A stretch of 64,000 bases of DNA, taken from Longimicrobiales bacterium. Its GTDB lineage: Bacteria; Gemmatimonadota; Gemmatimonadetes; Longimicrobiales; Gaopeijiaceae. Under the pieces are notes generated by a model that saw nothing but the letters and a program-made list of their open reading frames with translations, did not search any database and was not told the origin of the DNA. The position numbers and the translations under genes are program-made. The stretch spans positions 672,001 to 736,000 of the forward strand of contig OZ241892.1 in NCBI GenBank assembly GCA_965203485.1, in the 5' to 3' direction. Within the stretch, counting starts at the first letter, position 1. Every line of letters starts with the position of its first letter. Below, piece after piece: positions 1 to 64,000 of the stretch.

Positions 1-510
1 GGACACGGCGGACGGGCGCGCCCGAACGGGACTGATGCCGGCGTTGGCCAGCCCGGAGTCGGCCGCGAAGTGCATGGAGAACTCGGTCTCGTTGCGCACC
101 AACGGAGCGGTGACGCCGACGGTGAGCCAGTCCAGCACGCCGATCTCCGCCGAGAGCGCGAGGCGCACGGCGTTCTTCTCCGCGGTCGTGGCCAGCGTGC
201 CGAGTCGCAGGACGTGCTCGCCGCCGGCGGCCCGGGCCACGGCCGCTTCGTAGTTGGCCAGCGAGGGGAACAGGCGCGTGCCCGCCGGGCCGGAGAAGTC
301 GTCGCCGAGGCTCGCTGGCCCGCCGTCTCCCGGTTCTCCGCCCGGTCCCGGCCGGTATCTGGCCCAGAAGGACGAATAGTCGGTCGAGACCCCGATTCGA
401 AGCGCGCCGCGGGCGACCAGGGGGCTGTGCGCCTCCTGTGCGGCGGCGGAGGCCCGGGCGCAACTGCTCGCGGCGAGCGAGAGGCAGAGCAGGCGGACGG
501 CCTTGGACAC
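1..510 (-). CDS. Exported/outer-membrane hypothetical protein, 5' part (runs off the left edge)
   Basis: Not in the ORF track. Manual translation from GTG at 510 gives VSKAVRLLCLSLAASSCARASAAQ (signal-peptide-like) ... AEIGVLDWLTVGVTAPLVRNETEF (amphipathic beta-strands), open to position 1. An in-frame TAA at 523-525 bounds the start. Confidence 0.65.
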   Translation of the reverse strand, partial: MSKAVRLLCLSLAASSCARASAAAQEAHSPLVARGALRIGVSTDYSSFWARYRPGPGGEPGDGGPASLGDDFSGPAGTRLFPSLANYEAAVARAAGGEHVLRLGTLATTAEKNAVRLALSAEIGVLDWLTVGVTAPLVRNETEFSMHFAADSGLANAGISPVRARPSAVS

Positions 511-611
511 GACGAAGCGGGATTAGGACTCGCTGCGGGCCCCGCGGGCTGAAACGGCCCTCCGAACGGGCGACGGACAGCATGGATCGCGGCCGTCGCG
601 GCGCCAGGATG

Positions 612-1469
612 TCACGGGGAACCGCTCCCGCCTTGGTCCAGTTGCACTTCCCATCGCGCGGAGAACTCCACGGGCATGTCCTGTACCCCACCCATGGCCA
701 GTTCCACCGAGCCCTCCAGCTCCTGGTCCAGCACCAGCGAATGCAGGATTCCACGCTCCAGGTCCCACAGCGCGAACCCCGTCTCGGAGCCCTCGAGAGC
801 CGTCGTCATCGCCATCCCGCTCTCGACGGCCTTGATGGTCACGGCGCTCTCGCCGGACACCGCGATGGAGGCCAGCCGCCGCCCGTTCGCCACCGTGTCC
901 CCGGCCAGCGAGTAGCGATATGCGGTGGTGACGAGGACGTTTCCGTCGCTGTCCGCGGACCACGTCACGGTGTCCGTCCACGAGAGGCCCGTCGTCGCCG
1001 CACGGTTCGGCAGGCGCGGGAATATGGCGTGGGCCATGGCAGTGAACCTCGCGCGCTCGCCGGCGATGCCCGAAGTCTCCGGCAACGACAGGACTTCGAC
1101 GGCGCCTCGGTCGTTCACCGCGAAGACGAGGGGACCGTCCACGTCGTCGTTCGCCGCGGTCTGCGTGCCCGTCATGTCGTTCTCCGTCTCGGCCTCGAAG
1201 GACGTCACTTCCGCCGTGACCTTCGTGCGCCCCGCCTCCGCCGCGAAGGCCAGGTCGAGCGTAGCCTCCGATGCGTCGCGGACGGCGATGTCGCCCATGG
1301 GCGTGGCGACCGACATGCGGGTGGAATTGGCGACGTGGTAGCGGGCCGAGTCGACGGCGTGCAGGCCAAAGCCGAGGACGGGATCGGATGTCGGCGCCGG
1401 GCCGCCGGATGCGCAACCCGCCGCCAGCAACGCGGCCGGGAGGAGAGAAAAAGGGGTCTTGCAGGGCAT
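612..1469 (-). CDS. Hypothetical lipoprotein (beta-rich)
   Basis: ATG at 1469: MPCKTPFSLLPAALLAAG-C lipobox, then normal globular composition. The longer ORF-track extension is low-complexity. Confidence 0.7.
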   Translation of the reverse strand: MPCKTPFSLLPAALLAAGCASGGPAPTSDPVLGFGLHAVDSARYHVANSTRMSVATPMGDIAVRDASEATLDLAFAAEAGRTKVTAEVTSFEAETENDMTGTQTAANDDVDGPLVFAVNDRGAVEVLSLPETSGIAGERARFTAMAHAIFPRLPNRAATTGLSWTDTVTWSADSDGNVLVTTAYRYSLAGDTVANGRRLASIAVSGESAVTIKAVESGMAMTTALEGSETGFALWDLERGILHSLVLDQELEGSVELAMGGVQDMPVEFSARWEVQLDQGGSGSP

Positions 1470-1765
1470 GGAATCGTCCGTCGGATCGAGGGGGGAGGCG
1501 TCGCCGGCCGCTGGCCGGGCGGCTGGGCTTCGCGAATCCATAAAGCTAACCGCGCGCGCGCCGCAGGCCGCGGCCCTCCCCCAGCGGCGTCGTGCCCGCC
1601 CCGCCCGCTGGCCGACAGCCGCAACGGCGGATCGTCGTGCAACGCCGTCGCGTCGTCGTAGCGCCGCCGGCGTTGGGCCGCCAGCGGGCAGACCGCGCGC
1701 GCCAGCTCGGCCAGCGAACGCGGATCCGGCGCGGGTCGCATTCGCACTCCCGCCGAACGTCGCCC

Positions 1766-1819
1766 GAAACAGGACATTTCTACCTTGCCAAGACCGGACA
1801 TTTCTAAATTGGTACGACA
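1766..1819 (+). mobile_element. Solo right end of an IS1202/ISNCY-like insertion sequence
   Basis: GGACATTTCTA occurs twice (1772-1782, 1796-1806) and the stretch ends ...AATTGGTACGACA. AT-rich island; translates as TGHFYLAKTGHF*, like the C-termini of these transposases. No transposase body present. Confidence 0.55.
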
Positions 1820-1838
1820 CGGGCGTCGGCCCTGGCGC

Positions 1839-1868
1839 TTGACACCAAGCGGAGGGCGGTCTTACCCT
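1839..1868 (+). promoter_or_regulatory. Putative sigma70 promoter of the tRNA pair
   Basis: TTGACA (1839-1844)-N18-TACCCT (1863-1868), about 90 nt upstream of tRNA-Gly. Confidence 0.5.
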
Positions 1869-1955
1869 TCAAGCCTCGCGGTGTCGCCCGCGTTCGGGGG
1901 GGAAGGGCCGTCCTTACAGGTTGGCGCGGCGGCGTTCGCGAGGGGACCGCGAGAC

Positions 1956-2028
<73 letters not shown>

Positions 2029-2085
2029 CTTTAACTCTCTTGTCGTCGGGCGGCTCCGCCGGTTGCGGACTAGCGCGACCATGTC

Positions 2086-2157
<72 letters not shown>

Positions 2158-2310
2158 CTTGTTGTCGCCCCTGTGGCGCGAACTCGGTGTGGACGGCCCC
2201 CAAGGCGGGGGACGCGCCCCAAGTCTTCGCTTGCTTCCCGGATTGCGTACTTGTCGCGCTTGCCTGGTGTTGCCGACCCGTGCAGTCGTGGACGCCGGAC
2301 GTCCGTCGGC

Positions 2311-3555
2311 CTAGGCGCCGCCGCGCTTGGCCGGCCGCCGTGGCTTCGGCGGTCGCCTTGGAATCGCCTTCGGCTTGGCGCGCGCAGGCGCCGGCTTCGT
2401 TGCGGTCTTCGGCTTGGCGCGCCCACCCCTCGCCGCGGGCCTCGGTTTCGGCGGAGCGCTTCTGGTCGCGGGTCTAGCCTTCGGCGGAGCGCTTTTGGTG
2501 GACCGGGCCTTGGGCCGCGCGTTCCTGGTGGCCGGCTTGGCCGCGGGAGGCGCGCTTCTCGACGCAGGCCGAGCGCTCGGCGGCCGAGGACGAGCTGCGC
2601 GGCGCGTCCTTGCGGCGCCGGCCTCGTCGGCACGACCGGCCGCGCGGACTGCCGAGCCGCGCTGGCCGGGACGGGGAGCGATGCGGCCGGTGGCGCCCGG
2701 ATTGCGCGGCTTCGCCTTCCGGATCGCATCGGAGGCGCCGGTGCGGCTCGTCGTCGGCGCAGGCCGGGCGCGCTCGCCGTAGCGGACCCTGGGCGCAACG
2801 CGAGACGTAGGCCGTTGCGGGCCGTTGTCGGTCACGTAGACGCGGGGATCCTCTTTGTAGCGCGGGCCGAAGAGCGGCGAGCGTCGAACCGGCCGGTCCC
2901 ACCGGCGGCGGTCCCACTCCGGCCGGTCCGGGCCGCGGTATCCCCGGCCCGCGACCACCGTGCCGCCGCGCCGGAGGCCGTGGAAGCTGAAGCCGGGCTC
3001 AGTCCAGTACCCGGCGCCGTACCAGAAGTCCGCGCGCGGCTGAACGAGAAAAGCGGGATGCACGAAATGGGCGAACGGATCAAGGCGCCACCAGGGCCAT
3101 GCCAGCGCGAAGGCCGGCGGCCAAGTCCACGCCAGTCGTCCGAAGTAGCCCCGGGGGCCGTAGCGCCCGGACCCCAAGCGGTAGTCGAAGCAGTCCGGGT
3201 GGACGCCCCAATGGTCCGAGTGGTTCCAGCTCCAGGGAGCCTGGCCGCAACCTTGGTGCGCATGCCCGTAGGCGCCGCAATACTCGTGCCCGTAGTGCGA
3301 GTGCGCGTGGTCCCAGCCGCAGCGCCCAAGGTCGTACGCCCAGAGCTCTGTGCCGAAGGAGATGCTGAACGCCCCATGGCCAACGCCGAAGAAGGTGGAG
3401 CCGTGGGCCGCCGTCGCGACGAAGGGGTTCCAGACGGACCCGTGGCTGGTCCCGATTCCCCAGGAGACGTGGTTTGCCGCTTGGGCCGAGGCGGAAAGCG
3501 GCAACGCGAGCGTCGCCACCGCCCCCAAGAACAGACTAATGGACCGCTTCATCAT
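2311..3555 (-). CDS. Secreted protein with His/Trp/Tyr/Gly/Cys-rich region and long Lys/Arg/Pro/Ala-rich tail
   Basis: AAGGAG RBS before ATG 3555; signal peptide MMKRSISLFLGAVATLALPLSASA-Q; repeated SAPPxAxPATR units in the tail. Confidence 0.7.
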   Translation of the reverse strand: MMKRSISLFLGAVATLALPLSASAQAANHVSWGIGTSHGSVWNPFVATAAHGSTFFGVGHGAFSISFGTELWAYDLGRCGWDHAHSHYGHEYCGAYGHAHQGCGQAPWSWNHSDHWGVHPDCFDYRLGSGRYGPRGYFGRLAWTWPPAFALAWPWWRLDPFAHFVHPAFLVQPRADFWYGAGYWTEPGFSFHGLRRGGTVVAGRGYRGPDRPEWDRRRWDRPVRRSPLFGPRYKEDPRVYVTDNGPQRPTSRVAPRVRYGERARPAPTTSRTGASDAIRKAKPRNPGATGRIAPRPGQRGSAVRAAGRADEAGAARTRRAARPRPPSARPASRSAPPAAKPATRNARPKARSTKSAPPKARPATRSAPPKPRPAARGGRAKPKTATKPAPARAKPKAIPRRPPKPRRPAKRGGA

Positions 3556-4276
3556 GGGCTCCTTGTTGACGAGAGAAATCTCTTGCCCCGTCAGGCATGC
3601 ATGAACCGTGCCAGCGGAAGCGCCCCTACGCAAGTCCTTGCCCGGCAACGACTTCGGCGCCTGGGTCGTTCGCGCCGCGAACGGCGAAGCGTCCCTTGCG
3701 CGGGACAGGTGGCGCACCGTTGGGACACCCCGCATTGCCGTCTGGCGGCGGGACCCCGTTCTGCGCCGTGGCCGTCCACGTCCGCGTGGGCGAGGCGCCG
3801 GCCGCGCGGGGTCGCACCGGCCGGGGCCCGTCGTCGGCCGCCCCTCGCCCGACGTTCGCATCCTCGGGACTTGCCAAGCGGCTCCGGAATGCGAATCTTC
3901 AAGGTGCCGCTGGCGGGCCGGGCGCCGACACGGCCATCGTCGCGGCGCGTCGCCCGATTCGGCAGGCCCGGGGGCCAAGTCTCTCTCGAGGCTCGGCCCC
4001 ATGGGGCGCATGCGATCGCAGCGACTCCTTCGTCGCCCGAAGAGCTTTGAATGACTTGGCGCGCGCCGTGCAGGCGCCCGCGGCGCTCCGCGGGCGGGCG
4101 AAACGGAGGCGGCGGCACAAGGATTCGCCGGAACGCACACCGCGGGAGAGAGCGCGACGTTCCGCGTGGCGGAGGGCGGACACGACTGCGGCGCATGTTG
4201 CACGTTCGGGCATGCCCGCGGATCCGCAGCTCTCAACTTGAGGAAGCCCCGAGCTTCCGGAAAGCGCAAGAAGATC

Positions 4277-5737
4277 GTGAGTGATCGAGACTCGACCGAA
4301 GCGCCCGGGACGCAGGCCGTCCAGGCGCAGGCCGACGGACCGGCTTCCGGCCCCGGCCCCATGGACACCTCGGCGACCGGGACGGCGGGCGGCTCGGCGC
4401 GGGCCGACGGACCGGCTTCCGGCTCCGAAGCCGACGCGGCGGGCCCGGCTTCCGAACCGGGCGACTCTCCGGGAAGGGATGCGCGGAGCCGGCGCGACGG
4501 AGAGCGTTCCCAGCCCCGCCGCGGCCGGCGCCACCACCGCCGCAGGCCGCGGCGCCACGACGGCGACTACGACTTCGGCAGGGACAGCGCGCCGCGCGAG
4601 CCGGGGCAGCTGCTCGGCATCTTGGAAGTCCTTCCCACGGGCTCGGGCTTCATCCGCCGGGAGGATGGCGGATACGTCGCCGGCAAGAACGACGTCTATG
4701 TGGGGCCTCGCCTGATCCAGCGGTTCGGCTTGAGGACGGGCGACGAACTTTCGGGCATCGTCGGCCGCCGCCCGCGCAACAGCAAGAGTCCTCCGTTGCG
4801 CTATCTGGAGCAGGTCAACGGCGCCCCCCCGGACCAAGCCGTCCGAAGGCCGGACTTCAACCGCTTGGCGGCGGTTCATCCTCGCGAGCAGCTGCGGTTG
4901 GAGTGCGGGCGGACGTTCGCGGGCGAGCCCGACATGACGAACCGCGTCGTCGACCTTTTCTGCCCGCTGGGGAAGGGACAGCGCGCGTTGATCGTGGCGC
5001 CGGCGAAGGCGGGCAAGACCACCGTGCTCCAGTCGGTGGCCGAGGGCGTGGTGGCGAATCACCCCGAGTGCGAGCTGGTGATCCTGTTGGTCGACGAGCG
5101 CCCGGAGGAAGTCACGGAGATGGAGACGTGCGGCTTCGGCGACGTGGTGGCCTCGACGTTCGACCTGACGCCCGAGCGCCACTGCCAGGTGGCCGAGATG
5201 ACGCTGGAAAGGGCGCGCCGCCGGGTCGAGGCGGGCAAGGACGTGGTCGTCATTCTCGATTCGATCACGCGGCTGGCCCGGGCGCACAACACGCTGGCGG
5301 GCGGAAGCGGGCGGACGCTTTCGGGAGGGTTGGACGCGAACTCGCTCGAGAAGCCGAAGCGGTTCCTGGGGAGCGCGCGGCTGATCAAGCCCGAACAGGG
5401 CGGGGGATCGCTCACGATCATCGGCACGGCGCTGGTCGACACGGGGTCGCGCATGGACCAGGTGATCTTCGAGGAGTTCAAGGGCACCGGAAACAGCGAG
5501 CTGGTGCTGAGCCGCGAACTCGCGGACCGCCGCATCTTCCCCGCGATCGATCTCAAGACGTCGGCCACGCGCAAGGAGGAGCTGCTGCTGTCCGCCGACG
5601 CGCTCACGGTGTCGCGCGCGATGAGGCGGCAACTGTCGGACCTGCCGCCCGCCGACGCGATGGAGAAGCTCCTGCGCGTCATGCGCCAGAACGAGACTAA
5701 CGGGGAGCTGATCGCTCTCGCGATGGACCGGCTGTAG
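4277..5737 (+). CDS. rho: Transcription termination factor Rho
   Basis: GILEVLPTGSGFIR and FGLRTGD (RNA-binding domain), PLGKGQRALIVAPAKAGKTT (P-loop), LLVDERPEEVT, DSITRLARA, IFEEFKGTGNSEL. GTG start at 4277 inferred. Confidence 0.95.
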   Translation: MSDRDSTEAPGTQAVQAQADGPASGPGPMDTSATGTAGGSARADGPASGSEADAAGPASEPGDSPGRDARSRRDGERSQPRRGRRHHRRRPRRHDGDYDFGRDSAPREPGQLLGILEVLPTGSGFIRREDGGYVAGKNDVYVGPRLIQRFGLRTGDELSGIVGRRPRNSKSPPLRYLEQVNGAPPDQAVRRPDFNRLAAVHPREQLRLECGRTFAGEPDMTNRVVDLFCPLGKGQRALIVAPAKAGKTTVLQSVAEGVVANHPECELVILLVDERPEEVTEMETCGFGDVVASTFDLTPERHCQVAEMTLERARRRVEAGKDVVVILDSITRLARAHNTLAGGSGRTLSGGLDANSLEKPKRFLGSARLIKPEQGGGSLTIIGTALVDTGSRMDQVIFEEFKGTGNSELVLSRELADRRIFPAIDLKTSATRKEELLLSADALTVSRAMRRQLSDLPPADAMEKLLRVMRQNETNGELIALAMDRL

Positions 5738-6338
5738 AGTCCGCCCCGCGCCCTTGCTCGACGATCCGCTTGAGCCGGGCCAAGCTGGCTTCGATCTGCC
5801 CGCCTTGGGACTCTTCCAGCGTCAGGGCCGTCCAGCCGAGCAGCGGGTTTCGTCCCAAGTCCGCCCGCTCGGTCCAGACGACCGTGGACGTCGCGGCGTT
5901 CGCGCGGATGCCGATCGTCCCTTCGAACCGAATGCGCCCGCCCGCCGCCACCGCCAGGTACTCCACGCCTCGCGGCGGCGTCGAGCCGACCAGCGTGAGG
6001 ACGCCCGACCCCATCCCGCCGTCGTCCCAGACGCGACGGGCGCCGACCCCGGTCGAGCGGCCGTCCACGCGCGACTGGACCTCCCCCCAGGGCGTCCACT
6101 CGACCCAAGCGTCCAAGTCGCCGACCAACGCGAAGACGGCATCTGGCTCCGCCTCGATCTCCACGGAACGGGTCACCTCCGCCGTCCCGGGGAGCAGCAG
6201 GCCCACCAACAGAAAGGCGCCCGCGGCGAGCGCGAACAGCGCAAGAAGACCCGCTGCCAACTTGGCCGGGCGGCGCACGTCAGGCCCGTCCGGCGCAACG
6301 GGCGCTCCGCGCACCACGGCGTCTTGGTCCGGGCGCAT
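5697..6338 (-). CDS. SRPBCC (polyketide cyclase/START-like) family membrane-anchored protein
   Basis: N-terminal TM helix, then VTRSVEIEAEPDAVFALVGDLDAWVEWTPW; C-terminal IEASLARLKRIVE helix. Confidence 0.85.
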   Translation of the reverse strand: MRPDQDAVVRGAPVAPDGPDVRRPAKLAAGLLALFALAAGAFLLVGLLLPGTAEVTRSVEIEAEPDAVFALVGDLDAWVEWTPWGEVQSRVDGRSTGVGARRVWDDGGMGSGVLTLVGSTPPRGVEYLAVAAGGRIRFEGTIGIRANAATSTVVWTERADLGRNPLLGWTALTLEESQGGQIEASLARLKRIVEQGRGADSTAGPSRERSAPR

Positions 6339-6389
6339 CCGCCGGCCCGCTTCGCATCCGGGCGCTTCGCGGGCCGCGTCGTCGTGCCG

Positions 6390-7154
6390 TCAACACGCCC
6401 CGTCTCCCCGGCAGCGGCTCGCGAGGACCGCCTCCAGCGTCGGCCAGACGTTCTCGGCCAGGACTTCGTGGCCGGCCGCGTTCGGGTGGATGCGGTCGCC
6501 TTGGTTGAGTTCGGGCTCCGCGGCCACGCCTTCCAGCAGAAAAGGCGCAAGCGCGGTCCCGGCGTCTTCGGCTGCGCGCCCGAACGTCGCGCGGAACCGG
6601 TCGGCGTACTGCGCGCCCATGTTGGGCGGGGCCTCCATGCTCGCGATCACCACGTCCGCGCCAGGCGCGTGCCGGCGCGTCTCGGAAGCAATCCAGACGA
6701 GATTCTCGTAGAGGGCTTCCGTGTCGCGGCCCCGCAGTCCGTCGTTCGCTCCCAGTTCCACCACCATCAGCGCAAGGGACTTGCCGTATGACGCCAGCAG
6801 CCCGCCCAGCCGGGTGCGCCCCCCGGCGGAGGTGTCGCCGCTCACGCCGGCGTTCACCACGCGGTAGCGGTATCCGAGCGTCTCGAGCCGGCGCCCGACC
6901 AGCGCCGGATACGCCAAGTCGGGCGACGCGAGGCCGTATCCCGCCGTCAGGCTGGTTCCCAGGAACACGATGCTGGGCGCGTCCGCCGGCCCCGCGCCCC
7001 GCGCAAGCGCTCTCGGGCCGGGCGCCGGTCCGTTCTCGGCGGTCGGCGGCTCCGCCCGTGCTCCCTGCGCGCCCCCGGCGGGTTGCCCGTCTCGGCCGTT
7101 CTCCGCGCGTCCGCAGGCGGCCGCCGCCAGCGAGAGCGCCCATGCCGTCCTCAT
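6390..7154 (-). CDS. tesA: Arylesterase/acyl-CoA thioesterase I (SGNH hydrolase), probable lipoprotein
   Basis: FLGTSLTAGYG, NAGVSGDTSAGG, ELGANDGLRG and DRIHPN blocks; lipobox-like LAAAA-C. Confidence 0.9.
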   Translation of the reverse strand: MRTAWALSLAAAACGRAENGRDGQPAGGAQGARAEPPTAENGPAPGPRALARGAGPADAPSIVFLGTSLTAGYGLASPDLAYPALVGRRLETLGYRYRVVNAGVSGDTSAGGRTRLGGLLASYGKSLALMVVELGANDGLRGRDTEALYENLVWIASETRRHAPGADVVIASMEAPPNMGAQYADRFRATFGRAAEDAGTALAPFLLEGVAAEPELNQGDRIHPNAAGHEVLAENVWPTLEAVLASRCRGDGAC

Positions 7155-7857
7155 GAGCGGCCCGCCCGCGATGATCCAGGCCCGGGGCCTGCACCGAACC
7201 TTCACCAGCGGCGGCCGCCCTCTGCACGTCCTGAACGGCGTCGACCTGGACGTCGGCGCCGGCGCGTTCGTCGCGATCGCGGGTCCGTCGGGAAGCGGCA
7301 AGACGACGCTGCTGGGCCTCCTCGCGGGGCTCGACCGTCCCACGGCCGGCCGGGTGATTGTCGGCGGTAGCGATCTCGGGGCCATGACGGAAGATGAGCG
7401 TGCCCTGTTTCGGGTCAACCATGTGGGGTTCGTGTTCCAGACGTTTCACCTGCTGCCTACGTTGACGGCGCTCGAGAACGTCGTGGTGCCCGTCGAGCTC
7501 GCAGGCAGGAGCCGGGGATCGGCCCCGCCGGTGCGCGAGGCGGCCATGGGGTTGCTCGAGCGCGTGGGCCTCGCGGACCGGGCCGGCCACTATCCCGTGC
7601 AGATGTCGGGGGGCGAGCGGCAGCGGGTTGCATTGGCGCGCGCGTTCGCCAACCAGCCGCGCGTGCTCTTCGCCGACGAGCCGACGGGGAACCTGGATGC
7701 CGCCACGGGCGCCCGCGTGGTCGCGATCATGGAGGAGCTGAACTGCGACGCGGGAACCACGCTCGTGCTCGTGACGCACGACGCGGAGCTGGCGGGCCGC
7801 GCCGACCGCGTCGTCCGGCTTGTGGGCGGACGCGTGGCCGAAGCAGGCCGGCCGTGA
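7153..7857 (+). CDS. ybbA: ABC transporter ATP-binding protein (YbbA/LolD-like)
   Basis: GPSGSGKTT, MSGGERQRVALARA, LFADEPTGNLD, LVTHD. Divergent from tesA; start at 7153 or 7171. Confidence 0.9.
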   Translation: MSGPPAMIQARGLHRTFTSGGRPLHVLNGVDLDVGAGAFVAIAGPSGSGKTTLLGLLAGLDRPTAGRVIVGGSDLGAMTEDERALFRVNHVGFVFQTFHLLPTLTALENVVVPVELAGRSRGSAPPVREAAMGLLERVGLADRAGHYPVQMSGGERQRVALARAFANQPRVLFADEPTGNLDAATGARVVAIMEELNCDAGTTLVLVTHDAELAGRADRVVRLVGGRVAEAGRP

Positions 7858-10388
7858 CTCCGTTCGCGCTGCGGATGGCCCCGCGCGAGTGGCGCTTCAC
7901 CTTCCGCCGCCTGGGCGTCTACATGACGTCGATCAGCGTCGGCGTCGCGGCGTTGGTGGCCCTCCACTCGTTCCGGGCCGACGTGGTGCGCTCGATCGAG
8001 GAGGACAACAGGAGTCTCTTGGGAGCGGACGCGCGCCTCTCCGCGGGGCGCGAACTCCCCGACTCGGTGACGGCCCTGCTCGACTCGCTGGCGGGCTTGG
8101 GCGCCGAGGTCTCGCGGGTCACCAGCCTGGCGTCCATGGCGCTGGCGGAGAAGAGCGGGCTCACGCGGCTGGTGCGCGTCAGGGGAGTGGAGCCTGGCTT
8201 CCCCTACTACGGCGCGGTGAGCACCGAGCCGCCGGGACTGTGGAGGCGGTTGCACGAGCTGGACGGCGTGCTCGTGGATCCGCCTCTCCTCGTGCAGCTG
8301 GACGTCCGGCCCGGCGACACGCTCGGGCTGGGCCGGGCGAAGGCCGTGATCCTGGGCACGGTGGAAGGCCTGCCGACCGACATCGGAATGCAGGCGGCCA
8401 TGGGTCCGCGCGTGTTCGCTGGGCGGGCGCTCTTCGAGGAGACGGGCCTGCTCGCGTTCGGGAGCCTGGCTCGCCACAGCGCGTACGTGCGGTTGCCCGC
8501 CGGCGTGGATCCGGACGCCGTCGAGGACGAGCGCGAGGACCTCCTGCGCGCCGCCGACGTGTCGTTTCGGACGCCCGCCGAGCACACCCGCTCGCTCACC
8601 CGCTCGGCGGACCTCCTGGCCGACTTCCTCGGACTTGTGGGGCTGGCGGCGCTCCTCCTGGGCGGGGTGGGCGTGGGCAGCGCGGTCAACGTGTACGCGC
8701 GCGGCAAGCTGACCCCGGCCGCCGTGCTTCTCTGCGTCGGAGCCACCCGGCGCCAAGTGTTCTCCACTTACCTGCTTCAGGCCACGAGCATGGGCCTCCT
8801 CGGAGCCGTGGCGGGAGTCGCGGGGGGCTTGGCCCTGCAACGGTTCCTGCCGCCGTTCGTGGGCGACGTGCTGCCGGTCGAAGTGACTCCGCAGGTCTCG
8901 CCCGCGGCGGCGGGGTTCGGGCTGTTCATCGGCGCTTGGGTGTCGTTCGTCTTCGCCCTGGTTCCGTTGCTGGGCGTCCGCAGGGTCTCGCCGTTGCAGG
9001 CGTTGCGCCACACCGCCGAGCCGCAGCGCCGGAGAGACTGGGCGCGGACCGCCGCACTGGCCGCGCTGGCCGCGACCGTCCTGGCGCTCGCGGTCTTCGA
9101 GGCTCCCAACCCTCCGACGGGCGTCGCCTTCGCCGTTGCGATCGCCGTCGGCATCGGCGTGCTCTGGTGCGTGGCCGTCGTCCTGGTCCGCGCCACGCGC
9201 CGGTTCTTCCCCCGGCGCGCGAGCTACGCGGTGCGGCAGGGCGTCGCCAATCTCTTCCGGCCCGGCAACCAGACCGTGGCGGTCACGCTGGCGCTGGGCT
9301 CCGGCGTCTTCGTCGTGGGCGCGATCTCGCAGCTTCAGCGCAACCTCATGCGCGAATTCTCGGTGGAGCTGGCGGCGGCGGACATGGTCGTCTTCGACGT
9401 GCAGCCGCACCAGGAGGCCGCCGTGGGCGAGCTGCTCGCGGAGTTCGCGGAGGGCGCGCCCCGGCTGGCGCCGGTGGTGTCGGCGCGCATCGCAAGGCTC
9501 AACGGGCGAACCACGGCCGACATCCTGGCCGACACGGCGACGAGGGACCGTCCTGCCCGGTGGGCGCTCCGCAACGAGTACCGAAACAGCTTTCGATCCG
9601 AGCTTCGCGCCACGGAGACTCTCGTGGCCGGCGAGTGGTGGGACGCCGCGCCCGCGGACCCGGCGCGGGCCCGCGTCTCGTTGTCGGAGGGGCTGGCCGA
9701 AGATCTGCGCGTCGGCGTGGGCGACGAGATCACTTGGTCTGTCGGCGGGATCGAGGTGGCCAGCGTCGTGTCGAGCCTGCGCGACATCGACTGGGGCGGC
9801 TTCGAGATGAACTTCATGGCCGTCTTCGAGCCCGGCGCGCTGGAAGACGCGCCGCGCACGAGCATCGCCGCCGCGACGATCCCGGGCGACACGGCCCGCG
9901 CGGAGTTCCAGCGGAAGATCGTGCGCGACCACCCCAACATATCCGTGCTCGACATGCTGGCCGTGCGCGAGACCGTGGAGTCCGTGCTGGACAAGGTGCT
10001 CGGCGTCGTCGCATTGCTGGCCGGGCTGTGCAGCGCCGCGGGATTGGTCGTCATGGCGGGGGCCGTCGCGTCCACGCGCGCGCAAAGGGCGGCCGAGGGC
10101 GCGCTTCTCCGGGCGCTCGGCGGCCGCGGACGCCAGATACGCATGATCCTCGTCAGCGAGTACGCGGCTCTCGGGTCCCTGGCGGCGCTGGCGGGCGGCC
10201 TGCTGGCGTTGGCGGCGAGCTGGCTGCTCGCCGAGCGCCTCTTCGAGATTCGCTACGTGCCCGCCCTCGACGCGGCGGCGCTCCTCTGGCTGGCCGTGGC
10301 CGGTCTCGCCGTTCTGGTGGGCATGGCCAGCGGCCTGGGCAGGGGGCGCGCCGCTCCCATAGCGGCGTTGCGGGCGACGGTGGACTGA
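7854..10388 (+). CDS. ybbP: ABC transporter permease, YbbP/FtsX-like (type VII)
   Basis: 844 aa with two FtsX-like halves; LLGADARL and GFPYYG motifs; GTGA overlap with the ATPase gene. Confidence 0.88.
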   Translation: MTPFALRMAPREWRFTFRRLGVYMTSISVGVAALVALHSFRADVVRSIEEDNRSLLGADARLSAGRELPDSVTALLDSLAGLGAEVSRVTSLASMALAEKSGLTRLVRVRGVEPGFPYYGAVSTEPPGLWRRLHELDGVLVDPPLLVQLDVRPGDTLGLGRAKAVILGTVEGLPTDIGMQAAMGPRVFAGRALFEETGLLAFGSLARHSAYVRLPAGVDPDAVEDEREDLLRAADVSFRTPAEHTRSLTRSADLLADFLGLVGLAALLLGGVGVGSAVNVYARGKLTPAAVLLCVGATRRQVFSTYLLQATSMGLLGAVAGVAGGLALQRFLPPFVGDVLPVEVTPQVSPAAAGFGLFIGAWVSFVFALVPLLGVRRVSPLQALRHTAEPQRRRDWARTAALAALAATVLALAVFEAPNPPTGVAFAVAIAVGIGVLWCVAVVLVRATRRFFPRRASYAVRQGVANLFRPGNQTVAVTLALGSGVFVVGAISQLQRNLMREFSVELAAADMVVFDVQPHQEAAVGELLAEFAEGAPRLAPVVSARIARLNGRTTADILADTATRDRPARWALRNEYRNSFRSELRATETLVAGEWWDAAPADPARARVSLSEGLAEDLRVGVGDEITWSVGGIEVASVVSSLRDIDWGGFEMNFMAVFEPGALEDAPRTSIAAATIPGDTARAEFQRKIVRDHPNISVLDMLAVRETVESVLDKVLGVVALLAGLCSAAGLVVMAGAVASTRAQRAAEGALLRALGGRGRQIRMILVSEYAALGSLAALAGGLLALAASWLLAERLFEIRYVPALDAAALLWLAVAGLAVLVGMASGLGRGRAAPIAALRATVD

Positions 10389-10448
10389 CGGGCCGGCAAG
10401 GCGTCCGCAAGCGCCCGGCGCGGCGCGACCGCGGCCGGCCGACGCGCG

Positions 10449-11609
10449 TCAGGCGAAGAAGCGGCGGAGCCGGTCAGCGGCCTGTTCCAAGGTGGACCGT
10501 CGCTTGCAGAACGCGAAGCGGACGAGCTTGGCCCCGTCCTCGGGACGGCTGAAGAACGACGAGCCGGGCACGGGCGCCACGCCGCACTCCCGCGCAAGGA
10601 ACCGGCTGAACGCGTCGTCGTCGAGCGCGCTCAGGCGCTCGAACCCCGCCATCACGTAGTAGGCCCCCTCGGGCCTTCGGCAGTCGAAGCCGGCCTCGGT
10701 CAAGCCCGCATGGAGCAGCTCGCGCCGCGCCCGGTAGTCGGCGGCCATGCCGCGGTAGTACTCGTCGCCGAGCTCCCGCAGCCCCGCCGCGCAAGCTTCC
10801 TGGAGGGGCGCGGGCGCCCCGACCGTCAGGAAATCGTGCACCTTGCGGATCGCCGGCGTGATGTCCGGCGGCGCCACGATGGTGCCGATGCGCCACCCCG
10901 TGACGCTGAAGGTCTTGGACAGGCCCGACACGACGACGGTGCGGTCGCGCATTCCGGGCAGCCGGGCCAGCGGCAAGTGCTCGCCGTCGTAGACGATGTG
11001 CTCGTAGATCTCGTCGGTCACGGCGAGGACGTCCCGCTCGACGCACAGATCGGCGACGGCTTGGAGCTCTTCGCGGCCGAACACGCGCCCCGACGGGTTG
11101 TTCGGCGTGTTGATCACGACGGCCTTGGTCTTGCCGGTGACGGCGGCCCTCAATCGGTCCGGATCCAAGCGGAAGTCCGGCGCCGGCAGCGGAACGAAGA
11201 CCGGCTCGGCCCCCGACAGCGCCGCGTCCGGGCCGTAGTTCTCGTAGAACGGCTCCAGAATCACCACTTCGTCGCCCGGGTTGACGGTTGCGAACATGAC
11301 CGCCGCCATCGCTTCGGTCGCGCCGCAGGTCACGGTGACCTCGCGATCCGGATCGACCGCCATGCCGTACCAGCGAGCGTACTGCTCGGCGACCGCGTTG
11401 CGCAGGGAGTCGGTCCCCCAGGTGACGGCGTACTGGTTGACGTCGTCCTGAATGGCGCGGCACGCGGCGTCCTTGAGGAGTTGGGGCGCCGGAAAGTCGG
11501 GAAATCCCTGCGCCAGGTTGATGGCCCCGTGTGCGCGGGCGACGCGCGTCATCTCGCGAATCACCGACTCCGTGAACGAATGCGTGCGAACCGCAGTGCG
11601 ACGGGTCAT
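10449..11609 (-). CDS. PLP-dependent aminotransferase class I/II (YbdL/KAT-like)
   Basis: AINLAQGFPDF, NTPNNPSG, DEIYEHI, SGLSKTFSVTGWRIG. Confidence 0.92.
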   Translation of the reverse strand: MTRRTAVRTHSFTESVIREMTRVARAHGAINLAQGFPDFPAPQLLKDAACRAIQDDVNQYAVTWGTDSLRNAVAEQYARWYGMAVDPDREVTVTCGATEAMAAVMFATVNPGDEVVILEPFYENYGPDAALSGAEPVFVPLPAPDFRLDPDRLRAAVTGKTKAVVINTPNNPSGRVFGREELQAVADLCVERDVLAVTDEIYEHIVYDGEHLPLARLPGMRDRTVVVSGLSKTFSVTGWRIGTIVAPPDITPAIRKVHDFLTVGAPAPLQEACAAGLRELGDEYYRGMAADYRARRELLHAGLTEAGFDCRRPEGAYYVMAGFERLSALDDDAFSRFLARECGVAPVPGSSFFSRPEDGAKLVRFAFCKRRSTLEQAADRLRRFFA

Positions 11610-11801
11610 CGGGCGGCGCTCGGTGAGCAAAGTGGAAGCGAGGGGCGTCTCGGGGCGAAGCGATGCCGGAACGGGACAAGCCGGGTAACGTAACTCGCTT
11701 GGGGTCGCGCGCGCCGAGATGTTGCAAGCTCGAAGGTCGTTGCTTTATGTTGCCAGCCCCGCAGGACTTGCCCCTCGCGCCCCGTCGGTGGTGTTCCTTT
11801 C

Positions 11802-13109
11802 GTGCGAAGCCCCGTTCAGATAGGCCACGAGTTCGGATTGGCGCTGGCCGCCCTCGACGAGCGGCGCCGCGTCATCGCCCTGCGACGAACCTTCGCCCGA
11901 ACCCCCGAGAGGCTGGCGGCGCTGGGCGAGGAGTTCGGCATCAGCCGCGAGCGGACGCGCCAGCTGGAAGCCAACCTGCGCCAGAAGATCGAATCGAGCA
12001 CACGCGAGTTGCTCGACCAAGCCGTCCGGTGGCTTCGGTCCGTGGTGGGCGCCGCCGCGCCGCTGGACAGCTTCCGGGAGGCCGTGGATCGGATCGTGGG
12101 CGACGCGCCTCCGGCTTGGCGGGTGGCCGCCGAGGTGGCGCTCATGGACGCCGCCGGCTACCGAGCGATGGACGGGGTGGCGGGAGACGCGTCCTTTCGC
12201 GCCTTCGTGGAAGAGATTCGCCAGCGCGCTCCGCGGTTCGCGGACCGGTCCCGCCTGGTCGACGAGCAGCGCCTTCGCGATGCCGTAGTGGCGGAGCCGG
12301 TCGCGGGTTGGGAGTCCGCGGTCCGCAATGCGGGACTGATCCGCATTCGCGGCAGGCTGGTCCTGCGCGACACTAGGCGGGCGCGCGTCGCCGTCGTGCT
12401 GGACGAAGCCGGGCGCCCGCTCTTGCGCGAGGAGATCGCCGAGATGGCGGACTTGGCCGACAACACGACGCTGTCGAGCCTGCTGTCGTCCGACAAGACC
12501 TTCGTTCGCCTCACCAAGGACAAGTGGGGCCTCCGAAAGTGGACCGACGAACCGTACCGAGGCGTCGTGGCCGAAGTCGTCAAGCGCATCGAGCGAGCGG
12601 GCGGGCGGGTCGAAGTCGATGCGCTTATCGAGGAAATCCCCGAACGCTACGGCGTGCTGCCGGCGACCGTCCGCAATTACTTGGCCACCCGCAAGTTCGT
12701 GGTCGAGGACGGCTTCGTGAGCGTCGCAGCCCGGCCGTACGTGGCCGTGCAGCCCCTCGAAGAGGCCCGCGACGTGATGTGGACGCGCGACGGCAAGCCG
12801 GTGTTGCGCTTCCTGGCCGGCGAGCACCATTTGCGCGGCAACAGCCAGAAGATCTCCATGGCGGTCGCGCAGCGCCTCGGCGTGGGCCTCGATCAGTCGC
12901 GCCGGGTCCCGTTCGCGTATCCGCGCGGCGTGGACGCGGCCTCGGTCATTTGGCGGTCGTACGATCCCAACGGTCCCGAGATGGGGTGCCTTCGCGAGGC
13001 GTTGCAGCGCGCCGACGTCCGCCCAGGAGAAGACGTGCTGGTTCTGCTCGGCAGGCGTGGACTTCGCCTCCTCGATCCTTGGACGGTGCTCTTGGTCGAC
13101 AAGCCTTGA
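11802..13109 (+). CDS. Sigma70 region-4-like HTH plus winged-helix domain protein
   Basis: LDERRRVI..RRTF...LAALGEEFGISRERTRQLEA matches sigma region 4; LDEAGRPLLREEI...FVRLTKDKWGLRKW resembles HARE-HTH/RNAP-delta-like. Start uncertain. Confidence 0.7.
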   Translation: MRSPVQIGHEFGLALAALDERRRVIALRRTFARTPERLAALGEEFGISRERTRQLEANLRQKIESSTRELLDQAVRWLRSVVGAAAPLDSFREAVDRIVGDAPPAWRVAAEVALMDAAGYRAMDGVAGDASFRAFVEEIRQRAPRFADRSRLVDEQRLRDAVVAEPVAGWESAVRNAGLIRIRGRLVLRDTRRARVAVVLDEAGRPLLREEIAEMADLADNTTLSSLLSSDKTFVRLTKDKWGLRKWTDEPYRGVVAEVVKRIERAGGRVEVDALIEEIPERYGVLPATVRNYLATRKFVVEDGFVSVAARPYVAVQPLEEARDVMWTRDGKPVLRFLAGEHHLRGNSQKISMAVAQRLGVGLDQSRRVPFAYPRGVDAASVIWRSYDPNGPEMGCLREALQRADVRPGEDVLVLLGRRGLRLLDPWTVLLVDKP

Positions 13110-13112
13110 GGC

Positions 13113-14402
13113 ATGGGCGGGCGCGGAGTCGGCGAGACGGTCGGCGAGGCGCCCCGCCGGACCGGGCCGCGGATGCTCGCCCTGCTGGCCGTGGCCGAGC
13201 TCCTGGCGATGTCCGTGTGGTTCACGGCATCGGCAGTCGCGGAGGGCTTGGCGACTCGATGGGATCCGGGGCCGGGCGCGCCGGCTCGCGTCGGTGGGCT
13301 CTCGGCGGCGGTCAACCTGGGGTTCGTCGCGGGCACGGGCGTGGCGGCCGTCCTCAACTTGGCGGATCTGCTGCGGTCGCGGACGTACTTCGCGGCGTCT
13401 GCGGTCCTGGCCGCCTTGGCCAACGCGGCCGTGCTGTCGGCGCCGAGCGAAGCGGGGGCGCTGGCGGCGCGCTTCGCGACCGGCTTTCTGCTGGCCGGCG
13501 TCTACCCGCCGGCGATGAAGATGGCGGCCACGTGGTTCCGCTCCTCCCGCGGGCTCGCGATCGGCGTCCTGGTCGGCGCGCTGACGGCGGGCAAGGCCGT
13601 GCCGCACCTGATCAGGGCGTTGCCCGGCGCGGGTGCGCCCGAAGTGGTGCTGGCATCGTCGGCGGGGGCCGTCGCGGCCGCGGCGCTGGTGGGCACGTTC
13701 TACCGGGACGGACCGTTCGCCTTTCCTCGCCGGCGCTTCTCGTGGGGACTGGCGCGGACGGCGTTGCGCCACCGCCCGACGCGGCTCGCGACCGTCGGCT
13801 ACTTGGGCCACATGTGGGAGCTGTACGCCGTGTGGACCTGGGCGCCCGTCTTCGTCGCCGCCTCGGCAGAGGCCGCGGGGGTGGCGCCGCAGTTCGGCGC
13901 GCTGGCCGGATTCCTCTTGTTGGCCGCGGGCGCGCCGGGCTGCGTGTGGGGAGGCTGGGCCGCGGACCGCGCAGGGCGCGAGCGGGTGGCGGCGTGGGCG
14001 ATGGCGGCGAGCGCGGCGTGCTCGGCCGGGGTCGGCTTCCTGTTCGGCGGACCGTTCGGGCTGCTCGTGGCTGCGGCGGTCGTGTGGGGGTTCTTCGTGG
14101 TGGCCGACTCGGCCCAGTTCAGCGCGCTGGTCACGGAAGTCGCGCCCGCCGGCGCGGTGGGCACGGCCCTGACGCTTCAGACGTGCCTGGGATTCCTGCT
14201 GGCTGCGGCCACGATCGAACTGGTCCCCCGCGTCGCGTACTCGGCCGGCTGGGCGTGGGCCTTTCCGCTCTTGGCCGTGGGGCCGGTGGCCGGGATCCGG
14301 GCGATCAGGCGGCTGGAGCGTCTCCGCGGCGTCCGCGCAACGCCAAGTAGACGCCCCAAGTCAGGACGGGAATCACGAACACGGCCACGAATCCCCACGT
14401 GA
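13113..14402 (+). CDS. MFS transporter
   Basis: About 12 hydrophobic segments; LAMSVWF, GVYPPAMK, GYLGHMWELYA, VVADSAQFSA. Confidence 0.9.
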   Translation: MGGRGVGETVGEAPRRTGPRMLALLAVAELLAMSVWFTASAVAEGLATRWDPGPGAPARVGGLSAAVNLGFVAGTGVAAVLNLADLLRSRTYFAASAVLAALANAAVLSAPSEAGALAARFATGFLLAGVYPPAMKMAATWFRSSRGLAIGVLVGALTAGKAVPHLIRALPGAGAPEVVLASSAGAVAAAALVGTFYRDGPFAFPRRRFSWGLARTALRHRPTRLATVGYLGHMWELYAVWTWAPVFVAASAEAAGVAPQFGALAGFLLLAAGAPGCVWGGWAADRAGRERVAAWAMAASAACSAGVGFLFGGPFGLLVAAAVVWGFFVVADSAQFSALVTEVAPAGAVGTALTLQTCLGFLLAAATIELVPRVAYSAGWAWAFPLLAVGPVAGIRAIRRLERLRGVRATPSRRPKSGRESRTRPRIPT

Positions 14403-15393
14403 TCGTTCCGTACCCCTTCGCGATCAGGGGAATCAGCCCCGCCTGCGCGATGACCGCTGCCGCGGCCAGCAACCCGCCCGCCAGCGCGGCTCGCTTCCAT
14501 GCGGACAGCTCCGCGCCTCGTTCGCGCGCCGTGCGGGCGAAGCGCTCGTTGACGGCGTGCACCAGCCCGGCCCCCGTCTCGGCCAGCGTGCCGAACAGCA
14601 TCACTTGAAAGACTATCTGGAACGCTCGCGATCCGAGGAGATCGAGCATGTAGTTGACCGGGGCCTCCCGGCTCACGATCGCCGGGTACTCTCCGGCCAC
14701 CGCCAGCACGAAAAGCGCCGCGGGCAGGATCGCGACCGGGCCGGTGAGCAGTCCGGCCACGACGCTGTCGCGGCGGCTGCGAAGGTGGCGCAGCGTTGCC
14801 AGCACGGCCGGAAGCACGCCCAGGTTGTATCCCGCGTACGCGACTCCGCTCGTGAACCACGCGCCCTCGATCACGCCCGACGCGAGCGATTCCGTGATCG
14901 CAGGCCCGAAGCGGACCGCGCACCAGACGAAGAACGCGCCGTACACGACGTACAGCACGCCCGACCATCCCGTGAACGCCCTCTCGATCAGCTCGTTGCC
15001 GCCCACGACCAGCGCCCCGACCACCGCCATGATCGCCGCGACGCCCACCAAGTACGGCAACCCGAACGTCTGCCGCAGCATGGTCCCGGCGGCGGCCGCC
15101 ACCACGGCGAGCACGAGCAGCAGAAGCAGCACGTACAGCGCTTCGAACGCGACCCAGAAGCGTCCCAGCAGCGCCTTGAAGAAGCCGCGGTACTCGAACG
15201 TCCGGAACACTCGGGCGAACTCGTAGCTGGCCACGCACACGGCGCTCCACACGGCGGTGGACACGCCCATGGCCAGCAGGGCGCCCGCCGGCCCCCGCGC
15301 CAGGAAGAATTCCACGAGTTCCTGGCCAGTGCCGTACGCGCCCGCGATCACGACGGACTGAAACACGAATCCGGGCAGCAGGCAACGGCGCAA
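14305..15393 (-). CDS. YkvI-like membrane protein (APC-type amino-acid transporter)
   Basis: LLPGFVFQSVVIAGAYGTGQELVEFF, the GGY.TG.E..EFF-type motif; ~10 TM. Start is TTG 15393 or ATA 15402. Confidence 0.8.
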   Translation of the reverse strand: MRRCLLPGFVFQSVVIAGAYGTGQELVEFFLARGPAGALLAMGVSTAVWSAVCVASYEFARVFRTFEYRGFFKALLGRFWVAFEALYVLLLLLVLAVVAAAAGTMLRQTFGLPYLVGVAAIMAVVGALVVGGNELIERAFTGWSGVLYVVYGAFFVWCAVRFGPAITESLASGVIEGAWFTSGVAYAGYNLGVLPAVLATLRHLRSRRDSVVAGLLTGPVAILPAALFVLAVAGEYPAIVSREAPVNYMLDLLGSRAFQIVFQVMLFGTLAETGAGLVHAVNERFARTARERGAELSAWKRAALAGGLLAAAAVIAQAGLIPLIAKGYGTITWGFVAVFVIPVLTWGVYLALRGRRGDAPAA

Positions 15394-15398
15394 CGCGC

Positions 15399-17186
15399 TT
15401 ATTTCGCGCGCACCCCCTTGGGCGCCACCCGGCGCTCGGCGCCGGCGATGGAGTAGTCCACGACGAGCGCCAGGACCGCCGCGGGCGCGGCCCCCGAAAG
15501 GATCATCGCGGAATCGCGCAACGCCAACCCGGCCACGATGGGGTCGCCCAGTCCGCCGGCGCCCACGAACGCGGCCAGCGTGGCGGTGCCCACGTTGATG
15601 ACCGCGGCGGTGCGGATGCCCGCCATGATGACCGGAGCCGCCAGCGGCAACCGAATGCGCGTCAGCAGCTGCGCCTCGGTCATGCCCAGCGCCCGGCCGG
15701 CGAGGACGGCGTCCGGGGCGGCTTCCACCAGCCCCGTGTACGTGTTGCGCAGGATGGGCAGGAGCGAATAGAGGAACAGAGCCGCCACCGCCGGCGCGGC
15801 GCCGATGCCGAAGAGCGGGATCATGAAGGCGAGCAGCGCGATCCCCGGCACGGTCTGCAGCAAGCTGGCCACGCGCAGCGCGGACTCGGCCCAGGCGCGG
15901 CGGCGTTCCAGCGCCAAGCCGGCCGGCAACGCGAACAGGACCGCGGCGCCCAGCGACCCCAGGACAAGGAGCAGGTGACGGACGGTCTGGTCGGCCAGCG
16001 AGGCTCGGTCGTGCCGCACCCGCTCGAAGAGCCGGATCCACCAGGCCCACGGACCTGCGGCCGGGCGCGCGTCCTCGGGCGCCGCGCCGGGCGCTGCCGG
16101 CGCCGCATCGCGGAGAAAGCCGCTCTCGGCCAGCAGCAGCCGCGCCGCGTCGGCCACGGCCATTTGATCGAGTTCCACGCGCTCGTTGGCCCGCCGCATC
16201 GTTTCCTCGTCGATCCAGCCGGCCAGCCGCGACAGCGCAAGCGCGGCCGCGGGCCTTTCCGCGTACAACCCCGGCCCTGCCAGCGGCGCCGCGTCGTAGG
16301 GCGGAAAGAAGGCAAGGTCGTCGCGCAGCACCACCAAGTCGTAGCGGGCGATGGCGCCGTCGGTCGAGTAGGCGTCGATCAAGTCCACCTCGCCCTGCGT
16401 CAACGCGGCGTACTTGACGGCCTGCAGCAACGCCCGCGTCTCGCCAAAGCGGATGCCGCGCGCTTCGAGCCCGGGCAGGCCGTCCGCCCGCCCGATGAAG
16501 CCGGGCGAGAATCCTCCCACGAGCCCTCCGGCCGACGCTTCCAGGTCCGAGAGCCCTCGGAGTCCGAGGGAGTCGGCCGTCTCCGGCCTCGTCGCCATGG
16601 CGTAGTTGTTCTCGAAGCCGAGCGGAGGAAGCCACCGCAGTCCCCAGCGGCTCTCGAACTCGAGCCCGACGCGGCGCAGCACGGCCGTCCGGTCGCCCAG
16701 CGCGTTCTCGCCCAGCATCGCCGCCAAACCCGTGCCCGTGTACTCCGGGTACACGTCGATCTCGCCCGCGACGAGCGCTCGAAAGACCAACTCGGTCTCG
16801 CCCAGGCCCAGCCTGCGGTCGACCGGATGGCCCGCGTCTTCCAGCACCAGGGCGAACACCTCGGCCAGCACGTACGATTCCGCGAACGACTTGGAGGCCA
16901 CCACGATCGGCTCCCGGCGGATGTCCGGGCCGCCGACGGGGCCGGCCGGCGCGCCCGCCGAGGACTGCGCCGCAACCAATGGCGCGGGCGCCCCCGGCCC
17001 GTTGCTCGCGGAGCGGCTCCCCGCGCCGTGCACCGGGCGCGCTGCCGGCCCGTGCGGGGGCGCCGGCAACGACGCCGCGAAGGTCTCGCCGGAGGCGGCG
17101 ATGTGCGCGACGCCGGCCGCGAGCAGCCAGGCCGCGAACGTCGCGCAGCCTCTGCGCCGGGCTCCACGCGCGCTCGTCGCGCCCAT
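15399..17186 (-). CDS. Glycine betaine/choline-type ABC transporter, substrate-binding plus permease fusion
   Basis: IVVASKSFAESYVLAE, IDVYPEYTGT, LGFENNYA (SBP), then QTVPGIALL, LPILRNTYTG, GAGGLGDPI (permease). Confidence 0.92.
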   Translation of the reverse strand: MGATSARGARRRGCATFAAWLLAAGVAHIAASGETFAASLPAPPHGPAARPVHGAGSRSASNGPGAPAPLVAAQSSAGAPAGPVGGPDIRREPIVVASKSFAESYVLAEVFALVLEDAGHPVDRRLGLGETELVFRALVAGEIDVYPEYTGTGLAAMLGENALGDRTAVLRRVGLEFESRWGLRWLPPLGFENNYAMATRPETADSLGLRGLSDLEASAGGLVGGFSPGFIGRADGLPGLEARGIRFGETRALLQAVKYAALTQGEVDLIDAYSTDGAIARYDLVVLRDDLAFFPPYDAAPLAGPGLYAERPAAALALSRLAGWIDEETMRRANERVELDQMAVADAARLLLAESGFLRDAAPAAPGAAPEDARPAAGPWAWWIRLFERVRHDRASLADQTVRHLLLVLGSLGAAVLFALPAGLALERRRAWAESALRVASLLQTVPGIALLAFMIPLFGIGAAPAVAALFLYSLLPILRNTYTGLVEAAPDAVLAGRALGMTEAQLLTRIRLPLAAPVIMAGIRTAAVINVGTATLAAFVGAGGLGDPIVAGLALRDSAMILSGAAPAAVLALVVDYSIAGAERRVAPKGVRAK

Positions 17187-17278
17187 GCAGCCGAGCCCCT
17201 CGCTCGTCGCGCGCGCCGGTCTCCGGGGGCGCGCCGCGCCCTGCCGTCCGCGCCCGCGTCCCCGCGCCGCCGCGCGCC

Positions 17279-18007
17279 TCACGCGCGCACTCCCGACCTC
17301 GAGATGAGTTCGGCCGCGTACCCTTCGGCCCGGTCGCACAGCTGCTCCGCCGCGGCCTCGGCGACGACTTGGCCGTCGCGCATGACCGCCACGCGCGTGG
17401 CGACTCGAAGCGCCTCGGCGATGTCGTGAGTGACGAGGACGCAAGTCACGCCGGAACTGCGGCGCACTTCGGCCAGCGCCTCCTGGGCTTCGAAGCGGGT
17501 GATGGCGTCCAGCGCGCCGAACGGCTCGTCCATCAGCAGGATGTCGGGGTCGGCTGCAATCGCCCTCGCGATCGCCACGCGCTGGCGCTGCCCTCCCGAC
17601 AATTCGCGCGGGTACCGGTCGGCGAATTCCTCCGGGTCCAGTCCGAGCCGGGACAGCGCGGCCCGACCGCGCTCGTCGGCGTCCGGCCGGGACTGGAGGC
17701 GCGGGACGAGGCTCGCGTTGGTCAGGCAAGTCCAGTGCGGGATCAGGCCGCTGTCCTGCTGCACGTATCCGATGGAGCGGCGCAACGCGACCTGGTCGAG
17801 CGACGCCACGAAGTCGCCCCGAACGAACACCGACCCGTCGTCCAGGCGCGTGAGGCCGTTGACGGCGCGCAGCAAGGTGGTCTTGCCCGACCCGCTCTCG
17901 CCGACCAAAGCCAGGCAGGCGCCCGCCTCGACGGAGATGCTCACGTCGTCCAGCGCTACCGTCGCGCCGTACTGCTTTCGGGCGCGCTTCACGCGGATCG
18001 GGGTCAC
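17279..18007 (-). CDS. Osmoprotectant-type ABC transporter ATP-binding protein
   Basis: GESGSGKTT, IGYVQQ..GLIPHWT, LSGGQRQRVAIARA, LMDEPFGALD. GTG start overlaps the upstream stop. Confidence 0.92.
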   Translation of the reverse strand: MTPIRVKRARKQYGATVALDDVSISVEAGACLALVGESGSGKTTLLRAVNGLTRLDDGSVFVRGDFVASLDQVALRRSIGYVQQDSGLIPHWTCLTNASLVPRLQSRPDADERGRAALSRLGLDPEEFADRYPRELSGGQRQRVAIARAIAADPDILLMDEPFGALDAITRFEAQEALAEVRRSSGVTCVLVTHDIAEALRVATRVAVMRDGQVVAEAAAEQLCDRAEGYAAELISRSGVRA

Positions 18008-19059
18008 GAACTGCCCTTGCCCAGCGCCTCCACCAGCGCCTCCGGGTCGATGTTGCCCCCGGAAACCACGGCCACCGCCGTCTCGCCCGGAGCCAGCGGA
18101 ATCTTCCCGAACATCAGCGCCGCCACCGCCGCGGCGCCCGAAGGCTCTGCCACGAGCTTGGCCCGCGCCAGCAAGAGCCGAAGCGCAGACAGAATCTCCT
18201 TGTCCGAAACCAGCACCACGTCCTCCGCGAACGCCGCAACATACCTGTAGCAGAGTTCTCCCGCCATCGGCGGCGCCAAGCCGTCGGCCACGGTGCGGAC
18301 GCTCTCGAGGCGCGCGGGCTTCCCCGCGTTGAGGCTCCTGCGCATCGACGGCGCCCCCTCGGGCTCCACGCCGAACACCCGGATCCCCCTTTTCGTGCCG
18401 CCGCCGATGCGCCCCCGCGCCGCCAGGGCCCCCGCGATTCCCGCGATCTGCCCGCCGCCTCCCACCGGCACGACGACGGCCGCCGCCGCCGCCAAGTCTT
18501 CGTCCAGCTCCAATCCCACGGCGCCGTGCCCCTCGATCACGCGCTCCGAATCGAAGGGATGCAGGAACACGAGGCCCTCCGAGCCGGCCCGCCGCTCGGC
18601 CTCGAGGAAGGCGTCCGCAGCGGACCCGTGGAAGGCCACCTCGGCGCCGTACCCGGCCGCCGCGGCCGCCTTGGACCGCGATGCGCCCTCGGGCATCACG
18701 ACGACCGCCCGGGCTGCGAAGCGGCGCGCGGCCCAGGCCACCGCCTGCGCATGGTTGCCCGCGGACACCGTCACGACGCCGCGCGCCCGCTGGGCGTCGC
18801 TCAGCGAAGCTACCGCGTTCAGCGCCCCGCGCACCTTGAACGACCCCGTCTTCTGCAAGTTCTCGCACTTCAGCAGCGCCCTCCCTCCCGCTCGCTCGCC
18901 CAACGCGCGGAACGAAAGCAGCGGCGTGCGGTGAAGCGCCGGCGCGGTGCGCCGGCGCGCGGCCTCGAAGTCCTCGCGCGCCAGCCAGCGCTTGGCCGCG
19001 CCGCCCGAGGCGCTTGGCGGGATCGTTGCTGGCGGAAGCGGTGCGCCGCTGGGGGACAT
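18004..19059 (-). CDS. Threonine/serine dehydratase or racemase family (PLP fold II), no ACT domain
   Basis: LKCENLQKTGSFKVRGA, SAGNHAQAVA, VPVGGGGQIAG, AEPSGAAAVAA, VSGGNID. Confidence 0.9.
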   Translation of the reverse strand: MSPSGAPLPPATIPPSASGGAAKRWLAREDFEAARRRTAPALHRTPLLSFRALGERAGGRALLKCENLQKTGSFKVRGALNAVASLSDAQRARGVVTVSAGNHAQAVAWAARRFAARAVVVMPEGASRSKAAAAAGYGAEVAFHGSAADAFLEAERRAGSEGLVFLHPFDSERVIEGHGAVGLELDEDLAAAAAVVVPVGGGGQIAGIAGALAARGRIGGGTKRGIRVFGVEPEGAPSMRRSLNAGKPARLESVRTVADGLAPPMAGELCYRYVAAFAEDVVLVSDKEILSALRLLLARAKLVAEPSGAAAVAALMFGKIPLAPGETAVAVVSGGNIDPEALVEALGKGSS

Positions 19060-19280
19060 CGTTCGGGGTCGTTGGCGGGTTGGCGGCCCGTTGGGCGAGT
19101 CGGCGCGGCGTGGCGGGCATCGTCTCGGCGCCTTGCCGGGCGCAGCATTGACCTTGTTGTTGGACTCGGCGATTATTGTATCCAATGTCATGCCGGCGCG
19201 CCTCGGCGCGCGTCCATGCCGGTACCGGCGCCGAATCTTCCCGGAACCAAGCGCGTTCCCAACCCCACGAGGACCAATTC

Positions 19281-22013
19281 ATGAGAGTCGCCTCGCGTCC
19301 CGTTGCAATCCTGGCCGCGGTTCTTGGACTGGCCGCCTTCACGACTCGTTCCGCCGCGCAGACGGGCTCCATCTCGGGTCGGGTGACGGATACGCAGACC
19401 GGCAGGCCGCTCGGGGGCGTCTCGGTTTCGATCGCGGGCGTCGAGGGAGGGGCGGCCACGGACAGCGACGGGCGCTTCACGCTTTCCGCGGAGCCGGGAT
19501 CGGTCTCGCTGGTGTTCGCGTCGATCGGCTACGAGTCGCAACGCGTCGACGGCGTTCGGGTGGTTGCGGCGACGAGCGCCGAAGTGGACGTGGCGTTGGT
19601 GCCGGTGGAGCTGATGCTGAACCCTGTGGTCGTCACGGCGTCGCGTCGCGAGGAGAGAGCCCTGAGCGCTCCCGCGTCCGTTTCCATGGTGTCGGCCGAG
19701 GATGTCGCGCGGGTGGTCGCGCCGGGGCCGGGCGAGCATCTCAAGGCATTGCCGGGGATCGACGTCGCGCAGACGGGCCTGGTCCAAATGAACGTGGTGG
19801 CGCGCGGCTTCAACAACGTCTTCTCGGGCACGCTGCTGACGCTGGTCGACCACCGCTACGCGCGGGTGCCGTCGCTTCGGCTCAACTCGTACACCATGTT
19901 GCCGACCACGGACCTGGACATCGACCGGATCGAAGTGTCGCTGGGGCCCGGCGCGGCCCTCTACGGTCCGAACACCACGTCCGGCGTGATGCACATGATC
20001 ACCGCATCTCCGATCGACCGGCCCGGCACCTCCGTGTCGCTGGCCGGGGGCGAGCGGTCGGTGTTTCAGAGCCAATTTCGCACATCGCACGCGCTGTCCG
20101 ACCAGTTCGGCTTCAAGGTGTCGGGCGAGTACTTCCGGGGCAACGACTTCGAGTACGTCGATCCGCTGGAAGCCGTCGACGGGCAGCCCGTCGGCCGCGA
20201 CAACCGCCAGGAGCGCTATTCGGGAGACGCTCGGGTCGACTATCGCTTCGGCGGCGACGGGTCGCTGGTGCTCGCGGGCGGCGTGAGTTCGGCCAGCCAA
20301 GTCGAGATGACGGGGGTCGGCGCCGCGCAAGCCGTAGGCTGGGGCTACCAGTACGCGCAGGCCCGGCTGTCGAAGGGCCGTCTCTTTGCGCAGGCGTTCC
20401 TCAACAGCACCGATTCGGGCGAAGGCACCTACTTGTTGCGCACCTGCACGTTGCGCCCGCGGGGGCCGGGCGAGCGCTCCGTCGACATCGGGGGCGGCAG
20501 GACCTGCGACGGCGTCGTGGACCAGTCGCGCTCCATTGCCCTGCAGTTCCAGTACGGCTTCGACCTGGGCGACTGGCTGGACCTGACCTACGGGGTGGAC
20601 TGGAACGCCGTTCAGCCGCGCACGGGCGGCACCATCACGGGCCGCAACGAGGACGACGACAACATCACCGAGATCGGCGCCTACGTGCACACGGAAACTG
20701 CGCTGGGCGACAACTTCGACTTGGTGACGGCCGTCCGGGTGGACGATCACAGCCGCTTGACCAACCCCAACGTTTCTCCCAGGGCGGCGCTCGTCTTCAA
20801 GCCCTCCCCCGACCACAACATGAGGGCGACGTTCAACCGCGCCTTCGCGACGCCGACGACGAACAACCTGTTCCTCGACATCGTCGGAGGGCGCATACCG
20901 GTGTTCGGCAACGTCGGATACGACATTCGCGGCTTGGGAGTGCCTGCGAGCGGGTTCACGTTTTCGGATCGTTGCGACGGCGGCGTCAGGTCGCTGTGCA
21001 TGCGCTCGCCTTTCGCGCCGGGCATGCGGTTGCCGGCGAACGCCTTGCTCACTTGGCCCACCGTGCTTCAGGCGTTGCAGGCGCTCGCCCCGGACTTGAG
21101 CGCCGTGGTGCCCCTCCTGGAGAATCCGGGCGCCCGCCCGGGCGACCCGCAACTGGGCACCGTCTTCCGTCGGCTGGACTTGAACGCGGCGTCGGCCGCG
21201 GAAGCGTTCCCCGTGGACAATGCGGCCCTGCTGGACATCGCCAGCTTGGAGTCGACGATCTACAACACGTTCGAGGTGGGCTACAAGGGCTTGATCAAGG
21301 ACCGCGTCCTGCTTGCCGTGGACGCGTACTTCGCCGACGTCGAGAATTTCGTCGGACCGCTTCGCGTGGAGACTCCGAGCGTCTTCTTCGACCCCGCCAG
21401 CTTGCAGGCATTCGTCACCGCGAGGCTGGGGCCGCTCGTTCAGGCCGGCAGATTGCCCGCGGCCGCGATAGAGCAGATCGTCCGACAGGTCGCGGCAGTG
21501 CCGTTGGGCACGGTCGTCCCCGACCAGGTGGACTCGTCCGACATCATGATCAGCTACAGGAATTTCGGGCGCATCGAATACTGGGGCGCGGACTTGGCCG
21601 CCCAGGTGCGGCTGACCAACAGGCTGCGTCTCAGCACCAACTATTCGTATCAGAGCGACGAGTGCTTCGACTTCAACGACGACGGGAACTGCCGCAGCAC
21701 CGAGGACGTCGCGCTGAACGCGCCCAACCACAAGGGATCGGTCGGCATGATCTACGACGACCAGGTGGGCGGCCTGTCCGCGAGCGGGCGCGTGCGCATG
21801 AGCGGCGCGTTTCCCATGAACTCGGGCGTCTACGTGGGCGACGTCGAGGGCTTCGGGGTCGTGGACGCGTCCGTCAGCTATCGTCTGCCCTTCCAGCGCA
21901 ACGCGACCGTGTCGTTCACCGCGAACAACCTGCTCAACAACCTTCACCAGGAGTTCGTGGGCGCACCCGAGTTGGGCCGTCTGTTGCTGGCGCGCATCAA
22001 GTACGACTTCTGA
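19281..22013 (+). CDS. TonB-dependent receptor
   Basis: Signal peptide; QTGSISGRVTD carboxypeptidase-reg-like domain; VVVTASRREE; plug IDRIEVSLGPGAALYG; C-terminal IKYDF. GAGG RBS. Confidence 0.93.
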   Translation: MRVASRPVAILAAVLGLAAFTTRSAAQTGSISGRVTDTQTGRPLGGVSVSIAGVEGGAATDSDGRFTLSAEPGSVSLVFASIGYESQRVDGVRVVAATSAEVDVALVPVELMLNPVVVTASRREERALSAPASVSMVSAEDVARVVAPGPGEHLKALPGIDVAQTGLVQMNVVARGFNNVFSGTLLTLVDHRYARVPSLRLNSYTMLPTTDLDIDRIEVSLGPGAALYGPNTTSGVMHMITASPIDRPGTSVSLAGGERSVFQSQFRTSHALSDQFGFKVSGEYFRGNDFEYVDPLEAVDGQPVGRDNRQERYSGDARVDYRFGGDGSLVLAGGVSSASQVEMTGVGAAQAVGWGYQYAQARLSKGRLFAQAFLNSTDSGEGTYLLRTCTLRPRGPGERSVDIGGGRTCDGVVDQSRSIALQFQYGFDLGDWLDLTYGVDWNAVQPRTGGTITGRNEDDDNITEIGAYVHTETALGDNFDLVTAVRVDDHSRLTNPNVSPRAALVFKPSPDHNMRATFNRAFATPTTNNLFLDIVGGRIPVFGNVGYDIRGLGVPASGFTFSDRCDGGVRSLCMRSPFAPGMRLPANALLTWPTVLQALQALAPDLSAVVPLLENPGARPGDPQLGTVFRRLDLNAASAAEAFPVDNAALLDIASLESTIYNTFEVGYKGLIKDRVLLAVDAYFADVENFVGPLRVETPSVFFDPASLQAFVTARLGPLVQAGRLPAAAIEQIVRQVAAVPLGTVVPDQVDSSDIMISYRNFGRIEYWGADLAAQVRLTNRLRLSTNYSYQSDECFDFNDDGNCRSTEDVALNAPNHKGSVGMIYDDQVGGLSASGRVRMSGAFPMNSGVYVGDVEGFGVVDASVSYRLPFQRNATVSFTANNLLNNLHQEFVGAPELGRLLLARIKYDF

Positions 22014-22054
22014 GGCTCGAAGGCACGGCTGGGCGCCAAGTCTCGGAACGCGGC

Positions 22055-23317
22055 ATGAAGATCGTGCTGGGGTACTCGGGCGGGCTCGACACTTCCGTCA
22101 TCGTGCCGTGGTTGCGCGAGCAGTACGGCGCCGACGTGGTGTGCATGGCGGCCGACGTCGGACAGCGCCAAGGCGTGGAGCGCTTGGCCGGCAAGGCTTT
22201 CGCGACCGGGGCGTCGGCGTTCTTCGGCGAAGATCTGCGCGAGGAATTCGTGTCGGGCTACATCTTCCCCGTGGTGCGCGCCGGAGCGGTCTACAGCCGC
22301 AAGTACCTGCTGGGCACCGCGATGGCGCGCCCGCTGATTGCGCGCAGGATGGTCGAGGTGGCGGCGGAGACCGGCGCGGCGGCGGTGGCGCACGGCTGCA
22401 CGGGCAAGGGCAACGACCAGTTGCGCTTCGAACTCTCGTTCGCGGCCCTCGCGCCCCAGCTCAAGGTGGTGGCCCCGTGGCGCGAATGGGAGATCGAGTC
22501 CAGGGAAGACGCGCTCGCCTACGCCCGCGCCAGGGCCATCGAGCTGGACGTGGACGAAGAGAAGCTCTATTCGCGGGACGAGAACCTGTGGCACCTCAGC
22601 CACGAGGGCGGACCCTTGGAAGACCCGGCCAACGCTCCCGAGCCCGGCGTCTTTCTGTGGACCTGCGACCCCGCGAGCGCGCCGGACGAGCCTCGCGACG
22701 TTGCGCTCGCGTTCGAGAGCGGAATTCCGGTCGCCGTGGACGGCGCGGAGCTGGCGCCGTTGCCGTTGTTGCAGGAACTCAACCGGCTGGGCGCGAAGCA
22801 CGCGGTGGGCCGGGCCGACGTGATCGAGGACCGCGTGGTCGGGATCAAGAGCCGGGGAGTGTACGAGACGCCGGGCGGCGCCATCCTGCTGGCCGCGTTG
22901 CAGGAGCTCGAGCAGCTCGTCTTGTCGCGCCGCGCGCTGGCGCTCAAGGACGACTTGGCCCCCCGCTACGCGGACGTGGTCTACGAGGGCCGCTGGTGGA
23001 CGCCCGAGCGCCGGGCCATGGACGCGCTGGTGGACGAGCTGATGGGGCCGGTGTCCGGCGAAGTGCGCCTGCGGCTCTTCAAGGGCAGTGCCGCCGTCCT
23101 GGCGCGCTCCAGCCCCATGTCGCTCTACGACTTGGACTTGGCGTCGTTCAGCGCCTCGGAGGGCTACGCTCACTCGGACTCGTCGGGCTTCGTCAAGCTG
23201 TTCGGGTTGCCGTTGCGCGCCGTGGCGGCGCAGCAAGGGCAGGGCGGCGGCGAGACGCCGGGCGGTGCTCCGGAACGCAACGTGGGGTCGGCCGAGACCG
23301 TCGCCGCCGCCGGTTGA
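22055..23317 (+). CDS. argG: Argininosuccinate synthase
   Basis: IVLGYSGGLDTS, YLLGTAMARP, HGCTGKGNDQLRFE, YSRDENLWH, GIKSRGVYETPG. Confidence 0.97.
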   Translation: MKIVLGYSGGLDTSVIVPWLREQYGADVVCMAADVGQRQGVERLAGKAFATGASAFFGEDLREEFVSGYIFPVVRAGAVYSRKYLLGTAMARPLIARRMVEVAAETGAAAVAHGCTGKGNDQLRFELSFAALAPQLKVVAPWREWEIESREDALAYARARAIELDVDEEKLYSRDENLWHLSHEGGPLEDPANAPEPGVFLWTCDPASAPDEPRDVALAFESGIPVAVDGAELAPLPLLQELNRLGAKHAVGRADVIEDRVVGIKSRGVYETPGGAILLAALQELEQLVLSRRALALKDDLAPRYADVVYEGRWWTPERRAMDALVDELMGPVSGEVRLRLFKGSAAVLARSSPMSLYDLDLASFSASEGYAHSDSSGFVKLFGLPLRAVAAQQGQGGGETPGGAPERNVGSAETVAAAG

Positions 23318-24720
23318 GCGCCAACGAAGCTCCCGGCGGGGCGAGGACGCTGTGGGGGGGGGGGCTGGAAGGGGGACTCGCGCCGGCCATGGAGGCGCTG
23401 AACCGCTCGTTGGACGTGGACTGGCGCCTTTGGCCTCACGACGTGCGCGGCAGCCGGGCTTGGGTGCGGGGACTGGAGGGCGCGGGCGTGCTGTCGGCGG
23501 ACGAGGCTCGGCGGATGGACGAGGGACTCGAAGCGGTGGCCGAGCGGTTGCGCGGCCTTCCCGGTCCCGGGGGTCTGCCCGACGAGGACGTTCACTCGGT
23601 CGTGGAGCGGTTCCTCACCGAGACGGTCGGGCCGCTGGGCGGCAAGCTTCACACGGGACGCTCGCGCAACGATCAGGTGGCGACCGCGTTTCGGCTCTGG
23701 GCAAAGGACGCGATCCGGACCCTGCGGGACTTGAGCGGGCGCGCAGTCGTGGCCCTCCGCGACCGGGCGCGGGAGACGGGCGACCTGCTGATTCCCGGCT
23801 ATACGCACCTCCAGCGGGCGCAGCCCGTGCCCGTCGCGCACTGGCTCCTGTCGCGGGCGTGGCCCTTGCTGCGCGACGCGGAGGCGCTTGCGGCGGTGGA
23901 GCGCGAATGCGACGTGATGCCGCTGGGGTCCGGCGCCCTCGCTGGATGCCCGTTCGACGTGGACCGCGAGGCGCTGGCCAGGGAGCTGGGATTCGCGGCG
24001 GTCTCCGAGAATTCGGTGGACGCCGTGTCGGACCGCGACTGGGCGGCCCGTCTGCTCTTCGCGGCGGCGCTGGCCGGCGTTCATCTCTCGCAGCTGGCCG
24101 AGGACCTCGTCGTCTTCTCGAGCGCCGAGTTCGGCTTCTTGCGGCTCGGAGACGGTTTCGCGACGGGTTCGTCGCTGATGCCTCAGAAGCGCAATCCCGA
24201 CGCAGCGGAGCTCGTGCGCGGGCGATCCGGCCGGCTCGTGGGCAACCTCGCCACGCTGCTCGTGGCGCTCAAGGGCCTGCCGACGGGCTACAACCGCGAT
24301 CTCCAGGAGGACAAGGAGGCCGTCTTCGATTCCGTGGACACGCTCGCGCTCTCGTTGCGGGTCGCGGCAGGAGCCGTGGAAAGCCTTTCGTTCTCGCGCC
24401 GCAGGGCGGCGGCCGCGCTGGACGCCGAACTGCTGGCCACGGATCTCGCCGACCATCTAGTGCGCTTGGGCGTTCCCTTCCGCGAAAGCCACCATGCCGT
24501 CGCCCGCCTCGCGCGCGCCGCCCGGGCCGAAGGCAAGAGCCTCGACGCGCTGCCGCCCGAGATGGTCCGCGCCGCGCACCCCGCGTTCGCCGAAGGCGCG
24601 CTTCCGGCGCTCGGCGCGGAAGCATCGGCGGATTCTCGGGCCGTGCGCGGCGGAACCGCGGCGACGGCGGTCGCGGCTCAGTTCGAGGCCCTGGACGCCG
24701 CCCTGGACGCGCTGGCGTAG
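23314..24720 (+). CDS. argH: Argininosuccinate lyase
   Basis: LWGG, KLHTGRSRNDQVAT, PGYTHLQRAQP, GSSLMPQKRNPD, YNRDLQEDK. TTG start overlaps the argG TGA. Confidence 0.96.
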   Translation: MSANEAPGGARTLWGGGLEGGLAPAMEALNRSLDVDWRLWPHDVRGSRAWVRGLEGAGVLSADEARRMDEGLEAVAERLRGLPGPGGLPDEDVHSVVERFLTETVGPLGGKLHTGRSRNDQVATAFRLWAKDAIRTLRDLSGRAVVALRDRARETGDLLIPGYTHLQRAQPVPVAHWLLSRAWPLLRDAEALAAVERECDVMPLGSGALAGCPFDVDREALARELGFAAVSENSVDAVSDRDWAARLLFAAALAGVHLSQLAEDLVVFSSAEFGFLRLGDGFATGSSLMPQKRNPDAAELVRGRSGRLVGNLATLLVALKGLPTGYNRDLQEDKEAVFDSVDTLALSLRVAAGAVESLSFSRRRAAAALDAELLATDLADHLVRLGVPFRESHHAVARLARAARAEGKSLDALPPEMVRAAHPAFAEGALPALGAEASADSRAVRGGTAATAVAAQFEALDAALDALA

Positions 24721-24874
24721 GCACAGAAGGGGCCGCCAACCGGAAGAGCGTGTCGTTCTTGCACGGAGACGCCCTTTCCGCCATATTGCGTCCATGGCCC
24801 GAGAAACGGGCCACGGCCCGGCATCCGGCCCCTGCGGACCCCTTGCTTCAACACGGAGAAGAAGAACGTACAGG

Positions 24875-25240
24875 GTGAACTGGAAGCGTTTGACCGTTGC
24901 CGCATTGGTGGCGCTCTTTGGCCTGATTCCGATGCTGACCCGAGGTACCGCAGGTGCGGTGCGACCCGCCCCAGCGAGCGACGCCGCCGAGCTTGGCCCA
25001 TCCAAGTCCGGACCTTCAATGTGCACCGGCACCGCGGGAGCCGCGTTGCTCTCTACGTCGGCGACAACTTCTGGACAAGGACTATGTGACCTGGACGAAT
25101 GCTGGGACGCCGCCGGCGAGCAGTACTTGGAGTGCGTGGAAGACAAGCGTTGGTGGGACGTGCCTGGCCATGCTAGATGCGTTGCGGCCTGGATCGCCAA
25201 GATATACATCTGTGCCTTGGCATGCGAGGAGCGGACCTAG
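24875..25240 (+). CDS. Small secreted Cys-rich protein (putative precursor peptide/miniprotein), 121 aa
   Basis: GTG at 24875 after a purine-rich GGAGAAGAAGAA stretch; signal peptide MNWKRLTVAALVALFGLIPML; Ser/Thr/Ala spacer; C-x4-C-x10-C-x14-C-x10-C-x3-C C-terminus. Confidence 0.7.
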   Translation: MNWKRLTVAALVALFGLIPMLTRGTAGAVRPAPASDAAELGPSKSGPSMCTGTAGAALLSTSATTSGQGLCDLDECWDAAGEQYLECVEDKRWWDVPGHARCVAAWIAKIYICALACEERT

Positions 25241-25243
25241 CGG

Positions 25244-26380
25244 GTGACTGCTTCCCCGGTGCCGCGTCCCCGCTACCCCTTCAGCGCTGTCGCAGTGTTC
25301 GGCGGCGGTGCGATCGCTTTGGCCGCTCTCGGCTGGGACTTGTTCTCCGTCGCGCGGTTTCTTTCATCCGGTGGGTTGCCCGCCGCGCCGGCCGAAGCCG
25401 ATTCCGTGTCGGCAGGGCCGCCCGCGAACGCGACGCTCTTCGATTCCGTTGCTTCGGTCGCCGCCGCCGACGTGCACGACGGCGTCTGGTTTCTGCTGGA
25501 CAAGCGCGCATCTCGAGTGCACCGCATCGCCGGCGACCGCAATCAATGGAGCGCGTTCGCGCGTTTCGGAGACGGTCCGGGCGAGTTGCGGCGGCCCACA
25601 GCGCTGGCGGTTCACGGCGACACGATCGTCGTGGCCATGCCGCGCCGCCTTCAGTTCTACTGGCCGGACGGAACCCATGTCGGCGGACGAAGGGTCGAGC
25701 CTCCCAGAATATGCCGTCACGCTCCACTTGGCGACCTGCCGGCCGAGCTGAGCGACGTCGTTTCCTCGCCGCAAGGATTGCTGTTGCTCTTCACGTGCAG
25801 GATCGGCCTGACGAGAGGCGGCGTATTCCTCGAAACAGGCGAAGCAAGCTACCGTGCAGTTGCCCAGGCCTCGGCGGACTCGGACGACGACCTGTTGGAT
25901 CCCTGGCGCAACATGTCGGTGCTTGCCGGGCATCCCTCCGGATTCGTGTTCGGTCATCCCGAGGACGACTGCATCGGCCTGTTCGGCCTTGATGGCGGAC
26001 GCCTCGATTCGTTCTGCCACACACGGCTCGGCCGGGCGCCGGTCTCCCGGGCGGTGGCGGAGCAGGTTCCAACTGAAGTCTCGGGCTCGAGCGCAAGGAT
26101 CAGGATCAGAGTCCCCGAACGATATCTTCCGTTCGATCGAGTGTTCGTCCGGTCCGACGGCGCGTTGTTCTACCGGACGCCGGCGCCTACGGCGGTCCCG
26201 GGATCCGGGGAGATCGAGATGACCTTTCGCCTAGCCGAGTACGACGGAGCCGACTGGACGACGACGCAGATTCCTTCGGCTGCCGGCATGTTCGTATCGG
26301 ACTCGGCCGTTCTGGCGGCCTGGGAGGACGTGCACGGCACGCTGATCGCCTTCTACTCGCTGGACGGCCGCGAAGGGTAA
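25244..26380 (+). CDS. Membrane-anchored 6-bladed (NHL-like) beta-propeller protein
   Basis: N-terminal TM helix; WFLLDKRASRVHRI...FARFGDGPGELRRPTALAVHGDTIVV is the G.GPGE blade motif. Confidence 0.75.
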   Translation: MTASPVPRPRYPFSAVAVFGGGAIALAALGWDLFSVARFLSSGGLPAAPAEADSVSAGPPANATLFDSVASVAAADVHDGVWFLLDKRASRVHRIAGDRNQWSAFARFGDGPGELRRPTALAVHGDTIVVAMPRRLQFYWPDGTHVGGRRVEPPRICRHAPLGDLPAELSDVVSSPQGLLLLFTCRIGLTRGGVFLETGEASYRAVAQASADSDDDLLDPWRNMSVLAGHPSGFVFGHPEDDCIGLFGLDGGRLDSFCHTRLGRAPVSRAVAEQVPTEVSGSSARIRIRVPERYLPFDRVFVRSDGALFYRTPAPTAVPGSGEIEMTFRLAEYDGADWTTTQIPSAAGMFVSDSAVLAAWEDVHGTLIAFYSLDGREG

Positions 26381-27151
26381 ATGGACGAAGAGGGGAGCGG
26401 CGGCAACCAGCCTGCGGTGCTCGCCGAGGCCCTGTTCGTGTCCTACGGCGGCGTTGGCGGCATTCTCCGAAGGAGACGGCGGCCTGCCCTCCGCGGGGCT
26501 TCGATCGACGTGCGGGCGGGCGAGGTCGTGGCGTTGGTGGGACCCAACGGCGCCGGCAAGACCACGTTGTTGAAGATATTGCTGGGCCTCATGCGCGCTC
26601 AGTCCGGCCGATGCCTCGTCGGCGGCGAGGCGCCCGGCCCCTACCGCCGCCGTCGCGGCGTGGGCTACGTGCCCGAAGCCGTCGTGCTTCCGCGCGCATG
26701 GAGGGCTCGGGACCTCCTTTGCCGCGCCGTGGACTTGTCGGTTCCGCTTGAAGAGCGGGGCGAGGCGTATGCCCAGGCCGCGGCACGGGCGGGGTTCGAG
26801 CCGGACGCCGCCGCTTTGTCGCGAAAGGCGACGAAGTGCTCGAACGGCGTGCAACGGCGGATCTGGCTGGCATGCGCCCTGGCCGGCGACCCCGAGATCG
26901 TGCTGTTGGACGAGCCGTTCGCGGGGCTGGACCCCCCGGCGCGCCGCCGGCTCCGCTCGATCGTTCGCTCGGCGAGGGCACGGGGCGCGGCCGTGCTCGT
27001 CGCCAGCCACGAACTCGCGGAGGTCGCGCGCATCGCCGACAGGATCGTCCTGTTGAAGGAAGGCGTCGTTGCAACGGTGCAAACGGTCGATCAAGCCTCC
27101 GACAGTTCGGTTGCGGCGCTGGAAGCGCTCATGTTCGAGGAGAACGCCTGA
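26381..27151 (+). CDS. ABC transporter ATP-binding protein (ABC-2/BcrA-like)
   Basis: GPNGAGKTT, VGYVPE, variant signature CSNGVQRR, LLDEPFAGLDP, SHEL. Confidence 0.9.
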   Translation: MDEEGSGGNQPAVLAEALFVSYGGVGGILRRRRRPALRGASIDVRAGEVVALVGPNGAGKTTLLKILLGLMRAQSGRCLVGGEAPGPYRRRRGVGYVPEAVVLPRAWRARDLLCRAVDLSVPLEERGEAYAQAAARAGFEPDAAALSRKATKCSNGVQRRIWLACALAGDPEIVLLDEPFAGLDPPARRRLRSIVRSARARGAAVLVASHELAEVARIADRIVLLKEGVVATVQTVDQASDSSVAALEALMFEENA

Positions 27152-27882
27152 TGCGCCCGCTGGCGCCGGTGGAAAAGCGGATCGCTTTGCTGGTGGCGTC
27201 CAGGACATGGGGAATGGCATGGCTCCTGGCGTTCACTGCGTTTCTTGCGCTGGTCTCGCTGAAGACCCCGTTTTCCGTCGACTTGGCCGTCGCGATCATC
27301 GTGATGTTCCTCGGAGTTCCGCTGGTCCTAGCTCCCCGCCATCAGGAGATGGGCGGGCCGGGCGCCGTCCTGTGGTTGCAGAAGCCCGTTCGCGAGTTGC
27401 GCTTCGTCTTCGCGCGCCTCGCCGAGTCGATGGGCGCGACGGTCGTCTTGGTCGTGTTGCTCGCCTTGGTCGCGATGGCATACGGCGACATGCTTGAATG
27501 GCAGCCGCCGAGGCCCCTGGACTTCGTCCTGCCCGTCGGCGTCTTGGCGTCCCTCGTCACGGCCTCCATGGCGTTCGGAGCTGCCGCGTGGTTGCCCCGC
27601 GGAAGCAGGACGACGGTCGTGGCTCTGATTCTGCTTTCCCTGTACGCGTACGCGCCGGAGATGAGCGATCCCGACCTCGTACGAGGCGGAGTCGCAGGGG
27701 CCGCGCGCCTCGTGCTGTTCCCGATGCCGGATCTGTTGCGGGTCGTCCTGGGCATTACCGGAGACCTGTCATGGCGCATCCAACCTTTGCTGGCCTGCCT
27801 CGCGTATGCGGCCGGCTGGATCGCGGTCGGCGCACTGGGCGTCCTGTGGTCCGTGACCGCTGGAAGAGTCGCCCGAGCCTGA
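27151..27882 (+). CDS. ABC-2-type permease (about 6 TM)
   Basis: ATG overlaps the ATPase stop; six hydrophobic segments; LWLQKPVRE loop typical of ABC-2 permeases. Confidence 0.75.
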   Translation: MRPLAPVEKRIALLVASRTWGMAWLLAFTAFLALVSLKTPFSVDLAVAIIVMFLGVPLVLAPRHQEMGGPGAVLWLQKPVRELRFVFARLAESMGATVVLVVLLALVAMAYGDMLEWQPPRPLDFVLPVGVLASLVTASMAFGAAAWLPRGSRTTVVALILLSLYAYAPEMSDPDLVRGGVAGAARLVLFPMPDLLRVVLGITGDLSWRIQPLLACLAYAAGWIAVGALGVLWSVTAGRVARA

Positions 27883-27936
27883 GCGCGCGCTGGGAACATG
27901 GCTCGCCCGTCGCGGGCCGCTCCTCCTCCGGCGGCG

Positions 27937-27997
27937 CCCGCCGCGCGCCCTACGCCGAGCGTCCCGCCGCGCGCCCTACGCCGAGCGTCCCGCCGCG
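27937..27997. repeat. 26-bp tandem duplication spanning the aroF stop codon
   Basis: CCCGCCGCGCGCCCTACGCCGAGCGT at 27937 and 27963, plus a partial third start at 27989. Confidence 0.85.
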
Positions 27998-28992
27998 GCG
28001 GCGAAGGCTTCCAGGTCGCGCATCATGCCCCGGAACTCCTCGAAGCTCAGCGATTGCTCGCCGTCGGAGAGCGCGGACTCCGGGTCGGGGTGGACTTCGA
28101 CGATGAGGCCGTCGGCGCCGGCCGCGACGGCCGCGAACCCGAGCGGGGCCACGAGGTCGCGCCGGCCCCCGGCGTGCGACGGATCGGCGATGACCGGCAA
28201 GTGCGTCTCGCGCTTGAGCCACGGGATCGCCGCCAGGTCGAAGGTGTTGCGCATCTCGGTCCCGTAGGCGCGAATCCCGCGCTCGCACAAAACGACTTGC
28301 AGGTTGCCGCGCGCCATGACGTATTCGGCGGCCAGCAGCAAGTCCTTGAGCGTGGCCGACATGCCGCGCTTGAGCAGCACCGGCCGTTGCAGCTCTCCCA
28401 CTTCGGTCAGCAACGCGAAGTTCTGCATGTTCCTCGCGCCGATCTGCAGCATGTCCACGTAGCCCGCGACCAGTTCCGCGTGGCGCGGGTCGAGCACTTC
28501 CGTCACCACGGGCAACCCCGTCTCCTCGCGAACCTGCGCCAGGATGCGCAATCCCTCTTCCTTGAGGCCGCTGAACGAGTAGGGCGAAGTGCGCGGCTTG
28601 AAGGCGCCTCCCCTCAGCATGGCGGCGCCCGCGGCGGCGACGGCCCGGCCCGTCTTCCGCATCATCTCCTCGCCCTCCACGGAACAAGGGCCCGCGGCCA
28701 CCAGGCAGGCCGAATCCCCGAACGCGCGGGTCCCTGCAGGCACTGTCGTGGTCTCGTCGGCGTTGAAGTCCCTGGCGGCCAGCTTGTACGGCCTCATCAC
28801 GGGGTGGACGGACCGCACTCCGGGGATGGAGCGCAGGGGAACGCGCGCCAGCCGCGCCTCGTCGCCGATGCACCCGATGACTGTGCGCGTCTTGCCCACC
28901 GAGACGTGCGTGCGAAGGCCGGCCGCCTCCACGCGCTCGCGAATGTGGTCTATTTCTTCCGGGGTGATGCTCTTGCGAGCGACGATGATCAT
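27976..28992 (-). CDS. aroF: DAHP synthase (class I beta, N-terminal regulatory domain)
   Basis: MIIVARKS..., AGPCSVEG, RGGAFKPRTSPYSF, QIGARNMQNF, LLKRG, LCERGIR, IADPSHA, VEVHP. Confidence 0.95.
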   Translation of the reverse strand: MIIVARKSITPEEIDHIRERVEAAGLRTHVSVGKTRTVIGCIGDEARLARVPLRSIPGVRSVHPVMRPYKLAARDFNADETTTVPAGTRAFGDSACLVAAGPCSVEGEEMMRKTGRAVAAAGAAMLRGGAFKPRTSPYSFSGLKEEGLRILAQVREETGLPVVTEVLDPRHAELVAGYVDMLQIGARNMQNFALLTEVGELQRPVLLKRGMSATLKDLLLAAEYVMARGNLQVVLCERGIRAYGTEMRNTFDLAAIPWLKRETHLPVIADPSHAGGRRDLVAPLGFAAVAAGADGLIVEVHPDPESALSDGEQSLSFEEFRGMMRDLEAFAAAAGRSA

Positions 28993-29284
28993 GGGTCGGT
29001 CCTTGTCGCGGGGCCGCCGGAGCCCACGGTGCGGCTGGGCCGGGCGGTGTTGTTGCCGGATGGAGTGCGCGCGAGCGGGGATTCTCGGAGCGCCGACTGG
29101 GGGCGGCCATGGGACGCACCAAGTCCGGGGAGGCGAAGGAAGATCGCAGCTCATGGGCGGGATTAGAAGCGGCGGACGAAGGCGGGCCGGCGGCGCCCCG
29201 TCGGGTGGCGCTTCTCCGCCCGCGCAGTAGATTCCCCAGGGCCAACACGGTCTCGGACGCACCTCGCAACCCAGCCCAGGGGAC

Positions 29285-30052
29285 TTGTCGCGACACTCGA
29301 CGGACCAGCTCCGGCGCTCGGCGGACGAGTTCGGCGAACCGACGGACCAGCTCAAGGCGGCGGCCGGCCTTTGCGCCGCCCAGCAAGCGGAGCCCGGGAT
29401 GCGGCTGGGGCTGGGGACCGGCTCGACCGCAGCCTTCTTCCTGCGCGCGCTGGCCGCCCGCGTCCGCCACGGCGAGTTGCCGGGCCTGGTTGGCGTCCCG
29501 ACGTCCGAGCGGACCGAAAAGGAGGCTCGGAGGCTGGGGATTCCGCTGGCTCCGCAGGACGAAGTGGGGCGGCTGGACTTGGCGGTGGACGGAGCCGACG
29601 AGGTCGCGCCCGACCTGGGGCTGATCAAGGGGTTGGGGGGTGCGTTGCTGCGCGAAAAGGTGGTGGCGCAGGCCTCGGAGCGCATGGTCGTGATCGTCGA
29701 CGAGGCCAAGCTCGTCGGGCGGCTCGGCGAGCGGGCCCCGTTGCCGGTCGAGGTGGCGCCGTTCGGGCTCGATGCGCAGCTGGCGTGGCTGGCCGAGCTG
29801 GGGGCGCGACCTGTCTTGCGGGCCGCGGCCGGCGGGCGGTCGGCGCTCACGGACAACGGAAACGCGACGGTGGATTGCTGGTTCGAGGGCGGCATCGAGG
29901 ACGCGCCGGTCCTGGAGCGCCGAATCGCTGCGCGCGCGGGCTTGGTCGAATCGGGACTGTTCCTGGGCATGGCCGACGAGGCGATCGTCGCCGGCGAGGG
30001 CGGGGTGCGACGCCTTCGGCGAAGCCCGGCGGCTCGGGCGAGAGAGGCCTGA
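29285..30052 (+). CDS. rpiA: Ribose-5-phosphate isomerase A
   Basis: GLGTGSTA, DLAVDGADEV, IKGLGGALLREK, TDNGN, VESGLF. Start uncertain. Confidence 0.95.
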   Translation: MSRHSTDQLRRSADEFGEPTDQLKAAAGLCAAQQAEPGMRLGLGTGSTAAFFLRALAARVRHGELPGLVGVPTSERTEKEARRLGIPLAPQDEVGRLDLAVDGADEVAPDLGLIKGLGGALLREKVVAQASERMVVIVDEAKLVGRLGERAPLPVEVAPFGLDAQLAWLAELGARPVLRAAAGGRSALTDNGNATVDCWFEGGIEDAPVLERRIAARAGLVESGLFLGMADEAIVAGEGGVRRLRRSPAARAREA

Positions 30053-30054
30053 GG

Positions 30055-30771
30055 ATGGCCCCGGCGAAGAAGGCCGCCGCAGTGAAGGTGGCGCCGTCGA
30101 TCTTGAGTTGCCGGTTCGCGGAGCTGGGCGACGAGATTCGACGCGTGGAGGAAGCCGGGGCCGAGTGGGTGCACGTGGACGTGATGGACGGCCGCTTCGT
30201 CCCCAACATCACCATCGGGCCCGTCGTCGCGCGGGCGGCGCGCGCCGCCGCCGAGGGCGTGCTCGACGTGCACCTCATGATCGCGGACCCGGACCGATAC
30301 CTGGAAGCGTTCGCCGCCGCCGGCGCCGACGTGATCACCGTGCACGCTGAAGCGTGCGTCCACCTGCACCGCACCTTGGCCCGGATTCGCGAGCTGGGCA
30401 AGCGCGCCGGCGTGGCGCTGAATCCGGCTACGCCGCTGTCCGCGGTCGAGGAGACGCTCGGCTTGGTGGACCTTCTGCTGGTGATGTCGGTGAACCCCGG
30501 CTTCGGCGGACAGGACTTCATCCAAGCATCGGTGGCCAAGGTGGCGCGCGCCCGCTCGCTCTTGGAAGCGCGCGCTCCGGGCGCGACCGAGTTGGAAGTG
30601 GACGGCGGCGTGAGCGCCGCGACCGCGCCCGCGTTGGTTCGGGCCGGGGCGACGGTCCTGGTCGCCGGCTCCGCGATATTCGGGCACCCCGGCGGTCCGG
30701 CGGCGGGCGTGGAGGCGATCAGGCGGTCCGTGGCAGGATTGGATGCGCGTCCGCGCGACGGAGGCCGGTAG
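30055..30771 (+). CDS. rpe: Ribulose-phosphate 3-epimerase
   Basis: VAPSILS, HVDVMDGRFVPNITIG, DVHLMI, MSVNPGFGGQ, EVDGG. Confidence 0.97.
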   Translation: MAPAKKAAAVKVAPSILSCRFAELGDEIRRVEEAGAEWVHVDVMDGRFVPNITIGPVVARAARAAAEGVLDVHLMIADPDRYLEAFAAAGADVITVHAEACVHLHRTLARIRELGKRAGVALNPATPLSAVEETLGLVDLLLVMSVNPGFGGQDFIQASVAKVARARSLLEARAPGATELEVDGGVSAATAPALVRAGATVLVAGSAIFGHPGGPAAGVEAIRRSVAGLDARPRDGGR

Positions 30772-30779
30772 AGGACCCG

Positions 30780-32195
30780 ATGCCCGAGTTCACCTGCGAA
30801 CGCGAGGTGCCCTTTCCGGTAGCGGACGTCTTCGCTTGGCACCTGCGGCCCGGCGCCCTCGAACGGCTGATCCCGCCTTGGGCGGACGCTCGCGTCGTTT
30901 CGCGGAAGGGCGAGGTCTCCGACGGCGGCCGGGTCCACGTCAGGGTCAAGCGGGGGCCGGTAGCGTTCGACTGGAAGCTCCGCCACACGGCGTTCGAGCC
31001 GGGCCGCCTCTTCCGCGACGAGCAGGAAGCCGGGCCTTTCCGTTCGTGGAAGCACAGCCACGAGTTCGAGCCCGCGGGCCGAGGGGGCACGCGCCTGCGC
31101 GACCGGATCGAGTGGGAGCCCCCGGCCGCTCCTGCCTCGACCGTTTTCGCGCGCGCGGCCGTCGAACGCGAGATGACGCGGATGGTGTCGTTCCGCCAGC
31201 GCCGCCTCGCCCACGACCTGGGCCGGCACGCGGCGGTCCAGGGAACGCCTTTGACCGTCGCGGTGACGGGCTCCAGCGGCCTCGTGGGCGGCGCGCTTCG
31301 CCACTTCCTCACCACGGGCGGCCATGCGGTCGTCTCCGTCGTCCGGCGCAAGCCCGACCCGGCCCGGGGCGAGATCGCGTGGGACCCCATGGAGGGCCGC
31401 ATCGACCGCGAGGGCTTGGAGGGCGTGGACGCCGTGGTGCACCTGGCGGGAGAGAACTTGGCTGGTAGCCGGTGGACGCCCGCCAAGAAGAAGGCGATCC
31501 GGCGGAGCCGCGTGGCGGGCACCCGCGTGCTGGTGGACGCGCTCAACCAGCTTCGCCGCCCCCCGCGCGTGCTCGTCTCGGCGTCCGCGATCGGCTACTA
31601 CGGCAACCGCGGCAACGAGCGCGTCACCGAGGCGAGTCCGCCGGGGCGCGGGTTCCTGCCGGACCTGTGCCGCGAATGGGAGGCCGAGGCCGCCAAGGCG
31701 AAGCGGTCCGGCGTTCGCGTGGTCCTGCTGCGCACCGGCCTCGTCCTGAGTCCCGCCGGGGGCGCGCTGGGCTCGATGCTTCTGCCCTTCAAGCTGGGCG
31801 TCGGCGGACGCCTGGGCACCGGACGCCAGTTCGTCAGCTGGATCGACCACGACGACCTGCTGGGCCTCGTCCTCCACGCCGTCACCACTCCGTCGCTCCG
31901 CGGCCCGGTGAACGCGGTCGCCCCGCATCCCGTCTCCAACGCGACGTTCGCGACCGCCCTGGGCCGCGCGCTCAACCGTCCCACGCTCGTGCCGGCGCCC
32001 TCGCTCGCGGTCAAGGCCATGTTCGGCGAAATGGGCGCCACGCTCCTCCTCCAGGGCGCGCGCGTGCTGCCCGAAGCCGCGCAGGAGAGCGGGTTTCGCT
32101 TCGCCTACGAAGGAGTGGACGAGTCGCTCGGCTTTCAACTGGGGCGGCCATCCGGTCAGCCGGGGTCGTCCACGGGCCCCGCGGGGAGTTCCTGA
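30780..32195 (+). CDS. SRPBCC domain fused to TIGR01777-family NAD-dependent epimerase
   Basis: VFAWHLRPGALERLIPPW...FRDEQEAGPFRSWKHSHEF, then VTGSSGLVG, VVHLAGE, SASAIGYYG, GTGRQFVSWI. Confidence 0.9.
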   Translation: MPEFTCEREVPFPVADVFAWHLRPGALERLIPPWADARVVSRKGEVSDGGRVHVRVKRGPVAFDWKLRHTAFEPGRLFRDEQEAGPFRSWKHSHEFEPAGRGGTRLRDRIEWEPPAAPASTVFARAAVEREMTRMVSFRQRRLAHDLGRHAAVQGTPLTVAVTGSSGLVGGALRHFLTTGGHAVVSVVRRKPDPARGEIAWDPMEGRIDREGLEGVDAVVHLAGENLAGSRWTPAKKKAIRRSRVAGTRVLVDALNQLRRPPRVLVSASAIGYYGNRGNERVTEASPPGRGFLPDLCREWEAEAAKAKRSGVRVVLLRTGLVLSPAGGALGSMLLPFKLGVGGRLGTGRQFVSWIDHDDLLGLVLHAVTTPSLRGPVNAVAPHPVSNATFATALGRALNRPTLVPAPSLAVKAMFGEMGATLLLQGARVLPEAAQESGFRFAYEGVDESLGFQLGRPSGQPGSSTGPAGSS

Positions 32196-32196
32196 C

Positions 32197-32799
32197 GTGG
32201 CCCTGCGCGCCGCCGATCTGTCGCCCGATCCCGTCGAGCAGTTCGAGCGTTGGTTCGCCGAGGCGAAGGCCGACGCCCGCATCGCGTGGGCCGAGGCCGC
32301 CTGCCTGTCCACGCTGGGGCCCGGCGGCACGCCCGAAGGCCGCATGGTGCTGATGAAGGGGTTCGGGTCCGCGGGATTCGTCTTCTACACGAACGCCGAG
32401 TCGCGCAAGGGCCGCTCGCTGTCGGCGCACCCCCGGGCGGGCATGACCTTCTACTGGGAGCCGCTGGGGCGCCAAGTGCGAGTGCGCGGGCCGGTGGAGT
32501 CCGTGCGGTCCGCCGACGCGGACGCCTACTTCGCCTCGCGTTCCCGGGAAAGCCAAGTCGGGGCTTGGGCGTCGGACCAGAGCGCGGAGCTGTCTTCGCG
32601 GGCCGATTTGGCAAGGCGGGTGAGAGAGGCCGGCGCGCGGTTCTCCGGAGCGCCCGTCCCGCGACCGCCGCACTGGAGCGGCTTCCGCATCGTCCCGAAC
32701 GCAATCGAGTTCTGGCAGGAAGGCGCGGCCCGCCTGCACGACCGCTTCGAATATGCCCGCTCCGGCGGAACCTGGACGCGCGCGCGGCTTCATCCCTAA
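32197..32799 (+). CDS. pdxH: Pyridoxamine 5'-phosphate oxidase
   Basis: DPVEQFERWF, RMVLMK, FYTNAESRKG, RQVRVRG, YFASR, IEFWQ..RLHDR, RLHP. Confidence 0.95.
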   Translation: MALRAADLSPDPVEQFERWFAEAKADARIAWAEAACLSTLGPGGTPEGRMVLMKGFGSAGFVFYTNAESRKGRSLSAHPRAGMTFYWEPLGRQVRVRGPVESVRSADADAYFASRSRESQVGAWASDQSAELSSRADLARRVREAGARFSGAPVPRPPHWSGFRIVPNAIEFWQEGAARLHDRFEYARSGGTWTRARLHP

Positions 32800-34730
32800 G
32801 CTCCTAAGCCGGACTGGCCGCGAGCCCCGGCCCGGTCCGCCCCAGCCGCAGCCTCCGCCCGCTCCAGCTCGTCCCACTCGGCGGCGAGTCCCTCGACTTC
32901 GGCGGCGAGCGCCGCGCGTTCCGCTTCCAGGCTCCGAGCCTCGCCGCGCGCAGCCTCCGCGAAGAAGCCCGGCCGGGCGAAGACGGCGTCGATCTCGGAC
33001 ACCCTCGCTTCCGCGGCTTCCATGCGGGCGAGAATGCCTTCTTGCCGGGCTTCGGCCGCTCGTTGCGGGCGCCGCCGCGCGCGCTTGCCCTCGCGCCGCC
33101 GCCGCCCCTGCGAAAGCGCCGCAGCGGAGTCCAAGCGGTCGTCGCCGCAGTAGTGCACGTAGTCGCCGTACGATCCCCGGAAGTCGCGCACCCGCTCCGC
33201 GGATATCTCCACGATCCGGTCGGCGAGCCGGCTCACGAGCCAGCGGTCGTGGGAGACGAACACCAACGTGCCGTCGTACGAGCGCAGTCCCTCGACCAGC
33301 GCCTCGATCGATTCCAGGTCCAGGTGGTTCGTCGGCTCGTCCAGGAGCAGCACGTTGGGCCGCTGCATCGCCAAGCGGCAGAACACGAGGCGGGCGGCTT
33401 CGCCTCCCGACAGGTCGCCGACCCGCTTGGCCGCGTCGTCGCCGGTGAAGAGCGCCCGGCCCATTTGGCCGCGCGCGTCGCCGGCGCCCCGTCCGCCGCA
33501 GCCTTCCTCCACCCACGCCTCGGCGGACTGATTCGGGGCGTCGAAATGGCGGGCGTGGTCCTGGGCGAAGTAGCCGGGTTGCGCCTGGTGTCCCCATTCG
33601 ACCGAGCCGCTGTCCGCGCGCAGGTCGCCGGCGAGGATCTTCAGCAGGGTCGACTTGCCGATTCCGTTGGGTCCCAGAATCGCCAGGCGGTCTCCGCGGT
33701 TCACGCGCAGGGACACGTCCGAAAGGACTTGGTTCGCCCCGTACGACTTCGAGACGCCGTTCACCTTCAGCGCTTCGCGACCGCAGGGACGCGCCTGCTC
33801 GAAGCGAAAGACGGGATAGCGGCGCGAGCTTCGAGGCAGTTCCTCGAGCCCTTCGGATCGCTTCTCGATGAGGCGAAGCTTGCTCTGCGCTTGGCGCGCT
33901 TTGGTCGCCTTGGCGCGAAACCGGTCCACGAACTGCTGGTGGCGGGCGATTTCGCGGTGGCGGCTTGCAATCTCCTTTTCGCGGCGTTCCCGCTCGGCCT
34001 TCTTGGCCTTGGCGAAGCGCGCGTAGTTGCCCGGGTACGCGAGCACCGTCTCGTAGTCGACGTCGAGCACGTGGGTGGCCACGTTGTCGAGGAAGCGGTG
34101 GTCGTGGCTGACGACGACGACCGGGCCGGCAAACCCCTGGAGGAACTTCTCCAGCCAGCGAATCGACAGCACGTCCAAGTGGTTGGTGGGCTCGTCGAGC
34201 AACAGCGCGTCCGGGGCGCCGGCCAATACCTGGGCCAAGCACACGCGCAGCTTGTAGCCGCCCGAGAGCGTGGACAGCGGGCGGCCGTGCGTCTCGGCGG
34301 GAATCCCCAGCCCTTCGAGGATCGCGGCGGCGGCTGCCTCGGCCGCATACCCGTCGTGGCGCTGCACCGTCTCCTCGAGGCGCGAGAACTCGTCCGCGTC
34401 GAACTCGTCCGCGGGACCGGCGACCATGGCGTCCTTCGCGGCCATGGCCCGCCACAGCTCGTCGTTGCCCTTGAGCGCGACGCTCAGGATCGCGTCGGCG
34501 TCGTGCAGGAAGCGGCGTTGCCCAAGAACCCCGAGCCGCACGCGGCCCGGCATGGACACCGACCCGGCCGAGGGTTCGCAACGCCCGGCCAGGATGTCGA
34601 GCAGCGTGCTCTTGCCGCTGCCGTTGGCGCCGACCAAGCCGTACCGTCGTCCAGCGGCGAGCCGGAAGTTGGCGTCCGCGAACAGCGTGCGGTCGCCGAA
34701 GGACTTGGCCAAGCCCTGCGCGGAAATCAC
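32796..34730 (-). CDS. ABC-F family ATP-binding protein
   Basis: Two NBDs (GANGSGKST, GPNGIGKST; LSGG; LDEPTNHLD; SHDR/SHDH), no TM segments, C-terminal coiled coil. Confidence 0.93.
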   Translation of the reverse strand: MISAQGLAKSFGDRTLFADANFRLAAGRRYGLVGANGSGKSTLLDILAGRCEPSAGSVSMPGRVRLGVLGQRRFLHDADAILSVALKGNDELWRAMAAKDAMVAGPADEFDADEFSRLEETVQRHDGYAAEAAAAAILEGLGIPAETHGRPLSTLSGGYKLRVCLAQVLAGAPDALLLDEPTNHLDVLSIRWLEKFLQGFAGPVVVVSHDHRFLDNVATHVLDVDYETVLAYPGNYARFAKAKKAERERREKEIASRHREIARHQQFVDRFRAKATKARQAQSKLRLIEKRSEGLEELPRSSRRYPVFRFEQARPCGREALKVNGVSKSYGANQVLSDVSLRVNRGDRLAILGPNGIGKSTLLKILAGDLRADSGSVEWGHQAQPGYFAQDHARHFDAPNQSAEAWVEEGCGGRGAGDARGQMGRALFTGDDAAKRVGDLSGGEAARLVFCRLAMQRPNVLLLDEPTNHLDLESIEALVEGLRSYDGTLVFVSHDRWLVSRLADRIVEISAERVRDFRGSYGDYVHYCGDDRLDSAAALSQGRRRREGKRARRRPQRAAEARQEGILARMEAAEARVSEIDAVFARPGFFAEAARGEARSLEAERAALAAEVEGLAAEWDELERAEAAAGADRAGARGQSGLGA

Positions 34731-34812
34731 GAGGCGGTCGGCGCCGCGGCCGGGCGGGAAGCCGGGGGCGCAACCGGGCAGGCGCCGCCGCCCGCCCGCA
34801 GCGCTTGCGGCC

Positions 34813-37800
34813 TCAAGGGCTCTCGCGGCCGGACGTCCGCCGCCCGGCCATGGCCGCGGCCGGCGTCTCGCCCAGGACCGTCTCCAGCTCGGCGGCGACG
34901 CGGGCGGCGTCGGACTGCGCGAACACCATGGGCGGCTTGATCTTCAGCACGTTGGCCTGCGGGCCGTCGGCGCTCATGAGGATGCCGCGCTCGCGCATGC
35001 GGTTCACGGCGTAGCGGCACGCTTCGGGGGAGGGCTCGCGCGCCCCGGGGCTCCGCACCAGCTCGACGCCCAGGAAGAGGCCCCGGCCCCGCACGTCTCC
35101 CACGAGCGGGCTGTCGATGCCGCGCAAACGGGTCGCGAAGAACTGGCCCACCCGCCGGGCGCGTTCCTGCAGTTCCCGGTCGCGGACCTCGGCGAGCACG
35201 GCCCGCGCCGCGGCGCAGGCCACGGGGTTGCCGCCGAACGTGTTGAAGTACTCCATCCCGTTCGCGAACGCATCCGCGATCTCGCGCTTGGTCACGACGG
35301 CGCCGACGGGGTGGCCGTTGCCCATCGGCTTGCCCAGCGTCACGATGTCGGGCGTCGTCTCTTGCAGCTCGAAGGCCCAGAACGCGTCGCCCACCCGCCC
35401 GAAGCCGGTCTGCACTTCGTCGGCGACGCACAGTCCGCCGGCCCGGCGCGCGTGGCCGCACGCGGCCCGGAGGAAGCCGGCCGGCGGCTCGATCTGGCCG
35501 CCGCATCCCAGCATGGCCTCGGCGATGAACGCCGCCACGCCCACGCCCGCGTCGTCCAGGCGCTCGGCCGCGTCCCGCACGCCCGCGGCGTAAGACCGGG
35601 CGAGCGCGCCGTCGTCCGCGTCCGCGGTCCGCCGGTGCAGTCCCCGGTACGGGTCGGGCATCGGCGCGACCGTCACTTGCGGGCTTCTCCCGCCGCCGCC
35701 GGGCCCGTCGAACTTGTACGGGCTGACGTCGACGAGTCCGCCCGTGTTGCCGTGGTAGGCGCCCTCCAGCACGACGACGCCTTCGCGCCCGGTGTAGTGG
35801 CGGGCAAGGCGCAGCGCCAGCTCGTTGGCCTCGCTCCCCGAGCAGACCAGGAAGACGGTGTCCAGTCCCGGCGGGAAGCGGGCCGCAAGCTCGTCCGCGA
35901 GCGCCACGATCTCTTCGTGCAGGTAGCGCGTGTTGGTGTTCAGGACGCGGGCCTGCCGGGCGATGGCGCGGGCGACGCGGCGGTTGGAGTGGCCTACGTG
36001 GGCGACGTTGTTCACTACGTCCAGGTACCGCCGCCCGGCCGCGTCGAAGAGGTGCTGGCCGAGGCCGCGGACGGCATGGACGGGCCGGTCGTAGGAGAGA
36101 CTCAGGGACGGCGCCAGACGCCGGTCGCGGCCCGCCTTGATCCGGGCGGCCGTCTCGCGCGGCGGAGCGGCAGCGGCCAGCGATTCCCCGAACTCGGCGG
36201 GCAGGCCGGCCAGCGGCGCCGGATCCGGCAGCACGGAACCCCAGACCCGCCTGAGCCGGGCCTCGACGACTCCGGGAAAGTCGCCCTTGCGGGCAACGCG
36301 GGGCTGCCCGTCGTCATCGAGGGAATCCAGCGCGATCACCTGGAAGTGCAGGTGCGGAGGCCATCCGCCGTTGGCCGCCGGCGCTCCCAGCCAGCCCAGC
36401 ACGTCGCCTGCGCGCACGTTCTCGCCGGGCGCGCGCTTGGTGAGGGAAGCGCAGCTCAGGTGCCCGTACAGCGTGTGGAAGGCGGTTCCGCCGCTGGTCG
36501 CGTGGCGCACCACGACGGTGGGGCCGTAGTCGAGCCGTCCGGCGTTGTCCGCCACCGAGACCACGACGCCCGGCAACGGAGAGTGCACTGGCTCGCCCGC
36601 GGGCGCGAACAGGTCCAGCCCCATGTGCACGGTGCGGGCGCCGGGGCTGCCGGCGTCTTCGCCGGCGAAGGAGGGCGCGTCGTAGAGCAGCCGGGCCTCG
36701 CCGTAGCGCCCCACGCCGACGGTCGCGCCCCGCGCCGAGAGCTCGTCGGCGATCCACGCCTCCAAGGCGCCTTCGCGGGACAGGTCCTCGGGATGAGGCA
36801 GGTCGAGGCTCCCCACGGACAAGTCCAGCACGGCGGGCTTGGCCAAGCGGCCGGGGGCAAGAACGGGAGCCCGCGGGTCGCCGGTCCGCATCCACGAGAC
36901 GATGGCGGCCACGCTGGGGTTGGGGGCCAAGCCGCAGGCGTCGCGGACTCGAAATTCCGCCAGCCGCCAATCCGTCTCGGCGAGTCGCCGGAGCAGCTTG
37001 CGGGCGGGTTGCTGGCTGACCGCCAGGTATTCGTTGCCCGGCTGCTCGCGCATCTGGCGGGCCTGAATGCAGACCGAGAGGCACAACCGGAGCGCCGCCA
37101 GGGGCAGGAGAGCCCGGCACTCCGTGTCGTTGAGAGGAGCGACGGAAGCGTACCCGCCCGCGACGGCGCACGCCGCCTCCAGCGGATCGGCCGCGTCCAT
37201 CATGGCATAGGCCGCGGCGACCGCCGGGTCCGCGATCCTCCAGCCGCGGGCCGTGTCGCCGAAGTCGATCAGCCCCGCCAGCCGCAGACCGCGGGGCGTC
37301 GCCGAGACGATCACGTTGTGGTCGTTGGCGTCGTTGTGGACGACTCCGCGAGGTAGCTCGTCGGCGACTGCTTCGAGGCGGCCCGCCGCCCGGTGCGCGG
37401 TTTCCTCCACGATCCCGGCGAGCGGCGCCTCCAGTTCGCCGAAACGCTCCCGGACCAACGTGAGCGCCGACTCCAGCCTCCAGGGGAAGGGACGGTCCAA
37501 GCCGGGGTGCTCGAAGCCCTTCATCGCGGCGCGGAGTTCCGCCAAGAGGGTGCCCAGCTCCTCGAGCACGCCCATCGAACGCGGACGCGCCTTCGCCAGC
37601 GTCGCGCCCTCCACGAACGTGACCGCCAGCGCGACCCAGGAATCGCCGCCGGGACCGTCCACCACGTGCATCCGCGCACCGGAGTCGTCCGGCCCGTTCG
37701 CCGGGTTCCGCGCAAGCGCCTGAATGGGGACCAGAGCCGGTGTCCGCGCCCGGAGCGTTGCGCCCTCCAGGTGGGCCAAGCACGCCGCCAGCAGCTCGAA

Positions 37801-37956
37801 CGCGGGTCTCCGCCCGCCCGGCGCGAGCTTGAGGACCGCCGGTCCCTCCGGCCCGTCCACGCGGAAGTTGAAGTCGAACTCTCCCGGCAACCGCCGGGGA
37901 CTGCCGCCGAACAGATCGCGTGCGCGGGCCTCCGCCCAGCTCGCGTCGTCCGTCAC
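34813..37956 (-). CDS. Fused APH-type kinase / M23-like domain / class III aminotransferase (hydroxylysine kinase plus phospho-lyase-like)
   Basis: HNDANDHN and IDFGD (kinase); HMGLDLF, DYGPTVV, LYGHL, PHLHFQ (M23-like); NNVAHVGH, SGSEANELA, ADEVQTGFGR, GKPMGNG (AT-III). Confidence 0.88.
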   Translation of the reverse strand: MTDDASWAEARARDLFGGSPRRLPGEFDFNFRVDGPEGPAVLKLAPGGRRPAFELLAACLAHLEGATLRARTPALVPIQALARNPANGPDDSGARMHVVDGPGGDSWVALAVTFVEGATLAKARPRSMGVLEELGTLLAELRAAMKGFEHPGLDRPFPWRLESALTLVRERFGELEAPLAGIVEETAHRAAGRLEAVADELPRGVVHNDANDHNVIVSATPRGLRLAGLIDFGDTARGWRIADPAVAAAYAMMDAADPLEAACAVAGGYASVAPLNDTECRALLPLAALRLCLSVCIQARQMREQPGNEYLAVSQQPARKLLRRLAETDWRLAEFRVRDACGLAPNPSVAAIVSWMRTGDPRAPVLAPGRLAKPAVLDLSVGSLDLPHPEDLSREGALEAWIADELSARGATVGVGRYGEARLLYDAPSFAGEDAGSPGARTVHMGLDLFAPAGEPVHSPLPGVVVSVADNAGRLDYGPTVVVRHATSGGTAFHTLYGHLSCASLTKRAPGENVRAGDVLGWLGAPAANGGWPPHLHFQVIALDSLDDDGQPRVARKGDFPGVVEARLRRVWGSVLPDPAPLAGLPAEFGESLAAAAPPRETAARIKAGRDRRLAPSLSLSYDRPVHAVRGLGQHLFDAAGRRYLDVVNNVAHVGHSNRRVARAIARQARVLNTNTRYLHEEIVALADELAARFPPGLDTVFLVCSGSEANELALRLARHYTGREGVVVLEGAYHGNTGGLVDVSPYKFDGPGGGGRSPQVTVAPMPDPYRGLHRRTADADDGALARSYAAGVRDAAERLDDAGVGVAAFIAEAMLGCGGQIEPPAGFLRAACGHARRAGGLCVADEVQTGFGRVGDAFWAFELQETTPDIVTLGKPMGNGHPVGAVVTKREIADAFANGMEYFNTFGGNPVACAAARAVLAEVRDRELQERARRVGQFFATRLRGIDSPLVGDVRGRGLFLGVELVRSPGAREPSPEACRYAVNRMRERGILMSADGPQANVLKIKPPMVFAQSDAARVAAELETVLGETPAAAMAGRRTSGRESP

Positions 37957-37999
37957 GTCCGCCGGGCGGCCCGGCCGTCCATTCGGGCGGGGACCAGGA

Positions 38000-39148
38000 T
38001 CAGGCCGCGAAGATGTCCTTGAAGGCGGCGGCGAACCGGTCCATGTCCTCGTCCGTGCCCACCGACACGCGCAAGTGGTCGAGCATCGGTGGAAACGGAC
38101 GCCCGACCGCGATGCCGCGCCGGCGAAACTCGGCCCTGACCTGCGCCACGGGACGGCCCGTCCGCACCATGAAGAAGTTTGTCTCGGACGGAATGACGTG
38201 GTACCCCCACGACCGAAGCTGAGCCGTGGTGCGGTTGCGCGCGGCGATCGTGACCTCGCGAACGCGCGCTTCCGCGTCCTTGTCCTGCAGCGCGGCCGCC
38301 GCGCCCCACTTCACCAAGGCGTTGACGGTGCCCGTCGTGTACGTCGCGAGCCGCTGCAGCACGGCGGGGCGGGCAACCGCGAATCCAAGGCGCATCCCCG
38401 CCATCCCGTATATCTTCGAGAAGGTGCGGGCCACGATCACGTTGCCCCGTTCCCGCACCAAGGGCGCGACCGTCTCGTAGGACGGGTCGAGCACGAAGTG
38501 GTGGTAGGCTTCGTCCACCAGCACGGGCACGTCCTCCGGCACCGAATCGAGCAGCCGCGTCACGTCCCGCGACGGCACGACGCGTCCCGTCGGATTGTTC
38601 GGATTGCACAGGTACACGAAGCCCACGTCGCGGTAGTTGGCCTTGGCGGCCGCGATCATCGCCTCCACGTCCTGCGTCGCGTCCTCCAGCAGGGGCGCCT
38701 TGACCGCCTCGGCGTGGATGCCCGTGGCGTACGAGTAGACCGAGCCGTAGGAGGGGTCCGACCCGACCACCTTCTTGCCCGGCCCAAGGTAGGCGAGCCC
38801 GACGGCCGCGAGCACTTCCTCCGAGCCCGCGGTGAGCAGGACGTGGTCTTCGCCCACGCCCGCGTCCGCCGCCACGACCGCCCGCACGCCGGCGTCGGGA
38901 TAGCCGTATCGGTTGGCGTACTTCCAGGCATGGTTCATCGCGTCGAGGGCCGACTGCGACGGGCCGAACGGATTCTCGTTGGCCGAGAGCTTGACCAGCG
39001 CGTCGTAGTCCTGGCTCTGCTCGCGGGCGCGGGGGCGACGCGCGCAAGCTTCGCTGGCCGCCCACAGTCCCGGCGGGGCGAGCCCCACCGTGGCCGCCGC
39101 GGCCGCGCCTACGAAGAACCTGCGCCGAGACAGCGTCGTTGCGCCCAT
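38000..39148 (-). CDS. HisC-like class II aminotransferase with twin-arginine signal
   Basis: SRRRFF Tat motif; KLSANENPFGP, LCNPNNPTG, DEAY, RTFSKIYGMAGMRLG. Confidence 0.88.
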   Translation of the reverse strand: MGATTLSRRRFFVGAAAAATVGLAPPGLWAASEACARRPRAREQSQDYDALVKLSANENPFGPSQSALDAMNHAWKYANRYGYPDAGVRAVVAADAGVGEDHVLLTAGSEEVLAAVGLAYLGPGKKVVGSDPSYGSVYSYATGIHAEAVKAPLLEDATQDVEAMIAAAKANYRDVGFVYLCNPNNPTGRVVPSRDVTRLLDSVPEDVPVLVDEAYHHFVLDPSYETVAPLVRERGNVIVARTFSKIYGMAGMRLGFAVARPAVLQRLATYTTGTVNALVKWGAAAALQDKDAEARVREVTIAARNRTTAQLRSWGYHVIPSETNFFMVRTGRPVAQVRAEFRRRGIAVGRPFPPMLDHLRVSVGTDEDMDRFAAAFKDIFAA

Positions 39149-39328
39149 TCGTCCTGGTCTCCTTGCTTCTTCGCCCTGCGCGCCGACGCGGCGCAATGCG
39201 CGGCTGCCGACTCGCGTTCCACCGCCCAATCTAATGCACATGGGAGCGGGTCTCCAGAATTCGCGGAGCGTTCCGTACCGTAGCGGACGTTCGGCCGTCG
39301 CCGTCGGCCGAGCCCCCCCGGTCTTGCG

Positions 39329-39550
39329 GCCGTTCGGACGCTGGAGCCAGGGCGCCGGCGCCGGCCAGCGCTTCAACGCCGGCGCGCGCTTCTCGCTGCT
39401 CGGCCAGTCCGCGCCGGGCGCGCACTCGCACGCCACAGGCCACGCCGAGAGCCCGCGATTCATCCTCCACCTCTACGGCGAGCACGCCTCCTCGCCGCCC
39501 GAACCCCGCAACGCCGCCTCGGCCTAGCAGGCGCCATCCAGCTCAGGTAG
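39329..39550 (+). pseudogene. Decayed copy of the last ~75 codons of the giant adhesin gene (direct repeat of 53645-53882)
   Basis: Identical blocks of 55 and 38 bp; PFGRWSQ...RFILHLYGEHASS; a short deletion, a 1-nt frameshift and a CTGG-to-CTAG change; ends in the same CAGCTCAGGTAG. Confidence 0.92.
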
Positions 39551-39832
39551 AAGCCCCGGCACGGCCAGCTCGATTCGGTGGGCCGCTCGCCCGTCCGCGT
39601 CCAGCCCGGCTCCTGAATCGCCTCGCGCCGAGCGAGGCCTGGAGTTGCCACGGCATGGTGGACGTTGACCGAGCGGGGATATCCGTTATTCTTCTCGTAT
39701 CGTCGAGCGCGCCGCCGGTCGCCGCCGGACAGAGGGATGGTTGAGGGAGCCGAGAGCGAGATGAAACCCGAACCCTGGTTGCCTACGTCACGAAGCGCTC
39801 GGCCCCGGCAAGGGGCGAGCCACGTCAGGAAT

Positions 39833-39852
39833 CCCCCCCCCCCCCCCCCCCC
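39833..39852 (+). repeat. Poly-C tract (C20) in the adhesin leader
   Basis: GGAAT-C20-TTGCG; the paralogous leader has C18. Confidence 0.95.
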
Positions 39853-39987
39853 TTGCGTTTGGCCAGTCGAAGCGTTCGGCTCCCACCCGATGGGGTAGGG
39901 AGGGCCGCGCGACCGGGGCGCGCCCGGCCTGGCGTCCACGAGCGCCGGCTCCCGACCCGCCGCTTCACGTCCGCGTAGCGCGGCTGG

Positions 39988-40015
39988 TTGACCAAGGTGC
40001 CTTTGTTTTTATCTT
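39988..40015 (+). promoter_or_regulatory. Putative sigma70 promoter for the adhesin
   Basis: TTGACC-N16-TATCTT in an AT-rich patch. A second TTGACC-N16-TATTCT lies at 39665-39692. Confidence 0.45.
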
Positions 40016-40109
40016 TCCCCCGTTCGTCGCGTGCGGCAAGTCTTCACGTTCCTGGCCGGACACCGTGGATTTGTGCTTGCCGTCATCTTCTTCTCGAATG
40101 AGGCAGAGC

Positions 40110-43100
40110 ATGAGTACGCATGAGGCCCGTAAAGCTGAGACGAGGCCGACGCCCCTCCGGCCGACTGGCTGGCTGGCCCGAGCGATGCCGGTAGCGCGAA
40201 CCTCGCTCGCGGCCCTCGGCCTGCTGGCGGCGTTCGGGACCACGGCGCCGGCGCCGCTGAGCGCCCAAACCACGCCGCCGGCGGTGAGCGGCGTGGGCAT
40301 CACGAGCGACGCGGGGAGCGACAGCACGTACGTGGAGGGCGACACGATCAAGGTTTTGGTAGTGTTCAGCGAGTCGGTGGACGTGACGGGCACGCCGCAG
40401 TTGGCGCTGACGGTGGACACGATGACGCGTCAGGCGAGCTACGTGTCGGGCACGGGGAACGATTCGTTGGCGTTCCACTACGTGTTGCCGGTGACGTCGA
40501 CGGACCGGGACGCTGACGGGATCAGCATAGCGGCGAGCGCGCTGGCTCTGAACGGCGGTACGATTCGGCGGGCGGGCGGTACGGTGGATGCGGTTCTGGG
40601 GTTGGGCGCCCACGCGGTCAGCAACGACAGGAACCATCAAGTTGCGCGTAGGCCGGCGATGGCGCCGATACATTTCCAGACGAATCCGGCGAGCGACCAG
40701 ACGTTCGCAGCGGGGGAGGTGGTCCATCTGCGGATCACGTGGACCGACCGCGTGGACAAGCCGAACTGGCAGGCGATGAGGTTGGCGATCGAGATTGGCG
40801 AGGACACGGTGACGGCGATTCCGCACCAGCAGAACCCTTGGGCGGTATGGTTTCGGTACACGGTGACGGAGGCCGACTTGGACGAGAACGGGATAAGCTT
40901 GCCGGAGAACGCGTTGACGAACATCGGCAGCGTCAGGCTCGAGGGCACGTTGGTCGAGGCGGACAACGATCTTTCGGCCGTGACATTGACGGATACGGCG
41001 ACTCACAAGGTGAACGGCGCGAAGGCGGTGCCTCACGTGACGAACACGACGATTGAGAGCGATGCGGGGAACGACAGCACGTACGCGCGCGGCGACGTGA
41101 TCGAGATCGGCATCTGGTTCAACGAGGACGTGGACGTGACGGGCTCGCCGCGCCTGGCGATGGCGGTCGGGACGGAGACGCGGCAAGCGGTCTATTTTGC
41201 GGGGACGGGCGGCAGTTCGCTGGTGTTCCGGTACGAGGTTGGGCCTGGGGATGTGGACACGAACGGGATCAGCATCGGGTCGGAGGCGTTGACGTTGAAC
41301 GGCGGGACGATCCGGCGGGCGGGGTCGGCGACGGTGAACGCGTACCTGGGCTTGCGGGTCCACAGGGTCGCCGACGCCGACACGCACAAGGTGGACGGTA
41401 CGGCGGGGCCGCCTGCCGTGACGAAGGTGCTGGTCACGAGCGATGCGGGTACGGACAGCACGTATGCGGCGAACGACACGGTACAAGTAGCGGTGGTGTT
41501 CAACGAGAGCGTGGACGTGACGGGCACGCCGCGAGTGGCGCTGGGGATTGGTTTGCAGACGCGGCAGGCGAGCTACGCGGGCGGTACGGGGACGGATTCG
41601 CTGACGTTCCGGTACGTGGTGGCGAGCGGCGACGCGGACGCGGACGGGTTGAGCATCGGGGCGAGCGCTTTGGCTTTGAACGGGGGCACGATCAAGCGGG
41701 CGGGCGCGGCGGTGGACGCGACGCTGTCGACGGCGAACTTCGTTGTTGTGAACGCGGCGGCGCACAAGGTACTGGGCTCGGGCGCGACTATCGTGACGGG
41801 CACGTCGTTCGCGAGCGACGCGGGGACGGACAGCATCTACGTGGAGGGGGACACGGTCGCGGTGGAAGTCGTGTTCAACCAAGCGGTGGACGTGACGGGG
41901 ACGCCGCAGCTGGCGCTGGTTCTGTCGGCGGTGCGGCAGGCGAGCTACGTGTCTGGGACGGGCACGACAACGCTGACGTTCAAGTACGTCGTGGCGGCGG
42001 GGGACTCTGACACGAACGGGATCAGCTACGGGCGGAATGCGCTGACGCTGAACGGCGGTACGATCAGAAGGGCGGGCACGGCGGTGGACGTGTACTTGAG
42101 CTTGTGGACTCACGTCGCGACGGACGACAGAGCTCATCGCGTGTGGGAGATACCGAAGGTATCGAGCGTTTCGATTCCCAGCAGCGCGGGCGCCGACCAG
42201 ACGTGGGCGAGCGGCGACATCATCGACTTCTTCGTGGTGTTCGACCGGGCCATAGCGGCGTCGGTCACGGCGTCGTCGGGCATACATCTGACGATTGGGG
42301 AGGACGTCCGCTCGGGTTACATACACAACGTGAACACTGGCACGAGAACCTTGCACTGGCGGTACGTTCCGGTGCAGGCCGACTTGGACGCGGACGGGCT
42401 GAGCGTCGACAGCGTCACGTTTGGCGGGAGCGACTACGTCAGGACGGCTGGGGCGCCGGCGGGCGCGGCGAACGCCAACTTGGACTTCACGCCGATCGCG
42501 AACGCTTCGGCGCACAAGGTGAACGGCGCACAGGCGGTGCCTCACGTGACGGGCACGGTGGTAGCGAGCGACGCGGGGAACGACAGCACGTATGCTGAGG
42601 GCGACACGATCGAGGTCGGGCTGGTGTTCAGCGAGAACGTGGACGTGACGGGGGCGCCGCGTCTGGCATTGGGGATTGGGACGGCGACGCGGCAGGCGAG
42701 GTACGTTGCGGGGACGGGCGGCGATTCGCTGGTGTTCCGGTACGTTGTGGGGGCTGGGGACGAGGACGCGGACGGATTGAGCGTGGGCGCGGGCGCGTTG
42801 GCGCTGGGCGCGGGCGGGACGATTCGGCGGGCGGGGTCGGCGACGGTGAACGCGTACTTGGGTTTGCGGGTTCACACGATCGCGAACGCTTCGGCGCACA
42901 AGGTGGCGCTCACGCCGCCGTCGGTGTCGGGCGTGTTCTTCGTGACGCCGGCGAACACGGGGTTGGCGTACGCGAGCACGGACAGCGTGTTCGGTCTTGC
43001 GGACGAGATACGCGCGGCGGTCAGCTTCGGCGTGGCGGTGACGGCGGCGGGCACGCCACAGCTGGCGTTGGGGATTGGCACGCAGACGCGGAGCGCTGTG

Positions 43101-46100
43101 CTGTGCGATACGACAGGAGCCAACGTGTTGGTGTTCTGCTACACGGTGGTGGCTGCGGACAGCGATTCGGACGGGATCAGCGTCGGCGCGAACGCATTGA
43201 CGTTGCCGGGCGGCGCGACGCTTCGAGCGACGGGGAGCACGACGGGCGCGAACTTGTCGTTGGCGCCGTGGAACTTCGCGAACTCGGCGTTGTTCCAGGT
43301 GGACGGTTCGAAGGAGGTGGCGCCTGGGGTGAGCGGTGTGGCGATTGCGAGCGACGCGGGTACGGATTCGACGTACCACCGGTTCGAGGCGATCCGAGTC
43401 GAGGTGGGGTTCGACCGTGCGGTGGACGTTGTGGGCACGCCGCAGCTGGCATTGGGGATCGGGGCGGCGACGCGGCAGGCGGGGTACGCGAGCGGGACGG
43501 GCACGAGCACGCTGACGTTCCAGTATTCTGTGGGGCCGTCGGACAGCGACGCGGACGGGGTGAGCATCGCAGCGAGCGCGTTGGCATTGAACGGCGGGAC
43601 GATCGAGATAGCGGGCGGCTCGGCGGCGGCGGCGCTGGGATTGGGCAGCCATGCGATTGCGAACGCGGCGGCGCACAAGGTGGCGGGCGACCGGCCGGTG
43701 GTGACGGGGGTGTCGTTGGGGTCGCCGGTGACGGGCGACGTGTTCGAGCGGGGCGACACGATCGAGGCGAGGGTGAGTTTCGGGCGGTGGGTGACGGTGA
43801 CGGGGACGCCGCAGCTGGCGCTGACGATCGGGACGGCGACGCGGCAGGCGAGCTACGCGTCTGGCAGCGGGTCGGGGTCGCTGGCGTTCCGGTACGTGGT
43901 GGCGTCCGGGGACGCTGACGCGGACGGGTTGAGCGTGGGCGCGGGCGCATTGGGCTTGAACGGAGGCACGATTGCGGTGACGGGCGGCACGGCGAACGCA
44001 TTGCTGGAGTTGCAGACGTGGCACGTGATCACGAACAGCGCCGGGCACAAGGTGGACGGCGGGACGTTGACGGCGGCGTCGGTGAGCGGTGTGTCGGTGG
44101 CGAGCGTTCCGTCGGGCGGCGACACGTACTTGCTGGGCGACACGATCGACGTGGCGGTGGCGTTCACGCGGCTGGTGGCGGTGACGGGGACGCCGCAGCT
44201 GGCGATCGGGATCGGGAGTTCGACGCGGCAGGCGTCGTACGCGAGCGGGACGGGGACGGACACGCTGTTGTTCCGGTACGCTGTGGTGGCTGCGGACGCG
44301 GACACGAACGGGTTGAGCATCGCGGCGGGTGCGCTGGGGCTGAACGGCGGCACGATAGCGGACGCGCGCGACGTTTCGGTTGCTGCGGGTCTGGGTTTGG
44401 GATCGAGCGCGGTTTCGAACAGTACGGGCCACAAGGTGGACGGGAGCCGCGTGCGGCCGGCTCGCGTGCTGTCGGTGACGTTGAACACCGTTCCGCCGAC
44501 GAGCCAATGGAATCAGTTCGTGGCGGGCGACTGGATGCAGGTGACGGTCGAGTTCAGCGCGGCGGTGGACGTTGTGGGCACGCCGCAGGTGGCGATCGTG
44601 ATCGGGACGGCGACTAGGCAGGCGGCGTACGCGAGCGGGACGGGGACGGCGACGCTGGTTTTTCGTTATCAGATGCACGGCTACGACCCGAGGGACGACG
44701 ACGGGATCGGCGTGGCGCGCGATGCTCTGGCTCTGAACGGCGGCACGATCCGGCGTGCGGGGAGCAGCGATGCGGCGTTGCTGGACTTTGGGCGCGCCTA
44801 CACGGGCACGGCGACGAATCCGGCGCACAGGGCGGGCGTGAGCGGGATTGCGGTGAGCAGTCCGGGTTCGGGTGGCACGTACGGTGTGGGCGAGACGATC
44901 GAGGTGACGGTGTCGTTGAGCCACACGGCCGTCCTGGTCAGCGGCGCGGGGCCGCAGTTGGCGCTGGGGATCGGGACGCAGACGCGGCAGGCGTCGATGG
45001 TGCTCGGGGGCGGCAACACCTACAACCCGCTGAGGTTCCGTTACGTGGTACAGGCGGCGGACGCTGACGCGGACGGGATCAGCATCGCGGCGAACGCGAT
45101 CACGGGCGGCAACGTGCAGTCGCAGCATTCGGTGCGGCCGCCGTTTTGGGGGTTGGGGCGGTTGGCGATTGCGAACGACGGGATGCGCAAGGTGGACGGG
45201 AGCCTTGGTGCGGTGGTGAGCGGTCTGTCGATCGGGTCGCCGCCGTCGGGCGACACGTTCGAGCGAGGCGACGCGATCGAGGTGGCGGTGGCGTTCAACC
45301 GGGCGGTGGACGTTGCGGGGACGCCGCAGCTGGCGCTGGCGGTCGACACGCTGACCAGGCAGGCGTCGTACGCGAGCGGGACGGGGACGGACACGCTGGT
45401 GTTCCGGTACGTGGTGGTGGCTGCGGACGCGGACACGCTGGGGATCAGCATAGCGGCGAACGCTTTGAGCTTGAACGGCGGGACGATACGGCAGGCGGGC
45501 GGGACGACGAACGCGGTGCTGGGGTTGGGCGGCCACGCGGTGACGAACAGCTCGGGCCACAAGGTGGACGGCGGGACGCTGACGGCGGCGTCGGTGAGCG
45601 GGGTGGCGATCACGAGCGCGCCGTCGAGCGACAGCACGTACGGACGCACGGAGCGGATCGAGGTGGCCGTCGAGTTCGTGCGCGCGGTGACGGTGACGGG
45701 GACGCCGCAGCTGGCGCTGGGGATCGGGACGGCGACGCGGCAGGCGGCGTACGCGAGCGGGAGCGGGACGCGGACGCTCGTGTTCCGGTACGTGGTGGTG
45801 GCTGCGGACGCGGACTCGACGGGGATCAGCATCGGAGCGAGCGCGCTGGCGTTGAACGGCGGCGCGATCAACGACGCGCGCGACGGCACGGCGGCGGCGA
45901 GCCTGGGTTTGGGCAGCCATGCGGTCGCGAACGATCGTTCGCACAAGGTGGACGGGAGCCTGGGCCCGCCGGGGGTGACGGGGTTGTCGATCGGTTCGCC
46001 TGCGGTGGACACGACGTTCGAGCGCGGCGAGACGATCGAGGTGTCGGTGGTGTTCAGCCGGCCGGTGGACGTGGGGGGGACGCCGCAACTGGCGCTGGGC

Positions 46101-49100
46101 ATCGGGAGCGCGACCAGGCAGGCGGACTACGCGAGCGGGACGGGGACGGACACGCTGGTGTTCCGGTACGTGGTGGTGGCGGCCGACGCGGACGCGGACG
46201 GGATCAGCATAGCGGCGGGCGCGTTGACGTTGAACGGCGGCACGATCCGGCTGGCCGGCGGGACGCTGGACGCGATGCGGGACTTGGGGGCGAACGCGGT
46301 AGTGAACAGCGCGGGCCACACGGTTGCGGGCGGGACGTTCACGACGCCTTCGGTGAGCGCGGTGACGGTGTCGAGCGCGCCAGCGAGCGCGAGCACGTAC
46401 GAGCTGGGCGAGTCTATCGAGGTGAAGGTGGCGTTCAGCCGTCCGGTGGCGGTGACGGGGACGCCGCGACTGGCTTTGGGGATCGGGACGGCGACGCGCC
46501 AGGCGGACTACGATTCGGCGTCGAGCAGTGCGGACACGCTGGTGTTCGGGTACGCGGTCCGGCCTGCGGACGTGGACGCCGACGGGCTCAGCATCGCGGC
46601 GGGCGCGCTGGCGTTGAACGGCGGGACGATCAACGACGCGCGTCCGGGCGCGACGGCTGCGAGCCTGGATTTGGGGTCGAACGCGATCACGAACGCTGCG
46701 TCGCACAAGGTGAACGGCGGGCTGGGCCCGCCCGGGGTGACGGGGTTGGCGGTGGCGCCGCCGCCGGCGGGCGCGGTGTTCGAGCGCGGCGACACGATTG
46801 TTGCGACGGTGCGGTTCAACAAGGCGGTGGACGTGACGGGCACGCCGCAGCTGGCGCTGGGGATCGGCACGCAGACGCGGCAGGCGGCGTACGCATCGGG
46901 CACGGGCACGGCGGCGCTGGTGTTCCGGTACGTGGTGGCGACGGCGGACGTGGACTTGGACGGGTTGAGCGTTGGCGCGAGCGCACTGGCTCTGAACGGC
47001 GGCACGATCGACGTGTCGGGCGGGACGACGGACGCGTTGCTGAGCCTGGAGCGCCATGCGTTCGAGAACTTCCTGGTGGTGAACGGCGGGCTGTTCACGG
47101 CGTCGTCGGCGAGCGGCGTGTCGATATCGAGCAGTCCAGCGAGCGACAGCACGTACGGTCGCACGGAGCGGATCGAGGTCGAGGTGACGTTCGACCGCGC
47201 GGTGGCAGTGACGGGCACGCCGCAGCTGGCGTTGACGATCGGCGACTCGACGCGCCAGGCGAGCTACGCGAGCGGCACGGGCACGAAGACGCTGGCGTTC
47301 GGCTACGTGGTGGTGGCTGCGGACGCGGACGCGAACGGTTTGAGCGTCGGGCCGGCCGCGCTGGCGTTGAACGGCGGTGCGATCGACGACGCGCGCGACG
47401 CGAGCGAGGCTGCGGGCCTGGGCCTGGGGAGCCATGCGATATCGAACGCTGCGGCGCACAAGGTGAACGGGAGCCTGGGGCCGCCCGGCGTGACGGGCGT
47501 GACGCTCGGCTCGCCGCCGGTGGGCACGACGTTCGAGCGGGGCGACACGATCGTGGCGGCGCTGGCGTTCAACCGGGCGGTGGACGTGACGGGCGCGCCG
47601 CAGCTGGCGCTGGGGATCGGGAGCGCGACGAAGCAGGCGGTCTACGCGAGCGGGAGCGGCACGTCGTCGCTCGAGTTCCGGTACGTGGTGGTGACGGCGG
47701 ACGTGGACGCCGACGGGTTGAGCGTCGCGACGACGGCGCTGGGATTGAACGGCGGTACGGTTCGGCTGGCCGGCGGGACGCTGGACGCGACGCTGGGGTT
47801 GGGCACGCACGCGATATCGAACAGCGCGGGCCACAAGGTTGCGGGCGGGACGTTCACGGCGTCGGGCGTGACGGGCGTGGCGGTCGCGAGCAGTCCTGCG
47901 AGCGGCGCGACGTACGGACTGGGCGAGCGGATCGAGGTTCGGGTGACGTTTGCGCGCGCTGTGGCGGTGACGGGCACGCCGCAGCTGGCGCTGGGGATCG
48001 GCGCTGCGACGCGGCAGGCGGACTACGCGGGCGGAACGGGCACGCCGCAGCTGGCGTTCGGCTACGTGGTCGTCGCGGGCGACGCCGACTCCGACGGGCT
48101 CAGCATCGGCGCGAGCGCTTTGGCGCTGAACGGCGGGACGATCGCGGACGGACGCGACGGTTCGACGGCGGCGGCGCTGGGCCTGGGGTCGAGCGCGGTC
48201 GCGGACGCTGCGGGCCACCGCGTGGACGCGACGCGCGGCCCGCCGGGGGTGATGGGCGTGACGATCGGGTCGCCGCAGGTGGGCGACACGTTCGAGCGCG
48301 GCGACACGGTCGAGGTCGAGGTCGAGTTCAACAAGCCGGTGGCGGTGACGGGCGCGCCGCAGCTGGCGCTGGGCATCGGCGCGGCGACGAAGCAGGCGGG
48401 CTACGCGGGCGGGAGCGGGACGGCTGCGCTGGCGTTCCGGTACGTGGTCGTGTCCGCCGACGCGGACGCCGACGGGCTCAGCGTCGCGGCGGGCGCGTTG
48501 GCGCTGAACGGCGGCACGATCAAGGTGTCGGGCGGCACGGCCGACGCTTTGCTGGGCCTGGGCGCGCACGCGGTGGCGAACAGCGCGGGCCACAAGGTGG
48601 CGGGCGGGACGTTCACGGCGTCGTCGCCGAGCGCGGCGTCGGTGACGAGCGCGCCGGCGAGCGGCGACACGTACGGGTTGAGCGAGCGCATCGAGGTACG
48701 GGTGACGTTCGCGCGCCCGGTCGTCGTGACGGGCGCGCCGCAGCTGGCGCTGGGCATCGGCGCTGCGACGAAGCAGGCGGGCTACGCTGGCGGCAGCGGG
48801 ACGCGCGCGCTGGTGTTCGGCTACGTGGTCGCATCCGCGGACGCGGACGCCGACGGGATCAGCGTGGGCGCGAGCGCGCTGTCGTTGAACGGCGGCGCGA
48901 TAGCCGACGCGCGCGACGGGTCGACGGCGGCCGGCCTGGGCCTGGGCTCGAGCGCGATTGCGAACGCTGGCGCGCACAAGGTGGACGGCAGCGTCGAGGG
49001 CGCGCCGGCGGTTGCGGGCGCTCGGCTGGCGAGCGCGCCGTCGGGCGGCGGGTCGTACGGACTGGGCGAGGAGATACGGGTGGCGGTGCGCTTCGACCGC

Positions 49101-52100
49101 GCGGTGGCGGTGACGGGCACGCCCGAGCTGGCGCTCGGCATCGGCGCTGCGACGCGGCAGGCGGGCTACGCGAGCGGGAGCGGCACGTCCGAGCTCGAGT
49201 TCGCGTACGTGGTTCAGGCGGCGGACGCCGACAGGGACGGGATCAGCGTTGGCGCGGGCGCGCTGTCGCTGAGCGGCGGGACGCTGGTGGTCGCGGGCGG
49301 CACGGCGGCGGCGGTTCTGTCGCTGGGCAGCCACGCGATAGTGAACGCGAGCGGCCACGCCGTCGCCGGCACGCTCGAGGCGGCGCCGGTCGTGACGGGC
49401 GCGCGGCTGGTATCGTCGCCTGCGAACGGGAGCGCGTACGGGTTGAGCGAGCGGATCGCCGTCGCGCTGGCGTTCAGCCGTCCGGTCGACGTTGCGGGCG
49501 CGCCGCAGCTGGCGCTGGGCATCGGGAGCGCGACGCGGCAGGCGGGCTACGCGAGCGGGAGCGGCACGGCCGAGCTGGTGTTCGGCTACGTCGTCGCGGG
49601 CGGCGACGCCGACGCCGACGGCGTGAGCGTCGCGGCGGGCGCGCTGGCCTTGAACGGCGGGACGATCGTGATCGCGGGCGGGCGCGTGGCGGCGGTGCTG
49701 TCGCTGGGCACGCACGCGCTGTCGAACGTCGCGGGCCACCTGGTGGACGGGAGCGCCGAGACGGCGCCTGCCGTGGCGGGCGTGACGCTGGCGAGCGCGC
49801 CGATCGGCGGCGGGCGCTACGAGCTGGGCGAGGAGATCCGCGTGCACGTGCGCTTCGACCGCGCCGTCGCCGTGACGGGCTCGCCGCAGCTGGCGCTGAC
49901 GATCGGCGCGCAGACGCGCACGGCGCGCTTCGTGCGCGTCGTCGGCTACGGCGCCGCCGCGCGCGCGGGCTGGGCCGGCGTCGCGGCGGGCTATGCAGGC
50001 GCGCGCTGGGCCGGCGGGTCGGCGGGCGGCGCAGGCGGTTCCGCCGGCGCGTTGGGCGCGACGCAGGGCGCGGCGCTCGAGTTCGCGTACGCCGTTCAGG
50101 CGGCGGACGCCGACGCGGACGGATTGAGCGTGGGCGCGGGCGCGCTGTCGCTGAACGGCGGCGCGATCACGCTGCTGGGCGGCACGGCGGCGGCTGGACT
50201 GTCGCTGGGCGGCCACGCGCTGACGAACGTCGGCGGCCACTTGGTGGACGGCAGCGTCGTGTCGCCGCCTGCGGTCGCGGGCGTCGAAGCGAGCCGTCCG
50301 CAGTCGGGCGGCCGGTGGCGCGCCGGCCAGACGATCGAGATCGCCGTCGTGTTCGACCGGCCGGTGAGCGTGACGGGCGGCCCGCGTCTGGCGCTGGCGA
50401 TGGGCACGCGCACGGTTCACGCCGCGCTGGCGTCGGCGAGCGGGCGGCGCGTCGAGTTCGCGTACGAGGTGCGTCCTCACGACCGCGCGCCGAACGGGAT
50501 CGCGCTGGCCGCCGGCGCGCTGGACGCGAGCGGCGCCGCGATCGTGTCGGCCGCCGACGGTTCGACGCCGGCCGCGCTGTCGCTGGGCAGCCATGCGTTC
50601 GCAAGCGATCCGACGCGCAGGGTCGAGGGCGGCGGCGGCGAGCCGGAGCCGGGGCGGCCGCCGAAGTTCGGGGCCGAGTCGTACGCGTTCGAGCTGGCCG
50701 AGAACGTGGCGGGCGCCGTCGTCGTGGGCGCCGTGAGCGCCGTGGACCCGGACGAGGGCGACGAGGTGTACTACCGGCTGCGCGAGGGCGGCGGCGGCCT
50801 GTTCGAGGTGGACGAGACGAGCGGCGAGGTCAGCTACGTCGGCGCGGGCGAAGACTACGAAGCCGGCCCGCGCGAGCACGCGCTCGTCGTGTCGGCCGCC
50901 GACGTCGGCGGCCTCGCGTCGACCGTCCGCGTGACGGTGAAGGTGACGAACGCGAACGAGGCGCCGGCGTTCGAGCGGGCGAGCTGGACGTTCGAGCTGG
51001 CCGAGAACGCGGCCGGACCGATAGTGCTGGGCACGGTCAGCGCGACCGACCCGGACGAGGGCGAGGCGCTGTCGTACAGCCTCGTCTCGGGCGGCGGCGG
51101 CCTGTTCGAGCTGGACGCTGCGAGCGGCGCCGTGCGCTACGTCGGCGCCGGCGAAGACTACGAGACGGGCCCGCGCGAGCACGCGCTGGCCGTCGCCGTC
51201 GCCGACGCGGGCGGGCTGCGAGCGGCGGCCGGCGTCGTGATAGCCGTCGCCGACGCCGACGAGGCGCCCGTGTTCGAGCGGGCGAGCTGGACGTTCGAGC
51301 TGGCCGAGAACGCGGCCGGGCCCATAGTGCTGGGCACGGTGTCGGCGACCGACCCGGACGAGGGCGAGGCGCTGTCGTACAGCCTCGTCTCGGGCGGCGG
51401 CGGCCTGTTCGAGCTGGACGCTGCGAGCGGCGCCGTGCGCTACGTCGGCGCCGGCGAGGACTACGAGACGGGCCCGCGCGAGCACGCGCTCGTCGTCGCC
51501 GCGACGGGCGCCGACGGCCTCGCCGCGCAGGCGGCCGTCGTCGTGACGGTCGCCGACGTGAACGAGGCGCCCGTGTTCGAGCAGGCGAGCTGGACGTTCG
51601 AGCTGGCCGAGAACGCTGCCGGCCCGCTCGCCGTCGGCGCCGTCGCCGCCGCCGACGAGGACGAGGGCGACGTGCTGTCGTACAGCCTCGTCTCGGGCGG
51701 CGGCGGCCTGTTCGAGCTGGACGCTGCGAGCGGCGCCGTGCGCTACGTCGGCGCCGGCGAGGACTACGAGACGGGCCCGCGCGAGCACGCGCTCGTCGTC
51801 GCCGCGACGGACAGGGGCGGCCTGGCGGCGACGGCGAACGCGACCGTCGTCGTGACCGACGTCAACGAGGCGCCCGAAGCGACCGCGCAGATCGCCGTCG
51901 CGGCGCTCGACGCGCACGGCGCGGCCGTGCAGGAGACGCTGGACGCGTACTTCCGGGACCCGGACGGCGACGCGCTCGCGTACGCCGCCGAGTCGTCGGA
52001 CACGGCGGTGGCGGCGGCGAGCGTGGCGGGCGGCGTGCTGACCATCCGGCCGTTCGCGATCGGCACGGCGAGCGTGACCGTGACGGCGACCGATCCCGGC

Positions 52101-53882
52101 GGGCTGGCCGCCGAGCAGACCGTCGCCGTCGTCGTCGAGGCGTCGCGCTCCGAGCGAGCGCGCGTGCTCGAGGGCGCGCTGGCCGCGTTCGGGCGCTCGC
52201 TCGGCGCCGAGGCCGTCGACGTGATCGGCGGCAGGCTCGGGATCGAGTCGGCCGGCGGACTCGGACGCTCGCACCTCCAGCTCGGAGGACGCTCCATCGC
52301 CTGCGACGGCGGCGCGACAGGCGGCGGCGCGTGCGGCTGGCGGGCGCTCGCGCGCTCGGCGTCCGGCCTGCTCGGCGTCCAAGTCGCGTTGCCGACCACC
52401 GGCGGTCCGCGCGGCGCGCAGTCCGCCGGCGCGCTCGACCCGGCCGCGCTGCTCTTCGGCGGCCCGGGCGTTGCAACCGGTGGCGCCGGCGGGCTTGGCG
52501 GACTCGGCATGGGCGGCGACTACCAGGGCCAGCAGGAGCCCGCGCCGCCCACGCCGGGCGGCGTGACGCTCAACCCGCTGTCGGGCGGCGACCTGCTCGA
52601 GCGCAGCTCGTTCCAGCTCTCGCTCGGCGGCGGCGCGGCCAGCGACTCGGGCGCGTTCGGCGCGCAGGACGCCGCCGGCCTGCGTCCCGGCTGGACCGTC
52701 TGGGGCCGCGCCGGCATGGGCGGCTACGAGGGCCGCCCGGCCGACGGCCTGCGCTTCGGCGGCGGGCGCGCTCGCTCGGCGCACCTCGGCGCCGACTACC
52801 GCTTCGCGTCCGGCCTGCTCGTCGGCGTCGCCGGCGCGCGCAGCAGCTTCGAGACCGAGTTCGAGAGCGCCGTCAACGGCGCGGGCTCCGTCGCCGCGAG
52901 CCTGACCAGCGTGCATCCCTACGTGCACTGGTCGCCCACCGGAGGACTCGGCCTCTGGGCCCTCGCAGGCGCAGGAACCGGCGACGCGACGCTCGACGAA
53001 GCCGCCGGCGGCCGGTTCGGCGCCGACATCGCGATGCTGATGGGCGCGCTCGGTGCGCGCCGCGAGCTGGCCGGCGGCATCGCGCTCAAGGCCGACGCGT
53101 TCTCCGTGCGCGTCCGCTCCGACGACGCGGCCGACCTGGCAGGCGTGACCGCGCGCGCGCACCGCGTCCGGCTCGCGCCCGAAGTCGCGAAGACCTGGGC
53201 GCTCGGCGGCGAAGCGTCGCTGCGCACGCGGCTCGAGCTCGGCGCGCGCCTCGACGCCGGCGACGCCGAGACCGGGTTGGGCGCCGAGGCCGGCGGCGAA
53301 GCGTCGTTCGACCACGCGCCCACCGGCCTGTCCGTCGCGATGCGCGGGCGCGCGCTGCTCGCGCACCAGGCCGAGGGCTTGCGCGAATGGGGCGCCGGCG
53401 TCTCGTTCCGGCTCCAGCCCGGCGGGACCGCCGAAGACGGCCTGTCGCTCTCCGTCGAGCCGGCATGGGGCGCCGCCACCGGCGCCACCGGCGAACTCTG
53501 GCGCCAAGGCCCCGCCGCCATCGGTCCCGCCGCCCAGGCGGCGCACCCGGTTGCGCACCAGGCCGCGCCGTCCGGCTGGGCGCCCGGACGCATGGCCATG
53601 GAACTCGGCTGGGGCGTCGCGCTCGACAACGGCGCCACGATCACGCCCTTCGGACGCTGGAGCCAGGACGCAGGCGCCGGCCAGCGCTTCAACGCCGGCG
53701 CGCGCTTCTCGCTGCTCGGCCAGTCCGTCCAGTCCAGCACGGGCACCGGCGCCCACTCGCCCGCCGCCGGCCCCGCCGAGAGCCTGCGCTTCATCCTCCA
53801 CCTCTACGGCGAGCACGCCTCCTCGCCCCTCGAACCCCCGCAACGCCGCCTCGGCCTGGCAGGCGCCATCCAGCTCAGGTAG
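40110..53882 (+). CDS. Giant autotransporter-type adhesin (~4,590 aa): signal peptide, 27 Ig-like repeats, 4 cadherin repeats, 1 cadherin-like Ig domain, C-terminal beta-barrel
   Basis: Signal ending APLSA-Q; ~125-aa repeats (V.F...V.VTGTPQLAL.IG..TRQA.YASG.G...L.F.Y.V...D.D.DG.S....L.LNGG.I); cadherin motifs F.LAEN, ATDPDEG, DYE, DVNEAP; helix then amphipathic strands (WTVWGR, LGADYRF, HPYVHWSP). ATG 40110 follows GAGG; 40098 and 40065 are alternatives. Confidence 0.9.
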   Translation: MSTHEARKAETRPTPLRPTGWLARAMPVARTSLAALGLLAAFGTTAPAPLSAQTTPPAVSGVGITSDAGSDSTYVEGDTIKVLVVFSESVDVTGTPQLALTVDTMTRQASYVSGTGNDSLAFHYVLPVTSTDRDADGISIAASALALNGGTIRRAGGTVDAVLGLGAHAVSNDRNHQVARRPAMAPIHFQTNPASDQTFAAGEVVHLRITWTDRVDKPNWQAMRLAIEIGEDTVTAIPHQQNPWAVWFRYTVTEADLDENGISLPENALTNIGSVRLEGTLVEADNDLSAVTLTDTATHKVNGAKAVPHVTNTTIESDAGNDSTYARGDVIEIGIWFNEDVDVTGSPRLAMAVGTETRQAVYFAGTGGSSLVFRYEVGPGDVDTNGISIGSEALTLNGGTIRRAGSATVNAYLGLRVHRVADADTHKVDGTAGPPAVTKVLVTSDAGTDSTYAANDTVQVAVVFNESVDVTGTPRVALGIGLQTRQASYAGGTGTDSLTFRYVVASGDADADGLSIGASALALNGGTIKRAGAAVDATLSTANFVVVNAAAHKVLGSGATIVTGTSFASDAGTDSIYVEGDTVAVEVVFNQAVDVTGTPQLALVLSAVRQASYVSGTGTTTLTFKYVVAAGDSDTNGISYGRNALTLNGGTIRRAGTAVDVYLSLWTHVATDDRAHRVWEIPKVSSVSIPSSAGADQTWASGDIIDFFVVFDRAIAASVTASSGIHLTIGEDVRSGYIHNVNTGTRTLHWRYVPVQADLDADGLSVDSVTFGGSDYVRTAGAPAGAANANLDFTPIANASAHKVNGAQAVPHVTGTVVASDAGNDSTYAEGDTIEVGLVFSENVDVTGAPRLALGIGTATRQARYVAGTGGDSLVFRYVVGAGDEDADGLSVGAGALALGAGGTIRRAGSATVNAYLGLRVHTIANASAHKVALTPPSVSGVFFVTPANTGLAYASTDSVFGLADEIRAAVSFGVAVTAAGTPQLALGIGTQTRSAVLCDTTGANVLVFCYTVVAADSDSDGISVGANALTLPGGATLRATGSTTGANLSLAPWNFANSALFQVDGSKEVAPGVSGVAIASDAGTDSTYHRFEAIRVEVGFDRAVDVVGTPQLALGIGAATRQAGYASGTGTSTLTFQYSVGPSDSDADGVSIAASALALNGGTIEIAGGSAAAALGLGSHAIANAAAHKVAGDRPVVTGVSLGSPVTGDVFERGDTIEARVSFGRWVTVTGTPQLALTIGTATRQASYASGSGSGSLAFRYVVASGDADADGLSVGAGALGLNGGTIAVTGGTANALLELQTWHVITNSAGHKVDGGTLTAASVSGVSVASVPSGGDTYLLGDTIDVAVAFTRLVAVTGTPQLAIGIGSSTRQASYASGTGTDTLLFRYAVVAADADTNGLSIAAGALGLNGGTIADARDVSVAAGLGLGSSAVSNSTGHKVDGSRVRPARVLSVTLNTVPPTSQWNQFVAGDWMQVTVEFSAAVDVVGTPQVAIVIGTATRQAAYASGTGTATLVFRYQMHGYDPRDDDGIGVARDALALNGGTIRRAGSSDAALLDFGRAYTGTATNPAHRAGVSGIAVSSPGSGGTYGVGETIEVTVSLSHTAVLVSGAGPQLALGIGTQTRQASMVLGGGNTYNPLRFRYVVQAADADADGISIAANAITGGNVQSQHSVRPPFWGLGRLAIANDGMRKVDGSLGAVVSGLSIGSPPSGDTFERGDAIEVAVAFNRAVDVAGTPQLALAVDTLTRQASYASGTGTDTLVFRYVVVAADADTLGISIAANALSLNGGTIRQAGGTTNAVLGLGGHAVTNSSGHKVDGGTLTAASVSGVAITSAPSSDSTYGRTERIEVAVEFVRAVTVTGTPQLALGIGTATRQAAYASGSGTRTLVFRYVVVAADADSTGISIGASALALNGGAINDARDGTAAASLGLGSHAVANDRSHKVDGSLGPPGVTGLSIGSPAVDTTFERGETIEVSVVFSRPVDVGGTPQLALGIGSATRQADYASGTGTDTLVFRYVVVAADADADGISIAAGALTLNGGTIRLAGGTLDAMRDLGANAVVNSAGHTVAGGTFTTPSVSAVTVSSAPASASTYELGESIEVKVAFSRPVAVTGTPRLALGIGTATRQADYDSASSSADTLVFGYAVRPADVDADGLSIAAGALALNGGTINDARPGATAASLDLGSNAITNAASHKVNGGLGPPGVTGLAVAPPPAGAVFERGDTIVATVRFNKAVDVTGTPQLALGIGTQTRQAAYASGTGTAALVFRYVVATADVDLDGLSVGASALALNGGTIDVSGGTTDALLSLERHAFENFLVVNGGLFTASSASGVSISSSPASDSTYGRTERIEVEVTFDRAVAVTGTPQLALTIGDSTRQASYASGTGTKTLAFGYVVVAADADANGLSVGPAALALNGGAIDDARDASEAAGLGLGSHAISNAAAHKVNGSLGPPGVTGVTLGSPPVGTTFERGDTIVAALAFNRAVDVTGAPQLALGIGSATKQAVYASGSGTSSLEFRYVVVTADVDADGLSVATTALGLNGGTVRLAGGTLDATLGLGTHAISNSAGHKVAGGTFTASGVTGVAVASSPASGATYGLGERIEVRVTFARAVAVTGTPQLALGIGAATRQADYAGGTGTPQLAFGYVVVAGDADSDGLSIGASALALNGGTIADGRDGSTAAALGLGSSAVADAAGHRVDATRGPPGVMGVTIGSPQVGDTFERGDTVEVEVEFNKPVAVTGAPQLALGIGAATKQAGYAGGSGTAALAFRYVVVSADADADGLSVAAGALALNGGTIKVSGGTADALLGLGAHAVANSAGHKVAGGTFTASSPSAASVTSAPASGDTYGLSERIEVRVTFARPVVVTGAPQLALGIGAATKQAGYAGGSGTRALVFGYVVASADADADGISVGASALSLNGGAIADARDGSTAAGLGLGSSAIANAGAHKVDGSVEGAPAVAGARLASAPSGGGSYGLGEEIRVAVRFDRAVAVTGTPELALGIGAATRQAGYASGSGTSELEFAYVVQAADADRDGISVGAGALSLSGGTLVVAGGTAAAVLSLGSHAIVNASGHAVAGTLEAAPVVTGARLVSSPANGSAYGLSERIAVALAFSRPVDVAGAPQLALGIGSATRQAGYASGSGTAELVFGYVVAGGDADADGVSVAAGALALNGGTIVIAGGRVAAVLSLGTHALSNVAGHLVDGSAETAPAVAGVTLASAPIGGGRYELGEEIRVHVRFDRAVAVTGSPQLALTIGAQTRTARFVRVVGYGAAARAGWAGVAAGYAGARWAGGSAGGAGGSAGALGATQGAALEFAYAVQAADADADGLSVGAGALSLNGGAITLLGGTAAAGLSLGGHALTNVGGHLVDGSVVSPPAVAGVEASRPQSGGRWRAGQTIEIAVVFDRPVSVTGGPRLALAMGTRTVHAALASASGRRVEFAYEVRPHDRAPNGIALAAGALDASGAAIVSAADGSTPAALSLGSHAFASDPTRRVEGGGGEPEPGRPPKFGAESYAFELAENVAGAVVVGAVSAVDPDEGDEVYYRLREGGGGLFEVDETSGEVSYVGAGEDYEAGPREHALVVSAADVGGLASTVRVTVKVTNANEAPAFERASWTFELAENAAGPIVLGTVSATDPDEGEALSYSLVSGGGGLFELDAASGAVRYVGAGEDYETGPREHALAVAVADAGGLRAAAGVVIAVADADEAPVFERASWTFELAENAAGPIVLGTVSATDPDEGEALSYSLVSGGGGLFELDAASGAVRYVGAGEDYETGPREHALVVAATGADGLAAQAAVVVTVADVNEAPVFEQASWTFELAENAAGPLAVGAVAAADEDEGDVLSYSLVSGGGGLFELDAASGAVRYVGAGEDYETGPREHALVVAATDRGGLAATANATVVVTDVNEAPEATAQIAVAALDAHGAAVQETLDAYFRDPDGDALAYAAESSDTAVAAASVAGGVLTIRPFAIGTASVTVTATDPGGLAAEQTVAVVVEASRSERARVLEGALAAFGRSLGAEAVDVIGGRLGIESAGGLGRSHLQLGGRSIACDGGATGGGACGWRALARSASGLLGVQVALPTTGGPRGAQSAGALDPAALLFGGPGVATGGAGGLGGLGMGGDYQGQQEPAPPTPGGVTLNPLSGGDLLERSSFQLSLGGGAASDSGAFGAQDAAGLRPGWTVWGRAGMGGYEGRPADGLRFGGGRARSAHLGADYRFASGLLVGVAGARSSFETEFESAVNGAGSVAASLTSVHPYVHWSPTGGLGLWALAGAGTGDATLDEAAGGRFGADIAMLMGALGARRELAGGIALKADAFSVRVRSDDAADLAGVTARAHRVRLAPEVAKTWALGGEASLRTRLELGARLDAGDAETGLGAEAGGEASFDHAPTGLSVAMRGRALLAHQAEGLREWGAGVSFRLQPGGTAEDGLSLSVEPAWGAATGATGELWRQGPAAIGPAAQAAHPVAHQAAPSGWAPGRMAMELGWGVALDNGATITPFGRWSQDAGAGQRFNAGARFSLLGQSVQSSTGTGAHSPAAGPAESLRFILHLYGEHASSPLEPPQRRLGLAGAIQLR
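50960..51875 (+). repeat. Three near-identical ~300-bp cadherin-coding tandem repeats
   Basis: GCGAGCTGGACGTTCGAGCTGGCCGAGAACG...GGCCCGCGCGAGCACGCGCT recurs with ~300-nt period. Confidence 0.9.
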
Positions 53883-53909
53883 ACCCCCGACGCGCGGCTC
53901 CGCCGGCCA

Positions 53910-53965
53910 AAGCGCGCCAAGCCCCCCGCACCGGCCCCTCGGCCGTGGCGAGGCTTGGCGCGCTT
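53910..53965 (+). terminator. GC-rich hairpin downstream of the adhesin
   Basis: 14-bp inverted repeat AAGCGCGCCAAGCC / GGCTTGGCGCGCTT; no long U-tract. Confidence 0.5.
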
Positions 53966-54191
53966 CCGCCGAGCGCCGCCAAGCCGCCCTCGCATTCGCC
54001 CCAATCGATATCCGCGCCGCTTCCGACCGTTCGAGCCGAAGTTCGGGGGTCGGCAACGGCGAATCCGACGGGTGACGCTGGGACGCGGGGGCGGGCGGAA
54101 GACAGCTTTGTGCAGGGGGTTCCCGACGAACAGAGTGCGACGTGGGCGTGCGTGGACCGCACGAGTGGCGTGCCGAAGGGGCCGATGTCGG

Positions 54192-54326
54192 GACGGCCGC
54201 CGCAACGACGGGACGACGACGAGTGAGAGACACGAGTTGCGCCGCTCGAAACGGGCGAACAAGCAGTTGCGCCTCGAGCGCGACACTCCAAAGAGTACGG
54301 CGGCGGCCTGGTTCGCCCGGGGGAGT
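54192..54326 (+). mobile_element. IS3-family orfA (transposase) remnant
   Basis: DGRRNDGTTTSERHELRRSKRANKQLRLERDTPKSTAAAWFAR resembles the IS3 OrfA C-terminal zipper (GLTT.EREEL.RLRREN.QLR.ERDIL.KAAAWFA). No orfB. Confidence 0.75.
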
Positions 54327-54469
54327 CCACGGCGAATGAGGACTTCCGCCGACGCACGGAATCCAGCCGTCGGCGCTGCCTCCGCTCCGATGTCGTTCAA
54401 GTTCGCCGGGACGCACCGTGTCGTGTTCCCGGTCCGCGCGATGTGCCCTAGCCTAGCCAAGCTGGGGCC

Positions 54470-55432
54470 GTGATCTGGCCGTGGTGGCGAGCCCCGGCGG
54501 TCCTGCCGGCGTTGGCCGCTCTCAGGCGCGGGTGGTTGCGATCGAGGCAAGCCGCCCGAAGAGACTGGCGCCGCTCCAGGTCGATCGTGACTCCGGACGC
54601 GTTTTCGGTCTCGTCGCAGCTGGTGGGAACGCCGCTCGCCACGCCACGTCGGCGCTTGGCCGCGATCGTCGTGGATCTGTCGTTGCTCGCGCTCCTGAAA
54701 TGGCTGAGCTGGCGCCTGCTCCTGGGCGGCGCGACGCTGATGCTGTTCTTGGCGCTCGTGCGCACCCCCGGCGCGGGGAGGTGGCGGCGAACCCTCGTGG
54801 GTTGCGGAGGCACGGCGCTCGCGGCCGCCACAGTCTTCGCGACGTTCCTGCCGACGCTCTGGCGCGCGGGGATTCTCGTGCCCGATGGAGCGCAGGAGGT
54901 GATCGAGCTGGTGGACAGCTTGGCGGCCGCCGAGGCCGCGGCCCAACCGGACGCGAGCGCGGAAACGGGCGATTCCGCCGAGTTCGCATTGTCGGCCACC
55001 GTCCCGTCCGCTCAGGAGGAACCAGCCGCCGCGCCGGATCCGGCGGCGGACGAGCGGCCCTCCACGGCCGTCGCCTGGGTCCGCGACCTCGCCGACGAAG
55101 CCGGCCTGATCTTCGGCTGGGGCACCGTGTACCTCACGCTGTTCCCGGCCCTCTGGCAGGGCCGGACGCCGGGCAAGCGGTTGCTGGGTCTGCGCGTGGT
55201 CCGGGTCGTGGGCGCACCGCTGGGCCTGCTGCGCTGCTTCGAGCGGACGGGAGGCTACGCCGCTGGCTTCGCGACGGGACTGTTCGGCTTCGCCCGCGTG
55301 TGGTGGGACCCGAACCGCCAAGCCATCCACGACAAGATCGCCGAGACCGTGGTCGTCCGAGAGCGAGGTTGGCCGGCGCGAGGCGCTACAAGCGATGGCG
55401 CTCCTGCAACACGGCGACCGACGCCAGCATGA
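54470..55432 (+). CDS. RDD family membrane protein
   Basis: LATPRRRLAAIVVDL, GRTPGKRLLGLRVV, NRQAIHDKIAETVVV. Start uncertain. Confidence 0.85.
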   Translation: MIWPWWRAPAVLPALAALRRGWLRSRQAARRDWRRSRSIVTPDAFSVSSQLVGTPLATPRRRLAAIVVDLSLLALLKWLSWRLLLGGATLMLFLALVRTPGAGRWRRTLVGCGGTALAAATVFATFLPTLWRAGILVPDGAQEVIELVDSLAAAEAAAQPDASAETGDSAEFALSATVPSAQEEPAAAPDPAADERPSTAVAWVRDLADEAGLIFGWGTVYLTLFPALWQGRTPGKRLLGLRVVRVVGAPLGLLRCFERTGGYAAGFATGLFGFARVWWDPNRQAIHDKIAETVVVRERGWPARGATSDGAPATRRPTPA

Positions 55433-57287
55433 GAAGCAGCGAATCGGCGGCGGCCCGGTCCTCGCTGGGCAACTCCGGAACCCTGTCGAGCAGGCGGTGC
55501 ACTGCCTCGGGGCGGAAGAACGGGGTCGCGGCCAGCGCCGGGCCGCGCAACGTGTCCTGAACGAAGTCGTGCAACGGCGTGCCGGCCAGTCCGGCGCCGG
55601 GCGGCGCCCAGAAGGGCCGCTTCGGCCGGGAGCGGACCTGGGCCGGGATGTAGGGTCGCATCGCGTCGCGCAGCAGCTGCTTCTCGACGGCGCCGCCCGC
55701 CAGCAAGTCCAGCGGAAGCGTGTTCGCGTGCTCGAACAGCACGTGGTCCAGGAAGGGAAGCCGCACTTCCACGCCGTGGGCCATGTCGAGCCGGTCGGCG
55801 GCCAAGTGGTAGTTCGCGAATAGCGACCGGAGCCAGAGGTACAGCAGGCGGCGGGCGGGTTCGCGCCGGGACAGGCCGGCCTCGCGGTCGCAGCGGTCGT
55901 AGAAGGCCCGGTAGAGGTCGAGGCCCCGAAACTCGTGCCGGAAGCCGGGGGCGTGCAGGGCCTGCAAGTAGTCGAGTCCGCGCGCCAGCCTGGCGAACAG
56001 GCCGGGACCGGCGCCCATGACGGCCGCCGCCCGGGCAAGCCACGGAGACGCCGCGGCCAGCCCCGGGTGCCGGCGGCCCGGCCAGCGAAGCAAGCGGGCC
56101 AGGAGCCGCAACTGCCTGCCCAAGCCCCGGCCGGCGCCCGCGCGGACGGCTGCCCGGAGGAACTCGTAGCCGAAGAACGCCTCGTCGGCTCCTTCGCCGG
56201 CGAGCACTGACTTCCATCCGGCTTCGCGCACGGCGCGCGCCAACAGGAATCGCGCCGCCCCGTGTGCGTTGTACTGCAGCGTCTCCGCGTGCCACACGGC
56301 GTCCGCGAAGTGGTCCGCCAAGTCCGCGCCCCGCAACCGCACGACGTGATGGGCGGCCCCGGCGGCCGCGGCCGCCTCGCGCGCGGCGCCGGTCTCGTCG
56401 TACGCCCCGTCGTCGAAGCCGACGGTGAAAGCGGCCGGCGGCTCGTCGCTGCAGGCCGCGGCCACGCCCAGGACGCAGGACGAGTCGAGCCCGCCCGAAA
56501 GCAGGCATCCCACCGGCACGTCCGCGACCAGCCGCAAGCGCACGGCTTCTTCCACGGCCTCGCGCATCAGGGCGCCGGCCTGTTCCGGGTCCGGGCCCGG
56601 CGCCCGCGCATCGGGCGGCGACGGCGGCAGGTCCCAGTACCGCGTCAGGCGAGTCTGCCCGCGCGAGGCGACCAGGAAGTGGCCGGGCGGCAACTGGCGC
56701 ACGCCAGCAAACAGCGACCGCCGCTCGTCAGGGCAAGCGTGCAGAGCATGGTAGACGGCGCGCCGGTCCCACGCCCGCGGCACGCCCGCGGCGAACAGAG
56801 CCTTGGCCTCCGAAGCCAAGTACAGCGCCCCGGCGTGCTCGCAATAGAACAGCGGCTTGAGGCCGAAGCGGTCCCTTGCCGCAAAGAGTTCGCCCGCCTC
56901 CTCGTCCCACGCCACGAAGGCGAACTGGCCGCGCAGGCTCGCCAGGCATTCGCTGCCGGCCTCCTCGAACAAGTGCACCGCGATCTCGCTGTCCGACCGG
57001 GTGCGAAAGCGGTGGCCCCGCCGTTGAAGAGACGCCCGGATTGCCTCGAAGTCGTAGAACTCTCCGTTGGCGGCGACGCGCAGGCGGCCGTCCTCGTTGG
57101 CAATGGGCTGCGCACCGTCCGGATCGTTGATCGCCAAGCGTGCATGTCCGATGCCGGCGCGTCCCGACGGCGACAGCCACGTCCGCGAGCCGTCGGGTCC
57201 GCGGTGGCGCAGGGCCGCGGTGGCGCGCGCCAGGGCCGTGGGCGAGACGGGGCCGTCGCGAGAAAGGATCGCCGCTACGCCGCACAT
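55386..57287 (-). CDS. asnB: Asparagine synthase (glutamine-hydrolysing) family amidotransferase
   Basis: MCG N-terminus, HRGPD, GHARLAI, NGEFY, SDSE, RDRFGLKPLFY, LSGGLDSS, GEGADE, EVRLPFLD. Confidence 0.93.
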   Translation of the reverse strand: MCGVAAILSRDGPVSPTALARATAALRHRGPDGSRTWLSPSGRAGIGHARLAINDPDGAQPIANEDGRLRVAANGEFYDFEAIRASLQRRGHRFRTRSDSEIAVHLFEEAGSECLASLRGQFAFVAWDEEAGELFAARDRFGLKPLFYCEHAGALYLASEAKALFAAGVPRAWDRRAVYHALHACPDERRSLFAGVRQLPPGHFLVASRGQTRLTRYWDLPPSPPDARAPGPDPEQAGALMREAVEEAVRLRLVADVPVGCLLSGGLDSSCVLGVAAACSDEPPAAFTVGFDDGAYDETGAAREAAAAAGAAHHVVRLRGADLADHFADAVWHAETLQYNAHGAARFLLARAVREAGWKSVLAGEGADEAFFGYEFLRAAVRAGAGRGLGRQLRLLARLLRWPGRRHPGLAAASPWLARAAAVMGAGPGLFARLARGLDYLQALHAPGFRHEFRGLDLYRAFYDRCDREAGLSRREPARRLLYLWLRSLFANYHLAADRLDMAHGVEVRLPFLDHVLFEHANTLPLDLLAGGAVEKQLLRDAMRPYIPAQVRSRPKRPFWAPPGAGLAGTPLHDFVQDTLRGPALAATPFFRPEAVHRLLDRVPELPSEDRAAADSLLLMLASVAVLQERHRL

Positions 57288-58753
57288 GCGTCCCTCGTCC
57301 GTCCATCGGCCCGCAGCACGACGGCGCGGCCGCCCCGGCACTCGAAGCGCATGAGGAAGCGGCGCTCTCCACGGGCCAGGGCCAAGTTGTCGGGCGTCAC
57401 CCGCTGCACCACCGCGAACGCTTCGACGACGCACGCGTCCCGGCAGCGCCGAGCGTATCTTTGCGCGTGGCGGGCGAGGAGCGATGTCCGAACCGCCGCC
57501 AGCGCGGCCGGGTCCATCTGCATCCAGACGTTGCCGATCAAGTACGACTGCAACAGCAGATGCCGCATCCCGTCGGGAAACAAATGGCGGGAATCAATCG
57601 GCTCGGCGCCGCCCGGTACGATCCTGCGGACCTCGTAGCGGACGTGGAAGTTGCGTTCGTCGACCCAGTCGAACAGTCGGTAGCTCTGAAAGACGCCGGC
57701 CCACCAGAGCAGGAAGCGCACCGGGTTTCCCCACCGCCCGCCGCTCCAAGGCTTCCCGAGTCGCGTCCGGGTCAGCACGGCCTCCCACGCGGACATCGCG
57801 GCCAGCGCCGCAACCAGCGCCCACCCCGCGATGCCCGCCAGACGGGTCCCGGCTCCCCAAGCGGTTCCTCCGGCCCGCTGGTCGGCGCCGCCCGGCGCCC
57901 CCGGCATGCCGAGCCACCCCTGCATGATCTCCGGGCCGAACGCCAAGGGCAGCGCCGCGAGCATCGCCGCGTTGGCGTATGGGATCTTCAGCGTCGCCGC
58001 GATGCCGCCGTGGAAGACCAGCGCGCACCCTGCCAGGAACCACTTGAGCGCCGAACCGGCCGGCAACACGAACACGAGCGGAAACAGCGGCTCCAGGAGC
58101 AGCGCCGCCCAGGTCGCCGCCCGCAGCACGCCCGCATGCCGCAACGTCCAGAAGTCCGGGGAGCGCGCCACCGGCATCTTGAGCGCCGCGTGCATCGCGC
58201 TTCCGCCTCGCCACATGGGACTCGCGAACTTGTAGAGTCCGGCGACGAAGTAGACCAGCGCCATGTTGGCCATGAAGGCTCGCGCCGCCATGCCCGGCGC
58301 CGCGGCCTCGACCGCCCGTTCGCCGGCCAGCCAATCCGCCAAAGCCAGCGTCTCCCCGACCGGCAGCAGCGCCAGCCACAGGCAGAGCACGTGCACCATC
58401 GCGTCGTCCAGGTAGGCGGCCAGGGCGTTCCACCGGTACGTGGACGCGGCGATCACGAAGAGAAGAGCCGCTGCTGCGCGCGGGTGGAATCCGGCGACCA
58501 CGGCCAGCGACGCCGCGCACGCGAACGCGAAGACGCAGCGAAAGACCCACGCCGGCGTCCCGGGCTGGAACACGCTCCAGCGCGTGGGAGGAAACAGCCC
58601 AGCGCAGAGCCGGTGGTCGATCAGCCCGTCCGGCCCGCTGAAGTCGCCGACTTGGCGCCACGCCTGCCAGAAGTAGGCGAACAGCACGATCCCTCCGCCG
58701 ATTCGGACAAGGTCGACGGGAAGCGCGTATACGGGCGCGGCCAAGGTTGTCAT
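57275..58753 (-). CDS. HTTM-domain membrane protein (vitamin-K-dependent carboxylase/SdpB-like fold)
   Basis: LVRIGGG..., GPDGL, LVYFVAGLYK..SPMWRGG.A, LLLEPLFP, FHGGIA; soluble C-terminal domain beginning GVFQSYRLF. Overlaps the asnB start by 13 nt. Confidence 0.78.
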   Translation of the reverse strand: MTTLAAPVYALPVDLVRIGGGIVLFAYFWQAWRQVGDFSGPDGLIDHRLCAGLFPPTRWSVFQPGTPAWVFRCVFAFACAASLAVVAGFHPRAAAALLFVIAASTYRWNALAAYLDDAMVHVLCLWLALLPVGETLALADWLAGERAVEAAAPGMAARAFMANMALVYFVAGLYKFASPMWRGGSAMHAALKMPVARSPDFWTLRHAGVLRAATWAALLLEPLFPLVFVLPAGSALKWFLAGCALVFHGGIAATLKIPYANAAMLAALPLAFGPEIMQGWLGMPGAPGGADQRAGGTAWGAGTRLAGIAGWALVAALAAMSAWEAVLTRTRLGKPWSGGRWGNPVRFLLWWAGVFQSYRLFDWVDERNFHVRYEVRRIVPGGAEPIDSRHLFPDGMRHLLLQSYLIGNVWMQMDPAALAAVRTSLLARHAQRYARRCRDACVVEAFAVVQRVTPDNLALARGERRFLMRFECRGGRAVVLRADGRTRDACAA

Positions 58754-58890
58754 GTCGCCGTGTGATATAAGACCGGGAGGTGCCGCGGGCCATATATTCC
58801 GGGTTCCGGCTTCCCGCCGGACGACGGACGCTCGGTTGCCGGAGCGTTGCGTCGAGGACGGCCTCTTCGACTCCGGCGCGGACCCACTAG

Positions 58891-60006
58891 ATGGAGTTCC
58901 TGGGATTCGATCTCGACCTGCTCGACGTCCAGGCGTGGTGGTTGCTGACGGTCGAGACGGCCAAGCCGCGGCTGGCGCCGAGCGCGATGGCCGTGCTGCT
59001 GGCGGGCTTGAGCCACGTCGTCGCCTCGCGCGTGCTCTCGCGGATCGAAGAGCGGGTGACGCGCCGCACGGCCACGGTCGTGGACGACCATGTCCTGCGG
59101 TTCTTCCGGGCCGCCCTTCCCACGTCGATTCTCGTGTGGGCGGCGTGGCGGTTGCTGATCATCTGGGCGATGCCGACGCCGGCCTCGTGGGTGGCCGCGC
59201 TCTGGGTGGCGTTCCTCTTCTTTCCGCTGAGCCGCTTGGTGGGCGACGTGCTTGCCGTCGCCGAGTCGCAGTTGATGGCGGCGTCGGGCACGAACTTGGA
59301 CGAGACGACGCTGCCGCTCATCAACCGCGGGGTGCGCATCGTGATCGTCGTCCTGGGAATCGTGCTCGCGCTCGACCGGCTGGGGATGCAGATACAGCCC
59401 TTCCTGGCCGGCGCGGGCGTGATGGGACTGGCGCTGTCGTTCGCGGCGAAGGACACGCTCTCCAACCTGATTGCGGGCGTGCTGCTCATCCTCGACCGCC
59501 CGTTCCAGGTGGGCGACAGAGTCGAGCTGTGGACGGCCCCGACCGAGACCGGCACTTGGGGCGACGTGATCGAGATCGGCCTGCGCGCCACCAAGATCCG
59601 CAACCCGGACAACTTGGTCGTCGTGGTGCCGAACAACGAGATCATGCAGCGCGACATCGTCAACTACACCATGTCGGGGAATCACATCCGCCTTCGACTT
59701 CCGTTCTCGGTGGCGTACGAGAGCGACATCGAGCGGGCCAAGGAAGTCCTGATCGCCACCGCGCTCGAGGTGAGGGGGGTGAAGCCCGAGCCGGCGCCGA
59801 TTGTGATCCTCCGAGGGTTCGGCCCGTCCGAGGTCAACCTGCAGTTGCGCGTCTGGATACGCGACGCGCGGGCGCGCCGCCGGGTCGCCGACGAAATCAC
59901 CGAGCGCGCGCTGGGCGCCTTCGCGGCTGCCGGCTTGGAGATCCCCCACCCCAAGCGAGAGCTGTACATCCGCTCGCAGGACGCCGTCGCGGCGCCTCCC
60001 GGATAG
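58891..60006 (+). CDS. Small-conductance mechanosensitive channel (MscS family)
   Basis: LAGAGVMGLALSFAAKDTLSNLIAG, DRPFQVGDRV, IGLRATKIR, VPNN. Confidence 0.93.
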   Translation: MEFLGFDLDLLDVQAWWLLTVETAKPRLAPSAMAVLLAGLSHVVASRVLSRIEERVTRRTATVVDDHVLRFFRAALPTSILVWAAWRLLIIWAMPTPASWVAALWVAFLFFPLSRLVGDVLAVAESQLMAASGTNLDETTLPLINRGVRIVIVVLGIVLALDRLGMQIQPFLAGAGVMGLALSFAAKDTLSNLIAGVLLILDRPFQVGDRVELWTAPTETGTWGDVIEIGLRATKIRNPDNLVVVVPNNEIMQRDIVNYTMSGNHIRLRLPFSVAYESDIERAKEVLIATALEVRGVKPEPAPIVILRGFGPSEVNLQLRVWIRDARARRRVADEITERALGAFAAAGLEIPHPKRELYIRSQDAVAAPPG

Positions 60007-60151
60007 GGAGCTTGGGCGGGGCCGGCCCCAGGGCGACGGTTCGTCCGTTCCGCCCAGTTCGCAGGAAGCCGGTGCGCGGCGCTACTGTTGAAGAGCCGAA
60101 AACACCTCCGCCCGCCGCCCTTGAGCGAATCCTCCCCAACCAAGAGAACGC

Positions 60152-61399
60152 ATGGACGATAAGCACGCTTCGGGACCGGTTGCGCCTGCCGTGCCCGCCA
60201 CACTCGCGGCGCCCTCGGCATCCCCCGAGCCCGGCCCCTCTCGGGAAGCCGCGGCCGGTTCGCAGGGCAAGGCCGCTCCGGTGGCCCGCCGGAGCTTTCT
60301 CGGCAAGGCGGCGAGCGGCTTGGCGGGCGCGGGCATCGTCAGCGCCTGCGGGGCAGGCGGCGGGGGAGACGACGAGGCGCCGTCGGTCCAGACCCGCCCG
60401 CGCGTCCAGTGGCGGCTGGCCTCGAGCTTCCCCCGCGGACTCGACACGATCTTCGGATCGGCCGAAATGCTGGGCGAGATCACGTCGGAGCTGACGGGCG
60501 GCCGCTTCCAGATACGCCCCTATCCCGCGGGCGAGCTCGTGGGCGGGCTCCAGGTCATGGACGCGGTCCAGCAGGGCTCGGCGCAGGTCGGGCAGAGCAC
60601 CAGCTACTACTTCACCGGCAAGAACCAGGCACTGGCCTTCGACGCGGGCGTTCCCTTCGGGATGACCGCCCGCCAGCAAGACGCATGGCTCAACGAGGGC
60701 GGCGGCGGCGAGGTGATCCGGGGCGTCTTCGCCGACTTCGGCATCATCTCGTTTCCGGCGGGCAACACGGGCGGCCAGATGGGCGGCTGGTTCCGCCGCG
60801 AAGTGAACTCGGCCGAGGACCTGCGCGGCCTCAAGATGCGGATCCCCGGCCTGGGCGGCGACGTCATGAACCGCATGGGCGTGACGGTGCAGGTCCTCGC
60901 CGGCGGCGACATCTATCCGGCCCTGGAGCGCGGCGCCATCGACGCGACCGAGTGGGTCGGCCCGTACGACGACGAGAAGCTGGGCCTCCACCAGGCCGCC
61001 ACCTACTACTACTACCCCGGCTGGTGGGAGCCGTGCGCCTCGATGTCGTACCAGGTCAACCGCGCCGCATGGGACGCCTTGCCGTCCGAGTACCAGGCCG
61101 TCTTCGAGGTCGCGGCCCAGGCGTCGGCCCGGCGGATGCTCCAGGCCTACGACGCCAAGAATCCCCCGGCCTTGCGCCGCCTTATGGACGCGGGCGTGCA
61201 GCTCCGCCCGTTCTCGGACGAGATCATGGGCCTGGCCCGCGCGACCATCGAGGAGATCCTCGAGGACTACGCGAGCGCCGACCCCCAGTACCGCGCCGTC
61301 TACGACCACTGGCGCGACTTCCGCGACGCCTCCCACCGCTGGTTCGGCACCGCCGAGCTCCGCTACGCCAGCTTCGCGTTCGGCGGCGGGGCGGCGTAG
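60152..61399 (+). CDS. dctP: TRAP transporter substrate-binding protein (TakP-like), Tat lipoprotein
   Basis: RRSFL Tat motif and VSA-C; WRLASSFP, GNTGGQMGGWF, GLKMRIPG, IDATEWVGPYDD, YYYPGWWEP. Confidence 0.93.
   Translation: MDDKHASGPVAPAVPATLAAPSASPEPGPSREAAAGSQGKAAPVARRSFLGKAASGLAGAGIVSACGAGGGGDDEAPSVQTRPRVQWRLASSFPRGLDTIFGSAEMLGEITSELTGGRFQIRPYPAGELVGGLQVMDAVQQGSAQVGQSTSYYFTGKNQALAFDAGVPFGMTARQQDAWLNEGGGGEVIRGVFADFGIISFPAGNTGGQMGGWFRREVNSAEDLRGLKMRIPGLGGDVMNRMGVTVQVLAGGDIYPALERGAIDATEWVGPYDDEKLGLHQAATYYYYPGWWEPCASMSYQVNRAAWDALPSEYQAVFEVAAQASARRMLQAYDAKNPPALRRLMDAGVQLRPFSDEIMGLARATIEEILEDYASADPQYRAVYDHWRDFRDASHRWFGTAELRYASFAFGGGAA
61348..61399 (+). repeat. 52-bp direct repeat (dctP 3' end), att-like copy 1
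   Basis: 45/52 ungapped identity to 62731-62782, with a 17-bp identical core CGCTACGCCAGCTTCGC. Confidence 0.85.
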
Positions 61400-61522
61400 C
61401 GGAGGGCATCGGCGCGGCGCCCTCGGCGCAAGCCAGCGCGCGCGCATGCGGGTGAACGCGAAGATCCGGCCGGCCTGGTCCACCGGACATCCTGGCGCGC
61501 GCATGCAAGCGAGTCCGAGGCC

Positions 61523-62132
61523 GTGAGCTCTTCCAAAACGGGCGCGTCCGCCGTCGGCCGCGACGATCCCCGAAGCGCGATTCGGCGGCGCGACCGCGGC
61601 CAGGACGACACCGTGGGTGGCGGCGTTCCTGAAGCGGGCGCCCTACGGGTTCCTAGCCACGGTCGCCCAAGACGGCCAGCCGTTCCTGAACTCCAATCTG
61701 TTCGTGTTCGACGACGGCGGCGGCGAACGGCGCATCTACCTCCACACGCACCGAACCGGCCGGACGCGGGACAACGTGGAGCCCGGCGCGCGGGCGGCCT
61801 TCGGGGCGGTGACCATGGGACGCCTGCTCCCCGCTCCGGAAGCGCTGGAGTTCTCGGTGGAGTACGCGAGCGTCGTCGCCTTCGGGACGGGCAGCGTCGT
61901 GGTCGATCCGAAGGAGGCGAAGGCCGCCCTGCAGATGCTGCTGGACAAGTACGCGCCGCATCTCCGGCCCGGCCGGGACTACCGGGCGACGACGGACGAG
62001 GAGCTGGCCCGCACGGCGGTGTACCGAATCGACGTGGAGACGTGGAGCGGCAAGCAGAAGGCCGAGGCTCCCGACTTTCCGGGCGCGTTCGACGTGGCCG
62101 GGCTCTCAGTTCCGTTTCCGGGGAGGGCGTAG
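61523..62132 (+). pseudogene. Pyridoxamine-oxidase-like flavin-binding (NimA-like) gene with +1 frameshift
   Basis: One frame gives ...AIRRRDRGQDDT; the next gives WVAAFLKRAPYGFLATV...FSVEYASVVAFG...WSGK. Removing one C at 61611-61612 joins them. Confidence 0.75.
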
Positions 62133-62159
62133 GCGCGGGACGAGCACGCCCCCCTCAGC

Positions 62160-62570
62160 GAGCTTCGCTCGGACGGCAGCAGTTCGCGGGTCGGGGCCAA
62201 GAGCGGCATGTGGACGCGTGCCCACGCCGCAGATGGCGTCCAAGAAGGAAGCGAGGTCGTTCTTCTTGGCGAGCCGATGGTGAAGAGCTTCATGTCGCAG
62301 TGCGACTTGGCTGGGGACTTGGTGAATGGAAGGGCCGCCCGGGCTCGCGCTGGGAACGGCCTTCGCCGCGGGCGAATCCGACTTCGCGCGCTTGGCGGGC
62401 CACGGCTTCCTCGACGCGCTCGTCCCGCATGCCGGGGGAAGAGGTTCCGTCTGCGCGTCGCTCAAGTTGTGCTTGGCGAGCAGGTCGTCCATGACGGCCG
62501 CGTGGGACGCGATGGAACCGTCCGCGAGGATGTGCTCGACGCCGACGCCCCGGCGGTCCAAGGCATGAGG
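62160..62570 (-). pseudogene. Remnants of two tandem DUF488-family genes
   Basis: ALDRRGVGVEHILADGSIASHAAVMDDLL / RDERVEEAVARQAREVGF (C-terminus of the first); MKLFTIG / AKKNDLASFLDAICGV / HMPLLAPTRELL (second), split over frames. Family recognised from memory. Confidence 0.65.
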
Positions 62571-62730
62571 CGCCCGTCCGCGTCGGCCGCTTCCTGCTTC
62601 AGGATTTCGGCGTCCAGCGGCGGCTTCACGGAGTCGTTGCAGGCTTCGCGAATCCATGTCTCCAAGACGCGCAACGCGTCGTCGCGCACTCGGCGTTGCG
62701 CGCGGCGGGCCGCCGGTTCTCGGCCCGACA

Positions 62731-62782
62731 CACCGCGGAGTTGCGCTACGCCAGCTTCGCCTCCGGCGGCGGGAAGGCGTAG
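62731..62782 (+). repeat. 52-bp direct repeat (displaced dctP 3' end), att-like copy 2
   Basis: Encodes TAELRYASFASGGGKA* versus TAELRYASFAFGGGAA* in dctP. Confidence 0.85.
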
Positions 62783-62860
62783 GGCGCGAGCCGGTGCCGC
62801 CGCGGCAGCGATGCGGTCGCCGGAAAGCAGGCCGGGTCCGGGACCTCGTCGCGCACCGGC

Positions 62861-64000
62861 TTGACCAACAGCGGGGATATGCCATTTTTTTCTCGTATCG
62901 TCGAGTGCGCCGGCGGTCGCGGACGAACAGAGGGATGGTTGAGAGGAGCCGAGAGCGAGATGAACCGAACCTGGCCACCCACGTCGCGAAGCGCTCGGCC
63001 CCGGCAAGGGGCGAGCCACGTCAGGAATCCCCCCCCCCCCCCCCCCTTGCGTTTGGCCAGTCGAAGCGTTCGGCTCCCACCCGATGGGGTAGGGAGGGCC
63101 GCGCGACCGGGGCGCGCCCGGCCTGGCGTCCACGAGCGCCGGCTCCCGACCCGCCGCTTCACGTCCGCGTAGCGCGGCTGGTTGACCAAGGTGCCTTTGT
63201 TTTTATCTTTCCCCCGTTCGTCGCGTGCGGCAAGTCTTCACGTTCCTGGCCGGACACCGTGGATTTGTGCTTGCCGTCATCTTCTTCTCGAATGAGGCAG
63301 AGCATGAGTACGCATGAGGCCCGTAAAGCTGAGACGAGGCCGACGCCCCTCCGGCCGACTGGCTGGCTGGCCCGAGCGATGCCGGTAGCGCGAACCTCGC
63401 TCGCGGCCCTCGGCCTGCTGGCGGCGTTCGGGACCACGGCGCCGGCGCCGCTGAGCGCCCAAACCACGCCGCCGGCGGTGAGCGGCGTGGGCATCACGAG
63501 CGACGCGGGGAGCGACAGCACGTACGTGGAGGGCGACACGATCAAGGTTTTGGTAGTGTTCAGCGAGTCGGTGGACGTGACGGGCACGCCGCAGTTGGCG
63601 CTGACGGTGGACACGATGACGCGTCAGGCGAGCTACGTGTCGGGCACGGGGAACGATTCGTTGGCGTTCCACTACGTGTTGCCGGTGACGTCGACGGACC
63701 GGGACGCTGACGGGATCAGCATAGCGGCGAGCGCGCTGGCTCTGAACGGCGGTACGATTCGGCGGGCGGGCGGTACGGTGGATGCGGTTCTGGGGTTGGG
63801 CGCCCACGCGGTCAGCAACGACAGGAACCATCAAGTTGCGCGTAGGCCGGCGATGGCGCCGATACATTTCCAGACGAATCCGGCGAGCGACCAGACGTTC
63901 GCAGCGGGGGAGGTGGTCCATCTGCGGATCACGTGGACCGACCGCGTGGACAAGCCGAACTGGCAGGCGATGAGGTTGGCGATCGAGATTGGCGAGGACA
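62861..64000 (+). repeat. Long direct repeat, copy 2 (adhesin leader with C18 tract at 63029-63046 plus 5' coding region); continues past the window
   Basis: Matches 39665-40806. Confidence 0.95.
63304..64000 (+). CDS. Second giant adhesin paralog, 5' end (runs off the right edge)
   Basis: No differences from 40110-40806 seen by eye (signal peptide, repeat 1, start of repeat 2). Confidence 0.88.
   Translation, partial: MSTHEARKAETRPTPLRPTGWLARAMPVARTSLAALGLLAAFGTTAPAPLSAQTTPPAVSGVGITSDAGSDSTYVEGDTIKVLVVFSESVDVTGTPQLALTVDTMTRQASYVSGTGNDSLAFHYVLPVTSTDRDADGISIAASALALNGGTIRRAGGTVDAVLGLGAHAVSNDRNHQVARRPAMAPIHFQTNPASDQTFAAGEVVHLRITWTDRVDKPNWQAMRLAIEIGED

Follow-up and report, generated by a model that had tools for sequence, protein, structure and literature searches.

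Poly-C tracts ahead of giant adhesin genes in a Longimicrobiales genome: a candidate bypassed contingency repeat among probable slipped-strand switches

Two copies of a giant adhesin gene in the 64,000-nt stretch analyzed here (the window; Longimicrobiales bacterium, GenBank assembly GCA_965203485.1, contig OZ241892.1) are each headed by a long run of C, C20 in one and C18 in the other. The tract is real, differs by 2 nt between otherwise identical copies and is one of a family-wide set of probable slipped-strand tracts at adhesin starts, and to this extent the original prediction for the locus is borne out. Its weaker part is the claim of a conserved upstream ORF (uORF) that fuses in frame to the adhesin only at 3n+1 C's. 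From the arrangement of the leader we favor, tentatively and at somewhat under an even chance, the reading that the tract of the window pair is a bypassed contingency repeat, the adhesin probably being produced at any C count and the tract at most tuning the contribution of an upstream promoter candidate, P1.

The adhesin pair and its leaders

The two copies form a 14,367-nt duplicate of 99.76% identity; as they are not independent, their matching sequence after the tract says nothing about conservation. The product of copy 1 carries about 12 repeats (381 nt each), four cadherin repeats and an autotransporter-like C-terminus, whose first hit in the ESM Atlas (0.98, 212 of 256 features) falls in an autotransporter cluster at a recognition value of 2045, below the 2300 mark; a Pfam hit for the C-terminal beta-barrel translocator of a type Va autotransporter was not found. 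The signal-peptide Met lies at 40185, 25 residues after ATG 40110, a spacing of the size seen in paralogs, and from this Met position a candidate Sec signal pattern, basic-hydrophobic-A-x-A/Q, can be read by eye in all paralogs. The features of the two leaders are as follows (SD, Shine-Dalgarno pairing energy).

39324..39560, plus: adhesin-paralog remnant, 3' end and trailer, 84–94% to adhesin 3' ends, one base short of intact copies at 39503
39634..39664, no strand assigned: a single end resembling a terminal repeat, from a 1.35-kb repeated element that is likely an IS, with 24–31-nt matches to both element ends at many sites
39665..39692, plus: P1, sigma-70-like promoter candidate TTGACC-16-TATTCT, from a sequence scan
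39761..39898, plus: uORF of the original prediction, copy 1, 45 codons at C20, SD -7.0 kcal/mol
39791..39826, minus: 36-nt antisense lgt piece, 97% to chromosomal lgt (PF01790), E 1.6e-9
39833..39852, plus: C20 tract, copy 1, from the sequence
39878..39906, plus: GC-rich hairpin directly after the tract, from local folding
39909..39982, minus: degraded antisense fragment from a DCC1-like oxidoreductase gene (PF04134), 78–82% to G000:2832700-2832627, L069 and L070
39988..40015, plus: P2, sigma-70-like promoter candidate TTGACC-16-TATCTT, downstream of the tract and identical in both copies
40110..53882, plus: giant adhesin gene, copy 1, 4590 aa from ATG 40110, SD -5.6 kcal/mol
40120..40194, plus: tract-less 24-codon uORF, its stop 7 nt past signal-peptide ATG 40185, a geometry as in the coupled state of paralogs
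62861..62888, plus: P1 homolog, copy 2, with degenerate -10 box (TTGACC-16-CATTTT), not called by the promoter scan
62960..63172, plus: uORF, copy 2, 70 codons at C18, SD -7.6 kcal/mol
63029..63046, plus: C18 tract, copy 2, from the sequence
63182..63209, plus: P2, copy 2, from the promoter scan
63304..64000, plus: start of giant adhesin copy 2, which runs on to G000:749076

The antisense lgt and DCC1-like scraps mark these leaders as patchworks of captured DNA. In copy 1 the terminal-repeat-like end directly abuts P1, and a short ORF (39324-39527) lies within the remnant region. P1 is one of four sites genome-wide of the form TTGAC[CG]-16..18-TAT[CT][CT]T, and P2 likewise one of four of its strict form; the broader TTGAC..TAnnnT sites are non-coding in 60 of 72 cases and lie within 250 nt of a same-strand start in 26 of the 72, versus 3/34 in a reversed control. 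The tract stands 140 nt after P1, 135 nt before P2 and about 260 nt upstream of the SD-bearing start, and the sole other run of at least 8 nt in the window is a G11 at 23354. At 18–20 C it is essentially unpaired in local folds, and the whole leader has no structure in excess of shuffles (z = 0.47); an RNA structure switch involving the tract is unsupported. Readings with a promoter directly after the tract, and those of sigma-54 and ECF type, were dropped on spacing against the consensus, and no -10 box lies 16–18 nt from the TTG that follows the tract.

The length difference between the tracts is followed by 8,662 identical bases. That the long runs, or this difference, are sequencing or assembly artefacts is very improbable: a gap of 2 nt in a 20-mer is within homopolymer error, and in fragmented relatives many long runs are clustered or sit at contig ends (the latter holding for most of the 31 in G165), but independent genomes share runs at homologous sites, and the tract is covered by contigs from four sequencing runs on two samples, with C18 appearing separately in runs X2 and X3. 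For the existence of the runs, an artefact is largely refuted. The contigs across the tract have 18, 19 and 21 C in X2 and 18 and 21 in X3, lengths neither phased to a copy nor separable from stutter, and X1 and X4 have no tract-length contigs among those listed. Run X4 has only copy-2-type upstream sequence, at depth 156 versus 493 downstream, where contig depth is not copy number and the copy-1 flank may be uncovered. In three runs labelled sponge metagenome just 5–6% of sequence words occurred, which gives no evidence of habitat.

The upstream frame and the elements beyond the tract

The tract positions, upstream ATGs, stops and 3n+1 arithmetic of the original prediction are all exact on recomputation. 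ATG 39761 and ATG 62960 lie 72 and 69 nt before the tract, in each case a whole number of codons, the two stretches being distinguished by three single-base indels (net -3); the C20 frame ends at TAG 39896-39898, the C18 frame at TAG 63170-63172, and the third frame of copy 1 runs without a stop into the adhesin, 81 codons to ATG 40098, and is entered when n mod 3 = 1. That fusion occurs only at such lengths is correct for these two ATGs but not for every start: copy 2, at C18, already has others in frame with the adhesin, namely GTGs at -124 and -235 and ATG 62935, the last lacking a usable SD (-3.2 kcal/mol). The further proposal, that the two copies are in different ON/OFF states, fails on its own terms, both being out of frame for the ATG in question.

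A switch of this kind would have the P1 transcript translated from ATG 39761 or 62960 and admit ribosomes to the adhesin only at C(3n+1), so that C19 would be ON (or high) and the two copies as assembled OFF. We regard it as possible but doubtful. Besides the arithmetic, the predicted start does have a plausible SD, its -7.0 and -7.6 kcal/mol being stronger than the median of 122 confident starts (-6.0); the indels keep the frame (a 1-in-3 chance); a C19 contig of depth 120 occurs in X2, the sole run with C19; EF-P is encoded in the genome; and most start-proximal leaders elsewhere in the family can fuse at one tract length (see below). The uORF cannot be called conserved, however: its ATG is missing from the homologous leader of paralog G000:1562790, parts of it match the antisense scraps, and the two copies differ at its N-terminus. 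Nor are the homologs free of stops in the connecting frame, since G000:1062050, the closest architectural twin and the sole paralog sharing the post-tract stretch, has one, and no fusion is possible there. The open connecting frame is itself no more than chance, as the original prediction had cautioned, with stop-free reading in 4811 of 12666 intergenic windows of 71 codons (38%), 4093 of 12114 of 81 codons (34%) and 22% of 5000 shuffles, the intergenic set resting on a rough gene caller and perhaps including missed genes; it is also partly a shadow frame, in codon register with the antisense DCC1-like piece at its 3' end. The coding score is negative (-0.58 per codon), but the paralog-like 40098-40184 also scores -0.49, making this a weak test. 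Fusion would also place 141 residues ahead of the signal peptide, versus tens in the short-leader paralogs. Lastly, P1 is degenerate in copy 2, and the promoter-like motif downstream of the tract, present as predicted (P2), offers together with the SD-bearing ATG 40110 a way around the tract, at odds with fusion as a gate.

Relative to paralog 1250183, the extra DNA of the pair (291 nt) is in frame and stop-free, whereas 1562790 reads the same stretch in another frame; the connecting frame as an ancestral coding frame fits the former and fails the latter. A DNA search of 30 relatives left the uORF and P2 regions unmatched, only the adhesin repeats and the DCC1-like scrap finding matches, and an 18-nt leader motif was found at 32 metagenome loci, none homologous beyond 26–30 nt.

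The roughly 290 nt added after the tract in the window pair hold both a strong promoter-like site and the SD-bearing ATG 40110. With the tract thus upstream of a second promoter-like site and start, it likely tunes expression at most and does not gate it. The bypassed repeat may have arisen in steps. The ancestral leader would have been of the short type, and the added DNA (antisense DCC1-like scrap, P2 and the new start) would have displaced its tract; the start codon beside the tract would have been lost, 1562790 having an ATG 3 nt before the tract where the window pair has AGG at the aligned place; and recent gene conversion or duplication would have carried the result to two loci. As candidate elements, P2 would then fire and ATG 40110 be used independently of the tract. 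Against the bypass, the uORF start has the better SD (-7.0 and -7.6 versus -5.6 kcal/mol), and the extra DNA is in frame and free of stops relative to 1250183. Long tracts are kept in both copies, which also counts against a bypass and is unexplained if the tract does nothing.

The tract might alternatively act as a graded attenuator, which we consider unlikely: the C run and the C/U-rich 39981-40097 would load Rho once the uORF ribosome leaves, and tract length, by setting the stop at +43, at +123 or never, would set read-through atop a constant P2 output. Poly(C) is an activator of Rho, C outnumbers G by 33 to 11 in 39833-39890, and one of the two rho genes of the genome lies in the window. 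Rho and translated uORFs are described as shaping conditional termination in Mycobacterium tuberculosis (10.1101/2022.06.01.494293). This leader, however, has no conserved leader peptide, no structure beyond shuffles and, on a leader scan, no intrinsic terminator after the tract; and methyltransferase tracts have mostly G on the sense strand, so that C in the mRNA is not a general need.

Tracts across the genome and the short-leader paralogs

The genome has 42 C/G runs of 14–30 nt, none of 12–13 nt, and no A/T run above 8 nt; the gap between none and 42 indicates that the tracts exceed chance. These runs likely act as slippage-driven on/off switches. A tract lies within 400 nt upstream of 9 of the 12 ORFs of at least 3000 aa versus 13 of 2420 other genes (paralogs are not independent, and the gene caller is rough), and tracts also split DNA-methyltransferase and surface-modification genes. 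Coding frames adjoin both sides of 10 tracts, four of them in frame and five inside genes with Pfam Eco57I, N6_Mtase or N6_N4_Mtase domains; three of these five have a homologous tract in a congener. Single-contig genomes of the same genus have 31 and 11 tracts, and 7 of the 42 have a flank-homologous tract in relatives (96 tracts compared), always of another length. After de-duplication (91 tracts to 79), 24 of the 79 have an ATG no more than 18 nt upstream on the C strand, versus 8 of 79 on the G strand and a 13–15% background (p 5e-4); in two single-contig genomes of other genera this enrichment was not seen (4/25, p 0.54). Class-wide, 112 of 301 genomes have a C16 run and three (81, 80 and 45) stand above the 39 of this genome, although some of the listed places look like artefacts.

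The run of the window pair could also be neutral, produced by a mutational bias towards longer C runs wherever these are tolerated and carried along by duplication, with no effect there. The patchwork leaders would suit this, as would about a dozen tracts with no adjoining coding frame and a C18 immediately after the stop codon of adhesin 1188668, at a place occupied in paralogs by a short C run. We nonetheless think it quite improbable, given how strongly the tracts favor giant surface genes, methyltransferases and surface-modification genes, the start-codon enrichment, the homologous sites kept across species and the presence of both mutS and mutL.

Of the 15 other adhesin leaders with a tract, 14 have a start codon 3–19 nt before it, versus none nearer than 69–72 nt in the window pair, and the order is start codon, tract, short linker, signal peptide. 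Among the 14 start-proximal leaders, 13 can fuse at one tract length, 4 being fused as assembled, and in 13 a stop in another frame falls at -3 to +8 of an in-frame Met; the signal-peptide Met of 14 tract-bearing paralogs is without an SD (median -3.1 kcal/mol). These paralogs are likely classical frameshift switches, and possibly have a third, translationally coupled state.

A still broader reading, somewhat more doubtful as a whole than the fusion switch taken by itself, would have the genus carry a large phasome on unusually long C14–C39 tracts. Its giant adhesins would be three-state switches, with translation from a start just before the tract leading, by tract length, to in-frame fusion, to termination-reinitiation at the signal-peptide ATG, which has no SD and which the stop overlaps or follows by 7 nt, or to an early stop. 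The window pair would have escaped through its own promoter and start, with a kept or re-evolved uORF turning the tract into a Rho-dependent dial, and a C20 at the mutS promoter (G000:2516940) may tune the switching rate system-wide.

Most descriptions of slipped-strand contingency systems come from pathogens and gut commensals. Here an uncultured lineage, with 42 tracts of 14–30 nt in a closed genome, placed on genes for giant adhesins, methyltransferases and surface modification, would seem to hedge its bets heavily in both cell surface and methylome. In genomes of this kind, neither annotated starts nor pseudogene calls can be relied on. The paralogs form a natural series (tract-less, fused, coupled, stopped and bypassed) that would let coupled phase variation and escape from a switch be tested.

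Comparison with known systems

The Bordetella fim C-stretch is a case of promoter-tract phase variation, in which the tract lies in or abuts the -35/-10 boxes. Some tracts do abut a -35 box (G000:2790494 and G001 L222 with TTGACA, G000:2029191 and the one before mutS), whereas the window tracts touch neither P1 nor P2. The nadA TAAA repeat upstream of its promoter is a further case (PMC5472700). What marks leader-peptide attenuators, namely a conserved leader peptide and an alternative RNA structure, terminator or Rfam family, is absent from the window leader, Rfam returning two tRNAs in the window and nothing at the leader. The five methyltransferase tracts resemble phasevarions, phase-variable DNA methyltransferases with poly-C or poly-G tracts (PMC3711429), a likeness that applies to the genome-wide set and not to the window tracts.

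A parallel might also be struck between the off-frame stops of the start-proximal leaders and termination-reinitiation at ATGA or TGATG overlaps (PMC6728339), except that here a hypermutable run would choose whether coupling occurs, a state that the window-pair tract cannot reach. Among literature titles and abstract openings none was found describing repeat-length control of translational coupling. For sponge symbionts, none was found on phase variation by homopolymer and only a review on phase-variable simple sequence repeats; none was on topic, by listing, for Gemmatimonadota and phase variation; and PMC10469786 makes no mention of phase variation, homopolymers, adhesins or autotransporters.

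The closest likeness of the short-leader paralogs is to the nalP/ausI type, in which an autotransporter-type gene has a slipped-strand C run close to its start and is in frame at one length in three. The window pair shares with this type a long mononucleotide repeat well above the genomic background (C20, C18) and a length differing between otherwise identical copies; a tract between the only usable start and the signal peptide is a feature that it lacks and to which the short-leader paralogs come much closer. Unlike that type, the tracts in adhesin leaders here measure 11–30 nt and head repeat proteins of 1700–13000 aa in a family of about ten paralogs, most of which also show a signal-peptide Met without SD and, on it or 7 nt past it, an off-frame stop; and in the window pair a second promoter-like site and start follow the tract. 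The putative slipped-strand switching here is of a known kind, in a new lineage.

Long G/C tracts across the genome

The 3.56-Mb single-contig genome containing the window (G000) holds 42 G/C runs of 14–30 nt and none of 12–13 nt, and its longest A/T run is not above 8 nt. By our rough gene caller, a tract lies ≤400 nt upstream of 9 of 12 ORFs of at least 3000 aa versus 13 of 2420 other genes, paralogs not being independent in this count. Coding frames flank the tract on both sides in 10 cases—five methyltransferase genes, two SGNH/AlgX-like genes, one arylsulfotransferase and two without a family—with four in frame by arithmetic, near the one third expected of random switching. Other tracts head genes for polysaccharide deacetylase, TonB-dependent receptors, GDSL-like proteins, rpsA and mutS. 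Two same-genus single-contig genomes have 31 and 11 tracts. Among 96 tracts fetched from relatives, flank-homologous counterparts were found for 7 of the 42, with differing lengths (22/16, 25/27, 16/21, 15/18, 27/23/16, 17 and 23/14); thus, artefact is ruled out for the tract system. An artefactual origin of the window tracts is extremely improbable. After removal of duplicates, which cut the tracts from 91 to 79, 24 have an ATG ≤18 nt upstream on the C strand, compared with 8 on the opposite strand and a 13–15% background (p 5e-4). A pair of single-contig genomes from other genera does not show this enrichment (4 of 25).

Several further tracts deserve mention. A C20 at G000:C1:2516940-2516959 (L146:1501-1520) adjoins a -35/-10-like pair ending TATTCT upstream of mutS (PF01624, PF05188), possibly a length-tuned mismatch-repair promoter; if so, the rate at which every tract switches would depend on it. 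Tandem ~925-nt units at G000:C1:2327773-2332623 (L143) carry eight runs of 20–27 nt, six of them G runs just ahead of an ATG-containing stretch, with no Pfam match in the one frame scanned. The longest tract seen, a C39 inside a gene of the relative G001 (L057:1497; G001:C1:3136365), is followed by bases that, read by eye, we take to be methyltransferase motif I. In G000, C is on the presumed leading strand in 28 of the 42 long runs (GC-skew extremes 1411997 and 3219558). In the window, a G11 of intermediate length (23354-23364) lies near the start of a roughly called ORF (23314-24720).

Tract-bearing leaders of the adhesin family

Seventeen tract-bearing adhesin leaders were tabulated, leaving out L049 and both G000:2790494 and L222, in which the tract abuts TTGACA. 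In 14 of the 15 outside the window, a start codon lies 3–19 nt before the tract, and at 33 nt in the remaining one. Thirteen of these 14 start-proximal leaders can fuse at one tract length (L067 as corrected), four being fused as assembled; in 13 of 14, a stop in another frame also lies at -3 to +8 of a downstream in-frame Met (TGATG, ATGA, or TAG 7 nt on), and as assembled six are in this stop-at-Met state and four end elsewhere. The internal Mets lack Shine-Dalgarno-type (SD) pairing (median -3.1), whereas the pre-tract starts have it (median -5.9); among 14 adhesin leaders without a tract, 13 offer a candidate start, with a best SD median of -9.3 that is biased as the best of several candidates. 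Coupling at ATGA/TGATG is established (PMC6728339). We hypothesise that short-leader adhesins may have a translationally coupled state set by tract length, put no more strongly because the background chance of stop/Met overlap is high (0.32–0.47 per locus) and the cases may go back to three or four origins.

A 13,359-aa family member (G000:C1:2971339-3011415) has a sense-strand G22 6 nt after its ATG, out of frame as assembled. At G000:C1:1200221-1200238 (L137), a C18 directly behind an adhesin stop codon, where paralogs have a 4–5-nt C run, appears to have expanded without any obvious part in switching. Internal blocks of 8–10 kb at 95–98% identity with differing ends (G000:C1:714488-724313 vs 1854877-1845047; 1067743-1075969 vs 1190363-1198579) point to ongoing gene conversion or shuffling within the family. 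Two giant adhesin genes (G000:C1:1477524-1508857 and L067, about +520 past the tract) are broken by internal frameshifts away from long runs, either assembly errors or second breaks.

The tract of the window pair

Features around the copy-1 leader:
39909-39982: degraded antisense fragment of a DCC1-like gene, post-tract
39988-40015: P2, promoter-like site, post-tract
Post-tract, within the same extra ~290 nt: hairpin
40110-53882: giant adhesin gene, copy 1, 4590 aa

The copy-1 adhesin has about 12 repeats of 381 nt and four cadherin repeats (PF00028); its C-terminus has no Pfam match but, by the ESM Atlas, looks similar to autotransporter barrels, and this barrel-like region is 53% identical to two loci of a Gemmatimonadota MAG.

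The sequence facts of the original prediction hold: C20 at 39833-39852 and C18 at 63029-63046 are entered on a codon boundary from ATG 39761 and ATG 62960, the upstream ORFs stop at 39898 and 63172, and the third frame is stop-free into the adhesin, so that tract lengths of 3n+1 fuse. Fusion at C19 would give 141 residues before the signal-peptide Met. The proposed gate, in which tract length would fuse upstream ORF and adhesin, keeps some weight through real SD pairing at these ATGs (with the 16S end of the same genome, -7.0 and -7.6 kcal/mol; medians -6.0 for 122 confident starts and -3.2 for random sites), through added DNA that stays in frame when compared with one paralog, and through tracts that are still long. 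The two loci are a single duplicate of 14,367 nt, 99.76% identical: the first ~120 nt contain 12 substitutions and 6 gap positions, the tracts differ by 2 nt, and the following 8,662 bases are identical. Hence, agreement between copies is not conservation. The open frame is unremarkable, being stop-free by chance in 22–38% of cases (three controls), and copy 2 has further upstream starts already fused at C18 (ATG 62935, GTG at -124 and -235), with no SD signal at ATG 62935 against the same 16S end.

The pair's leader aligns with the paralog G000:1562790 in its upstream part, and directly past the tract it aligns with the paralogs 1250183 and 1062050. The upstream ORF had been considered conserved, but 1562790 has no ATG at the position concerned; its own ATG lies 3 nt before the tract, where the window pair reads AGG, and a 36-nt part of the ORF is 97% identical to antisense lgt. 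The extra ~290 nt, absent from short leaders, also hold new starts. Only 1062050 shares the hairpin and DCC1-like stretch, and it reads the stretch in another frame and meets a stop, so that no tract length can fuse it. The proposed gate is doubtful. Coupling is unavailable to the tract of the window pair, as the off-frame stops (+43, +123) are far from any Met (+245, +257, +332).

Contigs assembled by Logan cover the tract in four runs, which come from two samples of one study; three of these runs may be from the source sample. Among the matches listed, X2 has contigs two C shorter (depth 160), one C shorter (120) and one C longer (75), X3 has contigs two C shorter (30) and one C longer (12), and X1 and X4 have no length variant. 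C19 is present in read-derived contigs, assignable to neither copy and inseparable from stutter. No substitution is listed among these matches in 39791-40202, so the runs give no test of frame. Neutral expansion of the tract is quite improbable.

Downstream of P2 lie two tract-less "ON" layouts: ATG 40110, in frame and with SD, and a 24-codon ORF from 40120 with its stop 7 nt past ATG 40185. Genome-wide, the strict form shared by P2 and P1, the candidate promoter upstream of the tract, occurs at four sites; a looser motif concentrates ahead of genes (26/72 vs 3/34 for the reversed control). The P1 of copy 2 is degenerate. Tuning of the P1 transcript by Rho, consistent with the C-rich leader and the genome's two rho genes, is unlikely. 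One of these rho genes occupies window 4166-5737. The best reading, held tentatively and at somewhat less than even probability, is that the window-pair tract may be a genuine contingency repeat displaced from its start, which P2 and ATG 40110 would bypass. The original observation is borne out and its interpretation partly supported.

Parallels with known systems

The literature searched, short on subscription papers, yielded no account of coupling controlled by repeat length and none of phase variation in Gemmatimonadota. The present tract system would work in the manner of homopolymer-switched methyltransferases (PMC3711429) and of nalP, ausI and autA/autB in N. meningitidis (PMC5472700). 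As a measure of scale, 17 genes of Akkermansia muciniphila carry tracts longer than 8 bp (PMC3048395). In the nalP type the tract separates the sole start codon from the signal peptide, a defining feature that the window pair lacks.
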